NCBI GenBank assembly: GCA_963706955.1
Contig: CAVPOC010000006.1
Location: 32,001-96,000, forward strand
From: an uncultured Verrucomicrobiae bacterium
GTDB taxonomy: Bacteria; Verrucomicrobiota; Verrucomicrobiia; Chthoniobacterales; Terrimicrobiaceae
Direction: 5' to 3'
Length of the DNA: 64,000 nt
In this document: one piece after another, positions 1 to 64,000 of the stretch
Layout: each line of letters starts with the position of its first letter
How positions within the stretch are numbered: position 1 is the first letter of the stretch
The notes under the pieces: model-generated
What the model was told of the DNA's origin: nothing
Databases searched by the model: none
What the model saw: the letters and a program-made list of their open reading frames with translations, nothing else
Made by a program: the position numbers and the translations under genes

Positions 1-1
1 C

Positions 2-913
2 CAGGCCGAGGCTTGGGGCTGGACTAATTTGAAGACGCTTGGATTGTCTGCGCTGGCGATCGTTCTTCTCGGGCTGTTTCCCGTCGTGGAAAAGCGCGCT
101 CGCGAGCCCCTGATCCCAAGCGACATCATGCGGAACCGTGAGATTTTGGTCCTGTGTTTCTGCGCGGTAGCAATCTGTCAATTGTTCTTCATCGTTTTGC
201 TCTACTTCACCCAGTATGCTATGAAGTTCCTCGGCGACGATCCGATGTGGGCCGGTGCTCGGGTGGTTCAGTTCATGTTGAGCTACGGGGTGGTCTCTTA
301 CTTCGGTGGTGTGCTCTACGGATTTTTCGGCGCGCGGAGGTTGATCCTTGGCGGCCTCGTTTGTGCGGCCGTAGCGAGTGCGCTGCTTGGAATCTTCGGC
401 CCCGGAGCGGGATGGCTGGCCTTTAATGGATCGCTCATGCTGCTCGGCATCGGCGTCGGCGCAGTTATTCCCACGGTCACGACACGGGCGATCGAGGCCG
501 TCGGACTGGATCGCTCAAGCCTCGTGAGTGGGATCGTCTTCATGTGCCAGCTTTCGGGCGCCGCTCTGATGCTCGCGGTGAGCACGGCAGTATTCTCTGC
601 GGTAAGTGCCCGCAATTTGCAGGGTTCTCTCGCTCGCGACGGAATTGTTCTCGCGCCCGATCAACGTCAGGCGGTCGAAGAAATCATTTCCGGCGCCCGA
701 ACCGTCCATACGCTTCCGCTTCGGACGGCGGCGGAAGTGGGCGATCTGGCTGAAATCGTTGAGCGGGCTTACCACTCCGGTCTGAGCGTGGTCCTTTGGC
801 TCAGCGCCGCGCTTGTTTTGATTTCCATTGTCCTCGTCTTGCGCTTGGTGAGGCCAAGCGCTGCGCCTCAGGCGCAGGTGGCGGTGCGTGCCTCCGAATT
901 GCCTCATCGGTGA
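2..913 (+). CDS. MFS transporter, DHA2/EmrB-like C-terminal half (5' truncated by window edge)
   Basis: Frame open from position 2; multiple hydrophobic TM segments, 'EKRAREPLIP' loop motif and the large loop before the last TM typical of 14-TMS MFS. Confidence 0.8.
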   Translation, partial: QAEAWGWTNLKTLGLSALAIVLLGLFPVVEKRAREPLIPSDIMRNREILVLCFCAVAICQLFFIVLLYFTQYAMKFLGDDPMWAGARVVQFMLSYGVVSYFGGVLYGFFGARRLILGGLVCAAVASALLGIFGPGAGWLAFNGSLMLLGIGVGAVIPTVTTRAIEAVGLDRSSLVSGIVFMCQLSGAALMLAVSTAVFSAVSARNLQGSLARDGIVLAPDQRQAVEEIISGARTVHTLPLRTAAEVGDLAEIVERAYHSGLSVVLWLSAALVLISIVLVLRLVRPSAAPQAQVAVRASELPHR

Positions 914-1427
914 GCACACCGATGAAAGGCAAATTGCGATACCGTTGGTTGTAGTCCAGGCCATAGCCGATCACGAATTCGTTGGGAATGTCGAAGCCGA
1001 CGTAGTCGGCTTCGACGCGCCGCTCGCGGGTGACACTCTTTCGCAGGAGAACGCAGACCGCGAGGCTCAACGCACCGCCCTCCGCAGCCAGTCGCTCCCG
1101 AACGGTGTGCAGTGTCATCCCGCTGTCGAGGATGTCGTCCAAAATCAAAACATGGCGACCACGAATGTCGGCAAACTGAGTCTGGCGAATGTTTAGTCGA
1201 CCGATGCTCTTGGTGCCGTGATAACTTGAGACGCTCAAGCAATCCACTTGCAGCTGGAGCGGGATTCGCCGCAGCAGGTCCGCCATGAAGATAAAGCTGC
1301 CATTTAAGACAGCGAACACGGTGAGGTCCTTGCCTTCGTAGTCTTCCGTGATTTCGCGAGCGAGTTCATCAAGCCGGCTCAGAATAGCCGACTCATGGTA
1401 AAGAATCTTCTTGATGTCTTGTAACAT
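801..1427 (-). CDS. hpt: hypoxanthine phosphoribosyltransferase
   Basis: VLNGSFIFMADL, PRPP-binding VLILDDILDSGMT, FVIGYGLDY...YRNLP motifs; ATG at 1427. Confidence 0.95.
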   Translation of the reverse strand: MLQDIKKILYHESAILSRLDELAREITEDYEGKDLTVFAVLNGSFIFMADLLRRIPLQLQVDCLSVSSYHGTKSIGRLNIRQTQFADIRGRHVLILDDILDSGMTLHTVRERLAAEGGALSLAVCVLLRKSVTRERRVEADYVGFDIPNEFVIGYGLDYNQRYRNLPFIGVLTDEAIRRHAPPPAPEAQRLASPSARRGQWKSKQARR

Positions 1428-1443
1428 CGGAGGCGCTGGCACT

Positions 1444-2031
1444 TCAGCGATAGGAGCCGATCGCGGTCAGCTTTCCTTTTCGTAGCGCGAAGAGCTCCTT
1501 GCTGACCGGATACGAAGACGAGTCGTACTCAGCGATAACGATTTCCGAGAAGCGCTGAAAGGCCGGGGTCCCCCGAGGAAAAACAAAGATTCGGAAACGG
1601 TTGGGAATTGCGACCAGAATATCTGGACCCAGAGTCTCGTGAAAAAGTGTCCCGAACTCAGGCGCAAGCACTGCCGATGCCGTCAAGGGACTTGTCGACT
1701 CGAGCACTGCGCATTGGATGACTTTGTTTTCATCGCGTATGAAGCGGGGAGTCAGCGTGGCGAGCACCTCGGAAGCAGCTTTCGTCGCCGACGCCAGAAT
1801 TGTGTCTCGAGTCGCGCCGAAGGTGAGGATGTCGTCGCTCTTCAACGGAAGCATTTCGCCGCTTACGTAGCGGGCCGGCACCAGAACCGTCCTCTCGGCG
1901 CCCTCGATCGGCCAACTCGCTTCGTAGTGCATAAAAGTCGGCTCGATGAGAAGATGCCATGTCTCGGCGGCTGCGGAATGCGCCGCTGCTGTGACGATGA
2001 GAAAGCTGAGAGCGCATTTGAGTTTTCGCAT
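1444..2031 (-). CDS. hypothetical protein with signal peptide
   Basis: MRKLKCALSFLIVTAAAHSAAA-E signal-like N-terminus; stop at 1444 sits just upstream of hpt. Confidence 0.7.
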   Translation of the reverse strand: MRKLKCALSFLIVTAAAHSAAAETWHLLIEPTFMHYEASWPIEGAERTVLVPARYVSGEMLPLKSDDILTFGATRDTILASATKAASEVLATLTPRFIRDENKVIQCAVLESTSPLTASAVLAPEFGTLFHETLGPDILVAIPNRFRIFVFPRGTPAFQRFSEIVIAEYDSSSYPVSKELFALRKGKLTAIGSYR

Positions 2032-2055
2032 TGGTCTGCTAGAGAGGGCGAGACT

Positions 2056-2661
2056 ATGATTTCTTTTCTTGAAGGCGTGCTGGAGGAAGCGCTTCCCACG
2101 CAGATCATCGTTAATGTGCACGGCGTCGGCTATCACGTGATGATCCCTCTTTCAAGTTTTGAGCGGCTTTCCGAGCCGGGTTCTCCTGTAAAAATCCTTA
2201 CCCACCTGGTGGTTCGTGAAGATTCCCACACTCTCTATGGCTTTGGCACTTTGGCAGAGCGTGACCTGTTCCGGCTCTTGTTGAATCATGTCTCTGGCGT
2301 GGGGCCGAAGCTGGGTCTGGCGATACTCAGCGGCATGGCGGTTGAAGTGTTTAAGGCCGCTGTCGTTTCCAACGATATTGCAGCGATCTCGCGCATCAAA
2401 GGCGTGGGCAAAAAGACGGCTGAAAGAGTCGTTCTTGAGCTGAAGGACAAAGTTGGGGTCGCCGCAGAGTGGGAAGCGGCGAGTGCGGCCACCGCCCCGA
2501 GTGAGCGCGATCAAGCTATGCACGACGCGGTGCTGGCCTTGATCTCTCTCGGTTACAAGCAAGTGGAAGCCCACAAGGCAATCAAGCAGTGCCTGGCCGA
2601 GGCCTCCGGGCCGCTCGGAGCCGACGAGTTGGTCAGAACGGCTTTAAAGATTTTGGCATGA
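2056..2661 (+). CDS. ruvA: Holliday junction branch migration protein RuvA
   Basis: MISFLEG, VHGVGY, THLVVRED..LYGF, HhH motifs VSGVGPK and IKGVGKKTAER, ALISLGY. Confidence 0.97.
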   Translation: MISFLEGVLEEALPTQIIVNVHGVGYHVMIPLSSFERLSEPGSPVKILTHLVVREDSHTLYGFGTLAERDLFRLLLNHVSGVGPKLGLAILSGMAVEVFKAAVVSNDIAAISRIKGVGKKTAERVVLELKDKVGVAAEWEAASAATAPSERDQAMHDAVLALISLGYKQVEAHKAIKQCLAEASGPLGADELVRTALKILA

Positions 2662-3974
2662 ATGTGGAGAAGGCGCAGCGTGCGGAAGCCATTCACTCCG
2701 CCTTGCCGGAAGGTGGCCTCTTCCACGAAAAGTCTTGGCGGGTCTCTCCGGACGCCTTTGTAATCGGCCGGAAGTTTGCTGAAGAGCTTGGAAAGCTTGG
2801 GTATCGTCTCCTGCGATTTGTCCGCGCCTGTAATCAACTCTATCGCTTCAGTGTCAGCGGACGTCAGCCTACCTGGATTGCAGAGCTCCTAGACCGCGGC
2901 AAACCTCGCGAACTGGTAGCCATGCAGCGAGAAAGGTCTCTCGCACTCGCAATCCCCAAGGTAATTCGTCCTGATCTCATCCTCACTGACTCAGGATATG
3001 TAATCGCCGAGCTCGACAACGTTCCCGGCGGCATCGGTCTGACCGCGTGGCTGGATCAGGTCTATTCGGACAATGGTGCGAGAATACTCGGCGGTACCGA
3101 AGGCATGCTCGATGGATTTGCTTCGATCCTTCCCGGCGGCGATATCGTCGTTTCCGAAGAAGCGGCGACCTACCGTCCCGAAATGGAGTGGCTGGCGGCT
3201 CGACTCAACGAATCGCGTTCAACCCTTGGCCACTGGCGCGTGGTGGACACTTTGCCGCGCGAAGACTGGCAATCAGAAGTCTATCGTTTTTTTGAGCTCT
3301 ATGACCTCGCCAATGTTCGTTGCGCCCGACAGCTGTGGGAGAAGGAACTCGCCGGTGAGCTGTCAGTGACACCTCCCATGAAGGCTGCGTTGGAGGAGAA
3401 GATGTGGTTTGCTCTTTTCTGGCTGAAGCCCCTGGAGTCGTTTTGGAGACGAGAACTCGGTGAACGCGCAATGCTGGCTCTGCGCAAGGTTATTCCGTAC
3501 ACCTGGTTGGTGGACCCTGAACCGCTACCCAGGCATGCGGTGCTTCCTCGCTTGGAGACGCATACCTGGGCCGAGGTGGCCCACTTCAGCCAGAAACAGA
3601 GGACTCTTATTCTTAAGATTAGCGGCTTTTCGGAGCACGCCTGGGGCTCCCGTGGTGTCGTGGTGGCACAAGATATGTCGCAAACGGCGTGGAAAGCTAA
3701 ACTCGAAAGCGCGTTGGCTGAGTTCAGCACCCACCCACATATATTGCAGCAATTTCACCAGGGGCGGTTGATCGGCCATGACTACCTTGATCCCGCGGCT
3801 GGCGAGCTTCGCCGAATGCGAGGGCGCGTTCGGCTGTGCCCCTACTACTTTGTCGGAGAAAAGACCGCGGTTTGCGGTGGGGCTTTGGCCACGATTTGCC
3901 CGGACGATAAGAAGCTCTTGCACGGGATGACCGACGCCATCCTCGTTCCCGCGGCGGTTGACATTTCAACTTAA
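2658..3974 (+). CDS. putative circularly permuted ATP-grasp / glutathionylspermidine-synthase-like ligase
   Basis: IRPDLIL, ELDNVPGG, ILK.SG...WGSRGV, ILQQF pattern; ATGA overlap with ruvA stop. Confidence 0.65.
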   Translation: MNVEKAQRAEAIHSALPEGGLFHEKSWRVSPDAFVIGRKFAEELGKLGYRLLRFVRACNQLYRFSVSGRQPTWIAELLDRGKPRELVAMQRERSLALAIPKVIRPDLILTDSGYVIAELDNVPGGIGLTAWLDQVYSDNGARILGGTEGMLDGFASILPGGDIVVSEEAATYRPEMEWLAARLNESRSTLGHWRVVDTLPREDWQSEVYRFFELYDLANVRCARQLWEKELAGELSVTPPMKAALEEKMWFALFWLKPLESFWRRELGERAMLALRKVIPYTWLVDPEPLPRHAVLPRLETHTWAEVAHFSQKQRTLILKISGFSEHAWGSRGVVVAQDMSQTAWKAKLESALAEFSTHPHILQQFHQGRLIGHDYLDPAAGELRRMRGRVRLCPYYFVGEKTAVCGGALATICPDDKKLLHGMTDAILVPAAVDIST

Positions 3975-4064
3975 ACCGGGTTGATTGCTTTTTGTTGTTG
4001 ACAAACTGTCACCTCTATCTTCTTGTCACCGTTCCCTGCGACTCAGTCGCCGGGCGCGGGTGCT

Positions 4065-4283
4065 ATGAACAGCCAATTTCTTGACGAAGCTTCCAAAGTG
4101 ATTCACGAGCCTCAAGTTTTAATCAACATGGTGTCGAAGCGGGTCCGCCAATTGAGCGCGGGCAGCCGCGCAATGGTTCCCGTGGAAGGTCGCATGGGTC
4201 TCGCAGATATCGCCTTGGCCGAGATCGCTCAAGGCAAACTAGTCCTCGCCGAAACGTCCAACGGCCAGGAGCCCGAAGAGTAA
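4065..4283 (+). CDS. rpoZ: RNA polymerase omega subunit
   Basis: LINMVSKRVRQL ... IALAEIAQGKL pattern, 72 aa. Confidence 0.85.
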   Translation: MNSQFLDEASKVIHEPQVLINMVSKRVRQLSAGSRAMVPVEGRMGLADIALAEIAQGKLVLAETSNGQEPEE

Positions 4284-4303
4284 TCCCAACGGGCGGGCGT
4301 CCG

Positions 4304-4762
4304 ATGTCCGCGGAAATCGTAACCAATCGCAAGGCGCTCCGAGATTATCATATCTTGGAAACGTTCGAGGCGGGTATCGAACTCAAGGGCACGGAGGTTA
4401 AGTCGATTCGGTCTGGACTCGTAAACTTGCAAGGTTCCTTCGCGCGCCTTGAAGGTGGAGAGGTCTTTCTCTTTGATAGCGACATCCAGCCATACTTGCG
4501 CGCGAGCCACGAACAACATGAGCCAAGACGCCGTCGAAGGCTGCTCTTGCACCGAGTGGAGATCGACAAGTTAGCCAGCGCAACGGAACAGGCTGGTTGC
4601 ACGCTCGTTCCCTTGAAAATGTATTGGAAGCAAGGGCGTGTTAAAGTTGCCCTCGGCATTGGCAAGGGCAAAGTGGCTGCAGATAAGCGAGCCGATCTCA
4701 AAAAACGCGTGCAAGAAAGGGAGGTTCAACGTGTGCTCGCTGGACTTCAGCGCAAACGCTAG
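4304..4762 (+). CDS. smpB: SsrA-binding protein
   Basis: NRKA..DY.I.E.FEAGIELKGTEVKSIR, LLLHR, GKGK...DKR. Confidence 0.97.
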   Translation: MSAEIVTNRKALRDYHILETFEAGIELKGTEVKSIRSGLVNLQGSFARLEGGEVFLFDSDIQPYLRASHEQHEPRRRRRLLLHRVEIDKLASATEQAGCTLVPLKMYWKQGRVKVALGIGKGKVAADKRADLKKRVQEREVQRVLAGLQRKR

Positions 4763-4776
4763 CGTAAGCGCACGGT

Positions 4777-4948
4777 TAACCACCGAGAACACGGAGGGAC
4801 AGAGTCTGGAAAGACAAGAGACCTCCTGAGACGATCGTCTCAAGGTCAGGGACGCGATCGTTCGAAAATCTGGCTGAATGACAGCGGAGCTTTGGACCAA
4901 GGTCATTTTATAGCATTTCCTCTGAGTTCTCTGTGTCCTCTGTGGTTA
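4777..4948. repeat. imperfect ~28-bp inverted repeat (MITE/REP-like element) with internal palindrome
   Basis: TAACCACCGAGAACACGGAGGGACAGAG (4777-4804) vs reverse complement of 4920-4948 TAACCACAGAGGACACAGAGAACTCAGAG; internal palindrome TGAGACGATCGTCTCA. Confidence 0.7.
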
Positions 4949-5056
4949 TTCCGAACGAAACTCACAGTTCGAAGCTCGCGTGGCTCTCTTTGACTGGGGA
5001 CGGCAAAAAAGAGATTGTTTTTGAGGGTCCGGCAGCCATATTTGCCCACCCTCAAA

Positions 5057-5130
5057 GGAGCCTTAGCTCAATTGGTTAGAGCGCTGCCCTGTCACGGCAG
5101 AGGTTGCGGGTTCGAGCCCCGTAGGCTCCG
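5057..5130 (+). tRNA. tRNA-Asp (GTC), CCA not encoded
   Basis: Acceptor stem GGAGCCT/AGGCTCC, D-arm TAGCTCAATTGGTTAGAGC, anticodon arm CTGCC-CTGTCAC-GGCAG, T-arm GGTTCGAG. Confidence 0.97.
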
Positions 5131-5206
5131 CTTCATTATGTCAGCGTCGGCTCTCATTGGGACAGTGGTCCTGCGCTGCTGTGCACAGCTGGGAGTTTCT
5201 TAGTTA

Positions 5207-5797
5207 TTAAGGCAGCGGCCACCCTCCGTAGCCGGCGCTGGGATCGAGCGGCGCAGGTGCGCGCTGATGAGTTCGCTGCGCGTATGTCTCATAGCTGACC
5301 AGCAGGACGCTCGCCTGCACAAGCGCTTTCTCGACGGGAGGTGGCTTCGGTTCGGCGAAAATGAGCCACTCGCAGGCGCGCATTGGCTCGGTCTCCACAC
5401 GTCGAAAGCTCCACCAGCTTTCGGCATCTCGCGGTATGCCGTAGATCGCACCAAAACCGGAGAAGTGGAACGCGGATTCTGCATCCTCGGCGGCCGGGCG
5501 CCCCGAATGGACGTTGAGTCGATGTTTATTTCTCATTTCCGCAAAGAGCCTGAACGAACCGCCACTCTTTTCCGTGCTCAGGCCCAACCAAAATGATTCT
5601 TGATCGGCGACGGGCACACAAAAGGTTCCCTCCTGGTCGCAGGCGACCGGCAGCATCCCAAGGCTGCGTATCGGGGTGCGGTGAATGCCTTCGGCCGGGA
5701 GGCGACAACGCTGGAAACTGACGCGCATCATCCCGAATAGACGCAGCGCGCCTTCCTCCAGGCGAGCCGCGCCTGGTTCCGGTGCGTCTCCGCTCAC
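5207..5797 (-). CDS. hypothetical protein (VSFQR...P...FWL-type unknown family)
   Basis: 196-aa ORF whose GTG overlaps the caspase stop (GTGA), consistent with translational coupling. Confidence 0.75.
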   Translation of the reverse strand: MSGDAPEPGAARLEEGALRLFGMMRVSFQRCRLPAEGIHRTPIRSLGMLPVACDQEGTFCVPVADQESFWLGLSTEKSGGSFRLFAEMRNKHRLNVHSGRPAAEDAESAFHFSGFGAIYGIPRDAESWWSFRRVETEPMRACEWLIFAEPKPPPVEKALVQASVLLVSYETYAQRTHQRAPAPLDPSAGYGGWPLP

Positions 5798-8367
5798 TCG
5801 TCAAACGAGCCCGCTTCACTCAAAAGCGATGCCAGGGCGTGCGGAGGGACTCGCAGTTGTTTCGCGAAAGTGGAAATCATTGTTCGCTGATCTCCGTCCG
5901 CGGTCGCGCTGTCAGGAGCTGCCGTGGACGCCGCGCCACCGAAAGATGCGGTGGACACGTCGAAGGGCTCGCTCGGATCGTCCGCTTTGGTGATTTGCTT
6001 GGAGGCGGTTTCCAGCCAGCTCTTTAGTTGTTTGCTGCGAGCCTGTTTCGATTTTTCATCGTAGCCCCAAACGAAATAGCCGCTTACTGGAACGACCGCG
6101 CGGACGCGCTCCCACAGCTCGATGGGCAGCAACTCGGGCTGCGTCTGGCTTGCTTCGACGATGAGCTCCCAGCTGCGGGCAAAGAGTGGCGGCTGTCGAA
6201 AAGGCTTCCTCGCCCGTAAGCTTGCCGCAGGGCAGTGCAGGGAGAGCGCCTCCACATCGGGATGGTCATCACCCACCAGCGCGCGGAGATTTGTGACCAC
6301 GCCGTCCAACAGATTGAGCTTGGACGATGGGTTGGGTCGGCGTCGTTCCTCCTGCAACAAAAGATGTCCACCTAAAATACCGGCGATCGGATTCTGAAAA
6401 TTGCGCACGAGAATCTCTTCGAGCTCCCGATTTAGAACTCGCCGCTCGTTGACCATGGCGATGCGTGCCGACTCGAGCGTTTGCTCCAATGCAACGTCGC
6501 GCTGGCTGTCGCCTACTCGTCTCATCAGTACCGTCATGCGGTTGAAACGGACATCGGCGCCAGTCTTACCGGCGGCGAGGGCCAGCAAGAATAGCTCCAC
6601 TGTCCAACCTTCCGGAACCGTAAGTGCGCCCGCTAGCATTCTATCTCGTTCGTGAGGGTAGCGCACGAAGTAGGTTCCTGCTGCGACGGGAACCTGGTCC
6701 TCTACGTAGGGGTCGCCATCGGTGGACTGTTCGGGCAAATCCTTAAGCGCACGAACGACCTGACCAGCTGAATCAAGCAACTCGGTCCCTTGCCAGGGGC
6801 GAGCTTGATAGGGAGGAGCTTGCTGACCGCTCCAGACGCGCGCCATCAGGCGAATCTCGGCCGCGAGTGGCGGATCGCCGGACGCAGAAGCGGTTGGGAC
6901 CGGTGACCCGCTTTGCCATGTCTTGAGCACGCCCCGGTGGGCTTTACTCGTCAAGCCGGTGCCAGGCAGCGGAGCGGCGGAATTGACTGCCGCCGACGCC
7001 ATCGAGAGATCAGCCAGAGGATCGGCGAGCGCCGGAAGAGCCTCGAAACCCTCCTGGAGCGTGGAGAAATCCAGATCCTGATCTAGCAAGATGATGGATT
7101 CGGTCACCGTGTGCCCCACACGGATTTTGAGTTTATACACGCCGAAGGGAAATCCCGCCGTCAAGACTCCCCGCGATTGCGCCTGTTTTCTCAGTGTTTG
7201 GTCGATCAGAAATATCTCTGCCGTGGGCTGACGTGGATTCACCATCAAGACGAAGTTGTCGTCAGGGCCGCCGGGTGCGACCGGCGCGCCTTTGCCGCTG
7301 ACCTGGACCAGATGGCTCTGCGGGCCGGTGACCTCAAAACCGTGTCGCAGGTGAAGCTCAGGTATCGCGACCACATATAACCCGTTCTCGAGCATCCGGT
7401 TCACCTCCGACTGAACGGGGAAGTTGTGCGAGGTTGCTGGCAGACCGCCCCACAACGTTGCTTGCTTTCCGACTGCATCCACGGGAAATGTCAAAGTTAC
7501 GGAGGTGCTCTGCTTCTGCCGTCCGGTCGCAAAGACTAGCGTTCGGTCGGCTTTCACCACCTCCGGCTCTTTGGCGATCGTCGGGTTTTTCAGGTCGTCC
7601 TCTGTCAGGTAAGCCGACATCCCATTGAGGAGGTAGTCAGCTAGGCTTCGCCCCGTGATCTGACCTTCGGAATCGACCGCTCCTCCCTTTAAGCCCTCCA
7701 GAAGCGCCCAGGTAAAGACCCCGTGAATCTCGTCGTCTTTTGCTTTAATCGGCCGCTCGACCGTCTTGAACTGCCGTGGAGCGGCGAATGCAATGAACGT
7801 GCCTCCCATTCGGCCGAACCGTGCCGTCTTCTTCATGATATTCTCCGGGTCGATGCCGAACTCACGGTCCATGCAACAATCCATCCAAAGAACGTATTCT
7901 TTGAAGTAGAAGTTGTCTTGAAACCACTCCAGCCAACCCGAGGCATAGGAATGCCAGCCGTTATCTGGAGTCGCATTCGCAACATAGAGAGCTCCACGAT
8001 AGCGGCTCGGCGAAAACCCGTGGCCGGACATATATATATAAAGCCGCCGTCCGAGCATCGGGTCATCCCGGGAGGCTCGCGGCTTCTCTTTACCGGCCTG
8101 CACGAGCGCGTCGAATGCGTCGCGCAATCGCTGCTGCTGTGGTTCGCCCTTCGTCGCTGTGGGCTCACCCCGAAAGTCGGAGGTGCAGATCAAATTGATG
8201 TGATCACGATCGTCCGGCAGGTCGCCACCATCCTTGGCTTTAAGCCAATTCGCGACCTCGAGCGCGTCCCGTTCGGAACCTTTTAAGTCCGCCGGGTCGT
8301 CCGGTGAAATCCCCAGGCCGGGATATTTTGTGATACCGACGACGATTGCGTAGTCGTCCGCGGCCAT
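5794..8367 (-). CDS. caspase-family (peptidase C14) multidomain protein
   Basis: YAIVVGITKY...LKG..RDA first strand, catalytic dyad motifs YMSGHG and WMDCC, HGVFTWALLEGL; about 570-aa uncharacterised C-terminus. Confidence 0.9.
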   Translation of the reverse strand: MAADDYAIVVGITKYPGLGISPDDPADLKGSERDALEVANWLKAKDGGDLPDDRDHINLICTSDFRGEPTATKGEPQQQRLRDAFDALVQAGKEKPRASRDDPMLGRRLYIYMSGHGFSPSRYRGALYVANATPDNGWHSYASGWLEWFQDNFYFKEYVLWMDCCMDREFGIDPENIMKKTARFGRMGGTFIAFAAPRQFKTVERPIKAKDDEIHGVFTWALLEGLKGGAVDSEGQITGRSLADYLLNGMSAYLTEDDLKNPTIAKEPEVVKADRTLVFATGRQKQSTSVTLTFPVDAVGKQATLWGGLPATSHNFPVQSEVNRMLENGLYVVAIPELHLRHGFEVTGPQSHLVQVSGKGAPVAPGGPDDNFVLMVNPRQPTAEIFLIDQTLRKQAQSRGVLTAGFPFGVYKLKIRVGHTVTESIILLDQDLDFSTLQEGFEALPALADPLADLSMASAAVNSAAPLPGTGLTSKAHRGVLKTWQSGSPVPTASASGDPPLAAEIRLMARVWSGQQAPPYQARPWQGTELLDSAGQVVRALKDLPEQSTDGDPYVEDQVPVAAGTYFVRYPHERDRMLAGALTVPEGWTVELFLLALAAGKTGADVRFNRMTVLMRRVGDSQRDVALEQTLESARIAMVNERRVLNRELEEILVRNFQNPIAGILGGHLLLQEERRRPNPSSKLNLLDGVVTNLRALVGDDHPDVEALSLHCPAASLRARKPFRQPPLFARSWELIVEASQTQPELLPIELWERVRAVVPVSGYFVWGYDEKSKQARSKQLKSWLETASKQITKADDPSEPFDVSTASFGGAASTAAPDSATADGDQRTMISTFAKQLRVPPHALASLLSEAGSFDE

Positions 8368-8401
8368 AGCAGCGTTACTCTCTCGCAGGAGAGCTTTTCG
8401 G

Positions 8402-9103
8402 CTACGAGTAGGCTTCCCGGACGATCTGCTTGTCCGTTTCCGTGAGATTGGTGTTGAGGCCGGCCGAGAAGCCGTCCTGCGTCCATGCGAGCGGAATGGG
8501 ATACATCATGATCGACTCGGCGTCCACTGGTGAGCTGTGAACCGAGGCGGGATCATACTTCCTGAACATGTTGTTCTCAATCGTTTCGAGATCCCAGTTG
8601 TTCGGCGGGCCTTGCAGGTCTTGAATCACGGCGTCGCGGTTCCACTGGATGGCGCGATTCGGGTTTTGGTGTTCGTGGATCAGCCCGAGCGCATGACCAA
8701 ACTCGTGCAGCACCACTCGCCGCACCTGGTCGTCGGTGGACTCGTCTGTCAACCACCCATAGTTCATTGTCGGCTCACTCGCGTCGATCTGGCGCGCGAC
8801 CGTGCCCAGGTACGACCAGGATCCCCGGCCCGGTTCGAAGGCAATCCGGATATCGGCGTCGCCCTCCTGGACGAAATCGAACCTCAGATTCGCGATGGTC
8901 GTCCAGACCAAGGCGACATTCTTCACGCGCTCCTGCAGGGCGGGGCCGCCGTCGAGGAACTTTACGGTGACGGTTGATCCGGGAGTCCATTTCAATCCGC
9001 TGAGCAGTGCGGCTTTCGTTCCTTGCGCTTTTGCACGATCTGCACCGGTTAAGCTCTCGATCCCGGGGCACATGCAGTAGTAGTTCTCTTCGTTGTTACT
9101 CAT
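8402..9103 (-). CDS. metzincin zinc metallopeptidase (astacin/MMP-like), no signal peptide
   Basis: HEFGHALGLIHEHQ zinc motif, SIMMY Met-turn, ADIRIAF..GSWSYLG. Confidence 0.93.
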   Translation of the reverse strand: MSNNEENYYCMCPGIESLTGADRAKAQGTKAALLSGLKWTPGSTVTVKFLDGGPALQERVKNVALVWTTIANLRFDFVQEGDADIRIAFEPGRGSWSYLGTVARQIDASEPTMNYGWLTDESTDDQVRRVVLHEFGHALGLIHEHQNPNRAIQWNRDAVIQDLQGPPNNWDLETIENNMFRKYDPASVHSSPVDAESIMMYPIPLAWTQDGFSAGLNTNLTETDKQIVREAYS

Positions 9104-9361
9104 AGTGTTATAGATGGTATTTGTTTCGGCGGGGTAAATGGAGTCTGCCGGCTACCGGATAGGTCCGAGAGTAGACACACGTCATGAAAATGCCAAGCGG
9201 CCAACCAGAGAGGTGGCTCGCGAAACGATCGGCCTCGCCCGCATGCGGTTCAACAAGCACTCTCGGTTTCGTTGGCAACTTCCTGTATCGCTGCATAAGC
9301 GAAGTTTAGTCGAATGCCAATATTATACTTACGCGAGCCGCTTGCTTAATCGAAGCGATGA

Positions 9362-10429
9362 TCATTCGCCGGCAGCTCCGAGACAGAACGCAATCAAACC
9401 CGCTGAGACCTCACGAATGACCTCTTCTGCTTCAGACCAAGGAGGTTGAAAGCTATCACCGCATTCGACAGTGAAGCCGTAGACCTTGGTCTTTGACGGA
9501 TCGGCAAAATGGCGACTGAATGCATAGTCATCGCTCGCACCCGACGTCGGATAAAGCCCGTAAGCTTGCTCAACACCGTAGTCACTACCACGAACTGCTT
9601 TCACAGCATCGTTCATTCGAGAGCTTAGTGTTTCTAGCGTCTCAAGATCCTCCGGGGGGAGGTATTCACCATATATTCGATCGTTTACACGGCCGCGGAC
9701 TCCGTCGAAGGTGCTGTTAGTAAAAGTCTGGTCTGGCTCTGTCGTCTGATTCTGGTCACTACCCCAGCCGTGTAGAATGACCGGGACCGCGCTGTGCACG
9801 TCCAGATGCCAACGAATCCGTGGAAACGCGTCGAGTAGCCAGACGACATTTCTAACCTCTGGTTCCGAGCCCGCTGTGGGGCCTCGATATACGTTCTTAT
9901 CGCAGGGATCCTCTGAGGCACTAACTCCCGAGTCCGGAGCAAATTTCGTCAAATGGTCCCACAAGAAATCGAAGTTGCGGTTGAGATCTACACCGACACA
10001 ATTTCCACTGCTAGGATGTGGCCGACGATTCTTGCGCCAGAGGGGATCGTTGGTCTGGCTGTAGTGTCGCCCGTCGGGGTTTACACATGCGCAGACGAAG
10101 AGATTCAGAGATTCCATTACTTGCCGAATCTCATTCGCCGTGAATGTCTTACTGCCATATCCCAGGCCTGTCCCCAACTGATATGCCTCGGCGAGGTCAG
10201 CGGCCAGCGAGATGAGGGCATCGGGGGGAACCCACTCCCTGGCATGGACGCCGCCTAGGATTAGAATTCCATCGGCTTCGTCGCTGCTTTTCGTCCCGAT
10301 GCGAAGGACATGAACCTGGCGACCTTCATGACTAAGATTTGGCGCTCGGAGCAACTCTGTCGTTGCCGGATAGGCTGCGGCCAGATTCTGCAATGCTGAC
10401 TGGATCTCGCCGACGTTTAGATAAGCCAT
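9362..10429 (-). CDS. M14 zinc carboxypeptidase (catalytic domain only)
   Basis: HAREW, NPDG, WRKNRR, DLNRNF, DVHS, LYPTSGASDDY, TVEC; AAGGAG SD upstream. Confidence 0.94.
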   Translation of the reverse strand: MAYLNVGEIQSALQNLAAAYPATTELLRAPNLSHEGRQVHVLRIGTKSSDEADGILILGGVHAREWVPPDALISLAADLAEAYQLGTGLGYGSKTFTANEIRQVMESLNLFVCACVNPDGRHYSQTNDPLWRKNRRPHPSSGNCVGVDLNRNFDFLWDHLTKFAPDSGVSASEDPCDKNVYRGPTAGSEPEVRNVVWLLDAFPRIRWHLDVHSAVPVILHGWGSDQNQTTEPDQTFTNSTFDGVRGRVNDRIYGEYLPPEDLETLETLSSRMNDAVKAVRGSDYGVEQAYGLYPTSGASDDYAFSRHFADPSKTKVYGFTVECGDSFQPPWSEAEEVIREVSAGLIAFCLGAAGE

Positions 10430-10434
10430 AGTTT

Positions 10435-10752
10435 TTACTCCTTACGCCCCAGACCTCGAGGCACTTGGCCCCTAACTGAGAAGCGGTTTGTTCCTCCCAC
10501 CTCTTTTTGGCGTTCGCGGCCCACTTCGGTTGCATTCTCGAGAACGCGAATAGAGATGCGAGATGCTGCGCGACTCCTTCGAGCGACCTCTAACTGAGTT
10601 TCGGGAAGGTAAGCATCTATGGAGAACCTACCATCTTTCTGTCGAGGAGTGGCACGACACCCTAGATCGGGCTTAAATTCATCGGCAAAGGCTCGCAGAT
10701 CGGCCAATGTCGGGCCCTCAATTTTGACACGGATTATGGATTCTTTGTTCAT
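10435..10752 (-). CDS. 105-aa protein resembling a carboxypeptidase activation (pro) domain encoded as a separate gene
   Basis: beta-alpha-beta-beta-alpha-beta pattern (IRVKIEG-TLADLRAF-DLG-IDAYLPETQLE-IRVLEN); stop 5 nt before the M14 ATG. Confidence 0.7.
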   Translation of the reverse strand: MNKESIIRVKIEGPTLADLRAFADEFKPDLGCRATPRQKDGRFSIDAYLPETQLEVARRSRAASRISIRVLENATEVGRERQKEVGGTNRFSVRGQVPRGLGRKE

Positions 10753-12657
10753 GTGGCTGATTTGACAATTAAGCGTCCATCGGCTGGAAGTCAGCGGAAC
10801 GGTGGGACCCTTCCCGATAGTTGTTCAAAGCAAACGACTTTGACTTAATGACAGAAGTCTGCGCCCGTTCACGATACGCGCGCCTGCATCTGAGCACGTG
10901 ATGGATGCCAATGGCTAAGAAGTGACCCATGGCATAGAAATGATGCCATCAAGAGGCGCTGGAATCAATCACATAGTGACGGCGAGCCCTTGAAAGGGTC
11001 CTCGGTTGCCAGAAGGTGTATCGCCTTAGATCGGCAACGTTTTTCCCAAAGGCACCTGCCGTCGGGCGCAAATTAGGTGTATCTGCTCGGGCAGCCGATG
11101 CTCTAAACCATCTGCGCCGAGTTCTCGGGAGTCGACGGTTCGATTAACAACATCAGGACCACCAGCTACCAAGTTCCAGTTCCCCAACGGCTTTTCGAAT
11201 CACCAGCTTATTCAGCGACTTTTCCACGCCGGTTCAAGAAGCATGCGCCGGGGGACAGGTTAGATAATTCTGACCCGATCGCAGATGCGCCTGGTTCGCT
11301 AAGCTTTGGTAAATCACCGAAGCGAGTTCGCACAAGAATGCTTCTCGACATGTATGGTGAAGCCAAACAATCTCCGGCGAAATCAACGTTTCCCCTGCGG
11401 TAGGCGATCATCCTCAAGGCAAGGTTTACTTCAATATCATCGATTCAAGAGATCCCCGATTACCCGCTTGTAATCGCCTGAAGATCGGCACGCGACCTGC
11501 ATTCTGTGCGACCGAGCAGTTAGATCGCCGACAACCCAAACCGGAAGCGGGCTGTCTTCCATGTTCGACCAGGATTCCGACAGCCCGCCTCGGAACGAAC
11601 GTAGGCAACTAGCTGATGCGTCACGGCTGCCTACCAGGCCACTTTCGGTGGCTTGTTGGTTTTCTATGACATGTGACCTAAAATTAGACAAGTCAGGTGT
11701 AATACTGGTTTTGCCGTACGCGTGGTGAGGGCACCGTGGCCCAAGGGTTCACATGTCGGAGAGAAGGTCCGCCGAGGAACACGACGGCTGAAAGCTCCTG
11801 ATTTAGCGAAGTATTCTTGTCATTGCTCGGAACGCGTATGACTACGAGTGGGCCCTGCCATATGTCCGAAAATGCGGGCATAGAAGGTAAAAAAGTCGTA
11901 AAAGTTTGAGAGCGAGGGCCATACGTGCCATCGATGAGGGGGGATAGCCGTAATTCGAACGAACTTGTGGGAAAAATCTAGGAGCCATAGACTTACGAAG
12001 CGGGCTTTGAACGCGCCATGAAGTCTGTCCCGGCAGCACTAGTTTCTCTTTGATTTGGTGGGAATTCCGCAAATTCCTGGCTTGTCGCGTTACTGCGTGA
12101 AGGATCTAAGGCACTTTTGAACTTGCCTACTCTACACTTCGGGGAAGTATGGCCGCCCATTGATCCAGCAAATGGTGGAAAAGGGCCGCGGCCTAGCGAC
12201 CTCCTTTCTGCTTCGCACTCTTCAGCTAAAATGTCCGCAGATTGAGATGCAGAGAATCAGGTGTATGGCAATCCGAGGGCGCGGGCGACCAAGTCGATGC
12301 AGGCGATGCTAATCCCAGGAGTAGCGGCGGGCTGCCGTTAAGCCCACCGACTTCTTTCCCCGCAGATCCTTGGGCAGCCCGCTGTTGACAGAGGCGGGCG
12401 GCTCGCCCCAAAACAATGAAGGCTTGTGGTGGAGCCGCCCTATATGTCGGTAAATAGATAACACGGCTTGCTATCGCAAGTCAGTCGGGGGATTCCTTAT
12501 TTTGCGGTCGTGGGTTCCCTGAGGAGGATTGCGACGTATGCGCTTTGGCGCTCAACAAACCGATCGAGAGGCGGCATGCTTCATATGCGACGAAGAGAAC
12601 AGGTCAGTTGCGGGCGCTGACGCGATGCAAGTCTAGCGGTGCGGTCTAAGCGCGCGC

Positions 12658-13059
12658 TTATCCGTGACGGTCTGTGCGGATCGCGCCACATTCTTTCATA
12701 ATTGTTCCAGCCTGATCGGCGCGACTGGCCTCAGTCTTCACTAGAACGAATTCGCTGTGATGCAGGGTGATCGCGTAGCCCTCGATTACGTCGGCTGGAA
12801 GATTGTAATCGGCAAGATGTGCTTTAAACGAGCGGACGATGGCGCTGTGGTCGCGCTTGGATGGCAAAACCGGTTTCGCATTGTCCCAAAAAGTCGCCGG
12901 CGTATGACCCAAGGCAAACGCGATTGGGTCCCCCTTGGGCGCGTCTTCTGCCACGATCGACTCGTCATAAACTGTTTCGTCAAAGCCAGCGCGTGCCAAT
13001 TTGTTCACGGCCTTATCCAGGTCTCGTGCATTGTCGAATATTCCGACGATTGTGATCAT
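12658..13059 (-). CDS. hypothetical protein, general-stress-protein-like
   Basis: TIVGIFDN..D..KAV.KL..AGF N-terminus and VLV......A..IM..CGA C-terminus. Confidence 0.7.
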   Translation of the reverse strand: MITIVGIFDNARDLDKAVNKLARAGFDETVYDESIVAEDAPKGDPIAFALGHTPATFWDNAKPVLPSKRDHSAIVRSFKAHLADYNLPADVIEGYAITLHHSEFVLVKTEASRADQAGTIMKECGAIRTDRHG

Positions 13060-13484
13060 TTAGTTTTGCCGGGCGAAGGTTGATTTGTACGGCTCAAAAC
13101 AGCCTCGCATCGGCTCTAAACCTGAGCAAGAGGAATAGCGCGTTTTCTTCGGTAATCTCCTGCCGCAAAAACGACGATCTAGGTGATGTTCAACAACAAT
13201 CCGAGTATCCAATCAAAGATGTGCTTGCTCTTGGAGTAGCCGTGCGGATATCAGCTTGATCGCGTAACTCGATTCGAACGAACAGAGAAGTGAGATGTGA
13301 GCGCACCGCTCGAAAGAAGCTTGAGATTCATCGAGACCGGCAGAATTTCCCCTTTCGGGCCGGCCGATTTGATGCGAGTGACCACGGTCAGCCACATTTT
13401 GAGGGGAGGGACGGTTTGCCACCACGGCTGACAGTTGCGAAATTTTAGAAAAACAAGGAAAACTACCAATAAGAACTGCACACA

Positions 13485-14048
13485 ATGAAAGCACCCAAAT
13501 TTATCCTAGCTGTCCTGCTTAGCTCGGCAGGCCTGACTGCACACGCTGACACCTTCAAGATCGATCCGGTGCATTCCTCGATCGGGTTCAGCGTGAAACA
13601 TCTGGGAGTGACTGATTTTTACGGTCGATTCAACGACGTTTCCGGACAAGTTGTCTTCGACAAGGCCGATCCTTCCAAGAGTTCAGTCGAGGTCACCATC
13701 CCGGTCGAGAGCATTGATACGCACAATGAGAAGCGTGACCAACATTTGAAGAGCCCTGACTTTTTCAACGCCAAGCAGTTTCCGACGATCGTTTTCAAGA
13801 GCAAGAGCGTCGAAGGGGGTGGCGACACTTACAAGGCGACCGGCGATCTGACCTTGCATGGTGTCACCAAGCCTTTGACGTTGGAGATCAAGAGAGGGCC
13901 GGAAGGCAAGGGCATGGAGGGCGAAATCCGTGCGGGCGGCGAGACAGAGTTCACGATAAAGCGAAGTGATTTCGGCATGAATTTCATGCAGGGAGGTCTT
14001 GGTGACGAAGTAACCGTCCTTCTCAGCCTCGAAGGCGTGAAGCAATAA
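13485..14048 (+). CDS. YceI family lipid/polyisoprenoid-binding protein, exported
   Basis: Signal peptide; IDPVHSSIGFSVKH, RDQHLKSPDFF, GDLTLHGVTK, IKRSDFGM. Confidence 0.95.
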   Translation: MKAPKFILAVLLSSAGLTAHADTFKIDPVHSSIGFSVKHLGVTDFYGRFNDVSGQVVFDKADPSKSSVEVTIPVESIDTHNEKRDQHLKSPDFFNAKQFPTIVFKSKSVEGGGDTYKATGDLTLHGVTKPLTLEIKRGPEGKGMEGEIRAGGETEFTIKRSDFGMNFMQGGLGDEVTVLLSLEGVKQ

Positions 14049-14050
14049 GC

Positions 14051-14891
14051 GTGTTTTTCGTTCGACAGTTCTTGCCAGGAATTCTGGTCGCGTTGCTGGT
14101 TTCCGGCATCTTTTCTGTTGTTGGACGCCTCTGGAAAGCAAACAGCTGGGCTGACGCAATCGCAGTTGGAGTTGGCTACGCCGCCGGTCATGCGGTAACC
14201 GCCGGTTGGCCGGCTTTCCCGCCAATCGAAGCGACACAGTGGCTCCCTTATCTTGGGATTGCGGTGACGGTCCTGGCAGTGATCGATACGCTGCTGCGGC
14301 CGCCGGGAACGCTCCGTGCCGTGTATATGGTTTCTTTGCTGCGCAGGAATCTTGTCGCTGCTGTTGACTTCTAAATTCCAGTATGGCTGGTCCCTCTTTG
14401 CAGGGGTGGTATGGATTGTGGGCCTGACAACGACCATGCTGGTACTCACCAGTTTCCTTGACAGGACGGCGCAACGCGACGCGTCAATTTCCCTTCCGCT
14501 TATTCTAGCCATAGTCGCTGGCGGGACAGGTGTTGCCTTGATGCTGTCGGGGAGCATGCTTCTGGGGCAATTGGCATTGGTTCTGGCAGGCGCATTTGGA
14601 GCCATTGTGATCGTGGGCACGCTGCTCCCGAACGCCATCAACGGGCGCGGCATTGCGCCGGTATCCGCGACCTTGCTTGCCGGTCTTTGGCTGAGCGGCT
14701 ATTTTTTCTCAGAGCTGCCGGCAGTGAGCGGATTTCTGCTTTTAGTCTCCCCGATTCCTGCTCTGATGCTCGTCCTGTTTGATGAAAGCGGAAGTCCGAG
14801 AAGGGGCCTCCTTCTGCGCGCTATCCTCGTCGCCGTGCCAGTCGCTCTGGCGGTATTCCTGGCCTTCGGAGCCTCGCCGTCACCTTATTGA
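14051..14891 (+). pseudogene. multi-pass membrane protein split by one apparent +1 insertion (or sequencing error)
   Basis: Two overlapping hydrophobic ORFs (14051-14374, 14316-14891); deleting T14324 joins ...LRAV to IWFLCC... Confidence 0.7.
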
Positions 14892-14944
14892 GAGCATAGA
14901 TAGATGCCCGAGAGGATGGCCCGGGGCTGGCGCACGAAGCCTCG

Positions 14945-15505
14945 CTATGCCGACTTCCATTTTATGGAACATCCGATGCTGGGTTTCTGGACCGTTGACG
15001 CTTCACGGCCGCTGATTACGGCATCAAGTGCGGCGCGCATTTCACGCCCGGAAATCGGGACGCCATTCCGTGGAGTGCTGTCGTCGAGACGGCCATGATA
15101 GGCGAGTCGTCGATCGGAATCGAAGACGAAGAAGTCAGGCGTGCATTGGGCATCGTATACCTTGGCCACCGATTGCGTCTCATCGTGGAGAAACGGAAAG
15201 GGAAAATCGTACTCAATGGCCATTTCGCGAAGTCTCTCCGGAGAGTCGTCGGGGTAAGCGGCAGAATCATTCGAGCAGATCGCCAGAAACGAGACGCCTT
15301 CAGGCTGGTAATGGCGCGCGATCCGCAGAATCTCGTCCCGAACGTGGACCACGTAAGGACAATGCCTGCAGATGAACATCACGACGAGCGCCTTGGCTTG
15401 CGGCACCTGAGAGAGAGAGACCGTTTCTCCAGTGACGACATTCGGTAGTGAAAATTCCTTCGCCGGCGTTCTCAGCGGGATAGAGGTGAGTGATTCTATT
15501 GCCAT
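14945..15505 (-). CDS. thioredoxin-family / AhpC-TSA-like protein
   Basis: FICRHCPYV, YPDDSPE, DETQ.VAK.YDAQCTPDFF, PSIGCSIKW. Confidence 0.92.
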   Translation of the reverse strand: MAIESLTSIPLRTPAKEFSLPNVVTGETVSLSQVPQAKALVVMFICRHCPYVVHVRDEILRIARHYQPEGVSFLAICSNDSAAYPDDSPERLREMAIEYDFPFPFLHDETQSVAKVYDAQCTPDFFVFDSDRRLAYHGRLDDSTPRNGVPISGREMRAALDAVISGREASTVQKPSIGCSIKWKSA

Positions 15506-15594
15506 ATTTGCATGTTGTGCCCGCAAGTGCGCCTTGGCAACCTCAGTGCGGCGGGTTAATCCTCCCAAAAACTTCGTGTAGCCAGCGCAGGCCG

Positions 15595-16452
15595 ATGAAC
15601 AGAATTTATATCGCCCGAAATCGTCAGGCCCTTGGCCAGTTTTCTCCTGAGGAGGTGGCAGAAGGACTTGCCTCCGGAGAGTTCCTGCCAACCGACCTTG
15701 CCTGGCGCGAGCCGATGGAAACTTGGAAACCTCTTGATGAGTTCACGGATCTTCCGCCGGCAACGCGCTCGCTCGTTCCACCGGCGCTCCCGCAGCAATC
15801 GGCAGATTCGGAAATGGCAGTCGAGCCCGCCTGGGAACGTCGCAAGCAACTCGGCGCGTTTTCGGCACTCGTCGAGACCGTGCGTCAGGTCCTGGCCGCA
15901 CCTGTCGCGACCTTTAAAGCCATGAAACGCGAGGGCGGTCAGGCCACGCCATTGTTCTTTTACTTGCTAGTGACGACTTTCGCCACTTGGGCGGCCATCG
16001 CATATCAGCTCACCTTCATTATGATGAATCCTGAGGCGATACTCGGCCCCCTCGCCAAATCCCTGGATAGCGCTTCAATTATCGGGATCCACGTGTTCTT
16101 GATGGCCCTTTTTCCGATGCTTCTCATCTTAGTGGCCTATTGCGCTGCGGGAATTTTCCATCTCGTCTTTCAACTTCTTGGCAGCAGCAGCCAGCCCTTC
16201 GAAGTTACATTCCGTGCCTATTGCTACGCGGTGGCACCGGCTTCCGTATTTCGGTTGATTCCGATTTGCGGGGATGTTCTGTTTTTTGTTGCGGCCCTTG
16301 TGCTCCTGGTCTTCTCGTTTCGCGAAACATTGCGCGTTGACGGCGCACGAGCGACCATCGGTGTCATGGTGCCATCCTTGTTATGCTGCGGGTTTATCTG
16401 GGCCGCCTACACTTTAGCCGGAGGCGCTGTCGCGCAGGGCGTGCTCAAATGA
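15595..16452 (+). CDS. GYF_2 (DUF4339)-Yip1 domain membrane protein
   Basis: N-terminal G.FS.EEV...L...DLAWREPM..WKP motif, PAWE linker, five TM segments. Confidence 0.8.
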   Translation: MNRIYIARNRQALGQFSPEEVAEGLASGEFLPTDLAWREPMETWKPLDEFTDLPPATRSLVPPALPQQSADSEMAVEPAWERRKQLGAFSALVETVRQVLAAPVATFKAMKREGGQATPLFFYLLVTTFATWAAIAYQLTFIMMNPEAILGPLAKSLDSASIIGIHVFLMALFPMLLILVAYCAAGIFHLVFQLLGSSSQPFEVTFRAYCYAVAPASVFRLIPICGDVLFFVAALVLLVFSFRETLRVDGARATIGVMVPSLLCCGFIWAAYTLAGGAVAQGVLK

Positions 16453-17227
16453 TCCGGAGGATGGGCCCGGGAGCGTCCTGGCAAGCGCACTGAACGCTGG
16501 CTTGAGCAGCGCTTGGGGAGTTTGCCAGACCTTCCAGCGCGCAATCGAGCGCCAGGTGGGGAGAGTTACAATCGCGGCTGAGATGACCGAGAATAATATG
16601 TTGGAGTGGAGCCTCAAGCTCGGCGAGGACGCGAGCGGCGGCGGTGTTCGAAAGATGTCCGTGCCGCGAGAGGATACGTTGTTTAACCGACCAGGGGCGA
16701 CGGAAGTCATTCTGCAGAAGGGCTTCGTCGTGGTTTGTCTCGATGAGGATCGCGCGAACTCCGCGAAGTGCGTCAAAAACCAGACGGGTTGCATAACCGA
16801 GGTCCGTAAGCACCCCGAAACAAGATCCGTCGCAGGAAATTCGAAATCCGACGGGATCCACCGCGTCGTGCGGAACAGAGAATGCCCGAATGACAAAGCT
16901 TCCAATCCGAAACTCCGCTCCCGTCTGGAAGAATCTCCAGTCGCCATGCACCAAACCGAAATCTTGAAGAACTCGGCCGGTGAGCACGTTGCAAAATAAC
17001 GGCACTTGGTGACGCGTCAGCATTACCTTCAACGCGCTCGTATGGTCGCCATGTTCATGAGTCAGGAGAATGCCTGACAGTTGCTCCGGGCATAACCCCA
17101 TCGCGAGCAGGCGGGCGCTCAGTTGCTTGGCACTCAGACCCGCGTCGATGAGAAACGAGGCCGTCTCGTTGCGGACGAGAGTGGAGTTGCCTTCGCTGCC
17201 ACTCGCCAGCGTGATCACCTCGAACAT
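16445..17227 (-). CDS. MBL-fold metallo-hydrolase (YycJ/WalJ-like)
   Basis: [41 protein letters not shown]. Confidence 0.93.
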
Positions 17228-17311
17228 CTGTCACTTATGCCAGCGCTGCCCGGATTTCGCGACAAGGAAATTGCAGGCAGTTGTGGAAACTGGCAACGTC
17301 GAGGAGGGTTC

Positions 17312-18106
17312 ATGCAGCAATATCATCGCCTTCTACGTCTTGTTCTGGAGCAGGGGACTTTCAAGACCGATCGCACTGGGACTGGAACGTATTCCGTCTT
17401 TGGCGCCCAGGAGCGCTTTGATCTCGCCGATTCGTTTCCGCTGCTGACAACCAAAAAGCTTCACCTGCGTTCCATCATCCACGAACTGCTCTGGTTTCTA
17501 AAGGGGGAGACCAACGTCCGGTATCTCCAGGAAAACAACGTGACCATCTGGGATGAATGGGCCGATGAAAACGGCGATCTGGGCAGGATCTATGGCGCCC
17601 AATGGCGCGACTGGCGCCGTCCAGATGGAGGGCGCGTCGATCAAATCGCCCGCTTGCTCGAGGAGATCCAACGGACACCTGACAGCCGCCGGCTGATTGT
17701 GAGCGCATGGAATCCGGGCGAGCTCGACCGCATGGCGCTGGCGCCCTGCCACGCGATGTTTCAATTTTATGTGGTCGATGGGGGCTTGAGCTGTCAGCTC
17801 TACCAACGAAGCGCGGACTTGTTTTTGGGCGTGCCGTTCAACATCGCTTCGTATGCGCTTCTCACCTTGATGATCGCGCAAGTGTGTCAATTGCGGGCGG
17901 TGGAATTCATTCACACTTTCGGCGATCTGCATCTCTATTCGAACCACCTCGAACAAGCGCGCGAACAACTTTCGCGCGCGTGCCGTCCGCTGCCGCGCAT
18001 GAGCCTCAATCCCGCGGTGAAGTCCCTCGAGGACTTTCGCTACGAGGATTTCGTTCTGGAAGGCTACGATCCACATCCCGCCATCAGAGCGCCTATTTCG
18101 GTGTGA
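17312..18106 (+). CDS. thyA: thymidylate synthase
   Basis: DRTGTGT, ELLWF, PDSRR, LAPCH, YQRSAD.FLGVPFN, HLYSNH. Confidence 0.98.
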
Positions 18107-18588
18107 AGGCGATCGCGGCGATGTCTCTGAACCGCGTGATCGGAGCCGAGGGAAAGATTCCGTGGCACGTGCCGGAGGACCTCAGATTCTTCAAGCGAAC
18201 GACTCTAGGTCATGTCGTGGTGATGGGACGAAAGACCTATGAGTCTCTTGGCAAACCTCTGCCCAGTCGGGAAAATTGGGTGGTTTCAAACCGCCCGCTT
18301 ACGGGAGTGCGGGTCATCCATGATCTGGATGAAATCGCCGAACCGCGTGACGGCCGCGAGATCTTCGTCATCGGCGGAGCCCAGCTTTACGCGGCGCTCC
18401 TGCCAAGATGTGCGGAGCTCCTCTTGACGTTGATAAAGCGCGAGGTCTCCGGAGATGTTTTCTTTCCAGCCTTTGAGGATTCGTTTCGTTTGGAAGAAGT
18501 CGTCCAAACGTCTGATCAATTGGAAATTCGCAGATACAGGCGCAGGGCAGCGGCACCGCTGGGCGAGCGCAAGCGAGGGCTTAGCTGA
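18103..18588 (+). CDS. folA: dihydrofolate reductase
   Basis: [43 protein letters not shown] overlap with thyA. Confidence 0.96.
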
Positions 18589-18997
18589 AGGTCAAGTTCT
18601 TGACGCCGGAAGCCGCCGCCGCGTTCAGGACGTCGATGATGCGCTCGTGTTTCGTCTGGGGGTCGGGGCGGATGATCACCGGGTCCTTGTCTCCAAATTT
18701 GGCGATGGTATCGCGGAGCCAACCGCGCAGCTCGGGAAGTTCCTTACTCCCCGGAGTATCATACACCTTGTTGTTCATCTGAACTTTGCCATCCGGAAAG
18801 ATATCGATGATGATCGGCGTGGGAGGAGGTCCGGGTTTGGTTTCGCCGCGGCCACTCGGCAGGTTAATCGTCAGTTCCTTCGGAATGATTTGCGAGCCCG
18901 CTGAGGCCATGAAAAAGAGCAGGAGAACGAAGACCACATCGACCATTGGAGCGATCTGAAAGCCGATGTCTCCGTCTTGATTCGTTCCGGCTGCCAT
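18581..18997 (-). CDS. exbD: biopolymer transporter ExbD/TolR
   Basis: APMVDVVFVLLLFFM TM with conserved Asp. Confidence 0.92.
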   Translation of the reverse strand: MAAGTNQDGDIGFQIAPMVDVVFVLLLFFMASAGSQIIPKELTINLPSGRGETKPGPPPTPIIIDIFPDGKVQMNNKVYDTPGSKELPELRGWLRDTIAKFGDKDPVIIRPDPQTKHERIIDVLNAAAASGVKNLTFS

Positions 18998-19018
18998 AGA
19001 TCTGCTCTCGAGATTGAA

Positions 19019-19486
19019 TTATCTTTCCTTGTCCGCAACGGAAAACGTGACGTTGCCGACCCCGGATCTGCCAACCGCCTCGAGCAAGCCCCGCATGAAT
19101 TCGTAACGAACCTCCTTATCGGCGCGGACAAGGACTCGGACGAAAGGGTTAGCACCCACCTTCGCCTGAAGCATCGGCGCGAGTTGGCCAAGATTGATGG
19201 CCTTTTCGTCAACTTCGATCACCGTCTGATTGTTGATCGCATTGTGAAGAACATTAACAATGACTTGGCCGGGATTTTTCTTTGATTCCTTCGCTTCTCG
19301 GGCAACCGGCAAGTCCACGTCTTGATTGGACTGCAGCATTTCCGTGGAACTAATCGACATAAAGAAAACGAGCAGCACCAGCAGGATATCAATCATCGGC
19401 GCGATCTGGAACTCAGGATCGACTTCAGGCTCTGCCTTCCTAACGCGCTTCTTCCGGCCCGGTCTATGAAGTTCCCGTTCGACCAT
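19019..19486 (-). CDS. exbD: biopolymer transporter ExbD/TolR
   Basis: APMIDILLVLLVFFM, VRADK. Confidence 0.92.
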   Translation of the reverse strand: MVERELHRPGRKKRVRKAEPEVDPEFQIAPMIDILLVLLVFFMSISSTEMLQSNQDVDLPVAREAKESKKNPGQVIVNVLHNAINNQTVIEVDEKAINLGQLAPMLQAKVGANPFVRVLVRADKEVRYEFMRGLLEAVGRSGVGNVTFSVADKER

Positions 19487-19507
19487 TCCTTGGCAACAGA
19501 CAAGTCC

Positions 19508-20431
19508 TTACGCCCACTCGAGCGAGGCTCCACAGTGCGGGCAGGGACTTTGTCCTGGTTGGATCGTTCCGTTGCAGATCGGGCAGTTGGTCGTCAAGGC
19601 CACAGACACCTTTCGGGACGAGCTCGACGAAGAAGGGACGCTGGCGCCGGCTTCGAAGTTTTCGCCGATCTTGATTCCCGCAAGCTCGTCAAAGGGGATG
19701 TCTTCCACCAGGTAGTTGAGCTTGTCGTCGGCATTGACGAGGACAATGGTCGAGCGGTTTCGAAAGTAGTAATAAAAAATGAACGCCGGAATGGCGATGA
19801 ACAGGCCGCTGGCTGTCGCCATGAGAACCTCGCCGATACGCAAAGCCAAAGCTCTCGGGTCCGACACACCTGAGGAGCCAAGAACGGCGAAAGCCCCCAT
19901 CATTCCAATGACCGTTCCGAGCAGACCAATCATCGGCGCCACCACGCCGACAACGGAGAGATAACTATTCTTTGTCCTGAGCACCTGGGCTTCGCGCAAG
20001 CCGTGTTCGATCAACGCATTTTCCACGGCGTCCTTCCCGCGACCGATGCGCTCAAGAGCGCCCTTAAGGACACGGGCGATATATGCTTTGTTGGCGTGGC
20101 AGATCTCCCAAGCCTCTTGGTAATTGCCGGCCCGAATAGTCGCTTGAAGGGAGTCGAGTAAAGCTTTCGGCGCAAGTTGTTCATCGCGCAGGGTGAGAAA
20201 CAGCTGAATAATGAACGTCACCATGATGACGGAGGTCGCCAGGATCGCGACCCAGATCAAGATGATGAGAGGTCCGCCATCGGCGATCGTCTCCAGAATG
20301 GTGTGCGACTCTGCGGCGGCACTGGTCTCTCCGGTGGCCTCTTGCGCGAAGGCTCCAGGCGAAAGAAGGAGCAGCCAGCAGGAGGGAACGAGGGCGCGCG
20401 ACAGCAACGAATTAACTTTCTTCATGGGCAA
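19508..20431 (-). CDS. exbB: MotA/TolQ/ExbB proton channel with C-terminal zinc ribbon
   Basis: APMIGLLGTVIGM, L.ATASGL..AIPA; tail CPIC..CPHCG. Confidence 0.92.
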   Translation of the reverse strand: MPMKKVNSLLSRALVPSCWLLLLSPGAFAQEATGETSAAAESHTILETIADGGPLIILIWVAILATSVIMVTFIIQLFLTLRDEQLAPKALLDSLQATIRAGNYQEAWEICHANKAYIARVLKGALERIGRGKDAVENALIEHGLREAQVLRTKNSYLSVVGVVAPMIGLLGTVIGMMGAFAVLGSSGVSDPRALALRIGEVLMATASGLFIAIPAFIFYYYFRNRSTIVLVNADDKLNYLVEDIPFDELAGIKIGENFEAGASVPSSSSSSRKVSVALTTNCPICNGTIQPGQSPCPHCGASLEWA

Positions 20432-20435
20432 TCAA

Positions 20436-21179
20436 TCAGGGAACAATCACCTGCTTCTCTTTGACGAGAACGTCAGCGCGGTCCTGCGCTTTGGCAACAA
20501 CGGCTCGATCGTCGTGGAAAAGAGTAACCGCGCTTAAGTAGTCGCGGAGCGCCTCGGGATAGGCTCCTTCACTTTCATGCACCATTCCCATCAAGTAGAA
20601 CGCCTGCCCGTAAGCCGCGCTTTTCCCAGCGGGCGCGGCCATCACCTTGTCAGCTTCTGAGACGATCGGCAGAAGCCTCGCCTTGGCCGTTGCAAAATCC
20701 TTCTTCGAGACAGCCAGTCTCGCCAAGCCAATATCCGAGAGCGAGGTGGCATTTGGGTAGGACTTTGTGAATTCGGCGAAAGCGCTCTCCGCACCAGGAA
20801 GTTGGCCCAGCGAAAGATAAACGTCGCCAAGCATAGCGGCAGCTCGCTCCGCCCACTCGGTGGGCAGACCGCGAAAGGCCTCCACCACAGGCTTCAAAAA
20901 GCTCAGAGTTTGGTTGGCGTTGCCCTCCTGCCAAGCCTTGATCGCGTCCTCATATGCTTTGGGGGGATCCTTGGTTACCGAGGCAATTTGATCCATCGCG
21001 ATGCTAGTCTCGGCTGGTCCGACCTTGATCTTGAGCTTGCCATTGATGACGCCGAGGATTTCTCCCTCACGACGCTGCCCATCCTTTTGGACGATAAAAT
21101 CCTGGGCAATTAGCATGCTGAGGGTCCCCCAGAGGGTCACCAGAGCCAGGCAGCAACGCCGGGACACACTTGCATTCAT
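20436..21179 (-). CDS. exported TPR protein
   Basis: Signal peptide, small beta domain (KDG..REG.I.G), TPR-like helices. Confidence 0.8.
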   Translation of the reverse strand: MNASVSRRCCLALVTLWGTLSMLIAQDFIVQKDGQRREGEILGVINGKLKIKVGPAETSIAMDQIASVTKDPPKAYEDAIKAWQEGNANQTLSFLKPVVEAFRGLPTEWAERAAAMLGDVYLSLGQLPGAESAFAEFTKSYPNATSLSDIGLARLAVSKKDFATAKARLLPIVSEADKVMAAPAGKSAAYGQAFYLMGMVHESEGAYPEALRDYLSAVTLFHDDRAVVAKAQDRADVLVKEKQVIVP

Positions 21180-21235
21180 TTCTTATCTGCTTTAATCACA
21201 TCCGCCCGGCAAATCAACAGTTTCGCCGCTCTTTC

Positions 21236-22738
21236 ATGATTACCATTCTTCGAAAAAACCAGCGCGTGCTCATGCTGGTGGTCGCCGTCTTGACGATTAT
21301 CGCCTTTATCTGGCTCTACAATCCCGCAGATACCTATCAACTGGGGAGAGGCGCGGTCGCCACCATCTACGGGCGTAAAGTTTCCCAGGCGGATGTCGAG
21401 CGTCAGGTCAAGACTTATCAACTCGCTCTGGCGATGGGGCAATTCTCGCTGCTCGAAAACCTGGGCGGAATGAGTCAAGACGAGAATCAGGCTCTGGATG
21501 AATTTATCTGGAACCTTTTCGTCGTGCACCATCAGGCGAAAGAACTCGGTGTCGAGCCGACCGACTCGCAAATTGCTGACCGCATAAAAGCAGTTCGAAC
21601 CTTCCAGACGGGCGGGCAGTTCGATCCGTCGAAGTACAAGGTCTTCGTCCTCGAGCAACTTGGGCCGCGTGGTTTCACCGAGCTCCAGCTCGAGAACGTC
21701 ATTCGCGATGCTCTACGGGTCGAACGCATCCGAGAAATTGTCTCTTCTCCCGCCGCGGTTAGCGATCTGGATTTTCGAGACACCGCACGGGTGCTCCAGG
21801 AACTCAGCGCGCAGGTGGTTCGTTTTCCACTGGCGTCGGTTGCGAATGTCGCGAGCGTCACCGAGGAGGAAGTAGCCGACTTTTATCGGCAATATGGCCC
21901 GGCCTTATCGATCCCGGAAACACGCGCAGTCGAATATGTGAAATTCCCTCTCGTGCCGGGCGAGAAGCCGCTCGAGGGGCGCGAGAGAGTCGAAGCGCTC
22001 CAGAAGTTGGCCGACGCGGCCACGCAATTCTCCGAGCAAGCTGCGGCATCCTCCTTCGAAAACGCGGCCGCGACGCAGGGTCTGACAAGCCAAACAACCG
22101 CAGAATTTGACCGAGATGGCTCGACCACCTCGTCTAGCAATCAGGCCATCGCCGCGGATCTCAAGAACCTGGCGCCGACCGCGTTTCTTCTCACCGACAA
22201 AAATCCGGTGAGCGACGTCGTTCAGTCCGGTGACGCATTTTTCGTGCTGAAACTGGCGAAGGTAAATCCGCAGCGTCCGATGACCTTGGAGGAGGTGCGA
22301 CCCCTGGCCGAGAAACAACTGGGCGCACGCAAGGCGGAGCGTCTCCTTCGCGAAAAAGCCGAACCAGCGCTCGCTAAGATTCGCGAGGCCATGGCTGCAG
22401 GGAAGTCGTTTTCTGATGCAGCTGCGGCAGAGGGGCTGCCGGTCAAGAGCTTTGACCACCTCGACCCGAGCGGTGAAAACCTCTCCGCGGAAGAGCAGGG
22501 AATCGCTGCGGCCACGCTGCTCATGGAACCTGGACAGTTTTCCGGATTGATCTCCGATGCGGATGGTGGGTTCGCTGTCTTTCTCTTCGAACGCGCTCCC
22601 CTCGCTGCGGCTGCTCTGGAAAAGAAGCCTGAATTGACGGCGCGCATTCTGGAAAGCAAGCGTCGTTTGCTTTTTCAGACCTGGTTATCTTCGGCTCGCG
22701 ATGCCGCGAAAGTGACGCTTGCTTCCGTCCGAGAGTGA
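21236..22738 (+). CDS. SurA-N / PpiD-like periplasmic chaperone
   Basis: N-terminal TM, VATIYGRKV, FQTGGQFD, PETR.VEYV, LEEVR. Confidence 0.85.
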   Translation: MITILRKNQRVLMLVVAVLTIIAFIWLYNPADTYQLGRGAVATIYGRKVSQADVERQVKTYQLALAMGQFSLLENLGGMSQDENQALDEFIWNLFVVHHQAKELGVEPTDSQIADRIKAVRTFQTGGQFDPSKYKVFVLEQLGPRGFTELQLENVIRDALRVERIREIVSSPAAVSDLDFRDTARVLQELSAQVVRFPLASVANVASVTEEEVADFYRQYGPALSIPETRAVEYVKFPLVPGEKPLEGRERVEALQKLADAATQFSEQAAASSFENAAATQGLTSQTTAEFDRDGSTTSSSNQAIAADLKNLAPTAFLLTDKNPVSDVVQSGDAFFVLKLAKVNPQRPMTLEEVRPLAEKQLGARKAERLLREKAEPALAKIREAMAAGKSFSDAAAAEGLPVKSFDHLDPSGENLSAEEQGIAAATLLMEPGQFSGLISDADGGFAVFLFERAPLAAAALEKKPELTARILESKRRLLFQTWLSSARDAAKVTLASVRE

Positions 22739-22739
22739 C

Positions 22740-23093
22740 ATGTCTCGCCATCCTCGAGCTGTCGAACTTTTCGAAGAGGCGACCGGCGATATCGCGCTGG
22801 GCGAGATCGATGCGGCTGTCGCCAAATATCGGGAGTGTGTTCGACTTGATCCGGAGTATTTCGACGCCTGGCATGCGCTGGGGATGGCTCTGATGAAGGC
22901 GGCGCGCGTCGGTGAGGCGATCGAGGCCGGACTCAAGGCGGTCGAGATCAATCCCAATGACCAGCTCGCCTGGTCGAGTCTCTCGATCTTCTATGTAAAA
23001 AACGGCCAGGTGCCCGAGGCGGAGGCGGCCGGAGCTAAGGCGAGGATCTTGTCCTGGGGAGGAAAGATTAGAAAGGACGAGACCGAGCGGTGA
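22740..23093 (+). CDS. short TPR protein
   Basis: LDPEYFDAWHALG, INPNDQLAW TPR repeats. Confidence 0.85.
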   Translation: MSRHPRAVELFEEATGDIALGEIDAAVAKYRECVRLDPEYFDAWHALGMALMKAARVGEAIEAGLKAVEINPNDQLAWSSLSIFYVKNGQVPEAEAAGAKARILSWGGKIRKDETER

Positions 23094-24622
23094 AGGCGTT
23101 CTTCATTACGACGGCGATCGACTACACGAATGCCCCGCCGCATCTCGGCCACGCCTATGAGAAGATCCTTGCCGATGTCCTCGCCCGTTACCATCGCCTA
23201 AAGGGAGAGGCGACGTTCTTTCTCACCGGTGTGGATCAGCATGGCCAAAAGGTCCAGCAGGCCGCGCAACGAGAAGACATACCCGTCGAGAAATTCGTCG
23301 ATCAAACCACAGAGAAATTCGTGGCGCTCTGGAAGAAACTTGATCTCAGCTATGATGCTTGGGCCGCCACAACCAATCCCTTGCACAAGACCTGTGTCAG
23401 GAAAATTCTGCAGACACTCTACGAAAAGGGTGAGCTCTACAAGGCGACCTATCGGGGCTTCTATAGCGTGCGACAGGAGCAGTTTCTTACCGACAAGGAG
23501 CGCGGACCTGAGGGTGTCTTTGGCCCTGAGTGGGGCGAGGTTATCGAACTCGAGGAGGAAAATTGGTATTTCCGGCTGGCAAAATATCGCGCTTGGCTGC
23601 TGGCCTTTCTCGACACCCACCCGACCTGCGTTTCGCCAGCCTTTCGTCAGCAGGAATTACGCAATGCGGCCGAAAAGCTGAGCGGCGATTTATCGATCTC
23701 GCGCCCAAAGTCTCGTCTCGCCTGGGGGATCGAACTGCCATTTGACTCCTCATGTGTGACCTATGTCTGGTTCGATGCCTTGGTGAACTACATCAGTTTC
23801 GCCGGCTATCTTGAGGACGACATTGCTTTTCGCGAGCGTTGGCCTGCTTTGCACGTTATCGGCAAGGATATCCTCATTCCGGCGCATGGCATCTACTGGC
23901 TGGCCATGCTCAAGGCGATGGGCTTTGCCGATGACGATATGCCGACGTTTCTAGTCCATGGTTACGTCCTCGTCGATGGCGACAAGATGAGCAAATCTTT
24001 GGGCAACATTCGTGACCCAAATACGTTCGCCGATACCTTCGGCGCCGAAGCGCTTCGCTATTATCTCATGCGGGATTGTGTTGTCGGCCAGGATATGGAT
24101 TTCACCGACCAACGGTTGATTCAGCGCTTCAATAGCGAACTCGCTAACGGTCTCGGGAACCTTGTCAATCGAACACTCACCATGGCGCATCGATATCGCC
24201 ATGGCCGCTTATCACAGTCACTGCAGGATGGCTTGCGCGACCGCGCGCTCTCCGCCGCGAGCTCGTATGCGGAAGCCATGGAAGCCCAATCGATAAACCT
24301 CGCTCTGGAGAAAGTGGCGGAGCTGGTGACCGAGGCAAATCAGTTCGTGGAAAGAAGTGCGCCTTGGAAGCTCGCCCGGGAAGCAAACAATGAAGCGCGG
24401 CTCGACGCGATATTTTATCACCTGGCAGAAGTCATCAGGTTGATCGCGATCATGATCTCGCCGGTAATCCCAAAGGCCGCGGCAGACATTCTCCAACAAC
24501 TGAACTGGACTGGCCGGTGGGCGCTGACGGAAACGTCCTGGGGCATTTTGCCTGAGCGTCATCAACTCGGAGAGCCGCACCCAATTTTTCCAAGGATCGA
24601 AGCCACCGCCAAGGTGGACTAG
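23090..24622 (+). CDS. metG: methionine--tRNA ligase (short form)
   Basis: TTAIDY.N..PHLGH, YVWFDAL, GKDI, KMSKS. Confidence 0.97.
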   Translation: MKAFFITTAIDYTNAPPHLGHAYEKILADVLARYHRLKGEATFFLTGVDQHGQKVQQAAQREDIPVEKFVDQTTEKFVALWKKLDLSYDAWAATTNPLHKTCVRKILQTLYEKGELYKATYRGFYSVRQEQFLTDKERGPEGVFGPEWGEVIELEEENWYFRLAKYRAWLLAFLDTHPTCVSPAFRQQELRNAAEKLSGDLSISRPKSRLAWGIELPFDSSCVTYVWFDALVNYISFAGYLEDDIAFRERWPALHVIGKDILIPAHGIYWLAMLKAMGFADDDMPTFLVHGYVLVDGDKMSKSLGNIRDPNTFADTFGAEALRYYLMRDCVVGQDMDFTDQRLIQRFNSELANGLGNLVNRTLTMAHRYRHGRLSQSLQDGLRDRALSAASSYAEAMEAQSINLALEKVAELVTEANQFVERSAPWKLAREANNEARLDAIFYHLAEVIRLIAIMISPVIPKAAADILQQLNWTGRWALTETSWGILPERHQLGEPHPIFPRIEATAKVD

Positions 24623-24659
24623 CCTGAACTGCTGAATAGTCTCCACCGCAATTTGACCA

Positions 24660-25664
24660 GTGTCGGATTTCACTCCAACGTTGCGACAAAGGCTGGAATT
24701 TTGGGGACTTTCCCTCCTGGTCTGGATGGTAGGTCGCCTGCCCTATGGTTTCTTGCGACGGATGGCCGGGGTGCTTGGCGCCCTTGTCTTTGCTTTCGAC
24801 AAACGCGGAAGGGAAGTGGCTCTGGCAAACTTGGACTCCGCTTTCGGTGACGCACGCACGCGCCAAGAGAAGCGGCGAATCGCCGTGGGCAGCTATCAAA
24901 CATTTGCGCGCACGATGCTCGAGCTCTTTTGGTCCCCTAATCTTAGCGAGCGTGTCGCCCGCGGTATTGCACGGTTTGAAGGTCTCGAGCCTTGCCATAC
25001 TGATCCCCGGCAATCGGCGGTCTACCTCTGTTTGCACTACTCAAATTTCGAGTGGTTCAGCCAATTCGCCGCTTACACGGTCGGGAATGGTGCGGTGATC
25101 GCGCAGCGATTCAAGAACCCCCTCATCGGTCAGATTTTCGATCGCCTCCGAGCCAGTACCGGCCATTGGGTGATCCCGCAAGAGCGTGCCATGATTCGAA
25201 TGCTCAAACATCTCAAGAGCGGTGGCAAATTCGCGATGCTCTGTGACCTCAATCTCGATCCCAGCGAGACCAGCGTGATCATCGATACCTTCGGTGGCCT
25301 TAAGATCTGCGTGACACAGATGCAGTCCGCGCTGGCGCTCCGCACCGGCGCCAAAATCGTTCCTTGCGAATGCCGGCCGGAGGCCGACGGGACTTACCGA
25401 ATGGTGTATCACAAACCGCTAGAATTCTCAGCGGAGACCAGCGCGGCAGAGATTACCCAGCTCTGCTGGAACGTCCTGGAGCCGTCGATTCACCAACAAC
25501 CCGAATGCTGGCTTTGGGCCTACAAGCACTGGCGTTTCCTGCCATCCGACGACAAGAGCGGTCGCTATCCATTCTACGCCAACATCGCCAAGCGGTTCGA
25601 TAGAATGCAGGCGAAGCAACAGAAGGCGGCCTCTTCTACGGCTCGACAGTCTCCAGATAAGTAG
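24660..25664 (+). CDS. lipid A late acyltransferase (LpxL/HtrB family)
   Basis: H.SNFE, PE.WLW.YK.W, ANL..AF. Confidence 0.88.
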   Translation: MSDFTPTLRQRLEFWGLSLLVWMVGRLPYGFLRRMAGVLGALVFAFDKRGREVALANLDSAFGDARTRQEKRRIAVGSYQTFARTMLELFWSPNLSERVARGIARFEGLEPCHTDPRQSAVYLCLHYSNFEWFSQFAAYTVGNGAVIAQRFKNPLIGQIFDRLRASTGHWVIPQERAMIRMLKHLKSGGKFAMLCDLNLDPSETSVIIDTFGGLKICVTQMQSALALRTGAKIVPCECRPEADGTYRMVYHKPLEFSAETSAAEITQLCWNVLEPSIHQQPECWLWAYKHWRFLPSDDKSGRYPFYANIAKRFDRMQAKQQKAASSTARQSPDK

Positions 25665-27128
25665 ACTTGCCATCTTGAATCCGGAGAATCATTCCCGGCT
25701 TTCGGGGATTTCGATCTTGATCGAATGCGATTGTTCCAGTCACGCCGGCAAAATCCTTCGTCGCGGCAAGGGCATCTCTCAGCGCAGTTGAAGTGGTGCT
25801 GCCGCCGCGTCGCAAGGCATCCGCGAGGAGCCAGACGGCGTCGTAGGTGAGCGCGGCGAGCGAAGGAGGGGCTGCTTGAAACTTGGCCCGGTAAGACTCG
25901 CTGAAGGGCTTGGCTCTATCGGAGAGGCGCTCGCTGGAAAAATGGCTTGCGAAATAACAGTTGTTCACGGCTTGGCCCGCGAACTTGAGAAGCTCGCCGG
26001 AGTCCCAACCGTCCGTTCCAAGGAATGGAACTTCGATGGCCAGCTGGCGCGCTTGCTTAATGATGACCGCAGCCTCCGCGAAGTAGCTCGGGAGGAAAAC
26101 GATGTCGGGATTTCTCAGCTTAATGGCGTTGAGCTGGGTTGCATAGTCAACGTCGCCGGCCCGGAAGGTTTGCTCCGCCACGATCGATCCCCCTTGTTTG
26201 ACAAAATCAACCTTAAAGGCATTGCCCAAGCTCGTGCCATAAGGGTTGTCCCCATCAAAAAGGATGGCCACTTTTTCTGCATCGAGGGAGCGAGCGAATT
26301 TCGTCATCATGGCAGCTTGGAACGCATCAGTGTAGCAGACGCGAAAGACATAGTCGCCGACTGCAGTGATCTTCTCGTTGGTTGCGCTCGGAGTGATCAG
26401 AGGAATGCCGCGCTCCTGCGCGACCGCCGCAGCGGCGAGCGTGCGATCCGTGGTGATCTCGCCGATCAGCGCGACGACCTTCTCCGTGTCGATCAATTCG
26501 CCGACGACCGAGGCGACCCGTTCGGTTTGTGATTCAGTATCCTTGACGATCAGGTTCACCGGATGATCAAGAACGCCGCCTTGCTCGTTGATTTCATCGA
26601 CGGCCAGCTTCGCTCCATTTAAAGCCTCGATGCCGAAAGACGCGTGCGAACCAGTCAGTGGGATAAAAAGTCCAACCCGGGTGGCCAGCGGATCTTGCGG
26701 AGATTCGGGCAGTGTCAGGGGTCCGGGCGCCGGGATAGGCTCGACACTGTTTGGCGTTAAGGCTGGCCGCAGCAACTCTGCGGTTGTGCGGCGGCAACTC
26801 TGTGGTGTGCGGTGGCGACTCTGTGGCGTGCGGCGGCGACTCAGCGGTGTGCGGCGGCGACTCTGTGGCTTCCACGGCCGGCGCGACGGCAGGCGAGGGC
26901 GAGGCCGCGGCTTCCGGCGGCGGAACGGGAGCTTGTAGTGGCCGGACCGGAGCTTGCAGCAGCACGGAGGCTTGCTGCGCCGCGACGGCTTGCTGGGGAG
27001 CCTGCTCTGCGGTTGCGCGTTGTTGGTGCGGCGACGGGCTGTTCTTCAGCAAGTGCGGCCGGCTTTTTGTTGCAGCCGGTTAAAGCGAAGGCCACGCTTA
27101 AGACCAGCAACAGAGAAGTGCGCTTCAC
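25636..27128 (-). pseudogene. branched-chain amino-acid-type ABC substrate-binding lipoprotein with Pro-rich linker, two apparent +1 frameshifts
   Basis: Lipobox LTGC in ORF 26841-27212 (GTG 27128), linker in ORF 26594-27052, LivJ-like domain (PLTG..A.FG, INEQGGV, ATN..IT, GVTG.I.FD) in ORF 25636-26775. Confidence 0.8.
26772..26869 (-). repeat. 21-bp tandem repeat, about 4.5 copies, encoding (T/A)ESPPH(T/A)
   Basis: Minus-strand units ACAGAGTCGCCGCCGCACACC, GCTGAGTCGCCGCCGCACGCC, ACAGAGTCGCCACCGCACACC, ACAGAGTTGCCGCCGCACAACC. Confidence 0.9.
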
Positions 27129-27302
27129 TGGGCGAAGTCTAGGGCAGCTACGGGCGGGCGCAACCGAGTTGTGCGGGGGGAGGGAGCACTGGAGCGGGCA
27201 ACGAGAGTTCACTTTCCACCGAGCAAAACTCGGTCAGTTTTGCTCACTTAATTGGAAATCCCGATATTGCTCTAAGCCAGGATTAGGAGCTAAACTCTCT
27301 TT

Positions 27303-28721
27303 ATGCCCCTCGAGTCCGAACTGAAGGTTGAGAAGAAGGCCTTTCAAATTAATATGGACCCGCGCATTTATGGCGCTTTCGCGGAGATTGGCGCCGGGCA
27401 GGATGTCGCCCGCCGGTTCTTCGCCGTCGGCGGAGCTGCGGGCACCGTGGCTAAGTCAATTTCGGCCTACGACATGACTTTTTCGGACGCGATCTATGGT
27501 GCATGCGGGCGCTATGTGAGCAGAGCCCGGCTCGATAGCATGCTGACTCACGAATACAAGTTGCTGATCGAAAGGCTCGACGAAAAGTTCGGCGGATCGC
27601 GCACCTTTTTTGCCTTTGCAGATACGGTGGCCGCCCGCAGTTTTCGTCGTCATGCGGAATCGCAAGGTTGGATGGGCATCCGTTTTCAGAAACAGCCTCG
27701 GACAGAAACCAATGAAATCATTATTCATGTTCGGATGCTCGATCCCCGCAATCTCCAGCAACAGGAAGCTCTCGGGATCGTCGGAGTAAACCTTATTCAC
27801 GGAGCCTACTTTCTCACCGAGAATCCCGAAGCTTTAGTTGAGTCCCTTGTCGACGATCTAGCTCCGGGCCGTATTGAGATCGACATGATTCGCTTTACTG
27901 GTCCCGATTTTGCGGATGTGGATGATCGCATCATGGCGCTGCAGTTGGTCACGCAGAATCTTACCAATGCGGCGCTGTTTCGGGCCACTGGCGACATTGT
28001 GAATGCCGCCGATGCGCTCTATAAAAAGCCACTGCTCGTGGAGCGGGGAAGTTTCCGCCCGGTCACGCTCCTCGCCGATGACATGTTGAATTGTGGCAAG
28101 GCAATGTTCATGCGGGAGGAGGGGGTGCAGGACTCCGAGCCGGAGATTCTCATGGAGATCACGACGAAGAACCTCCTGGCGGGCGGGGAGCTTGACCTGC
28201 GAGATTTTCTGGACAGGGTCGATATGCTCGGCGCCATGGGCCGGACGGTGTTGATTTCGAATTACGGGGCCTATTACCGATTGGTGGATTATCTGACGCG
28301 TTACACCGATCGGATGGTCGGCTTGCCACTGGGAATTCCAGCGATGGCTGAGATTCTCGAAGAGGAGTATTATAAGGATCTCGAAGGCGGGATTCTGGAA
28401 GCTCTGGGGCGTCTCTTCAAGACCGGTGTCAAACTCTACGTGTATCCGTTTATGAATCCAAACGGAGACTTGGTGACCGCCGATAACTTCGAGGTGGCGC
28501 CAAACCTTGTCCACCTGTATCGGCACCTCCTGGATAACGGGTTTATTGAGTCTATGGATGGGTACAACCCGAGCTATTTGCCGATCAAGTCATCCGGTGT
28601 TCTGGCGAAGATCCGGGCCGGAACTGCGGGCTGGGAGAACATGGTTTCACCGGAGGTCGCGAAGATCATCAAGGAACGCCAACTCTTTGGATATCCCTCA
28701 GAGCTCGTGGCCAAGAACTGA
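27303..28721 (+). CDS. conserved protein with C-terminal nucleotidyltransferase (NadD-like) region
   Basis: YG.FAEIGAGQ, GGAAGTVAK..SAYDM..SD.IYG, RGSFRPVT, SS..V..I...W..MV..V...IK...LFG tail. Confidence 0.75.
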   Translation: MPLESELKVEKKAFQINMDPRIYGAFAEIGAGQDVARRFFAVGGAAGTVAKSISAYDMTFSDAIYGACGRYVSRARLDSMLTHEYKLLIERLDEKFGGSRTFFAFADTVAARSFRRHAESQGWMGIRFQKQPRTETNEIIIHVRMLDPRNLQQQEALGIVGVNLIHGAYFLTENPEALVESLVDDLAPGRIEIDMIRFTGPDFADVDDRIMALQLVTQNLTNAALFRATGDIVNAADALYKKPLLVERGSFRPVTLLADDMLNCGKAMFMREEGVQDSEPEILMEITTKNLLAGGELDLRDFLDRVDMLGAMGRTVLISNYGAYYRLVDYLTRYTDRMVGLPLGIPAMAEILEEEYYKDLEGGILEALGRLFKTGVKLYVYPFMNPNGDLVTADNFEVAPNLVHLYRHLLDNGFIESMDGYNPSYLPIKSSGVLAKIRAGTAGWENMVSPEVAKIIKERQLFGYPSELVAKN

Positions 28722-28786
28722 GCCAAGGCGCCAGGCTCTGCCAGGGCGAGGGTTGTTTGCTCTCACCGGCCTGATATGGTGAAAGG

Positions 28787-30616
28787 ATGCCGTTGACTCA
28801 TCATACAGAATCCGAAGTTGCTCCGCGCACTGTTCCGCATCGCCCTGAAGTTGTTCCCGCTTACACCTGGGACTTGACGCCCCTTTACCGCGATGAAAAC
28901 GCGTGGGAGAATGACTTTAAGGCGCTCCAGGCAGACTACCTCCAGGTATTGAGTTTTCGCGGCAAGGTCGGGACAAGCGCGCAAGAACTGCGCGAGGCTC
29001 TTGAATTCGAGAAGAAGATCGACGTCCGAGTGGAGCGCCTCATCCAATATGCGAGTCTGCGCGTCGCTGAAGACTCCTCCAGCGACGCTTCTCTTTCCCG
29101 AGAGGCGCGGCTCGACAGCCTGCGTGTTCGCATCGGCGAAGCGTTCTCATTTCTCGGGCCGGAGATTCAGGCCATATCCGATGAGACGTTCGACCGCTAT
29201 CTCTCGCACGAAACGCTTGCTGAGTGGGTCATTCGACTTCAGAAGCTCCGGCGGTTGAAACCTCACACATTATCGGCGAGTGAGGAGCGTCTTCTGGCCC
29301 TGGGTTCGTCCGCCCTGCGCGGCCACCAGGAAACCTTTTCTCAACTAACCAACGTGGACATGAAGTTTGGCTTTGTCCGCGATGATTCGGGAAAAGAGCG
29401 CGAGTTGACGCAAAGCTCGCTCTCTTCCTTTCTTCAGCAGCGCGACCCTGACGTTCGACGGCAGGCGTTTCATCGCTTTTACGCGGAGTTCAAGGACCAT
29501 CAATTCACACTTGCATCCTCGCTCGGAAGTTCGATTCGGGCAGATGTTTTTGATTCACGCGCGCGAAATTATCCCTCGTCAATCAATGCGGCGCTGTTTG
29601 CCGACGACGTGCCTTTGCGGGTCTACGACAATCTTATCGTTACCGTTCGCAGCCGTCTGGCTCCCTTATATGACTATTTCGCATTGCGACGGCGGGTCCT
29701 CGGGTTGCCCGAGATTCATCATTACGACACGTATGTTCCCATTGTCGGCGAGATGCAGACCAATGTGGACTGGGACGCCGCCGTGGACCTTGTCCTGGCG
29801 GCGCTGACTCCTTTGGGTGCGGAATACTTGGCCACGCTGGGTCACGGGTTACGCGAGGGCCGATGGTCCGACCGTTACGAGAACAAGGGTAAGCGCAGTG
29901 GGGCCTTTAGTTACGGCACATATACAAGTCCGCCATACATCATGATGAACTACAAGACGGACGTATTTTCCGACGTCTATACGCTGGCGCATGAGGCGGG
30001 GCATTCCATGCACACCTGGTATGCCAACCGGACGCAAGAATATCAAAACGCCCACTATCCGATCTTCCTCGCGGAAGTCGCCTCCACCTTCAACGAGATT
30101 CTGCTTACCGAGCACTTGTTGGCGACGACCAATGATGAGCGGATGCGCGCCTATGTCTTGAACCGTCAGATCGACGATCTGCGGGGAACTCTCTTTCGCC
30201 AGACCATGTTTGCCGAATTCGAGCGCTCGACGCATGCGGCGGAGGAAGCTGGGGAGCCATTGACTCTCCAAGGTTTCAAGAAAGTCTATCGCGAACTATT
30301 GAATGCCTACTTTGGGCCCAGCTTTGCCATCGATCCCGAACTCGAGCTCGAAGGGCTCAGAATTCCGCATTTTTATAGCGCCTTTTATGTCTACAAGTAT
30401 GCGACCGGAATTTCCGCGGCAGTCGCGCTCGCTCGGCAGGTGCTTGAAACTGGGGACGCCACTCGTTACCTGAACTTCCTGCGAAGCGGTGGCAGCAAAT
30501 TCCCGATTGAGACGCTCGCGGAGGCGGGGGTCGACATGTCCTCTCCAGCACCGGTCGAGGCTGCGCTTGAATTGTTCGAGCGGCGTATCGAGGAACTAAG
30601 CAGGTTGCTCGCTTAG
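28787..30616 (+). CDS. pepF: oligoendopeptidase F (M3B)
   Basis: TWDL..LY, KRSGAFS, TLAHEAGHSMH, AEVAS, FRQTMFAEFE, IPHFY..FYVYKYATG. Confidence 0.97.
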   Translation: MPLTHHTESEVAPRTVPHRPEVVPAYTWDLTPLYRDENAWENDFKALQADYLQVLSFRGKVGTSAQELREALEFEKKIDVRVERLIQYASLRVAEDSSSDASLSREARLDSLRVRIGEAFSFLGPEIQAISDETFDRYLSHETLAEWVIRLQKLRRLKPHTLSASEERLLALGSSALRGHQETFSQLTNVDMKFGFVRDDSGKERELTQSSLSSFLQQRDPDVRRQAFHRFYAEFKDHQFTLASSLGSSIRADVFDSRARNYPSSINAALFADDVPLRVYDNLIVTVRSRLAPLYDYFALRRRVLGLPEIHHYDTYVPIVGEMQTNVDWDAAVDLVLAALTPLGAEYLATLGHGLREGRWSDRYENKGKRSGAFSYGTYTSPPYIMMNYKTDVFSDVYTLAHEAGHSMHTWYANRTQEYQNAHYPIFLAEVASTFNEILLTEHLLATTNDERMRAYVLNRQIDDLRGTLFRQTMFAEFERSTHAAEEAGEPLTLQGFKKVYRELLNAYFGPSFAIDPELELEGLRIPHFYSAFYVYKYATGISAAVALARQVLETGDATRYLNFLRSGGSKFPIETLAEAGVDMSSPAPVEAALELFERRIEELSRLLA

Positions 30617-30647
30617 GGGCGGAGCCGATTACGAGTAGCCACCGCCA

Positions 30648-30777
30648 GTCTCGCCTGTCCATTGAAGAAATCTCGATGAATTCGGATCCGACCGTCTGGT
30701 GGAAAGAATGCACCCTCGTCTTCTCCGACGCTGATCGAGGATTTGTGGTGCTTCGCCGCGGACGAACAAGGCGAGAC
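30648..30777. other. long irregular hairpin (ncRNA or degenerate REP doublet)
   Basis: Nested pairings GTCTCGCCT/AGGCGAGAC, GTCC/GGAC, GAAG/CTTC, AAATCTCGAT/ATCGAGGATTT, TCGGA/TCCGA, GGTG/CACC. Confidence 0.5.
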
Positions 30778-30841
30778 AGTCGAGCGCCTGAGATGGGAAT
30801 TTTCAATGCGCAGCGCGGCAACCACTGTCCCGTGATCTGAT

Positions 30842-32020
30842 ATGAAGCGAGGATTTCTGGAAAAACTGATCGAGCGCATCGGGCTCGTCCAACCCGGCGA
30901 CGTTCAGAACTACCTCGTCGAGATCGCCCGCGAGAAAGGATTTCTCGAGACAATCTTTAACGCCATCTTGGAGGGAGTCATCGTTACAGATCCAGGCGGT
31001 CGAATCATTTACCTGAATCGTGCGGCCTGTGGATTCTTTGGGGTCGATCCGGAAAGCAGTATCGGCAAGCCACTCGGGGAGGTGGTCCGAGGTTTGGATC
31101 TGGGGCAACCCTCGGGACCAGGCGAAGTCGTCAGCCGCGATCTGGAGGTATTCTATCCGGAAAATCGATTCCTGAACTTTTATGTCGTGCCGTTGATGAG
31201 CGAGGATACACACGAAGAATTGGCCGGCCGCGCGATCATCTTACGAGATATCACTCAGAATCGCCGCGCCACCCAGGAGACGATCGAGAGCGAGCGCTTT
31301 TCGGCCTTGACCCTTCTGGCCGCCGGTGTCGCCCACGAGATCGGCAATCCTCTTAACTCCCTGGACATTCATCTGCAGTTGATACAGCGCCGAATCAAAA
31401 AACTGCCTGCGAAGACGCGTCAGGAACTCGGCGAGTCGATTCAGATCGCACGACAGGAGGTCGGCCGTCTGGACCATATCATCACGCAATTCCTTCGCGC
31501 GATTCGTCCTCAGCAACTGACCACGCGAATGGAGAACGTCAATTCGGTTCTCGAGGAGTCCGTCGCCTTTCTCGATGCCGAGCTAAAGGATCGTGACATC
31601 CTCGTCGAACTCGAGCTGGACAGGTCTCTTCCTCCGCTCGAAATCGACCGCGAACAAATCAAACAGGCGTGCTACAACATCATTCGCAACGCTCTTCAAG
31701 CCATGAAAAGCGGCGGGATCCTCAGGGTACGCTCAGGAGCCGATGAAACCCACCAGTTCGTTTCCTTCTCCGATACAGGCGGCGGAATCCCTCCCGAGGA
31801 TATCAGTCGCGTTTTCGAGCCGTATTTTACAACCAAGTCGAGCGGCTCGGGACTCGGGCTTTTGATCGTTCGCCGAATCGTGCGCGCCCATGGCGGAGAA
31901 GTTATCATTGAAAGCGAGCGCAATCGAGGACTCATCCTCACCATTCGGCTGCCACGTGTCGATCGACGCGTTCGGTTTCTCGAGCAGGGCTCTGCGACCG
32001 ACGGGCGAAATCCATCTTGA
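30842..32020 (+). CDS. PAS-domain sensor histidine kinase (NtrB-like), cytoplasmic
   Basis: PAS, AHEIGNPL H-box, N-box NALQAM, DTGGGI, FEPYFTTK..GSGLGL. Confidence 0.95.
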   Translation: MKRGFLEKLIERIGLVQPGDVQNYLVEIAREKGFLETIFNAILEGVIVTDPGGRIIYLNRAACGFFGVDPESSIGKPLGEVVRGLDLGQPSGPGEVVSRDLEVFYPENRFLNFYVVPLMSEDTHEELAGRAIILRDITQNRRATQETIESERFSALTLLAAGVAHEIGNPLNSLDIHLQLIQRRIKKLPAKTRQELGESIQIARQEVGRLDHIITQFLRAIRPQQLTTRMENVNSVLEESVAFLDAELKDRDILVELELDRSLPPLEIDREQIKQACYNIIRNALQAMKSGGILRVRSGADETHQFVSFSDTGGGIPPEDISRVFEPYFTTKSSGSGLGLLIVRRIVRAHGGEVIIESERNRGLILTIRLPRVDRRVRFLEQGSATDGRNPS

Positions 32021-32049
32021 CCTTCTCCAGATTTCGATAACGTGTTGGT

Positions 32050-32283
32050 GTGGAATCACAGTCGTTACCATCAGTTCGCGTTTACCCGGAAAACGAAGTC
32101 GTTAGCCGTCCAAACGCCAACACCGCCTATATCGCCATCACGGCTCTTGTTGTTCTTGCCTCAGTTTGCATCCTCTTGCTCACCAATAATCGGGCAGATC
32201 TTTGGCCCACCGTCGCGATGATTGGATCACTGTGTGGCTTTGGCGCAATCATGTCGTTTTTTGTCACCAGGCCAAGGCCGTAG
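32050..32283 (+). CDS. small two-TM hypothetical protein (start uncertain)
   Basis: Two hydrophobic segments, fills the intergenic gap. Confidence 0.5.
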   Translation: MESQSLPSVRVYPENEVVSRPNANTAYIAITALVVLASVCILLLTNNRADLWPTVAMIGSLCGFGAIMSFFVTRPRP

Positions 32284-32398
32284 CTTAGTTGCGGCCTAGC
32301 TTTGGCCGCTGGTTGCGCCCACCGAGACGGCCGCTGCGTGCCGTTACCAAGTCCCTTTCCGCCTTGCCGAAGAGCGTGAGGCCAGATAGCGTCCAATT

Positions 32399-32830
32399 GT
32401 GCTTTCCGCGTTGGCTCCCTTGATTGGAGGTATTGTGGGGACGGCAGCCATGAGCGCGCTCCTCCTTTTGCCACGCTGGCTCGGCATCGGGAAGATTGAT
32501 GTCATCCCGGCCGTCGGAGCGCTCATTACGGGCAAGACGGAAAACGCGCTGCCGATTGGCTACGTTGTTCATTTCACTTCCGGAATCATTTTTGCCTACG
32601 TCTACTGGGGCTTGCTGCTTCTGATGAAGTTGCCGATCGTCTGGTGGACGTTTGGCATGGCCGGATTCATCCATGGCATCATCGTTATGCTCCTGGTCTG
32701 CATTGCGGTGATGGAACACCACCCGATTGCCCGCTACCATGAAAGAGGCCCCATGACTGGACTGGCGCAGCTCTTGGCGCACATCCTCTACGGCGTCGTC
32801 GTTGGATTGGTCGTGCATGCCTTGCAATGA
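32399..32830 (+). CDS. four-TM hypothetical membrane protein
   Basis: GGIVGTAAMS, G..VHF..G, H..YG motifs. Confidence 0.8.
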   Translation: MLSALAPLIGGIVGTAAMSALLLLPRWLGIGKIDVIPAVGALITGKTENALPIGYVVHFTSGIIFAYVYWGLLLLMKLPIVWWTFGMAGFIHGIIVMLLVCIAVMEHHPIARYHERGPMTGLAQLLAHILYGVVVGLVVHALQ

Positions 32831-32866
32831 GCTTGGCGGGTAACTGTGAAGAGTTAGGCTCCTAGC

Positions 32867-34570
32867 GTGATCTTCAACCAGCTCAAAGGCGCGGTGGAGT
32901 TTGCTTCGCATCTGCCGCGCTATCGCGAAATCATTGCCATCCTCTGGAAGTATGGTTTTGCCGACGTGTTGAGACTCGTGGCGCTTCAACGTGTCCTCGG
33001 CATTGAGGACGCCACGATTGCTGTTCATGAGGAAGGCTTGCTCGCAAAGCCGGTTCCCGAGAGAGTCCGCCTCGCGCTCGGCGAGCTGGGGCCGACCTTT
33101 GTGAAGTTCGGTCAAATTGTTAGCTCGCGTCGCGATCTTGTCACCGATGAGTACTACGTCGAGTTGCGCAAACTGCAGACACAGGTGCCGCCCTTTCCGG
33201 CCGCCGAAGCGAAGGCAATTATCGCCGAAGAGCTGGGCCGGCCGATTTCGGAAGTCTTCAAGCGATTCCAGGATAAACCGGTCGGGAGCGCTTCGATCGC
33301 CCAAGTCCACGCCGCGCGGTTGTCCGACGGCACCAAAGTGGCGGTGAAGGTGCAACGTCCGAATATTGAGGAAGTCATCGAGCTGGATCTGGCTATGCTT
33401 CTCGACCTGGCGCGGTTCATGGAGCGGCACGTTCCCGAAATCTCGGGCGTCAACCCGATCGCGGTGGTCGCGGAGTTTTCTTCCATTCTGCGCAAGGAAC
33501 TCGACTTCAATAACGAGGGGCTAAACATCGAGCGATTCGGAGCGCAGTTTGCGGATAATCCGTGGATCAAAGTACCCACGCTCTATCGCGAGCTCACGAC
33601 CCCACGCGTTTTGACGATGGAGTTCTTGTCAGGCAGGAACGTCATGGATGTCGCCGCATTGGAACGGAAGGGTATCGATCCGGCCGAGCTCGCCGAACAC
33701 ATCACCGAGCTCATTTATCTGCAAATCTTCGAATATGGGTTCTTTCATGGCGATCCACATCCGGGCAACATGCTGGTTCTACCCGGCGGCGTCACCGGCC
33801 TGCTCGACTATGGGATGATGGGGACATTCTCGCCTCCTTTTCGTTCAAGCGTGGCCCACCTCATTGCAGGCCTGGCTGAACGCGATCACCAACAGGTGAT
33901 GGACTCGATTCTCGAGATGAGTGAAGAGGGGTTCGCGAGCAATTCTGGCAAGATGCTGACCGACGTGGAAACCTTTACCGAAGCACATCTCAACCAGCCT
34001 CTGCGGGATATCAACCTCGGCGAGGTCCTCAACAAGCTCCTCGAGATGCTCCGAAACAACCGGCTCCGCATGAAGGGGAGTTTTTATCTCGGGATCAAGG
34101 CGCTTACACAAGTGGAAGCAATCGGCCGTTCATTGCACCCCGATCTTAACTTCGTCAAACTCGGCGAACCCTATGCACTGCGGCAGATCGAGGGGAAATA
34201 TCACCCCACCCGGATCTTTTTGCTTGCTCGCAAGCTCTTTGGCGAAGGCCTCGATTTTCTTGAGGACTTCCCGCATGACTTTCGCCAGCTCTACCAGCGC
34301 ATCAAGCATGGCAAGATCAATATTCCACTCGAGCACAAGATCGATCCGGAAGGCTTCGAGCCATTGCGCAAGACTCTCGATTCAATCGCCAACCGACTGA
34401 CCAATGCCATCGTGACTGCCTCTGTGCTGATCTGCTCGAGCATCCTCGTTCTCTCCGGCCTTCCCCCGAAACTCTGGGGAGTTCCTATTGTTGGGCTCGC
34501 CGGCCTTATTTGGGGGACGTTCATGTGCCTGCGGCTGGTCCTCTCGATCTGGAAACACGGCGGTCTCTAG
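32867..34570 (+). CDS. AarF/UbiB/ABC1 atypical kinase
   Basis: LGPTFVKFGQ, ASIAQVH, VAVKVQRP, FFHGDPHPGN, LDYGM, two C-terminal TMs. Confidence 0.95.
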   Translation: MIFNQLKGAVEFASHLPRYREIIAILWKYGFADVLRLVALQRVLGIEDATIAVHEEGLLAKPVPERVRLALGELGPTFVKFGQIVSSRRDLVTDEYYVELRKLQTQVPPFPAAEAKAIIAEELGRPISEVFKRFQDKPVGSASIAQVHAARLSDGTKVAVKVQRPNIEEVIELDLAMLLDLARFMERHVPEISGVNPIAVVAEFSSILRKELDFNNEGLNIERFGAQFADNPWIKVPTLYRELTTPRVLTMEFLSGRNVMDVAALERKGIDPAELAEHITELIYLQIFEYGFFHGDPHPGNMLVLPGGVTGLLDYGMMGTFSPPFRSSVAHLIAGLAERDHQQVMDSILEMSEEGFASNSGKMLTDVETFTEAHLNQPLRDINLGEVLNKLLEMLRNNRLRMKGSFYLGIKALTQVEAIGRSLHPDLNFVKLGEPYALRQIEGKYHPTRIFLLARKLFGEGLDFLEDFPHDFRQLYQRIKHGKINIPLEHKIDPEGFEPLRKTLDSIANRLTNAIVTASVLICSSILVLSGLPPKLWGVPIVGLAGLIWGTFMCLRLVLSIWKHGGL

Positions 34571-34639
34571 CGAGAGGGGCAAAACGCCGGCGACGCCGCA
34601 GCAGATACGCGCTTTTCTGGATCTCGCGGCATTCGGCGA

Positions 34640-34645
34640 TATAAT
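34640..34645 (+). promoter_or_regulatory. -10 box TATAAT 7 nt before moaA ATG (leaderless-type promoter)
   Basis: TATAAT-ACTGCCA-ATG. Confidence 0.6.
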
Positions 34646-34652
34646 ACTGCCA

Positions 34653-35621
34653 ATGGACAGCTTTGGACGCGTCATCGATTATCTGCGGATTTCGGTAACC
34701 GATCGGTGCAACGAGCGCTGCCTCTATTGCATGCCGGAGGGCTATAAAGGGTGGGCGCAAAAGGGAGATCACCTCACCGCCGACGAGATTATTCGGGTGG
34801 TCGCCGCTGCCTGTAGCTTGGGCTTTCGTAAATTTCGGCTCACCGGCGGCGAACCTTGTATCCGCAAGGACTTGGTGCAAATCGCCCGCGGGATATCGGA
34901 GCAGCCCGGCGTCCGCTCTCTCGGGGTCTCGACCAATGGCACTCATCTGGCGAAACTTGCGCGGCCATTGCAGGAAGCTGGAGTGAACTCCGTGAATATC
35001 AGCGTTGATACGCTCGACGCCGCGCAGTACCGCAAGGTTACCGGCGGAGATATCAGGGCGGTGCTTTCCGGGATAGATGCGGCCGTATCAGCCGGAATTC
35101 CGCGCATTAAACTAAATTGTGTTCTGATGCGCGGCATCAACGAAGCGGAGATTTGGCCACTGATTCGGTTTGCCGCAGCGAGGAATCTCCCGCTCCGTTT
35201 CATCGAGCTAATGCCTATTTCCACTACTCACGTCATAACCAAGGAGAATTTTCTCTCCGCCAAGGAAATAGTGGATCGGCTGGGGCGAGAAGATAACCTT
35301 GTACCCTTGAAAGATTCGGGTCTCGGTCACGGACCTGCCCGCTACTACAAGCTGCTGCACGCCGGAGCGACCGTTGGTTTCATTGGTGCGCTGACGGATA
35401 CTGACTTTTGCGCGGGGTGCAACAAGATTCGGCTGACTGCTGATGGTCGAATCCGTCCCTGCCTCGGCCGCCATAATGAGCTTGACCTCGTCGGCACGCT
35501 GCGCAACAGCCACGGTAGCATCCAGGAGGTGCTGGAACGTGCGATCGCCGCCAAGCCGAAGGACCATGAGTTCCGTGAGTGCTACCAGCCGGGTCGTCCC
35601 ATGACTGCGATTGGTGGCTGA
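34653..35621 (+). CDS. moaA: GTP 3',8-cyclase
   Basis: YLRISVTDRCNERCLYC, LTGGEP, FC..CNKIRLTADG..RPCL, C-terminal IGG. Confidence 0.97.
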   Translation: MDSFGRVIDYLRISVTDRCNERCLYCMPEGYKGWAQKGDHLTADEIIRVVAAACSLGFRKFRLTGGEPCIRKDLVQIARGISEQPGVRSLGVSTNGTHLAKLARPLQEAGVNSVNISVDTLDAAQYRKVTGGDIRAVLSGIDAAVSAGIPRIKLNCVLMRGINEAEIWPLIRFAAARNLPLRFIELMPISTTHVITKENFLSAKEIVDRLGREDNLVPLKDSGLGHGPARYYKLLHAGATVGFIGALTDTDFCAGCNKIRLTADGRIRPCLGRHNELDLVGTLRNSHGSIQEVLERAIAAKPKDHEFRECYQPGRPMTAIGG

Positions 35622-35626
35622 TATCT

Positions 35627-35879
35627 ATGGGTCAGCTTCAGCGTCCTCTTCTTTGCCTCCGCCCGCCAAGCGGCCGGACGGTCCGACGCAACCGTCCAGT
35701 GCGAAGAGAGCGGAATCAGCGAGGCGGTATTTTGGGAAAGGTTGCTTGGCGATTTTCCTGCGCTCGCTTCGCTGCGAGGCTCCGTTCGATTGGCGAGGAA
35801 CTGCGAGTATCTTGCCGCGGGAGAACGTTTCTCGCCTCAGGATGAGGCGGCCTTAATTCCACCGGTCTCAGGCGGGTAG
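35627..35879 (+). CDS. moaD: molybdopterin synthase sulfur carrier (absent from ORF track; apparent extra G after ATG)
   Basis: Frame from 35631 reads VSFSVLFFASARQAAG...RLARNCEY...DEAALIPPVSGG*; ATG at 35627 is one base out of frame. Confidence 0.9.
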
Positions 35880-35983
35880 CTGCCAAGACCAGCGGCTGTG
35901 AAGAGGGAGTTGCGCCCGTCTGAGGAAGAATTGGTCGTTTGAGGACTTTCGACCGATCCAAATTTGTATGATCGTGCGCGTGG

Positions 35984-36367
35984 ATGCAGATGACGATTCT
36001 CTTCACGGACCTGCCAATTCGGATGGAGAATGTTTCTCCTTGTGACGGAGCCGGTGCGCTTATTGAGTTTCAGGGGATTGTCCGTGACGTCGAACATGGC
36101 GCAACCATCGGCGGATTGTTGTATGAGATCTATCAGCCAATGGCGGAGCGAATGATTCGGCGAATCGTGGAAGAAATCGATGGCCAACACCCGTGCCAGG
36201 CGTTCCATGTTGTTCATCGGCATGGGCTCGTGCCGGTAGGAGAGGCCGCCATTTATGTTCGAATAGAAGCAAGCCATCGTTTAGAGGCCATGAAGATGCT
36301 GGAACACTTCATGAATCGTCTCAAAGGCGAAGTTCCAATTTGGAAATCCGGCACAGTGCCATGTTGA
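35984..36367 (+). CDS. moaE: molybdopterin synthase catalytic subunit
   Basis: GA..EFQGIVR, HR.G...VGE, SHR..A, LK.EVPIWK. Confidence 0.93.
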   Translation: MQMTILFTDLPIRMENVSPCDGAGALIEFQGIVRDVEHGATIGGLLYEIYQPMAERMIRRIVEEIDGQHPCQAFHVVHRHGLVPVGEAAIYVRIEASHRLEAMKMLEHFMNRLKGEVPIWKSGTVPC

Positions 36368-37533
36368 GTGTCGACCAGGTTTGCTCGCTGATCGACCGCG
36401 AAGTTCGCCCATTGCCGGCGATTCGATTGCCGTTGGCAGAGGCGCTCGGCCACAATCTTGCGGAGGAGGTCCGCGCTGATGCGGACATGCCGGCATTCGA
36501 CCGATCAGCTATCGACGGTTATGCTTTGCCCGAGGATGCGCTCCCCGGATGGTTTGACATCGCCGGAGAAGTCACGCCGGGCATGCCGCCATTTTCCGCC
36601 CCCGTATCAGGAAACGCCGTGAGAATTTTCACTGGCTCTGCACTTCCCGGATCAGGGGTGGGCCTGGTCATGGTGGAAGAGACCGAGAGCGAAGGGAAGA
36701 GGGTGCTGACACGAGTGGCCGCCTCGCGTCAGCATGTCCGTGCAAGAGGATCCCAGGCCAAGCGCGGCGAACTGTTGTTGCAGGCTGGGACCAGGGTCAA
36801 TCCAGGCGCCATCGCCTTGCTGGCATCCGTGGGTGTGACGAGCCCCCTCGTTTCAAACACCCCGAGAATCATGCATCTGGTGACGGGAAGCGAGTTAGTG
36901 CCAGCAGATGTCGATCCGCCGCCAGGCTACATTCGCGATAGTAACTCTCCTCTGGTAGCGGCTTTGATTTCAGAGGCAGGGCCAGCGGCACTCCTTCAGC
37001 GCCACGTTTCTGAAAACGTTGATGAAGCCGTTGACGCGCTGAAAACCTTTGACGGTGACATGTTGCTGATCAGCGGCGGCGCGAGTGTCGGCGCGTACGA
37101 CGGTTCGGCGCAGATCTTGCGGCGACTCGGCTTCGTTGTCCACTGCTCGAAAGTTCGGAGTCGACCCGGCAAGCCTTTGCTTTTTGCGACTCGTGAGGGG
37201 TGCGCAGCCTTCGGGCTGCCGGGCAATCCGCTCTCTCATTTTGTTTGTTTCCATTTGTTCATCCGACGAGCATTCGACATCATGTCAGGACGCGTTCCGC
37301 AGAGAATGATGCGTGTCCACATAGATGGCGATCGCCCGCCGACTGATCCGCGAGAAACATGGTGGCCCGCGAGAGTCCGCGCAGAAGGAGGATCGCTGAT
37401 CGCGAAGGCTCTTCCATGGAAAGATTCGTCCGATATCACGGGACTGGCTCCGGCGAACGCTTTGCTCAGAGTTGGCAGTTCTCTCACAAACGGCATGTTC
37501 GAGGCTCTGCTTTTTGGCAATCTCGAGCGATGA
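36361..37533 (+). CDS. moeA: molybdopterin molybdotransferase
   Basis: P.FDRSAIDGYA, IFTG, TGSEL, DSN, SGGASVG..D, RPGKP, LPGNP. Confidence 0.95.
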   Translation: MLSVDQVCSLIDREVRPLPAIRLPLAEALGHNLAEEVRADADMPAFDRSAIDGYALPEDALPGWFDIAGEVTPGMPPFSAPVSGNAVRIFTGSALPGSGVGLVMVEETESEGKRVLTRVAASRQHVRARGSQAKRGELLLQAGTRVNPGAIALLASVGVTSPLVSNTPRIMHLVTGSELVPADVDPPPGYIRDSNSPLVAALISEAGPAALLQRHVSENVDEAVDALKTFDGDMLLISGGASVGAYDGSAQILRRLGFVVHCSKVRSRPGKPLLFATREGCAAFGLPGNPLSHFVCFHLFIRRAFDIMSGRVPQRMMRVHIDGDRPPTDPRETWWPARVRAEGGSLIAKALPWKDSSDITGLAPANALLRVGSSLTNGMFEALLFGNLER

Positions 37534-37976
37534 GCGAGTTTTCCCACCTGCAACCGGAAGGTTCCGTCAGAATGGTCGATATCGGTCACAAACCTGAGCA
37601 AGAACGCAGGGCCGTCGCCGCAGGTCGACTTCTTTGCCAGCCCGAGACACTCGAGGCGCTGAAATCCAAGGCTCTGCCGAAAGGTGATGTCATCGCCGTG
37701 GCTCGCATCGCGGGGATCCAGGCGGCAAAAAGCACCGCGCAGTTGATTCCTCTGTGTCACCCGCTCCCGCTGAACTACATCGCTGTCGATTTCGAGGTGG
37801 GAGAAAAAGCGATCTCGATCCGATGCGAGGTGGCCACGCGCGCTCCCACCGGCGTGGAAATGGAGGCCTTGACGGGAGTGACGGTAGCTGCGCTCACCTT
37901 GTATGATATGATGAAGTCCGCCGACAAAACCATGCGTATCGAAGGAGTCGAGCTGGTCAGCAAGACAAAGAAATGA
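37530..37976 (+). CDS. moaC: cyclic pyranopterin monophosphate synthase
   Basis: MVDI, KGDV..VARIAGIQAAK, LIPLCHP, TGVEMEAL, YDM.K..DK. Confidence 0.96.
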   Translation: MSEFSHLQPEGSVRMVDIGHKPEQERRAVAAGRLLCQPETLEALKSKALPKGDVIAVARIAGIQAAKSTAQLIPLCHPLPLNYIAVDFEVGEKAISIRCEVATRAPTGVEMEALTGVTVAALTLYDMMKSADKTMRIEGVELVSKTKK

Positions 37977-38443
37977 AAGTGGCGCGATTAACGATCAGCG
38001 ACCGAGCATCCGCCGGCATCTATGCCGACAAGGGAGGTCCGGAGCTCGAGCGGGTGTTCCGTGAAGTGTGGCCGGAACCCGTCCAGATGATCTCAAAGAT
38101 CATCGCCGATGAGAGAGAGGACATCAGCCGCCTGCTCGTGTTTCTGGCCGACGAGGAGCACTGCGACCTAATTCTAACCACCGGCGGAACGGGTCCTGCA
38201 CGGAGGGATGTCACTCCTGAGGCGACCCTAGACGTGGTTCACAAGGAATTGCCAGGTTTTGGCGAGGCTCAACGAGCCCTTTCGTTTCGCAGTGTGCCGA
38301 CGGCCATTCTTTCGCGAGCGACGGCCGGTGTCCGCGGAAGGTCACTCATCCTTAATCTTCCCGGAAATCCTAAGGCTGTAGCCGAATGCCTGCCTCCGCT
38401 GGTTCCGGCGATCCGCGAAGCCCTGCGACATCTCGCTGAGTGA
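37973..38443 (+). CDS. mog: molybdopterin adenylyltransferase
   Basis: ISDRAS.G.Y.D, TTGGTG..RDVTPEAT, LSRATAG, NLPGNP. Confidence 0.92.
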   Translation: MKVARLTISDRASAGIYADKGGPELERVFREVWPEPVQMISKIIADEREDISRLLVFLADEEHCDLILTTGGTGPARRDVTPEATLDVVHKELPGFGEAQRALSFRSVPTAILSRATAGVRGRSLILNLPGNPKAVAECLPPLVPAIREALRHLAE

Positions 38444-38505
38444 TTCGCAACCCGCGCTATGCCCCGCGGCCTGGTTTGCACCGCGATGCAGAGTCGGTAA
38501 GGCTC

Positions 38506-38820
38506 CTAAACTTTATTAATGACGTTGTGCAGCGTTGACGCGCCTTGATCGAGAACTTTCCCGAGGGTCGACGATGCTTTCGTCAACAGAGTGTGGGCCT
38601 GTTGCTTTGCTTCGAGGCGTGTGGTGCGGGTAGTCTCAGCGCCGCTACGAATCGCTTTTCGCAAGAGACCCGCAGCCTTATCGACCAGTTTCAGCGCGTC
38701 ATTAGCTATTGCCTCCTCGCGCGGTCCGGCGGGCTTGACTTTCTTTGCCGCTGAGGTTGGTGACTTGGCTCGGCCGGTGGCAGACTTCCTGGGGGTAGTT
38801 TTCTTCTTGGTGGTAGCCAT
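38506..38820 (-). CDS. small basic hypothetical protein, Lys/Thr-rich N-terminus
   Basis: MATTKKKTTPRKSATGRAKSPTSAAKK then amphipathic helices; TAAGAT 6 nt before ATG. Confidence 0.7.
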   Translation of the reverse strand: MATTKKKTTPRKSATGRAKSPTSAAKKVKPAGPREEAIANDALKLVDKAAGLLRKAIRSGAETTRTTRLEAKQQAHTLLTKASSTLGKVLDQGASTLHNVINKV

Positions 38821-38885
38821 AAAGTAATCTTAGTCAGAAGCAGGGCACTTGCCAAGAAGGACCGCTAGCGCAATTATGAGATTGC

Positions 38886-39365
38886 ATGGAAGCGCTTATC
38901 GACCTCCTTCAAAAAAATGCCCTGATTCCGCGTGAAGATATTGCGCGCCTGCTCGACTTGACGACCGACCAGGTTGAGCAGGAGATCTCGCGCCTCGAGC
39001 GCGAAGGAGTGATCCTTGGTTACCAAACTATCATTAACCGGGAAAAATGGGATACTGACATCGTCACGGCCGTGATCGAAGTGAAGATCACGCCCGAGCG
39101 CGATGGCGGCTTCGATCGCATCGCTTCACGCATCGCCAAGTTCGAGGAGGTGCAAACCTGTTATCTGATGAGCGGCGGTTACGATCTTCTGATCGTGGTC
39201 GAGGCTGAAAATCTTCGCGGCGTGGCCGCATTCGTCGCCGAGAAATTGAGCACGATTGAGGCCGTGCAGGCGACGGCTACACACTTCCGCCTGAAAACCT
39301 ATAAGGAGAACGGAGCTTTTCATCACTTCGAACAGGCGCCCGAACGCCTCTCCGTCTCGCCATGA
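38886..39365 (+). CDS. Lrp/AsnC family transcriptional regulator
   Basis: HTH with LE..GVI.GY, P.R..GFD, YLMSGGYD. Confidence 0.93.
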   Translation: MEALIDLLQKNALIPREDIARLLDLTTDQVEQEISRLEREGVILGYQTIINREKWDTDIVTAVIEVKITPERDGGFDRIASRIAKFEEVQTCYLMSGGYDLLIVVEAENLRGVAAFVAEKLSTIEAVQATATHFRLKTYKENGAFHHFEQAPERLSVSP

Positions 39366-40543
39366 GCATTCGGGTTGCCGACCACGTGCGCGACATTCCG
39401 CGCTCAGGCATTCGGGATTTCTTCGAAATCGTGCAAAGCATGGGCGATGTCATTTCGTTGGGAATTGGCGAGCCGGACTTCGTGACTCCATGGCATATTC
39501 GTGAGGCCGCCATCTACGCGCTGGAAAGAGGGCGCACCGGCTACACCTCCAATCTTGGCCTTCCTGCGCTCCGACGCGTCATCGGCAAGTACGTCGCCGA
39601 TCACTTTGGCGTTCACTACGATCCGCTTGGCGAAGTGCTCGTTTCAGTTGGTGTCTCCGAAGCTATCGACCTGGCCCTGCGGGCTATTCTCAATCCGGGG
39701 GACGAGGTCCTTTATCACGAGCCGTGCTACGTCTCCTACAGCCCAAGCGTGATTCTGGCCGGCGGAGTGCCTCGTGCAATTCCCACCCGGGCTGGGGATC
39801 ACTTCGTTCTCCGGGCTGAAGCGCTGGAACGCTCCATCACGCCGCGCGCCAAGGTGTTGATGTTGAATTTTCCGACGAATCCGACCGGTGCGACGATGCC
39901 GATCGACGAGCTCGAGAAAATTTCCGCGGTTTGCATCAGGCACGATCTGACGGTGCTTTCGGACGAGATTTACAGCGAGTTAACCTATGACTCGGCAGCG
40001 CATCCTTCGGTAGCGGCCCTTCCCGGGATGAAGGAGCGCACCATTTTGCTTCATGGAGTTTCGAAAGCCTATGCTATGACCGGATGGCGAATCGGCTTTG
40101 CTTGCGCGCCCCAGCCGGTCATCGAGGCGATGATGAAGATCCACCAGTACGCGATCCTTTGTGCGCCCATCATGGGACAGGAGGCAGCCATCGAGGCGCT
40201 TGAACGCGGCGAGCAGAGCATGCAGAGCATGCGCCGAGAATATGAACTCCGCCGCAACTACGTCGTGCGCGGCTTCAATGAACTCGGTCTGGAGTGCTTC
40301 AAACCGCGCGGCGCATTTTACGTTTTTCCCAAGATCAGTTCCACAGGGCTGACCAGTCGCGAATTTTCCCTCCAGCTCCTTCGTGAAAAGAAAGTGGCGG
40401 TGGTGCCAGGGACGGCATTTGGTCCCAGCGGGGAAGGGCATGTTCGCTGCAGTTACGCTACCGGACTCAACCAAATCAAAATCGCTCTCGAACGCATCGG
40501 CGAGTTCTGCAGCCAATTAAACGCCAGCAAGGCTGCGGCGTAG
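39362..40543 (+). CDS. PLP-dependent aminotransferase class I/II
   Basis: LGIGEPDF, P.NPTG, SDEIY, SKAYAMTGWRIG, GAFY, VPG.AFG. Confidence 0.96.
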   Translation: MSIRVADHVRDIPRSGIRDFFEIVQSMGDVISLGIGEPDFVTPWHIREAAIYALERGRTGYTSNLGLPALRRVIGKYVADHFGVHYDPLGEVLVSVGVSEAIDLALRAILNPGDEVLYHEPCYVSYSPSVILAGGVPRAIPTRAGDHFVLRAEALERSITPRAKVLMLNFPTNPTGATMPIDELEKISAVCIRHDLTVLSDEIYSELTYDSAAHPSVAALPGMKERTILLHGVSKAYAMTGWRIGFACAPQPVIEAMMKIHQYAILCAPIMGQEAAIEALERGEQSMQSMRREYELRRNYVVRGFNELGLECFKPRGAFYVFPKISSTGLTSREFSLQLLREKKVAVVPGTAFGPSGEGHVRCSYATGLNQIKIALERIGEFCSQLNASKAAA

Positions 40544-40584
40544 ATCTAGGCCGGAGAAGAAAGTTTGCATCGGGATGGGGGTCG

Positions 40585-42162
40585 CTAGCGATCTTTTCGG
40601 TAGATGGCTTTGACCGGGTGTTCGTCGAGGAGATTAGATTCGATGCCTCCCAGCTTTTCCGGATCATAGAGCTGAATTCCTACGTAGTAGAAGATGGGAC
40701 AAACCGGGACTTGCTCGCGAATGAGGATGGTTTCCGCCTCACGAAGAATTTCCAACCGCCGTTCAGGATTGGTCTCTTTGGCCGCATCCGCGATCAGGCG
40801 ATCGTAGTTCGCATCGCTCCAACCGGTTCGGTTATTCCCGTTGCCGGTGACGAAAATGTCGAGGAACGTGTTTGGGTCCGGGTAATCGCCGACCCAGCTC
40901 GATCGGGCGATGCCGTAATCGAGGGAGGAAAGCGAATTCAGATAGACCTTCCACTCCTGCAGGGCGAGGTTCACGTTGACGCCGAGATGCCGAACCCACA
41001 TTGCTTGCAACTCGACGGCGATGTCGCGGTTTTGCTGGCTCTCGTTGTAAAGGAACGTGGTTAACGGAAAACCTTTCCCGTCTGGGAACCCTGCTTCTGT
41101 GAGAAGACGGCGCGCCCCTTCTGGATCGTAGGGAAGTCCGTCCGGAGACGCATAGCCAGCCATACCGGGCGGGACAAAGCTCGTTGCGGGCAATTCTCCG
41201 GCTCGGGTGATCTTCTCGACGATTCTGCGTTTGTCCACGGCCATGGCGAACGCGCGGCGCACGCGCGGGTCGTCGAAGGGGGGCTTTGAACAATTGAAGC
41301 GCAGAAAGTAGATGCCCGCGAATGGCGCCGAATGAAAAGCCGGCGTCTTCTTAAGCTCATCGAGCAGCGCATTCGGAGTGAGATTCTTGTCGACGATCAG
41401 GTCGGCGAGGCCGCCAGCGAAAAAGTTGAAAGCGACCGTTGCCACGCTGATGGGAAGGACTTCGACACTCTGCAGAGCCACGTTCTTCGCATTCCAATAG
41501 TGGGGATTTTTGCGGAGGCGAATTCGGTCATTGATTCGCCAATCTTCGAGAACGTAGGCGCCGTTGGAGACCATCTTTTCTGGTTTTACCCAGTTATCTC
41601 CAAATTCTTTGATGGTATCAACGGGCACCGGCTGCAACGGCGGTGTAGCGCAGAGATCCAAAAAGAATGGTGTCGGGTTCTCTAGGCTAACCTCGAGTGT
41701 TTGGTCATCGAGCGCTCGGACGCCGACCGCAGAAAAGTCCGTGATCTTTCCTTCCGCAAAGGCCTGCGCATTTTTCACGTAAAATAGCTGGTAGTTATAG
41801 CTGGCGGCGGTTTCTGGAGAAAGCGTCCGTTTCCAAGACTCGACAAAGTCATGAGCAGTCAGTTGCCGTCCGTCACTCCACTTCGCATCCGAACGGATCT
41901 TGAAAGTGTAGGTCTTTCCGTCCTCGGAAACGCTCCAGGATTCGGCCATTCCCGGACCGGACTTTCCCTGGGCATTGAAGGTGGTTAGGCCCTCGAAAAG
42001 GGCGTTGACAATCCGACCCTCCGGTTGACCGGTGATGATGGAGGGATCGAGCGTCTCCGGCTCCGCGCCATTAACGAAGATCAAGTCGGCACGCTCCTGT
42101 CGCGGACCGCAACCCGAGGCTGCCGCCAGCAGAAATACGAGCATAAAGAGGCGCGAGATCAT
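40585..42162 (-). CDS. oligopeptide ABC substrate-binding lipoprotein (OppA family)
   Basis: Lipobox ASGC, EPETLDP, LFEGL, KWSDG, NGAY, W.GDYPDP. Confidence 0.95.
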   Translation of the reverse strand: MISRLFMLVFLLAAASGCGPRQERADLIFVNGAEPETLDPSIITGQPEGRIVNALFEGLTTFNAQGKSGPGMAESWSVSEDGKTYTFKIRSDAKWSDGRQLTAHDFVESWKRTLSPETAASYNYQLFYVKNAQAFAEGKITDFSAVGVRALDDQTLEVSLENPTPFFLDLCATPPLQPVPVDTIKEFGDNWVKPEKMVSNGAYVLEDWRINDRIRLRKNPHYWNAKNVALQSVEVLPISVATVAFNFFAGGLADLIVDKNLTPNALLDELKKTPAFHSAPFAGIYFLRFNCSKPPFDDPRVRRAFAMAVDKRRIVEKITRAGELPATSFVPPGMAGYASPDGLPYDPEGARRLLTEAGFPDGKGFPLTTFLYNESQQNRDIAVELQAMWVRHLGVNVNLALQEWKVYLNSLSSLDYGIARSSWVGDYPDPNTFLDIFVTGNGNNRTGWSDANYDRLIADAAKETNPERRLEILREAETILIREQVPVCPIFYYVGIQLYDPEKLGGIESNLLDEHPVKAIYRKDR

Positions 42163-42240
42163 CGATGAGCAAGTGAAGCCAGTTTCTGGCGTGCTGCAAA
42201 TCTCGCGCGTCAGAGAAACGAACCCAATCCGAGCGCAACC

Positions 42241-43239
42241 CTAGAGAAGCTCGGCGATCTGCACCGCGTTCAGTGCTGCCCCCTTGAGAAGCTGATCACC
42301 GCACACCCAAAACGCGAGGCCATTCTCCAGCGTAGAGTCAATCCGCAGCCGGCCGACCGCGCAAACGTCTTCGCCGGCATAATTGATCGGCATCGGATAG
42401 ACATTGTCGGTCGGGTCGTCGCGCAGCTCGATCCCGCGGAAATTGACAATGGCCTGCCGAGCTTCCGCCACGGTCACGCGCTCTTGAAACTCCGCATTCA
42501 CAGCCACGCAATGAGCGCGATAGACCGGGACCCGCACGCATGTGACCGATGCTTTGAAGCTGGGCAGATGCATGATTCGCCGTGCTTCGTTCTGCAACTT
42601 CAGTTCTTCCTTCGTGTAACCCGAGTCCAGAAAGGAATCCACCTGCGGGATGACATTGAAGGCAATTTGATGTGGAAATACTTCACGCTCGATCGGCCGT
42701 CCGGAGATCATCGCTTTCGACTGCTGGCGGAGCTCTTCCATCGCCAGCGCGCCCGCTCCCGAAACGGCCTGATAACTCGCCGCGAACATCCTGGTGACTC
42801 GAAATTTGCGATGTAATGGATACAGCGCCATCAAGGCGATTGCCGTCGTGCAATTGGGATTGGCGATAATCCCTCGATGAGCCGCGACGTCCCCCCCATT
42901 AATTTCCGGCACGACCAGGGGCACCTCAGTCTGCATTCGATGGGCAGAGGAATTATCGATAACAATAGCGCCCGACTGCACAGCGATAGGCGCGTACTCC
43001 AGCGAAATAGCTGCCCCTGCGCTGAAAAACGCCAGATCGACATCCTCGAAGGAGTTTACACCGAGGGTTTGGACGGCAAGTTCTTGGCGTCGGAACTTGA
43101 AAGTCTTGCCGGCAGAACGGGCGGAGGCGAGAAGCTTCACTGACGAGGCGGGAAAGTTCCGCCGCTCGATCACGTGAAGCATTTCGATACCCACGGCGCC
43201 AGTTGCGCCAACGATTGCAACTCGATATTGTCGGGTCAT
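42241..43239 (-). CDS. asd: aspartate-semialdehyde dehydrogenase
   Basis: VGATGAVG, DNSS, VPEIN, ANPNCTT, YQAVSGAG, DQLLKGAALNAVQ. Confidence 0.97.
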   Translation of the reverse strand: MTRQYRVAIVGATGAVGIEMLHVIERRNFPASSVKLLASARSAGKTFKFRRQELAVQTLGVNSFEDVDLAFFSAGAAISLEYAPIAVQSGAIVIDNSSAHRMQTEVPLVVPEINGGDVAAHRGIIANPNCTTAIALMALYPLHRKFRVTRMFAASYQAVSGAGALAMEELRQQSKAMISGRPIEREVFPHQIAFNVIPQVDSFLDSGYTKEELKLQNEARRIMHLPSFKASVTCVRVPVYRAHCVAVNAEFQERVTVAEARQAIVNFRGIELRDDPTDNVYPMPINYAGEDVCAVGRLRIDSTLENGLAFWVCGDQLLKGAALNAVQIAELL

Positions 43240-43253
43240 AGGGAGAGAACATA

Positions 43254-43736
43254 ATGAGTAACATCTCGTCGAAGGATGTCCACGATCCATTGCATCTTCG
43301 CATTGACGCGACGCGCCAGATTCTGCAGCTAATCCGCGGCGACAGGGTCGAGAAAAGCTACCCGATCTCGACCTCGAAGTTCGGTCTTGGTTTCGAACCA
43401 GGAAGCAACAGGACTCCCCTCGGGCGCTTTGTCGTTAGTGAAAAAATCGGCGCGGATGCCATCCCAGGCGCTGTTTTCAAGAGCCGACTGGCTACCGGGG
43501 AAATTGCCTCACAAGGCGGCGATGAGGATCTGGTCCTCACGCGCATACTTTGGCTGGCCGGTCTGGACGAAAGTAACGCCAACACCAAAGAGCGCTATAT
43601 CTACATTCATGGAACCAATCAAGAGGGGCTGCTTGGCACACCAGCCAGCCACGGATGTGTCCGCATGAGCAATGCCGACGTCGCCGAGTGCTTTGAGCAA
43701 ATACCTGAAGGAACTCCAGTGGAAATCGTTACGTAA
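43254..43736 (+). CDS. L,D-transpeptidase (YkuD domain)
   Basis: TP.G, IYIHGT...ASHGCVRM. Confidence 0.92.
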   Translation: MSNISSKDVHDPLHLRIDATRQILQLIRGDRVEKSYPISTSKFGLGFEPGSNRTPLGRFVVSEKIGADAIPGAVFKSRLATGEIASQGGDEDLVLTRILWLAGLDESNANTKERYIYIHGTNQEGLLGTPASHGCVRMSNADVAECFEQIPEGTPVEIVT

Positions 43737-43766
43737 TATTTTTATTCGTGACAGAGAAAAGGTCGG

Positions 43767-44426
43767 CTAGCGAGATTGCGGGAGCGCCTGAAGATACTCC
43801 GGTCCCGTCGGGCAGATATCAAGCAACTCGCAGTGCGGGCAGTCGGGTTTCCGAGCGAAACATCGACGACGGCCGTGCCAGATGAGCCAATGGCTGAGCA
43901 AAGTCCACTGATCACGCGGGAACAACCTCATTAGGTCTTGCTCGATTTTTATTGGGTCGCGGTTTTTCGTGAGACCAAGTCGAGCGGAAACGCGTGCCAC
44001 GTGAGTATCGACGACTACTCCTTCGTCAATGCCAAAGGCATTGCCCAAGACAACATTCGCCGTCTTGCGGCCGACTCCCGGAAGCGCGGCCAGGGCGTCG
44101 AGTGAGCGTGGAACCTGACTCCCGTGCTCAGCCAGGAGCTTTGCCGCCATGGCGCGGATATTCTTGGCCTTATTGCGAAAGAATCCTGTTGAACGGATTA
44201 TTGTCTCGAGTTCTTCCTGCGGTATTTCCGCGTAGTCCTTGGCCTTCTTGCAGCGCGCAAAAAGAGCCTTCGTGACGATGTTAACGCGCTTGTCGGTGCA
44301 CTGCGCCGATAAGATGGTCGCGACGAGAAGCTCGAGCGGATTTCTGAAATCGAGTTCGCAATGGGCATCAGGATAAACCTCCCGAAAACGGCGAGCCAAT
44401 TCACGAGCTCTTGCAGGAGGCGCCAT
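43767..44426 (-). CDS. nth: endonuclease III
   Basis: LSAQCTD, LPGVGRKTA, VDTH, C..RKP.C..C....C Fe-S motif. Confidence 0.97.
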   Translation of the reverse strand: MAPPARARELARRFREVYPDAHCELDFRNPLELLVATILSAQCTDKRVNIVTKALFARCKKAKDYAEIPQEELETIIRSTGFFRNKAKNIRAMAAKLLAEHGSQVPRSLDALAALPGVGRKTANVVLGNAFGIDEGVVVDTHVARVSARLGLTKNRDPIKIEQDLMRLFPRDQWTLLSHWLIWHGRRRCFARKPDCPHCELLDICPTGPEYLQALPQSR

Positions 44427-44460
44427 GCAGGGAATCGAGCAGCGACTACTGAGGACGCTG

Positions 44461-45501
44461 CTATTTTAGCGTTCGGAGTATCTCCTGAATCGCCACGCGG
44501 CAGCCGCAGGTCTGCAAGTCTCCACCGCCGTAATACAGATCGAGCGTGCCATCATCGTTGTCGATGAGCCCGCTGTGAAAGACGATGTTTGGCAGGAGAC
44601 CTTCGCGTTCGTAGGGGGCTTCCGGAATTAGAAAAGGCTCACGGGAACGCGCAATGACTCGCCAGGGTTTGTCGAGATCCATCAGGAGCGCACCAGTGCA
44701 ATAGCGCGTATTGTCATCGCATCCGTGGTAAAGCTCGAGCCAGCCTTCGGGCGTCTTGATCGGAGAGGCGCCGGCACCCACTCGTTGGCTGTCCCATTGC
44801 CCGCGTCGGGGGCCGATGACGGCCCGATGGCGTCCCCAGTCGAGCAGGTTATCGGATGAGGCCAGCCAGATTGCCAAGCTGCCGACGAACTTCGCGGCCG
44901 GTCGATGCAACGTGTAGTAGCGTCCGCCGATCTTCTCGGGAAAGATCGCGACGTCTTTGTTGTCAGGCCCGAAGATTACGCCGAGCTTCTCGAAGGCGCG
45001 GAAATCTCGCGTTCGTGCGAGACAGGTCACCACGCCAAGCTCCGATACCCCGGTGTAGTTGATGTAGAAAGTGTCTTCGAGCTTTGTGATCCGCGCGTCT
45101 TCGATGCCGTATGTTTCATACGGCCCGGAGGCGCTCAGGGAGGGCTTGCTGTCGATCAAGAAAGTCTTTCCATCTTCGGAGATGGCGGTCCGGAAGTGGC
45201 TCAGGGAAGTGAGATAGTTTATGCCCTGGTAGCAGAAAACGCGGGGATCACGCGCGTCGAGTTCCGGATCATCAAGCGGGCAGCGCAGAATCTTCAACTC
45301 GCCGGTGACCTGATCGATGACAGCCGTGGAGATGTAGCCTTTTTCCTGAAGCGGGCGTTCCGCAACGCGGATAAGCAGAACTTTCCTCCCTTGATAGGAG
45401 GCAGCTCCGGGATTGAAGGCACAGAGGACTTCAAAATCGGGGCGCGAAGGCTTCACGTCCTGTGGAGAAATGAGAGGATTATTCGGAAATCGCTGGATCA
45501 T
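44461..45501 (-). CDS. glycoside hydrolase family 130 (mannoside phosphorylase-like)
   Basis: FNPG, GIEDARIT, NKD...FPEKI, HRP, LYHG, YYGG. Confidence 0.9.
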   Translation of the reverse strand: MIQRFPNNPLISPQDVKPSRPDFEVLCAFNPGAASYQGRKVLLIRVAERPLQEKGYISTAVIDQVTGELKILRCPLDDPELDARDPRVFCYQGINYLTSLSHFRTAISEDGKTFLIDSKPSLSASGPYETYGIEDARITKLEDTFYINYTGVSELGVVTCLARTRDFRAFEKLGVIFGPDNKDVAIFPEKIGGRYYTLHRPAAKFVGSLAIWLASSDNLLDWGRHRAVIGPRRGQWDSQRVGAGASPIKTPEGWLELYHGCDDNTRYCTGALLMDLDKPWRVIARSREPFLIPEAPYEREGLLPNIVFHSGLIDNDDGTLDLYYGGGDLQTCGCRVAIQEILRTLK

Positions 45502-45568
45502 TGATATCGAGAGTGGATCGGGTCTACGGCGAGTTGGGCTCAGAAGTCATCCTGCGGCACAATCGTGC

Positions 45569-46260
45569 TCACTGACCGGACAGTAGGACAAGCCTTGATG
45601 ATCGCCGAAATTTTTCCGCTGAGGGTTTGAATACCCGATCGTAGTTCTGAGGGTCCGTGCGTGCGAGGCCAAATAAGGCTGTGTAGCCATAATGCCACTC
45701 ATAGTTGTCCGCAAGCGACCAGGCAAAATAGCCGCAAACATCATAGCCATCGCGAATGGCACGTCCAATCGCAGCGATGTGATTGCGCATGTACCAAACT
45801 CGCTTGGCATCATCAGGTGTGGCGATGTCATTTTCGGTGATCATCATCGGTTTGCCGTAGCGATCACCGACTCGCTTGATTTCCTTGTAGAGTCCGTCGG
45901 GATCGATACGCCGCCCATCATTGTAAAGTTATGCCCGCGGCGGTAAGGCTCGGAAAGGAGCGAGAGCGGTCCAGGCGCCTGGGAAGTAATAGTAATTAAA
46001 CCCGATGATATCGCTGATAGCGTAGATTCGATCCAGATGATCGACGTTTCCATGGATCATCGTCTTGTAAATGATGCCGCCTGGATCGAGCGGAGCCCGG
46101 TCCCACCACGGCAAAGCTTCAACGCTCATGACCTTGGCGCTTGGTCTAATTGCTTTGATCCGGGTAGCCGCATCACGGAACATTGCCGTGCTCGCGTCAA
46201 TGGCCTTCCGATAATGTCCAACCTAGCGACACGTGGCGAAAAAGCTCATGGTTCTCGGCC
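45569..46260 (-). pseudogene. GH1 beta-glucosidase remnant (C-terminal part, frameshifted, N-terminus missing)
   Basis: DIIGFNYY, RIDPDGLY..., ITEND (normally ENG), GYFAWSLADNYEW..GY, FGL spread over three frames. Confidence 0.85.
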
Positions 46261-47168
46261 ACATGAAAATCTAAGAGGGCCGTTTCACCACGAAATGGCG
46301 TTAGCACGTTTTGCTGCTTTTCTACCAGGTTGATGACGATTCGCGAGATCTGAGCAGTTGACGCTTATCAAGCGGCTCGTTTGCTAGGTGGATCAGCAAG
46401 TTCTTCTGCCGTTTGCAATGAGACAAATGGCTGATAGCTCCGGCGCACTCTGTCCTTACGAAACCATGCCGCGTAAAGGCGCAAACCGCGAGCACGTCGA
46501 TCGGCGGCCTGGATCCGTCGCAACTCAGCCCGCTCGTAGTCGCGAAGGGCACGACGCAAGCGCCGGGCACGCTTCTCCATGCGAGCCGCCAGCCACACCG
46601 CCACCCAGAGTTTTACCTTCTGCTGCATTGAATAAACGCAGACGATTAGCATAACTAATATTTTTCGTCAAACATCAAAGCACGGTCAGGTTTGGTCGGG
46701 GTGGCCAGTATGAAACGCTTGATGGCTGCGACAATCTGACAATACGCGATCGCTTTATTGCTGCTGCGATGACACAGAGTCTGGACATTCGCGGCGAAAT
46801 AGAACGCTCCGCGCATCGCTCCGTTTATGAGGACGGCGAGCGTTTGTCGTTCGACGAACGGCACCTGTAGATGGGCGTCCTAGGTCTAGCAGAACTTCGC
46901 GGAAACTTGGACTCGGCATTTACATGCGCCAGAGTCATTCGCATGCGGCGCCTTGCCTTATTGAAAAAAGACAGGTAAACAACTGTATAGCTTATGGCTT
47001 GTATCACTTCGCCACGAGCCTGGCGCGTGGCAGGCCGAGCGCTGCAAATGCATTTGTTCGTCTGCAGCCTTATGCGGTCTCCGGCGCGATGCCTCTTCGA
47101 ACGGCCGCCACTTAGGCGGGAGCTCGCCAGAGAAGATCGTCATACGTGCGGATGTGCGACGCCTGATT

Positions 47169-48827
47169 ATGCCTGAGCCAGTCACGCCAAATCCGAAATC
47201 GCGACCTGCGAATCGCAGGCGAGCGGAGCTTCTGCTCGCGGGAGTTCTCGTCCTCCTGCTGCTAGGAATACCATTCATTAGCGTCTTCCAAAAATCGGCA
47301 AAGGAGGCGCCCAAAGACAACCTCCATGTAACCGCGGGTGGGCCGCCCACTGTTATGCAAATGCGCGCCACCGACAAGGGGGCCCGGGCGGAAAACTCCG
47401 CCTACGTGCTCTCGCTTAATCAAGAGGTTTACGTGGACGTTCGATCGCCAGGCATTTGGCTGCTCCAGCTCATGAACGCTCTGGGCAAACAAGACCTCGA
47501 TCCACGTGGCAAGGTCACGCTCGATACGGTGGTCTTTGATCCGACAACGGAAAAGGAAGAGCATGCGCGATTGCAGGCGTTGCGTGAGCAGCGAGACGCT
47601 ATCCGGATCGAACGACAAGAAGTCGAAGCGATGCCTGACGGCCAGGAGAAAAGAGTTCGTCTGGGCCAGTTGGCCGCACGCGAAGCCGCCCTAAATAAGG
47701 ATGTCGATCAACTCTTGCTCAGCCGGCGGAGTTCCGCGTGGGATCAATTCCTCAAGGACACGCTGGAGCGCTCCTGCCTGGTAGTGAACGGCCGCGTGTT
47801 TCAGGATCTAAACGCACAAGTCGCTTACGATTGGCACGAGTATTCTGAACATAAGAACACGAAAGGCGATTACGATCATGACCAGTACGTCGCCCTCCGC
47901 TTCAAAGTGTTAATGACCGAGAAGAATAAGCCGCTCTGGTTGGAGTTGCTTGGCGGAGCCGGGTTCGCGCGAAAGCCGATGAACGTTTCCATCGCGATGG
48001 TCGATCTTTTTGAACGAGGCAACACGGAGATCATGCCGACGGCTATCAACCCCTCCATTAATCCGCCGGAGTGGCAGAGAGTAAGTCTAAAGGCTTCGAC
48101 CGATTGGCTGACGTGGTTGCTGCTGGAGTGCTTTTTCCTGCTCTTCTTGCTGTTCTTGTATTATGCCTTCGCCACTAAAGTCCTTCGCGATATGGCGCCT
48201 GACGGCCTATGGCACCTCAGTCTCGGGCGTTGCCAAATGGCTTTTTGGTTCTTCATCGTCGCGGGATCGTACATCTTTCTTTGGATTGTCACGGGCGATT
48301 ACCGAACCCTGACCGCTCAGGAACTGCTGCTGCTCGGTCTTAGCTCCGCCACCGGTCTGGGCGCATTTCTCATTACTGACGAGCCGGACACAGCCACGCC
48401 TCGCGGTTCAACTGTCCTGACCAAGGAAGAGCTGAGTCTGGAAGACCCCGACAAACTACAGGCCCTCGCGCTTTCAGAGCGAGAGATTCAAAAACGGGCC
48501 GGTTTGACTGAGGCAGAGGTTCTTCGTTCGCAGGCGCGGGTCGCCGAGCTTGAGCGCCGGGCAGCATATTATAAGAGGGGATGGCGCTCGGCGCTGCGCC
48601 GCTCGGTCAACGACCTTCTTTCTGAATCGAACGACGGCCGGCCAAGCTTCCATCGCTTTCAAATGATCGGTTGGAATCTTGCTTTCGGAGTGATCTTCAT
48701 ACGCGCTGTCTATTACAAGTTGGCCATGCCGGAATTCAGCAGTGATCAATTGCTGCTGATGGGCATTAGTAATGGGACCTATCTGGGCTTCAAGTGGTCC
48801 GCCTCGAGGACCAACAAATCTCCATAA
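47169..48827 (+). CDS. hypothetical membrane protein with duplicated SxxRxQ..W / LL.L.G.S module
   Basis: N-terminal anchor, soluble domain with coiled coil, motifs SLGRCQMAFW/LLLLGLSSATG and SFHRFQMIGW/LLLMGISNGTYLGFK. Confidence 0.8.
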   Translation: MPEPVTPNPKSRPANRRRAELLLAGVLVLLLLGIPFISVFQKSAKEAPKDNLHVTAGGPPTVMQMRATDKGARAENSAYVLSLNQEVYVDVRSPGIWLLQLMNALGKQDLDPRGKVTLDTVVFDPTTEKEEHARLQALREQRDAIRIERQEVEAMPDGQEKRVRLGQLAAREAALNKDVDQLLLSRRSSAWDQFLKDTLERSCLVVNGRVFQDLNAQVAYDWHEYSEHKNTKGDYDHDQYVALRFKVLMTEKNKPLWLELLGGAGFARKPMNVSIAMVDLFERGNTEIMPTAINPSINPPEWQRVSLKASTDWLTWLLLECFFLLFLLFLYYAFATKVLRDMAPDGLWHLSLGRCQMAFWFFIVAGSYIFLWIVTGDYRTLTAQELLLLGLSSATGLGAFLITDEPDTATPRGSTVLTKEELSLEDPDKLQALALSEREIQKRAGLTEAEVLRSQARVAELERRAAYYKRGWRSALRRSVNDLLSESNDGRPSFHRFQMIGWNLAFGVIFIRAVYYKLAMPEFSSDQLLLMGISNGTYLGFKWSASRTNKSP

Positions 48828-49018
48828 GGGGCTCGCACCCTGCGCTGTTGTCGGGACGGTATTCCCGAGAAGCGCTCCAGTTGCAGCGGCAGTGGTGCTC
48901 ACCACCGAAGCGCTCGGCGCAGTCTGCAAGCGTTGCATAGGCGGCCGCTCGGCGAATCTCTTTTGAGCCGGCTCTTGTTGCTCTCCTGAAGTGGACGGAG
49001 GGAGCCGGAGCTACCGAT

Positions 49019-50662
49019 TCAGGGCGTGTCTCTCAACTTTCGGTAGCGCCGAATGACATTGTTGGTGGAACTGTCATGCTTTAGCTTCGGCGGCGTTTCG
49101 CTTTCCAGCTCGGGGATGATGCGTTGGGCGAGCGCCTTTCCAAGTTCGACACCCCACTGGTCGAAGGAGTTGATATTCCAGATCACACCTTGCGTGAAGA
49201 CGTAGTGCTCATAGAGAGCGACGAGCTTTCCAAGCACGGCAGGGGTTAGCCGCTCCGTGAGAATTATATTGGAGGGCCGATTGCCTTCAAACACCCGATG
49301 CGGGACGAGCCAGTCCGGCGTTCCTTCGGCTTGGACCTGCTCGGCGGTCTTGCCAAAGGCAAGTGCTTCGGCTTGCGCGAACACGTTAGCGACGAGCATG
49401 TCGTGATGGCGGCCCAGCGGAGTGAGCGCTTTGCCGAAGGCGATGAAGTCACAGGGAATAAGTCGCGTGCCTTGGTGAATCAGCTGATAGAACGAGTGTT
49501 GACCGTTGGTGCCAGGCTCGCCCCAGTAGATCGGACCAGTGTGATAGTTTACCGATGCACCATCGAGGGTCACATGCTTGCCATTGCTCTCCATCGTCAA
49601 CTGCTGCAAATATGCGGGAAAGCGCTTGAGGTATTGCTCATAGGGGAGCACTGCCACGGTCTCGGCCCCGAGAAAGTCAGTGTTCCAGACGGAAAGCAAG
49701 CCCATGAGAGCCGGCACGTTTTTCTCAAAGGGCGCCGTGCGGAAGTGTCTATCAATCTCGTGGAAGCCATCGAGCATCGCCCGAAAATTCTCGGGCCCAA
49801 TGGCCAGCATCGTGGAGAGCCCGATTGCCGAATCCATCGAGTAGCGCCCCCCGACCCAATCCCAAAAGCCGAACATATTTGCAGTATCGATTCCAAACGC
49901 AGACACTTTTTCGGCATTGGTCGAGACAGCGACGAAATGTTTGGCCACGGCTTTGGAGTTGTTGCCGAGTCCCTTGAGCAGCCAATCGCGCGCACTCTCG
50001 GCATTGGTCATGGTTTCAAGTGTCGTGAACGTCTTCGAGGAGACGATGAAGAGCGTTTCTGCCGGATTCAGGTCGTGGGTTGCCTCGACGAAATCAATGC
50101 CATCGACATTGGAAACGAACCGAAAAGTTAAACCGCGTTCGCTATAGTGCCGCAAAGCCTCATACGCCATCACCGGTCCCAGATCCGAACCGCCAATGCC
50201 GATGTTGACGATGTTGCGGATGCGCTTGCCGGTATACCCTTTCCATGCACCGCTGCGGACACGGTTGGCAAACGCGGACATGGCCTCGAGCACAGCATGC
50301 ACCTCGGGAACGACGTTTTTGCCATCGACCAGGATCGAAGCACCTTTCGGGGCGCGTAAGGCCACGTGGAGGACGGCTCGTTTTTCTGTAATGTTAATCT
50401 TCTCGCCGCTGAACATCGCGGCGATCCGGCCGCGCAGATCAGATTCGTCCGCCAGTTGGACGAGAAGGTTTACCGTTTCATCTGTGATGCGGTTTTTTGA
50501 GTAATCGAGGAAAAGGCCAGCTGCTTCGACGGTAAGGCGCTGGCCACGCTTCGCATCGTCGGAGAACAGTTTCGAAAGCGGCACATCCTTGATCTTCTTG
50601 TAGTGTGCCGCAAGGGCCTTCCAGGCCGGGCGTTTGATAAGTGGCTTGATGCTTGCAGTCAT
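49019..50662 (-). CDS. pgi: glucose-6-phosphate isomerase
   Basis: [56 protein letters not shown]. Confidence 0.98.
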
Positions 50663-50872
50663 AAGGAAGAAATCAACGTGTTCGGTTTGAAGAGTGGCGA
50701 TGTTCGGAGGAGCTCGTGCTCACCGCGCCTGCATGGTGGCAGAAACAATGGACTTTGGGGAAGACGTTTTTGCTTTAGCAAGCGACGCCGCCGGTAGTAA
50801 TCGGCAAAGTTGCCACCATAACAAAAGCGGAGCTGCCGAGCAAATGTAAGGTGCCTTCCTGAGGCGCGCGAG

Positions 50873-52714
50873 TTATCTCGCGCGGTTCAATTCCGTTTCT
50901 CCGATGGCGACTTCCAGGACATCGATGCGGCCCTTGAGGAGATAGGTCTGCTGCTGACCGCGGCCCTTAATATCGACATTACCGCGCGCTTCGAAGAGAT
51001 ACTTCTGCCGCATCCGTTGATAGACGGTGTCGGTGACTTGAATCTCACCAGTAACGCCGTGGCTTTCCATACGACTGGCAAGGTTCACGGTGTCCCCCCA
51101 AAGATCATAGATGAATTTTTTGATTCCAATGACACCGGCGACGACTGGACCGGTATTAATGCCGATGCGCATGGTAAAAGGCATTTCCGCGCCGCGACTC
51201 AGCCGCGAACAAACTTCCAGCATCGCGAGAGCCATCTCGACGACCGCTTCGGTGTGATCCAGCCGCGGAGTGGGCACTCCGCCGACAACCATGTAGGCAT
51301 CGCCGATCGTCTTGATTTTTTCCAATCCGAGATCGTGTGCGAGCTGATCGAATTCTGAAAAGATGACGTTGAGATAACTGACCACCGCCTCGGGCGCGAT
51401 ATTGGCGGAGAGCCGAGTGAAATCCACGATGTCTGCGAAGAGGACGGTCGCTTCGGTATAGTGGTCGGCGATCAGTCCTTCCCCCCGCCGTAATCGCTGC
51501 GCGACCGTAACCGGAAGGATATTGAGCAGCAGTTGTTCGGCGCGCTCTCGCTCCCGATCGGCTTCGTCCTCTGCTCGCCGGCGTTCGGCCGCCTCGAAGG
51601 TGACCGCGATCATGTTGCCGACCGAGGCTGCGAAGGCGAGTTCATCATCCTTCCAGACGCGCGGTTCACCGACATGCTCGAGACAAAGCACGCCGGCAAG
51701 CTGACCCTTGATGAAGGTAGGGACATCAAGCATTGCAGTGATGCCCCGCGGCTTTAGATACGTTTCCGTGAACTCGCTGGTGCGCGGGTCGACAACGGCG
51801 TCATGTGCGACGATATAAGTTTCGGAACGGAGCGCTGCGAAATAGCGCGGAAAATTGCCGCCTTTCAGGATTAACTCATCGGTAAAGTGTGTATGCTTGT
51901 CGAGATCATAAAGGTCGAGCAATGCGATGGCTTCGTTGGCAGTGTCCTTGTCAACGATGCGCCATGCGCTCGTGCGAGCGACCCCAAGGGTGCGACTGGT
52001 CGTCTCGAGAAGCAAGCTTAAGGCAGCCCCGAAGTCGCTCTTGTCGAACTGAGCAAGATCGAGCAGGCAGCGTTGGTGGCGGAGCTCACGTTGTGTCCGT
52101 TCCTCGCGCTCAATCTCGCTGCGTTTGCGCTCGGTGATGTTCTCCACAGTCCCTTCGAAGTAGATGACGCGCCCATGTTCATCGCGAACCGCATGGGCAT
52201 TTTCACTGATCCAAATGAGGCTTCCATTGTTTCGCCGCACTTGGGACTCGAAGTCGGAGACTTCGCCCTTGGTTTGCATTTCTTGAAGGAACTCTTCGCG
52301 CCGGTTTGGTTCGACATAGATCTGAGTGCCGATGCTCGTCACTGCGCGAATGAGGTCCGCCGGCTGCGCGTAGCCGTAGAGGCGAGCGAGGGCCGGATTA
52401 GCTGAGAGGTAGCGTCCGTCGGGCGCGGTCTGAAAAATTCCTTCGCCGGCGTTTTCAAAGATGCTCCGGTATTTGTCTTCCGCCGCACGAGCCGCGGCCA
52501 GCAACTCGTCGGCGCGTTGAGCCGCGGCACGCAACTCCCGAGCCGATGTGGCAAGTCGCCGATTGATGAACGTGAAAATGAGGACCAGCAGAAGCAGGCC
52601 AACGATGTAAAGATCGTGTGCCTCGACCTTCACCCAGTGGCGAAGAACAAGATACCCGAGAACCGCCGCCAGAATGAATCCTGCGGTGAGCACTGTCCAA
52701 TTCGTGCGCTTCAT
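50873..52714 (-). CDS. membrane-bound PAS-GAF class III adenylate cyclase
   Basis: Two TMs, PAS, GAF, LLLNILP, FADIVDFT, KIKTIGDAYM, YDLWGDTVNLASRMES (Lys/Asp ATP-specifying pair). Confidence 0.93.
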   Translation of the reverse strand: MKRTNWTVLTAGFILAAVLGYLVLRHWVKVEAHDLYIVGLLLLVLIFTFINRRLATSARELRAAAQRADELLAAARAAEDKYRSIFENAGEGIFQTAPDGRYLSANPALARLYGYAQPADLIRAVTSIGTQIYVEPNRREEFLQEMQTKGEVSDFESQVRRNNGSLIWISENAHAVRDEHGRVIYFEGTVENITERKRSEIEREERTQRELRHQRCLLDLAQFDKSDFGAALSLLLETTSRTLGVARTSAWRIVDKDTANEAIALLDLYDLDKHTHFTDELILKGGNFPRYFAALRSETYIVAHDAVVDPRTSEFTETYLKPRGITAMLDVPTFIKGQLAGVLCLEHVGEPRVWKDDELAFAASVGNMIAVTFEAAERRRAEDEADRERERAEQLLLNILPVTVAQRLRRGEGLIADHYTEATVLFADIVDFTRLSANIAPEAVVSYLNVIFSEFDQLAHDLGLEKIKTIGDAYMVVGGVPTPRLDHTEAVVEMALAMLEVCSRLSRGAEMPFTMRIGINTGPVVAGVIGIKKFIYDLWGDTVNLASRMESHGVTGEIQVTDTVYQRMRQKYLFEARGNVDIKGRGQQQTYLLKGRIDVLEVAIGETELNRAR

Positions 52715-53032
52715 CGACGGAAAGGATTCAGAGGATTGCGCCGAGCGGAAGCATGAATCGCGGCGGATTTGGGATTTCTTCTGGATTCAGGGCGGCTCCT
52801 GCGAGGGCTTTAGAAAAATGGTGATCCTGGCAGCAAGTTTGTCGTCGTCCAATTGGACATCCTGGGCTGTTGCGGCGCTTCCTGCGCGTTTGAAGATGGA
52901 AAGAGAAGGAGGCATGATGCGACGCAGCTTCACGAATGGCAGTTTCTAACGGAAATTACTTAGGTCGCGTTGATCAAACAAAATCAAGGAGATTTCACAT
53001 GGAGAGTTGATCCCGGCAGCCGGGGTTCGACC

Positions 53033-54157
53033 TCAGCGGATGAGGTGCGGCCAAGGTTGGAAAAAGTAAAACCAGAGGGCCAGCATGCCCCACAAAGCGA
53101 GCAATTGCGCCCCTTCGAGCCAGCTGGTGACGCCGTCGATGGCCATGTAGGCAGCGAGGGCCACCGCGATCGCCAGGGAGATCACTTCCGATACTCCAAA
53201 AGACAGCGTCAAGGGCGTCGGGCCAAGTGCGCTCAGAAAAACAAGCAAGGGAGCGACAAAGAGCGAGACTTGAAGTGCTCCGTTCATTGGAATCGAAATG
53301 GCAAGATTCACTCGATTATGGCGGGCCATGCGAACACACACCACCAACTCGGAAACCGCTCCGGCGACCGGAAGAATGACTACTCCGACAAAGAGGTAAG
53401 TCACTCCCAGTGAGCTGCCGAAAGGGCCGACAAATTCGCTAATGATCTCGCCAAGCACAGCGATGGCCAGGGTTGCCGCAATCAGGATTGCGATGGCGCC
53501 GCGGAGACTCCATCCAGGTTGTTCCGGGTCACGGATCGCGGACGGCTTTTGCGTCAACTCTTCGCCTTCTGGAGCGCGCAGCTGATAGACAACCGTCAGC
53601 ACATATAAGAGGAAGAGGATGAGAGCCACCGCTTGACTGATCTTGTCGACGGCCTCGGTTTGAAACCCGGGATCATAGATCCGATCCTCCTGTCGTTGGG
53701 TGATCGCCGAGAAGAAGGTCGGTACCATGAGACCGACCACCGCCAGGATCATTGTGGTGGTCGCCATGCCAACGCTCTGCTGGTCGAAGCGTTGCATACC
53801 GTTGCGAATTCCTCCAAAGAGAATGGCGGCGCCGAGCGTGAGAAGAAGACTGATGAGAATTGATCCGACGATGGAGGCTTTCAACAGGTCAGTGTGACCG
53901 GCACGTAGCAATGCATACATGATAATGAACTCGGTCAGGGTTCCAAAAGTCGCGTTGAGCAGGCCTCCGATTCTCGGTCCGGTGCGGAGGGCAAGGATCT
54001 CCGTCGACTCTGCCAGAAGATGAGCCAGGGGAATTAGCGCCACAAACGCGACCACAAAGACGAGGAGCGGGTTGACGTGAAGCGCCGCCGCCATGATGGC
54101 GATCGGGACCAGTAGCAGCGGGCTGCCAGCAAGCAGAGTGGAATGTCGCGCCTTCAT
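53033..54157 (-). CDS. cax: Ca2+/H+ antiporter (CaCA family)
   Basis: IPLA, GGLLNATFG..TE, GSI...LLL, LQ..LFVAP, WLEG. Confidence 0.88.
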   Translation of the reverse strand: MKARHSTLLAGSPLLLVPIAIMAAALHVNPLLVFVVAFVALIPLAHLLAESTEILALRTGPRIGGLLNATFGTLTEFIIMYALLRAGHTDLLKASIVGSILISLLLTLGAAILFGGIRNGMQRFDQQSVGMATTTMILAVVGLMVPTFFSAITQRQEDRIYDPGFQTEAVDKISQAVALILFLLYVLTVVYQLRAPEGEELTQKPSAIRDPEQPGWSLRGAIAILIAATLAIAVLGEIISEFVGPFGSSLGVTYLFVGVVILPVAGAVSELVVCVRMARHNRVNLAISIPMNGALQVSLFVAPLLVFLSALGPTPLTLSFGVSEVISLAIAVALAAYMAIDGVTSWLEGAQLLALWGMLALWFYFFQPWPHLIR

Positions 54158-54251
54158 TAACTAGGCGCCACAAGTTGCGCTGCGCACGGTTCTTGGCCTC
54201 TGTCCAAATGCCATCATGATTGCAGCCTGAACCCTGACCTGAGTTTCGGTA

Positions 54252-55004
54252 TCAAACTGCACCGGTGGGCTGCGTCGGTTGACGGCTCTCGAGCAAATTG
54301 GCGAGATCCATTCCAAGAAGACTGCCAATGCGATCGACGGTGACATCCGCTGGCGGATAAGAAGCGATGACTTGCGGATTGAAAGCGAACTGCCCTTGTC
54401 TTGGGAATACTGTCGTAACGCGATCGCCCCAAAATTTCTTGATGGCCGTCAGGATGCGGAGCTTGTCGTCCACCATGACGTAGTGCTCAGCCGGGTAGCG
54501 TCGCACCACATCCTCGAGCGATTCCTCTTTGTGGATGTAGATGAGCACATGACCGTCCACCGCCTCAAAGATGCCGGAGCGTTCCACTTTGCGAGGTTGG
54601 AAGACAACATCGCCGTCGGAGAGAATCACAGTTTGTCCCCAGTGTCGGAATTGCTCCAGCACGTCCAGCGCTTCCGGGTAGAGGCGATTGGCGAAGGGAT
54701 AATCAACCAAAAACGTGGCCGCTGTCACGAGATGCGGCTCGTAGGGATTCTCCACGCGAAAGCGTTGGAGCGCGCCGAGGTAGTCGCGATAGCCTAATTC
54801 TTGGAACAGTTTTTCCTGGATCGCCCAGAAGCGATCTCGATATTCACGGCCAAATTTTCGTTCGATATGGCGTTTGAGATCCTCTTGAATGCGGTCGTTG
54901 TTGAGCAAGGTGTTGTCCACGTCGACCAGGAAAACCACTGGGGCATCAGCTTTCATCTCTTGGTTACCTGAAGTGAGTTTTCTTGGCTGCTCGGTCGAGG
55001 CCAT
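54252..55004 (-). CDS. HAD family hydrolase
   Basis: DVDNTLL, SDGD..FQPRK, VDDK. Confidence 0.88.
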   Translation of the reverse strand: MASTEQPRKLTSGNQEMKADAPVVFLVDVDNTLLNNDRIQEDLKRHIERKFGREYRDRFWAIQEKLFQELGYRDYLGALQRFRVENPYEPHLVTAATFLVDYPFANRLYPEALDVLEQFRHWGQTVILSDGDVVFQPRKVERSGIFEAVDGHVLIYIHKEESLEDVVRRYPAEHYVMVDDKLRILTAIKKFWGDRVTTVFPRQGQFAFNPQVIASYPPADVTVDRIGSLLGMDLANLLESRQPTQPTGAV

Positions 55005-55035
55005 TTTCGAGAGGGGATCCAGAAGGCATTTTTTG

Positions 55036-55794
55036 TCACGGTTTCGCTTTGGACCTCTGTGGGGACTCGTTGTGCCGATCGTCGAGCACGAGCATCACTA
55101 GCCTTCCATCGGTCTGCCATGGATCGCCGCCGCCGTTGCGGCCTTCGAGCTCTTTATGAAAATGATTCTCCCAATACTCCTCTTGAACCAAATTCTCTCT
55201 GGCGAGTTGTTGCGCGATACGATCGCGCTCGGCGTCGACATCAGGTCCGATGTGATGAGTTACCTCTCCGGTGGTATGGCTGAGGCCAACGCTTCGATCG
55301 AAGGTCGCCGCGCCGAACCAGAGAGGGCGGTCATCTTCTCTTTCGGCCGAGCGCCAGAATCTGACATGGTGCCGTTGTCGCGGGCTGTTTCCGACGGGCT
55401 GCTCGAAGGCCAGGTCCTGCTTTCGACCAAACAGATAGAGACTACTTACCGGAGCCTCGTCGTCAGGGCGCCGCAAAACGGAATCAACCACGATGCGAAG
55501 GCTGCTCTCGAAGGTGATTGGATTGGCTGGGTACCACCCGGCAGCCACCATGGCGCGAACCAGTTCTTCCTCGGTGGCGAGCATGGCGATGTTTAGAGGA
55601 TCGCCCGGATGGCCGTCCGCCGTATGTGTAATTCGGTCAACATTGGCCAAGGAGGGATGATGCCGAAAATAGAGCTTCCAGACTAGAGGAGCGAGGAGGT
55701 ACGCCGCCATAGCCCAGGCGATCAGGAGACAGAGAGCGATCCAAAAATACCCAGATCGGCTGCGCCTGCGACGCGTCTCGTCTCGCGGGTTCAT
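55036..55794 (-). CDS. LssY C-terminal domain protein (start uncertain)
   Basis: PGDPLN, APVS.LYLFGRKQD.AF, RHH.RFW, TH.I.PDVD.ERD, TDG. Confidence 0.85.
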   Translation of the reverse strand: MNPRDETRRRRSRSGYFWIALCLLIAWAMAAYLLAPLVWKLYFRHHPSLANVDRITHTADGHPGDPLNIAMLATEEELVRAMVAAGWYPANPITFESSLRIVVDSVLRRPDDEAPVSSLYLFGRKQDLAFEQPVGNSPRQRHHVRFWRSAEREDDRPLWFGAATFDRSVGLSHTTGEVTHHIGPDVDAERDRIAQQLARENLVQEEYWENHFHKELEGRNGGGDPWQTDGRLVMLVLDDRHNESPQRSKAKP

Positions 55795-55912
55795 TCCGAT
55801 CTCGAGCCTCATTAGCAACTGAGAAGCAACTGCATGCTCGCCGTCGAGGGCATGTTCTGGGATTGTCTTTCCCCTCATCAAAAAGGAAAATCTCCGCCGA
55901 GACGATACAATT

Positions 55913-56962
55913 ATGACAGTGTCAAAATCCCCCGAAATATTTATTCCGGCAAACGATGGCGTGGACCCGAAACGGGTTCCGCAGAAAGTTCTGCCTACTG
56001 GCGCAAAGATACCGGCCATCGGCCTGGGGACATTTGGATCCGACAGAATATCCGGTCCGCAAGTTGCTGAGGCAGTCTTGGAGGCCGCGGCCGTGGGCTA
56101 TCGGCATTTCGATTGCGCGGCCGTTTACGGCAACGAGGAGCTCCTCGGCCATTCGTTACGTAGAATCATTGCCGGCGGGATTCCACGCGAGGAGCTCTGG
56201 GTCACCTCTAAGTTGTGGAATGACAAACATGATGAGAATGACGTGATTCCGGCGTTCGAGAAATCTCTCGCCGACCTCCAACTTGACTATCTCGATCTCT
56301 ACTTGATCCATTGGCCATTCCCCAACTACCACCCCCCGGGGTGCGACGTCAGTTCGCGGAGTCCGAATGCGCAGCCGTACATTCATGAGAATTACATGAA
56401 AACGTGGCGCAAACTGGAGCACTTAGTCGAAGCTGACTTGGTGAGACATATTGGAACCTCAAATATGACCATACCAAAACTTCGACTCCTCTTGCGCGAT
56501 GCGAGGATCAAACCGGTCTGCAACGAAATGGAATTGCATCCGCATTTTCAACAGCCGGAATTGTTCAATTTCGTTTTGGATAATGGAATGATCCCGATTG
56601 GCTTCAGTCCGATCGGATCCCCAGCGCGTCCGGATCGCGATCGAACCCCGAGCGATACGGTCGACACAGAGGATCCCGTCGTCGTTGAGATCGCCAATCG
56701 GCTGAAAGTTCATCCCGCCGTCGTTTGTGTCAAATGGGCTGTGCAGCGGGGACAGATACCAATTCCGTTCTCAGTCAATCGGCGGAACTACCTTAGCAAT
56801 CTACGTAGTGTCGTCGAGGATCCGCTGACCGATCAAGAGATGGACGCGCTTTCACGAATCGATCGCAATTGTCGCCTGATCAAGGGTGATGTGTTCCTGT
56901 GGAAGGAGAACCAGACGTGGGAGGCCCTTTGGGACGTAGACGGAGAAATTACCCCAGCTTAG
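55913..56962 (+). CDS. aldo/keto reductase (alternative GTG start at 55919)
   Basis: IGLGTF, GYRHFDCA.VYGNE, TSKLW, YLDLYLIHWP, IGTSN. Confidence 0.95.
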   Translation: MTVSKSPEIFIPANDGVDPKRVPQKVLPTGAKIPAIGLGTFGSDRISGPQVAEAVLEAAAVGYRHFDCAAVYGNEELLGHSLRRIIAGGIPREELWVTSKLWNDKHDENDVIPAFEKSLADLQLDYLDLYLIHWPFPNYHPPGCDVSSRSPNAQPYIHENYMKTWRKLEHLVEADLVRHIGTSNMTIPKLRLLLRDARIKPVCNEMELHPHFQQPELFNFVLDNGMIPIGFSPIGSPARPDRDRTPSDTVDTEDPVVVEIANRLKVHPAVVCVKWAVQRGQIPIPFSVNRRNYLSNLRSVVEDPLTDQEMDALSRIDRNCRLIKGDVFLWKENQTWEALWDVDGEITPA

Positions 56963-57027
56963 CTGGTATTCGCGGAATGCTTCCTAAGAGCTTTTCGTCC
57001 GCTACACCAACCGAAAATTCTGCAACT

Positions 57028-57097
57028 CGACCGTTGCGGCTACATAATTTCTAATACTGCAGTAGTTCGATTTGTAGCGACCGTGTCTTCACGGTCG
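57028..57097. repeat. REP-like GTAG-headed palindromes in inverted arrangement
   Basis: GTAG-CGACCGTG-TCTT-CACGGTCG at 57074-57097; shortened copy GTAG-CCGCAACGGTCG on minus strand at 57043-57028. Confidence 0.6.
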
Positions 57098-57183
57098 AGG
57101 GCCTGGAGCGACGATGTTTCCATCGTCAGGGAATCTTCGTCGTGGGGAGACCGGCGCGACATCGTCCTTCGCAAGGAGGTTGG

Positions 57184-57798
57184 CTAAAGTTTGCGACCGA
57201 CGTCCTTAATGCCATTGCCGATGTCGTTGAACCATTCTTCGACTTGTTTGGCGCTCCCCTTGATCGCTTCGCCAGTTTTCTTGCCGGCTTTCTGGAGAGT
57301 TTGGATAGAGGCTTGAGCTCCCTGCTTGAGCTTGGTTCCGGACCATTTGGCAGCTCCGTCGAGAGCGGCGCCAGCCTTCTTCAGCGCAGCGCCGGCGTCT
57401 TGGCCGGAGTTCTTGGCCTCTTCAGCGGTTGTGTGCCAGCCGACGGCGAGGGCGTGGTCCACACGAGCAAAGGTCTTCCTTAGGTCGTCTCCGGATTTCA
57501 CAGTGCCGTTCTTTACTTCGCGACCGAGCTTTTCCAAGGAGGCGGCAGCCTTCTCCACATCTCCTTTTGCGCTGGTCGCAACTTCGCTCGATTCATTTCT
57601 TACGTAGGTCGCCGCCTTCCGGATTTCTTGCGAAGCCTTAGCCGTGTCACCCTTCACGAACGATGCATGAGAGGCTGCCATGGTTTTGTCGGGTTCCTCG
57701 GTGAAATCGTCTGGATTTACTTGGGCCAGGGCGAAGGTGGCGCCGGTGATCGAGAGGGCAACAGTCGCAATACTTAGTGGTAAGAGAGTCTTATTCAT
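57184..57798 (-). CDS. exported helical hypothetical protein
   Basis: Signal peptide MNKTLLPLSIATVALSITGATFALA, Ala/Lys-rich helices. Confidence 0.8.
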   Translation of the reverse strand: MNKTLLPLSIATVALSITGATFALAQVNPDDFTEEPDKTMAASHASFVKGDTAKASQEIRKAATYVRNESSEVATSAKGDVEKAAASLEKLGREVKNGTVKSGDDLRKTFARVDHALAVGWHTTAEEAKNSGQDAGAALKKAGAALDGAAKWSGTKLKQGAQASIQTLQKAGKKTGEAIKGSAKQVEEWFNDIGNGIKDVGRKL

Positions 57799-57892
57799 TT
57801 GATGTAACCGAGGCAGGTGTGCGAACGAATACACGCCTATTGGCTTGCGATTCAAGCTTCGAGATTATACGCGCGGAAATCCGATCTTCCGC

Positions 57893-60800
57893 TTACCCGC
57901 CCAGCGCGGTGAGCCGCTCCTGGGCTTTGGAGGCAAACTCGCTGTTCGGGTATTCTTTGAGCAACTGCTGGTAAGAGGCTTTGGCCTTTCCTAATTGCTG
58001 CTCTTTGAACTTGGTGTCCTTGGATCCGTTGGCCTGCTGTTCGAGCAATTGAGCACCCATCCAGAGGCCTTCAGAGGCCGCCGTTGGCACGCCCCCGTAG
58101 AACTGGGCAATCTTGATAAAATAATCGATGGCAGCGCCGAGAAATTCATCCTTCTGTGTTTGGTCAGCAGCTATCTTCGCTTTTTCAGCCATGATCGCGC
58201 CACCAAGCAGCATCGCCTTGGCGCGAACTTGCGCCGTCGCAGTTGGCGCGCGGATGAGGCCGGTCAGCAGCGTGACCGCCTCATCGAGCTTACCTTGTTC
58301 CTTGAGCGACTGAGCGATTCCATAATCGGCCTCGAGGACTTTGGGCGACCACGGATAGAGCGCCTTTAATTCCTGAAACAGCTGGCCGGCAGGTCCCGTT
58401 TGGCCTCCTTCCTGGGCGACCCGCGCACGTCCGAAAAGGGCGATCGCTTGAGCCTCCTGGACCAGTTGCGAAGCCTGATTCGGCGACACATTTTGGGGCA
58501 CCGGATAGTCCTTCGCGAGTTTCTCGAAGACCGCGGCGGCTTCGTCGAGTTTCTTCTCTTTAATCAAGGCCAGCCCGTAAAAATCCAGGTCCCTCGGAGA
58601 ATAGACAATCTCCGTGCGATAGGCCTCGTTCGTGATAAGGAGAGCTTTGCCTTCATCCTGTTCCGAAACATAGGTGGCCAATGCAAAGAGGATCCTGCTG
58701 CGCGCGCTTGGACTAGTGGTGGAGTCTGCCAGAGATTTGAAGTACTCTTCGACTTGAGACCCTGTTTTTAGCTCGGCCCCCAAGAGCATGCGTTGGGACT
58801 GCAAGAGGGTTTGCAGCGCCAGGGCGAGTGAGACGCTTTCCGGATACTTCTTTGCGGCTTCCTCCGCAGAGGCGATGCTACTGTCGAGGAGGGTTTTCCA
58901 CTGAGAGCGTTCCTGCTCAGCCAGCGCGCTGTAGCGTCCCAGGGAATCGGCCTTGGCGCGTTGGAGTTCGGCGATTTTGAAGAGCGCGTCACCGGCCTGT
59001 GGACTGTCGGGATAGCGCTCGATGAATTCGCGATAAGTTCCGACCGCGTCCTCTGTCTTCCCGGAATTGACGGCTGTCTGGGCGATCGATTCATAAGCGA
59101 AGTAAACTTTGTCATTCGTAGGATACTTTTCGATAAACTCCCTCATGAGGGCCACGACGTCGTTGGCTTTGCCTTCGCTCGCGCGCAGTTGTGCCCGCAT
59201 GAAATACGTGAACGGTGCCGGTTGACTCTCCGGGAACTGCTCGGCTACCGAGGCGAGCGCGGCGATGCCTTCGTCTTTGTTTCCGAGGGCGATGAGCGCG
59301 CCACCTTTGGCATAGAGTGCAAGCGGAGCTAGTGCGTGCTGGGGGTTGGCTTTTGCAAAGGCTTCGAGGATTGGCGCGGCTGCCGCGTTGTCACCCTTCT
59401 GCTGGGTGCAAATACCAATCCAGTAGTCAGCCTCGATAGCCTGAGGAGTTCCCGGATACTTGGTCTTGACGATATTGTAAGCGGCAATGGCATCATCCCA
59501 TTTTTGATTGTCCTTGTGAATTCCTGCGACCCCCGCCTGGGCAATGACGGCAACTTCCGCCGGCGGATTTTTGGCAAGATAGTCTTGGAATGTCTTGAGA
59601 GCGTCGGAGAGATTGCCCAAGCGCGCTTCCGCGTTGGCCTTTTGGACAACGGCGAGACCAGTGAACCGTCCTTGAGGGTAGATAGTCAGCGCTTCATTGA
59701 AAAAGCGGAGTGCCTCCGGAGCGTTGTTCAGAGTGAGATACATGCTGCCCATGGCGACCGGGAGGTTATCCGCAAGCATGTCGCCCTTATACTTTGACTG
59801 AAACTCGTTGTATCCGGCAATGGCCGGATCGGCGGCATTCTGCAAAGCATAGGTCATGGTGGTGAAATAAAGTGCACGCTTCTTATCTTCCTCGCTGACA
59901 AGAAAAGGGACGACATGGCGGAGGACAACGCGGGCTTCGTTGTTTTTGTTTTGTTGGAAATAAATTTCGGCCATTTTCAGCTGGGCTGTGGCCGTTTGGT
60001 CGGGCTTGCCTTGGAGTTCGGCAAACTTCTTAAGCTCGCGCTCGTTGTCACGATCGAGTTGTTTCTTGAGTGAGGCATTATTGGCGCGCAAAGCGGCAGC
60101 TTTCCTGGTGACGAATTCCCGAATCTTGTTTTGCTGCAGGGCGATGATTTCCTCCTTCGGCGCTACCCTTCGGAAAGCGGCCAACGCCTCGGCGTAAAGG
60201 TTTGGGCGCTCCGATTCGGAAGTGTAGGTCGCTTGGTTGAGGAGAATTTCTCCGAGCTGAAAGTTTGCCTCGTTGATGAGGGCGACATCCTCCTTTTTCT
60301 TGATAATTTCGCGAAGATAATCGGTCGCGCGCTTGTAGAGGTCGAAGGCCTTCGTCTTGGCCGCGGGATCTCCGGTCACCAAGAGGGCGCTTCCCTGCGT
60401 CGCGAGTGTGACAGCAAGGAGATGCTTACTCTTGGCAAGAGTGCCGCTTTGCGGGAATTTCTGCAGGTTGAGTTCGAGATCTTTGACGGCATCGTCAAAT
60501 TTTCTCAGCTGATATTCGGCGATGGCACGACCAAAGATGGCGTTCTCAAGGTCTGATGCTTGTGGGTATTTGTTGATGTATTCGGAGAATTTGGCGGTAG
60601 CCTCTTCGAAGGTGCTGTTGCGCTTTGGATCGGCTGCCGGAACAGCGGCAGCTTTCCCCGAGAGGATTTGAGGCACCAGGCCATCAAGTGTCTGCTTGAG
60701 CTCGGCAGACATGGCGGAACCTGACTCGGCCTTTCTCAGAACGTCCAGGGCTTGATCAAACTGACCGAGGAAGTAAAAGCAGGATGCCAGTTGGAGTTGA

Positions 60801-61003
60801 GCCGCCGGAATAATCGGGTCGGTCGGATAGTCCTTAAGCAGCTTCTCATAAATGGCCGCCGCATTCTTGTAATCACCGGCTGAGTAGACCTCGTAGCCGG
60901 CGGCAAAGGCCTCTGCTGCACCCTTCGATTGAGCCTGCGCCCATCCAACCGAGAGGAGCATTATCAGGACCCCGAAGAGTAGGGACGATTTCAGCCAATT
61001 CAT
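57893..61003 (-). CDS. large exported TPR protein (BamD/CpoB-like repeats)
   Basis: Signal peptide, many 'KYP.S..A..A' TPR units over about 1000 aa. Confidence 0.9.
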   Translation of the reverse strand: MNWLKSSLLFGVLIMLLSVGWAQAQSKGAAEAFAAGYEVYSAGDYKNAAAIYEKLLKDYPTDPIIPAAQLQLASCFYFLGQFDQALDVLRKAESGSAMSAELKQTLDGLVPQILSGKAAAVPAADPKRNSTFEEATAKFSEYINKYPQASDLENAIFGRAIAEYQLRKFDDAVKDLELNLQKFPQSGTLAKSKHLLAVTLATQGSALLVTGDPAAKTKAFDLYKRATDYLREIIKKKEDVALINEANFQLGEILLNQATYTSESERPNLYAEALAAFRRVAPKEEIIALQQNKIREFVTRKAAALRANNASLKKQLDRDNERELKKFAELQGKPDQTATAQLKMAEIYFQQNKNNEARVVLRHVVPFLVSEEDKKRALYFTTMTYALQNAADPAIAGYNEFQSKYKGDMLADNLPVAMGSMYLTLNNAPEALRFFNEALTIYPQGRFTGLAVVQKANAEARLGNLSDALKTFQDYLAKNPPAEVAVIAQAGVAGIHKDNQKWDDAIAAYNIVKTKYPGTPQAIEADYWIGICTQQKGDNAAAAPILEAFAKANPQHALAPLALYAKGGALIALGNKDEGIAALASVAEQFPESQPAPFTYFMRAQLRASEGKANDVVALMREFIEKYPTNDKVYFAYESIAQTAVNSGKTEDAVGTYREFIERYPDSPQAGDALFKIAELQRAKADSLGRYSALAEQERSQWKTLLDSSIASAEEAAKKYPESVSLALALQTLLQSQRMLLGAELKTGSQVEEYFKSLADSTTSPSARSRILFALATYVSEQDEGKALLITNEAYRTEIVYSPRDLDFYGLALIKEKKLDEAAAVFEKLAKDYPVPQNVSPNQASQLVQEAQAIALFGRARVAQEGGQTGPAGQLFQELKALYPWSPKVLEADYGIAQSLKEQGKLDEAVTLLTGLIRAPTATAQVRAKAMLLGGAIMAEKAKIAADQTQKDEFLGAAIDYFIKIAQFYGGVPTAASEGLWMGAQLLEQQANGSKDTKFKEQQLGKAKASYQQLLKEYPNSEFASKAQERLTALGG

Positions 61004-61133
61004 GGAATGAGAGAGCAATTACGCTGCTTCACCTCGCAATGCCACAGGAAAAAAGTCGCCCTGCCACAGCTCTCCAGGAGCGCTGGAAAACATGGTAACG
61101 AGCGCGGCCCGCCTGCCAAACTCGTCGGTTGCA

Positions 61134-61844
61134 TCAACCCCGGCGAGGTTCAGGTCCTAGCACCGACTGCAAGGCGTCCAGTGTCACGCTCGGACGCGTC
61201 ACTCGAAAAACTCGGAGGCCAAACGCCTCCGCCCCGGCCCAGTCACGTTCGGGATCGTCCCCCGCATGAATGCACCGTCCGGGTTCCGCATTCATCGATT
61301 CCAGCGCTTTTCGAAAAATGGCGCGATCGGGCTTTTCGCAGCCGAGTTCGCTCGAGATGAAAAGGCTTTCAAACTTTGCCAAGACGCCGAGGTCATCGAG
61401 AACACGGTGCAGCCGTCCGTCGAAATTCGAGATCACGGCCAGGCGAGAGCGTCCCTGCAGTCGGTCGAGGCATCTTCTCGCATCCTCATAGAGGAGCCAG
61501 ATCCCCGGCTGCTCGAAATGCATATAGAGCTCGCTAAACCAAGCTTCGCCATCAATGTTGGAAGCCGCGGGGGATGCGGCTCGCAGCACGTCCAGGGCGA
61601 GTGCTCGCCACCAGGGACGATCGTCGTCGTCTCGCGGACCAGATGAGGGAGGGCGCGCTGGACGCGCTCTCCAGACCTCGCGAAAGGCAGACTCCAGTCG
61701 GGCCTCGTCGACCTCGAGGCCGTATTTTCGCGCGATCAGGGCATAGTGCCACCCGACGGGACGGGCGAGGTGGATCAACGTGCCAGCCGCGTCGAAGAAA
61801 ATGACGTCTGCTTCGCCCTTGACCTTGCCTAGCGCGGCGTCCAT
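61134..61844 (-). CDS. HAD-IA family hydrolase
   Basis: FFDAAGTL, ISNFD, EKPD..IF, H.GDD..RD..GA. Confidence 0.92.
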   Translation of the reverse strand: MDAALGKVKGEADVIFFDAAGTLIHLARPVGWHYALIARKYGLEVDEARLESAFREVWRARPARPPSSGPRDDDDRPWWRALALDVLRAASPAASNIDGEAWFSELYMHFEQPGIWLLYEDARRCLDRLQGRSRLAVISNFDGRLHRVLDDLGVLAKFESLFISSELGCEKPDRAIFRKALESMNAEPGRCIHAGDDPERDWAGAEAFGLRVFRVTRPSVTLDALQSVLGPEPRRG

Positions 61845-61870
61845 ATTATTTCACTCCCAACCATGCGAAG

Positions 61871-61895
61871 AAGCGGGTTCCCATCCCGCTTTTTT
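61871..61895 (+). terminator. terminator-like hairpin in the nusA leader
   Basis: AAGCGGG-TTCCCAT-CCCGCTT followed by a T run ending 20 nt before the nusA ATG. Confidence 0.7.
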
Positions 61896-61915
61896 CATCT
61901 TGGGAAGGACGATTT

Positions 61916-63184
61916 ATGAATTCCGAACTCATAGCGATGCTTGACTACCTCGAGCGCGAACGGAGCATCAAGCGAGAGGTGCTGGTCGAGGCGATATCCA
62001 GCGCGCTGCTCACGGCTTCGAAGAAGAACTTCACTTCTGGAACCCGCGAGCTGCGCATCGATATCGATCCGAAAACTGGCGCCATTCGCGCCCTTGCCAA
62101 GCTTATTGCGGTCGAACGTGTTCAAAATCCGCACGATGAGATTCTTATGACGAAGGCCCGTGCGCTCAAGCCCGGCATTCAACCCGGGGACGAGATTGAG
62201 GTCGAAGTGACGCCGCGGGATTTTGGACGCATCGCGGCGCAAGCGGCGCGCCAGGCCATCAACCAACGGATCCGCCAGATCGAAAAGGATATGATCTATG
62301 AGGAGTTCAAGGATCGGGCCGGCGAGATCGTCAGCGGAACCGTCCGCCGCTTTGAAAAATCCGACGTCATCCTGGATCTCGGAAAATTCGAGGGGACAAT
62401 GCCCGCACGTGAGAGGGTCGTCACCGAAGAATACAGCGTCGGAGACCGGCTTCGCGCCTACGTCGTCGCGGTGGACAATGCCTCCCGTGGTCCGGAGATC
62501 ATTCTTTCGCGTAGTCATCCCAATTTTGTCCGGCGTCTCTTTGAGATCGAAGTGAGTGAAATTGCCGACCGGACCGTCGAGCTGAAGGCGATCGCGCGTG
62601 AGGCGGGATATCGGACAAAGGTTGCCGTGCACAGCGGTGATCTCAAGGTCGATCCCGTGGGCGCCTGTGTCGGAATGCGCGGGGCCCGCGTCAAGAACAT
62701 CGTTCGGGAACTTAACAACGAGAAGGTCGATATTATCCGCTGGGATCCCGACCCTCTCAAATTCGCAGCGGCTGCCTTGAAGCCGGCCAATATTCGCAGT
62801 ATCTCACTCGACGACGCGACTCACACCGTCCACGTCCTCGTCGGAAAAGACGATCTCTCCTTGGCGATCGGAAAACGCGGCCAGAACGCGCGCCTAACCT
62901 CGAAACTAACTGGTTGGGACGTGGATATAGAAGAAGACAAGACGGCTGAACAGGTATTGGAATCTCAGAAGGCACAGGCGGCTCACTCGATGGCCGAGGC
63001 TCTCGGGATCAGCGAGGCCGAGGCGCAAACTCTCGCAGCTGGCGGGATGAATTCGATCGAAGTCATCTTGACTTCGGGCGCCGAGGACATTGCCGGATTA
63101 CTTGGGTGCGATCTCGACAGAGGCCAAAAGATCCTCGATGCCGCGCGCGCCTCGGTGCAACCCCAAGAGACCGCTGCTTCGTAG
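61916..63184 (+). CDS. nusA: transcription termination factor NusA
   Basis: FGRIAAQ.ARQ, S1 and KH domains, DPVGACVG.RG, LAIGKRGQNARL. Confidence 0.98.
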   Translation: MNSELIAMLDYLERERSIKREVLVEAISSALLTASKKNFTSGTRELRIDIDPKTGAIRALAKLIAVERVQNPHDEILMTKARALKPGIQPGDEIEVEVTPRDFGRIAAQAARQAINQRIRQIEKDMIYEEFKDRAGEIVSGTVRRFEKSDVILDLGKFEGTMPARERVVTEEYSVGDRLRAYVVAVDNASRGPEIILSRSHPNFVRRLFEIEVSEIADRTVELKAIAREAGYRTKVAVHSGDLKVDPVGACVGMRGARVKNIVRELNNEKVDIIRWDPDPLKFAAAALKPANIRSISLDDATHTVHVLVGKDDLSLAIGKRGQNARLTSKLTGWDVDIEEDKTAEQVLESQKAQAAHSMAEALGISEAEAQTLAAGGMNSIEVILTSGAEDIAGLLGCDLDRGQKILDAARASVQPQETAAS

Positions 63185-63211
63185 GCATGAATTCTCCACA
63201 CTTTCCTTTGC

Positions 63212-64000
63212 ATGGCGACTACAAAATCCGCGGACAAAGCAACCAAGTCTAAGGCGCCGTCTGTCTCGGCCGCTGCCAAGAATCCGGCAGTCGAAGAGGC
63301 ACCGACGGAGCTTCCACCGGCACCAAAGACGCCTGCCGAGACGCTAGACCTTCTCGAGCCAAAGAAGAAGGTGAAGCGCCGCGAAACGGACGGGGGTGCC
63401 TCCAAACCGGTTCTTCCGCCAATTCAGAAGATCCAGGCCAGACCTCCAGCGAAGCCGACACCGGTTGTGCAACAGGAGCCCGAGCCGGTGCCGCCGAAGG
63501 AGGAGGCTGTCCCTGAACCGGCCGCCGAAGTCCAAGACACCACGGCTGAGCCGGAGACCGACAAGAAGGTGATCCACCTGAAGACCTCAATCACCGTGAA
63601 GGACCTGGCCCCCTTGATTGGCATCAAGCCCTTTCAGGTTATCGCCGACCTGATGTCCCTTCAGATATTTGCCAATATTAACCAGACGCTGGAGCTCGAT
63701 ACTGTCGCGAAGCTTTGCGAGAAGCACGGCTTCGTTCTCGAGCGCGAGAAGAAGGATACTTCCAAAGGTCATCACAAGCAGGAAGTGAAGGTTGAGGTCC
63801 CTAAGGAACCCGAGAAACCTCGTGAGGAGGCCCTCAAGCCGCGTGCACCCATTGTGACCTTCATGGGCCACGTCGACCACGGCAAGACCTCTCTTCTCGA
63901 TGCGATTCGCAAGGCACGGGTGGCGGCCGGCGAAGCAGGTGGCATCACCCAGCACATCGGCGCATACAGCGTGCAACGCAATGGCCAGACGATAACTTTC
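63212..64000 (+). CDS. infB: translation initiation factor IF-2 (3' truncated by window edge; not in ORF track)
   Basis: MATTKSADK... open to end, [37 protein letters not shown]. Confidence 0.97.

Follow-up and report, generated by a model that had tools for sequence, protein, structure and literature searches.

Caspase-like protease encoded together with a latent-looking metzincin in a mobile three-gene cassette: probably an undescribed proteolytic switch for cell death or defence

In bacterial gasdermin systems, the gene of a protease adjoins that of the protein which the protease is thought to activate. In the available part of a recent survey, the bacterial gasdermin (bGSDM) is listed as one of ten protease-associated effector families, the others being MBL, a/b-hydrolase, Pepco, EACC1, PCaspase, CATASP, MPE, CalpT and Csx30 (Evans 2025, bioRxiv 10.1101/2025.11.14.688446). 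The same report describes a bacterial immune caspase, LcCaspase, which cuts after Arg (between R and G) and whose gene adjoins that of a latent enzyme, LcHydrolase, activated by two such internal cuts; modules of this kind carry proteases with varied sensor parts, and are found sporadically across phyla. In a type III-B CRISPR/CBASS hybrid, SAVED-CHAT cleaves and activates a second protease, the executioner PCaspase, for which there is a dedicated inhibitor; both are clan-CD cysteine proteases, and cyclic oligoadenylate binds to SAVED (Steens 2023, 10.1101/2023.06.23.546230). Type IV Thoeris, on the other hand, combines a TIR protein with a caspase-like protease, PsCaspase, which is named 'arginine-specific' and acts as a promiscuous executioner once activated by a TIR-made small molecule (Rousset 2024, bioRxiv 10.1101/2024.10.24.620036). 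Latent proteases are also known among the metzincins: myroilysin of Myroides (5czw, 5gwd, 5zjk), an astacin-like M12 protease, is a secreted elastase whose latency works via a cysteine of its pro-segment (PMC9848320).

Here we describe a locus in which a caspase-like protease is paired with a metzincin. It lies in the stretch of 64,000 nt analysed here (the window) and comprises five ORFs, all on the minus strand, with the coordinates and spacings given by the initial annotation: in order of transcription, those of a 105-aa protein (10435..10752), an M14 zinc carboxypeptidase of 355 aa (9362..10429), a metzincin of 233 aa (8402-9103), a caspase-like protein of 857 aa (5794-8367) and a 196-aa protein, P0002 (5207..5797). 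The first four genes are separated by 5, 258 and 34 nt, respectively, and the GTG start of the P0002 gene overlaps the caspase stop codon in a 4-nt GTGA (5794-5797). Since the genes are transcribed towards tRNA-Asp (GTC; 5057..5131, plus strand; ARAGORN, and Rfam RF00005 at 70.8 bits), the last stop codon being 75 nt from its 3' end, the cluster ends at the tRNA and is convergent with it, rather than starting there as first described. The tRNA forms the left border of a 6.4-kb insertion (5134..11536) that is absent from the congener G017, with which both flanks are collinear (blastn; order is kept for window positions 14-4755, 4987-5133, 11537-11718, 12326-12522 and 12662-17140) and in which ~116 nt lie between the tRNA and the next block. 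The synteny of SmpB and tRNA-Asp is maintained in the genus. Mobile genes (transposases, an integrase or a TrbI conjugation gene) lie at this tRNA flank in four out of five other congeners, in keeping with the point made in the initial annotation that tRNA 3' ends are island integration sites. No integrase was seen among the ORFs of the insertion, and a search there for att-like repeats found none.

The insertion holds ~0.8 kb of non-coding DNA and five genes that are two independent units rather than one conserved cluster: the M14 gene with its 105-aa partner, and a self-contained, horizontally mobile cassette of three genes (metzincin, caspase and P0002; 5207-9103, minus strand). By a hydropathy analysis, which is a crude test, none of the five proteins has a signal-peptide-like or transmembrane stretch, in agreement with the initial annotation, and none of them matches a gasdermin family in Pfam; no link to the gasdermin systems that the initial annotation named as an example was found. 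All five genes are covered by metatranscriptome contigs from four soil and rhizosphere libraries, and the metzincin-caspase and caspase-P0002 junctions are each bridged by single contigs; these contigs are of low depth and 95-99% alike to the window, and may reflect DNA carry-over. The cassette likely has its own putative promoter within the 258-nt spacer (9104..9361), where a consensus scan counted no more promoter sites than expected by chance.

Many unrelated soil bacteria share the gene order of the trio, which is seen in Verrucomicrobiota, Proteobacteria and Actinomycetota. The order metzincin, caspase and small protein was found in the congener G001, where the trio and tRNA-Asp are on different contigs, and likewise in Janthinobacterium, Acetobacteraceae, Sphingomonas, an alphaproteobacterial MAG and Nitrobacter; of the three genes, two MAGs of Actinomycetota retain the first two. 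The metzincin gene lies directly upstream of the caspase gene in 8 of 13 genome loci found via the caspase. Conversely, among the best 80 of 536 metzincin relatives, with 48-90% identity to the query, the caspase gene directly follows in 57 of the 59 metagenome loci with at least 400 nt downstream, a count valid for these relatives only; the third gene is present in 23 of the 29 metagenome loci with at least 3.7 kb downstream. Homologues of the three genes co-occur across phyla, and the M14 gene and its partner are found apart from the trio in other genomes of the genus (see below). The copy of the trio in another congener, G010, is disrupted by frame changes, which indicates that the module is dispensable.

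The metzincin has weak Pfam matches (Peptidase_M10 and Astacin) and a strong match to myroilysin in the PDB (E 2e-54 with the protein; E 1.5e-70 with the profile, to 5czw, 5gwd and 5zjk). Its catalytic domain (residues 31-233; 8402..9013, minus strand) contains the motif HEFGHALGLIHEH and a SIMMY Met-turn, both read directly; HExxHxxGxxHE is present in 86-87 of 87 homologues, and M199 and Y201 of the Met-turn are found in all 87. The preceding pro-segment (residues 1-30; 9014..9103, minus strand) has, among 76 distinct sequences, a conserved cysteine in all 76 (Cys10, codon 9074-9076) and ends in a basic residue, K or R in 75 of the 76 (Lys30, codon 9014-9016). Next to the latter stands A (67), G (6) or T (2), and after this come A (73), L and L, forming a [KR]-A-A-L-L site. 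The stretch between the cysteine and the basic residue differs among the sequences in both its length and its residues, with a mean identity of 0.29. The basic column aligns with the Arg directly ahead of the point where the mature myroilysin chain starts in 5zjk; with the start of that chain taken as the natural mature N-terminus, Lys30 is proposed as a candidate P1 residue of the maturation site. These features suggest that the metzincin is likely a latent zymogen with a cysteine-switch-type pro-segment. It shares with myroilysin a homologous catalytic domain with HExxHxxGxxHE and a Met-turn with Tyr; in both, the pro-segment is short and unstructured and contains a Cys, and a basic residue precedes the mature N-terminus; it differs in its cytoplasmic location, its pairing with a caspase and the length of the pro-segment, which is only ~30 residues (PMC9848320). 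The cytoplasmic, zinc-binding AbsR1/SCO6992 of Streptomyces coelicolor belongs to the same branch of the superfamily (NCBIfam NF050131, E 8.9e-36), but the metzincin here, at 123.6 bits, falls far short of the cut-off of 650 for this family and hence is no AbsR1 orthologue. SCO6992 also differs in having 359 aa with a C-terminal extension, a reported glucuronidase activity with no counterpart here, and as neighbour a divergent 606-aa gene which the available part of the report does not describe as a caspase; an MBP fusion of the full-length protein showed no protease activity (PMC9705864), for which persisting zymogen latency may be one possible explanation.

The protease domain of the caspase-like protein (clan CD; residues 1-285; 7513..8367, minus strand) has weak sequence matches to the PADLOC 'caspase' model (8.4e-7) and to NCBIfam caspase_w_EACC1 (8.6e-10, below its cut-off), and its predicted fold matches MALT1 caspase-Ig3, caspase-7, legumain and the Yca1 metacaspase in Foldseek with a probability of 1.0. 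The motifs SGH116GF and D163-C-C165 are intact as read directly (His116, codon 8020-8022; Cys165, codon 7873-7875), and among 63 distinct homologues His116 and Asp163 are invariant and Cys165 is kept in 62. The position of Asp163, two residues ahead of the catalytic Cys, we take to match the Arg/Lys-specific paracaspases and metacaspases. Both enzymes of the module thus look active, as judged from their motifs, and the family calls and intact catalytic motifs that the initial annotation gave for the M14 protein, the metzincin and the caspase hold. The C-terminal region (residues 286-857; 5794..7512, minus strand) has neither a Pfam family nor a solved relative by sequence; in its AF2 model it consists, in order, of two beta-sandwiches, a disordered linker (residues 436-501), a third beta domain, a helical domain, another disordered linker (residues 797-828) and a conserved terminal helix pair. 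It is encoded as a gene of its own in 10 of 28 loci, and its company is almost exclusively caspase domains, or none. Its variability and position suggest a sensor or regulatory part, and we propose that it may sense the trigger.

Taken as a whole, the trio is probably an undescribed protease-activates-protease switch for cell death or defence. The metzincin would be made as a zymogen in which Cys10 of the 30-residue pro-segment caps the catalytic zinc, as in myroilysin. The caspase-like protein would act upstream, with the variable beta-sandwich and helical domains of its C-terminal region taking the trigger, most likely infection or stress, and its protease domain, a predicted cutter after Arg/Lys, would cleave the pro-segment between residue 30 of the [KR]-A-A-L-L site and the following Ala. 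The released metzincin would be the effector, degrading proteins of the cell or of an invader and leading to growth arrest or cell death, and P0002 would be a non-essential accessory regulator, e.g. an inhibitor or adaptor. We infer this order of events, from the trigger to the freed metzincin, with about even confidence. It is consistent with the mean pairwise identities of the parts, which are highest in the catalytic domain of the metzincin (0.62), intermediate in the caspase domain (0.45) and lowest in P0002 (0.36) and the caspase C-terminal domains (0.22-0.40), a contrast such as one would expect between an effector and sensors. The idea of a relay with zymogen control, put forward in the initial annotation, is reasonable for the caspase and the metzincin, given the cysteine-switch pro-segment and the conserved basic site, though not for the M14 protein as a third protease.

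Compared with LcCaspase/LcHydrolase, the pairing with a latent enzyme is equally tight here, and a conserved basic residue followed by Ala stands at the zymogen maturation point; the effector here, however, would be a cysteine-switch metzincin protease, outside the ten families in the available part of that survey, with one N-terminal cut predicted instead of two internal ones, a putative sensor region without a Pfam match and an extra small protein (Evans 2025). As in the SAVED-CHAT/PCaspase pair, one protease would activate another, and the dedicated inhibitor there offers a possible analogy for P0002; the second protease here is a zinc metzincin, the trio matched no nucleotide-sensing domain family in Pfam, and no CRISPR or CBASS family was found among the module neighbours scanned. 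Type IV Thoeris likewise has a signal-switched caspase-like protease with a preference for Arg, but a TIR neighbour was found in only one of 27 long loci scanned (L012), and here the caspase is accompanied by a second protease in every case. As in the gasdermin systems, a protease gene stands beside a candidate target gene; unlike a gasdermin, P0002 models as an Ig-like sandwich (AF2, pLDDT 74.5) and has no notable hydrophobic or amphipathic segment by hydropathy. A fold search with this model gave no specific match, and P0002 has none in Pfam, NCBIfam or PADLOC. Its unnamed family has 493 representatives, of which the best 150 all have 115-293 aa, as fits a stand-alone protein; Q29, R30, S45, G47, E67, W70, G120 and the C-terminal P196 are invariant, as is the C-terminal tail GYGGW-x-LP. 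With these residues and its retention in most loci, P0002 may be more central to the module than the word 'accessory' implies.

A somewhat unlikely explanation is that the module serves regulated intracellular proteolysis for the physiology of its own host, in starvation or stress turnover, developmental cell death or the maturation of P0002 with the GYGGW-x-LP tail as substrate. The strictly conserved termini of the P0002 family would suit the last of these, but the protein is missing in 6 of 29 complete loci and so is not an obligatory substrate. In keeping with a role of this sort, SCO6992 influences antibiotic production in Streptomyces (PMC9705864); PADLOC recognised no known defence system at the locus, apart from its generic caspase model; viral contigs lack the module, the more distant metzincins that they encode (30-48% identity) lacking the pro-segment and standing beside a caspase in 0 of 17 cases; and most module neighbourhoods consist of ordinary metabolic or transport genes. 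The spread of the caspase is sporadic, however, with 4 carriers among 19 genomes in the genus and 3 among 401 in the phylum, and there are close relatives across phyla, which is commoner in accessory conflict systems. The insertion at the tRNA flank also speaks for such a system, as do tandem copies of the module (L106, L094, L114 and L016) and occasional defence-type or mobile neighbours, namely TIR and a CHAT-TPR giant (L012), AbiEii (L073), type I restriction-modification (L089), a patatin (L043), an integrase (L117) and S24 with a phage tube protein (L008).

In matrix metalloproteinases, cysteine switches can open by chemical means, with no proteolytic cut involved. By analogy, the metzincin could respond first, its switch being opened by thiol oxidation, an electrophile or another protease, and could then cut a linker of the caspase-like protein (436-501 or 797-828) or P0002, leaving the caspase to execute. 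The length of these two linkers and the conserved helix pair, perhaps auto-inhibitory, fit such a reverse or parallel cascade, and bacterial caspases can be promiscuous executioners (Rousset 2024; Steens 2023). We nevertheless consider it improbable: the conserved basic P1 suits a caspase-type cutter, conservation is highest in the metzincin while the caspase bears variable, sensor-like domains, and in Chlorobium and Pseudomonas distant pairs of caspase and C-terminal region have a different uncharacterised gene of ~500 aa in place of the metzincin, as for a swappable effector. For our preferred reading, caspase upstream and metzincin as effector, this exchange is what would be expected.

A single system of all five genes, with the M14 protein, the metzincin and the caspase in a relay that is controlled by a pro-domain-like protein and ends on P0002, is highly improbable and is largely refuted by the phyletic patterns: although the genes are co-directional within one insertion, and the near-identical relative G007/L007 retains an M14 gene upstream of the metzincin, G005 and G015 have the M14 and 105-aa genes and gave no match to the caspase query, the trio occurs in G001 and G010 with no M14 gene within 10 kb, no M14 gene was found at any of seven cross-phylum genome loci (tblastn) or among the flanking proteins scanned at metagenome loci, and the six loci without P0002 make it an unlikely end point. 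The 258-nt gap, which the initial annotation itself had considered as a possible boundary between independently acquired units, does separate the two, with GC ~0.60 over the trio (0.60 vs 0.53 across the step) and ~0.53-0.55 over the M14 unit. The description of the 105-aa protein as pro-domain-like finds no support, the protein having no match in Pfam, NCBIfam or PADLOC. The M14 protein itself is a clear family member (PF00246, E 8.2e-55) with an HxxE at H62/E65, presumably the catalytic motif positions. Their genes form a separate pair, unrelated to the trio, that came to share its island, and the 105-aa gene is directly upstream of the M14 gene in both G005 and G015 as well, with 71-72% identity.

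ORF calling confirmed all five genes of the cluster proposed in the initial annotation, at the positions proposed there. All lie on the minus strand and encode, in transcription order, a 105-aa protein without a match in Pfam, NCBIfam or PADLOC (10435-10752), a 355-aa M14 carboxypeptidase assigned by PF00246 (9362-10429), a 233-aa metzincin recognized by its homology to myroilysin (P0003, 8402-9103), an 857-aa caspase-like protein assigned by a fold match and weak models (P0001, 5794-8367), and a 196-aa small protein (P0002, 5207-5797), likewise without a match in these three resources. The intergenic distances are 5 nt, 258 nt and 34 nt, followed by a 4-nt GTGA overlap between the last two genes. 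Hydropathy shows neither a signal peptide nor a membrane segment in any of the five proteins, in agreement with the first reading. However, the cluster does not start at tRNA-Asp(GTC), as had been supposed: the tRNA gene (5057-5131) is on the plus strand and the ORFs are on the opposite one, so the two are convergent, with 75 nt between the end of the cluster and the 3' end of the tRNA gene.

The five genes had also been taken as a single system with three proteases, and this view is not borne out. The carboxypeptidase matches PF00246 over residues 9-340 (E 8.2e-55, 186.9 bits) and contains H62 and E65, which we take to be the HxxE zinc motif. Among the loci of the genome scan that carry the metzincin and caspase genes, with or without the P0002 gene that completes the trio, an M14 gene was seen nearby solely in a 91%-identical Terrimicrobium relative. 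The M14 gene and its 105-aa partner co-occur in two congeners (comparison genomes G005 and G015) in which the caspase query found no match, and the trios of genomes G001 and G010 have no M14 gene within 10 kb. In addition, the GC content steps from ~0.60 across the trio to ~0.53-0.55 across the M14 pair. The separate distribution within the genus and the GC step therefore indicate that the 258-nt gap divides two independently distributed units, the very outcome that the initial annotation had named as counting against its proposal. Elsewhere, an M14 homologue of 47% identity lies within a 1101-aa open frame (locus L123, G030:C2:1551157-1552215) and may be fused to other domains.

The trio itself recurs widely. 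The caspase query matched 4 of 19 genomes of the genus and 3 of 401 of the phylum, and a scan of species-representative genomes with the caspase gave 13 loci. In 8 of these 13, a metzincin (47-96% identity) is encoded directly upstream of the caspase; the eight belong to a Terrimicrobium MAG, Janthinobacterium, an Acetobacteraceae MAG, Sphingomonas, an alphaproteobacterial MAG, Nitrobacter and two Actinomycetota MAGs. A P0002 homologue follows directly downstream of the caspase in six of the eight, and beyond the trio members the loci share no neighbour. A metagenome scan with the metzincin alignment returned at least 536 relatives, and linkage was counted in the best 80 of these (48-90% identity), using six-frame ORFs and HMMs built from our own alignments. 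Within these best 80, downstream sequence of at least 400 nt is available at 59 loci, and in 57 of them the caspase domain lies immediately 3' of the metzincin. At least 3.7 kb is available at 29 loci, of which 23 encode P0002 (22 by the first HMM and one more by an improved HMM). The two exceptions to the first count are L110, with just 559 nt downstream of the metzincin, and L111, where P0002 is encoded directly 3' of it. Where both parts of the caspase protein are present in these longer loci (n=28), the caspase domain and the C-terminal region (P0001 residues 286-857) form one gene in 18 loci and two genes in 10. Four contigs (L106, L094, L114 and L016) carry the module, or its caspase part, in two head-to-tail copies. 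Thus, of the expected co-occurrence of these families elsewhere, the metzincin-caspase pair and mostly P0002 held, while the M14 gene dropped out. Conserved adjacency of protease and putative effector across lineages, a criterion of Evans et al. (2025, bioRxiv 10.1101/2025.11.14.688446), is found here, and we regard the linkage and anatomy of the module as solid. With at least 536 related stretches, the module is frequent in soil metagenomes; it occurs in several phyla and contains two protein regions without family assignment.

Several more distant or irregular relatives were also seen. In 17 metzincins encoded on viral contigs (30-48% identity), the pro-segment is missing and no caspase gene adjoins. 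Chlorobium (L017, L018) and Pseudomonas arabinosi (L019) encode distant, split pairs of caspase and C-terminal region, with an unrelated ~500-aa protein of no known family in the metzincin position, for which the one hint is a weak alpha/beta-hydrolase match (E 0.0086). In L038 (G010:C2, 8532-12474), neither the metzincin nor the caspase domain is contained in a single frame, each being spread over two, so the module is decaying or mis-assembled in that MAG, which is 68% complete.

P0003 contains the zinc motif HEFGHALGLIHEH, of the form HExxHxxGxxH(E), and a SIMMY Met-turn with Tyr, and the catalytic residues are retained in 86-87 of 87 homologues. It matches the myroilysin structures 5czw, 5gwd and 5zjk in the PDB (E 2e-54 by phmmer, 1.5e-70 by profile), and in Pfam the Astacin (30.3 bits) and Peptidase_M10 (Matrixin; 35.3 bits) models, both weakly and above their cut-offs. 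Secretion, a trait of myroilysin and the animal astacins, is not indicated: the N-terminus, MSNNEENYYC, has no hydrophobic stretch, and the maximal Kyte-Doolittle value over 12 residues is 0.80. Judged by these comparisons, P0003 is a metzincin of the astacin-like M12 branch, of the myroilysin type but apparently non-secreted.

The N-terminal pro-segment of P0003 (residues 1-30) was compared across 76 distinct sequences with complete N-termini. Its cysteine (Cys10) is retained in all 76, and the column of Lys30 holds a basic residue in 75 (R in 40, K in 35), after which come A (67), G (6) or T (2) and next A (73), L and L; the stretch from the cysteine to the basic residue varies in both length and sequence. 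In the profile alignment, the Arg immediately before the mature myroilysin chain of 5zjk aligns with Lys30. Myroilysin is described as the sole bacterial astacin relative with proven cysteine-switch latency (PMC9848320). The metzincin of the trio appears to be built as a zymogen, with capping of the zinc by Cys10 and cleavage after Lys30 as predicted features. The only studied relative, AbsR1/SCO6992, is reported to bind zinc, yet to be inactive as a protease when fused in full length to MBP (PMC9705864). Orthology of P0003 to AbsR1 was ruled out, as the AbsR1 family model of NCBIfam scores 123.6 bits against a cut-off of 650. By analogy, intact latency could be the reason for the missing protease activity of AbsR1, an explanation that the zymogen reading makes available.

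P0001 found no match in Pfam at E <= 0.01, PF00656 included. A precomputed PF00656 match is present in some of its homologues; the protein therefore has a divergent C14-like domain. PADLOC matches it weakly with a generic 'caspase' model (8.4e-7). Membership in the NCBIfam family of EACC1-associated caspases (caspase_w_EACC1) was rejected, with 38.4 bits against a cut-off of 140 and no Pfam match to EACC1 among the neighbouring genes. In the AlphaFold model (pLDDT 68), the caspase domain comprises residues 1-285 and is matched by Foldseek with probability 1.0 to MALT1, caspase-7, caspase-8, legumain and Yca1; it has the caspase-hemoglobinase fold with the His-Cys dyad in canonical order. Across its homologues, His116 and Asp163 are retained in 63 of 63 and Cys165 in 62 of 63, and Cys164 varies (53 of 63). 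An Asp two residues ahead of the catalytic Cys is the pattern of the Arg/Lys-specific paracaspases and metacaspases. By these residues the caspase seems to be active, and the invariant Asp163 suggests that a basic P1 residue would suit it. Cleavage after Arg is described for two bacterial immune caspases: LcCaspase cuts between R and G (Evans et al. 2025), and PsCaspase is termed arginine-specific (Rousset et al. 2024, bioRxiv 10.1101/2024.10.24.620036). Beyond residue 285, the model shows a pair of beta-sandwiches, separated by a disordered linker (436-501) from a third beta domain; a helical domain (625-796) follows, and another disordered stretch leads to a conserved pair of terminal helices. 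The profile of the caspase protein gave marginal matches only against the PDB (0.037-0.05), and the protein atlas gave Y4kD_C (0.85) and pYEATS (0.76) for the C-terminal region, both to be taken as leads only.

The small protein P0002 is modelled as an Ig-like beta-sandwich (pLDDT 74.5). Foldseek returned nothing for it at E <= 0.001, and its profile matched nothing in the PDB; the best VIA match was PmoD (Z 5.8), amid generic beta-sandwiches, and the protein-atlas matches were unnamed clusters. At 50% identity, its family comprises 493 representatives; the 150 best are without exception stand-alone proteins (115-293 aa) that stop at the last profile position. Residues Q29, R30, S45, G47, E67, W70, G120 and the C-terminal Pro are invariant in 67 diverse members. 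Assignment to CATASP (PF20271) was rejected, since P0002 has no Pfam match and PF20271 gave 12-bit noise elsewhere when run across the whole genome, and CATRA gave no match either; an apparent fusion of caspase and P0002 in L016 proved to be two adjacent genes in different frames. The initial annotation had cited gasdermin systems as an example of caspase-driven immunity, a link for which we found no basis: the only Pfam matches among the five proteins are to M14 and metzincin models, none to gasdermin, and the fold searches with P0002 listed no gasdermin, a weak test taken alone. Because P0002 is absent from 6 of 29 loci, we treat it as an accessory regulator; of all the roles assigned here, this is the one we are least sure of. 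An inhibitor of PCaspase in the type III-B cascade, described by Steens et al. (2023, bioRxiv 10.1101/2023.06.23.546230), offers a possible analogy.

Among cross-phylum members of the module, mean pairwise identity is 0.62 for the metzincin catalytic domain and 0.29 for its pro-segment, 0.45 for the caspase domain, 0.22-0.40 for the caspase C-terminal parts, and 0.36 for P0002. Such a combination of a conserved enzyme with variable partner domains fits the pairing of an effector with a sensing or regulatory part. The replacement of the metzincin by another gene in the distant relatives likewise seems to point to the metzincin as the effector, and the ~500-aa gene at its position in L017-L019 may be an alternative one. 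From the conservation pattern and this exchange, we infer an order of activation that leads from a trigger to the metzincin: the trigger would act through the C-terminal region on the caspase, and the caspase would then cut between K30 and A31 to give the active metzincin. We see the chances of this mechanism as evenly balanced; it makes the simple prediction of one cut, after K30. A complex prediction with caspase residues 1-355, the metzincin and P0002 scored 0.00 for the metzincin as partner, a value that we read neither way. The broader proposal, which we put forward tentatively and as somewhat the less probable, is that the trio represents a module, widespread among prokaryotes and as yet without a name, that would serve immunity or cell death; in it, a latent metalloprotease of the cytoplasm would be switched on when the caspase-like cysteine protease removes its cysteine-switch pro-segment.

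A principal logic of bacterial immunity now coming to light is that proteases gate the activation of latent toxins, in parallel to the animal caspases. To our knowledge, the effectors known in such immunity are nucleases, hydrolases and pore formers, and cysteine-switch latency is so far known from secreted enzymes. If the proposal is true, the trio would place a cysteine-switch zymogen in the cytoplasm, would mean that bacteria also chain proteases of two different catalytic classes, and would be a bacterial counterpart of the animal cascades in which a protease activates a metalloprotease, with a new sensor region and a new family of small regulators. The predicted logic of the trio is that of the protease-effector modules which Evans et al. 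(2025) reviewed and tested. The latent effector with a cleavage motif that characterizes such modules may have a counterpart in the conserved Cys and [KR]↓AALL site of the metzincins. No metalloprotease appears among the ten effector families surveyed there, so that a protease as effector would be an eleventh, mechanistically distinct class. For a protease that activates a protease, bacterial immunity offers as nearest precedent the activation of PCaspase by SAVED-CHAT (Steens et al. 2023); both of these are cysteine proteases, whereas the trio pairs a caspase with a metzincin. The literature searched contains no description of a caspase-metzincin, or caspase-metalloprotease, defence pair; supplements may list such neighbourhoods. 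The accessible parts of Kaur 2020 and Kaur 2021 mention metallopeptidases solely in other roles.

The neighbourhoods of the module elsewhere are varied and for the most part consist of ordinary genes. Defence-type or mobile neighbours occur in some loci, namely AbiEii (L073), type I restriction-modification (L089), patatin (L043), an integrase (L117), and an S24 peptidase with a phage tube protein (L008). In Nitrobacter vulgaris (L012, 11401-18011), the trio is adjoined by a TIR gene and a gene for a 1755-aa DUF7379/CHAT/TPR-S protein, which makes this locus a putative cluster of conflict-type protease and TIR genes. Run on the present locus, PADLOC reported the generic caspase model only and no system. 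DNA near-identical to the locus is present in soil and rhizosphere metagenomes of six studies other than the likely source study, and four metatranscriptome libraries from three studies contain short, low-depth contigs on all five genes, single contigs spanning the metzincin-caspase (8319-8469) and caspase-small-protein (5664-5814) junctions. These contigs are compatible with transcription of the locus; they are no proof of it, because such libraries can contain DNA.

The suggestion of an insertion beside the tRNA gene was supported by a comparison with the congener G017, which aligns collinearly with the flanking parts of the window (79% identity) and lacks 5134-11536, directly 3' of tRNA-Asp, having ~116 nt there instead. 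The right border of the island is set by G017, as the DNA 3' of SmpB-tRNA-Asp in five other congeners is unrelated to the window. Within 8 kb, this flank holds three transposase genes in G004 (L033), a phage-type integrase in G003 (L034), a TrbI conjugation gene in G006 (L036) and a DDE transposase in G001 (L032); with mobile genes in four of the five other congeners, the site is therefore an insertion hot spot of the genus. No integrase was found among the island ORFs, no second copy of the 30-nt tRNA 3' end at up to 3 mismatches, and no direct repeat of at least 14 nt at the island borders. Rfam matched the tRNA only, and promoter and terminator scans stayed at chance level.

Some minor features of the surroundings may be recorded. 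The stretch 10753-13484 is gene-poor. It includes, on the minus strand at 11208-12480, a chain of short stop-to-stop frames with repeated frame shifts that resembles a decayed gene, and two segments (11537-11718 and 12326-12522) that are conserved in the congeners G016 and G017 and match no family or RNA model. A 133-aa ORF at 12658-13059 (minus strand; query positions 1860-2260) has no Pfam family, and genomes throughout the genus carry several paralogues of it each. A ~30-nt motif between smpB and tRNA-Asp, at ~4917-4948 (query 613-651), occurs again, 88-97% identical, on numerous contigs of this genome and its congeners, and resembles a short repeat dispersed through the genus. Finally, ARAGORN identified a tRNA-SeC with anticodon TCA at 56568-56659 on the plus strand, and the organism therefore probably uses selenocysteine.
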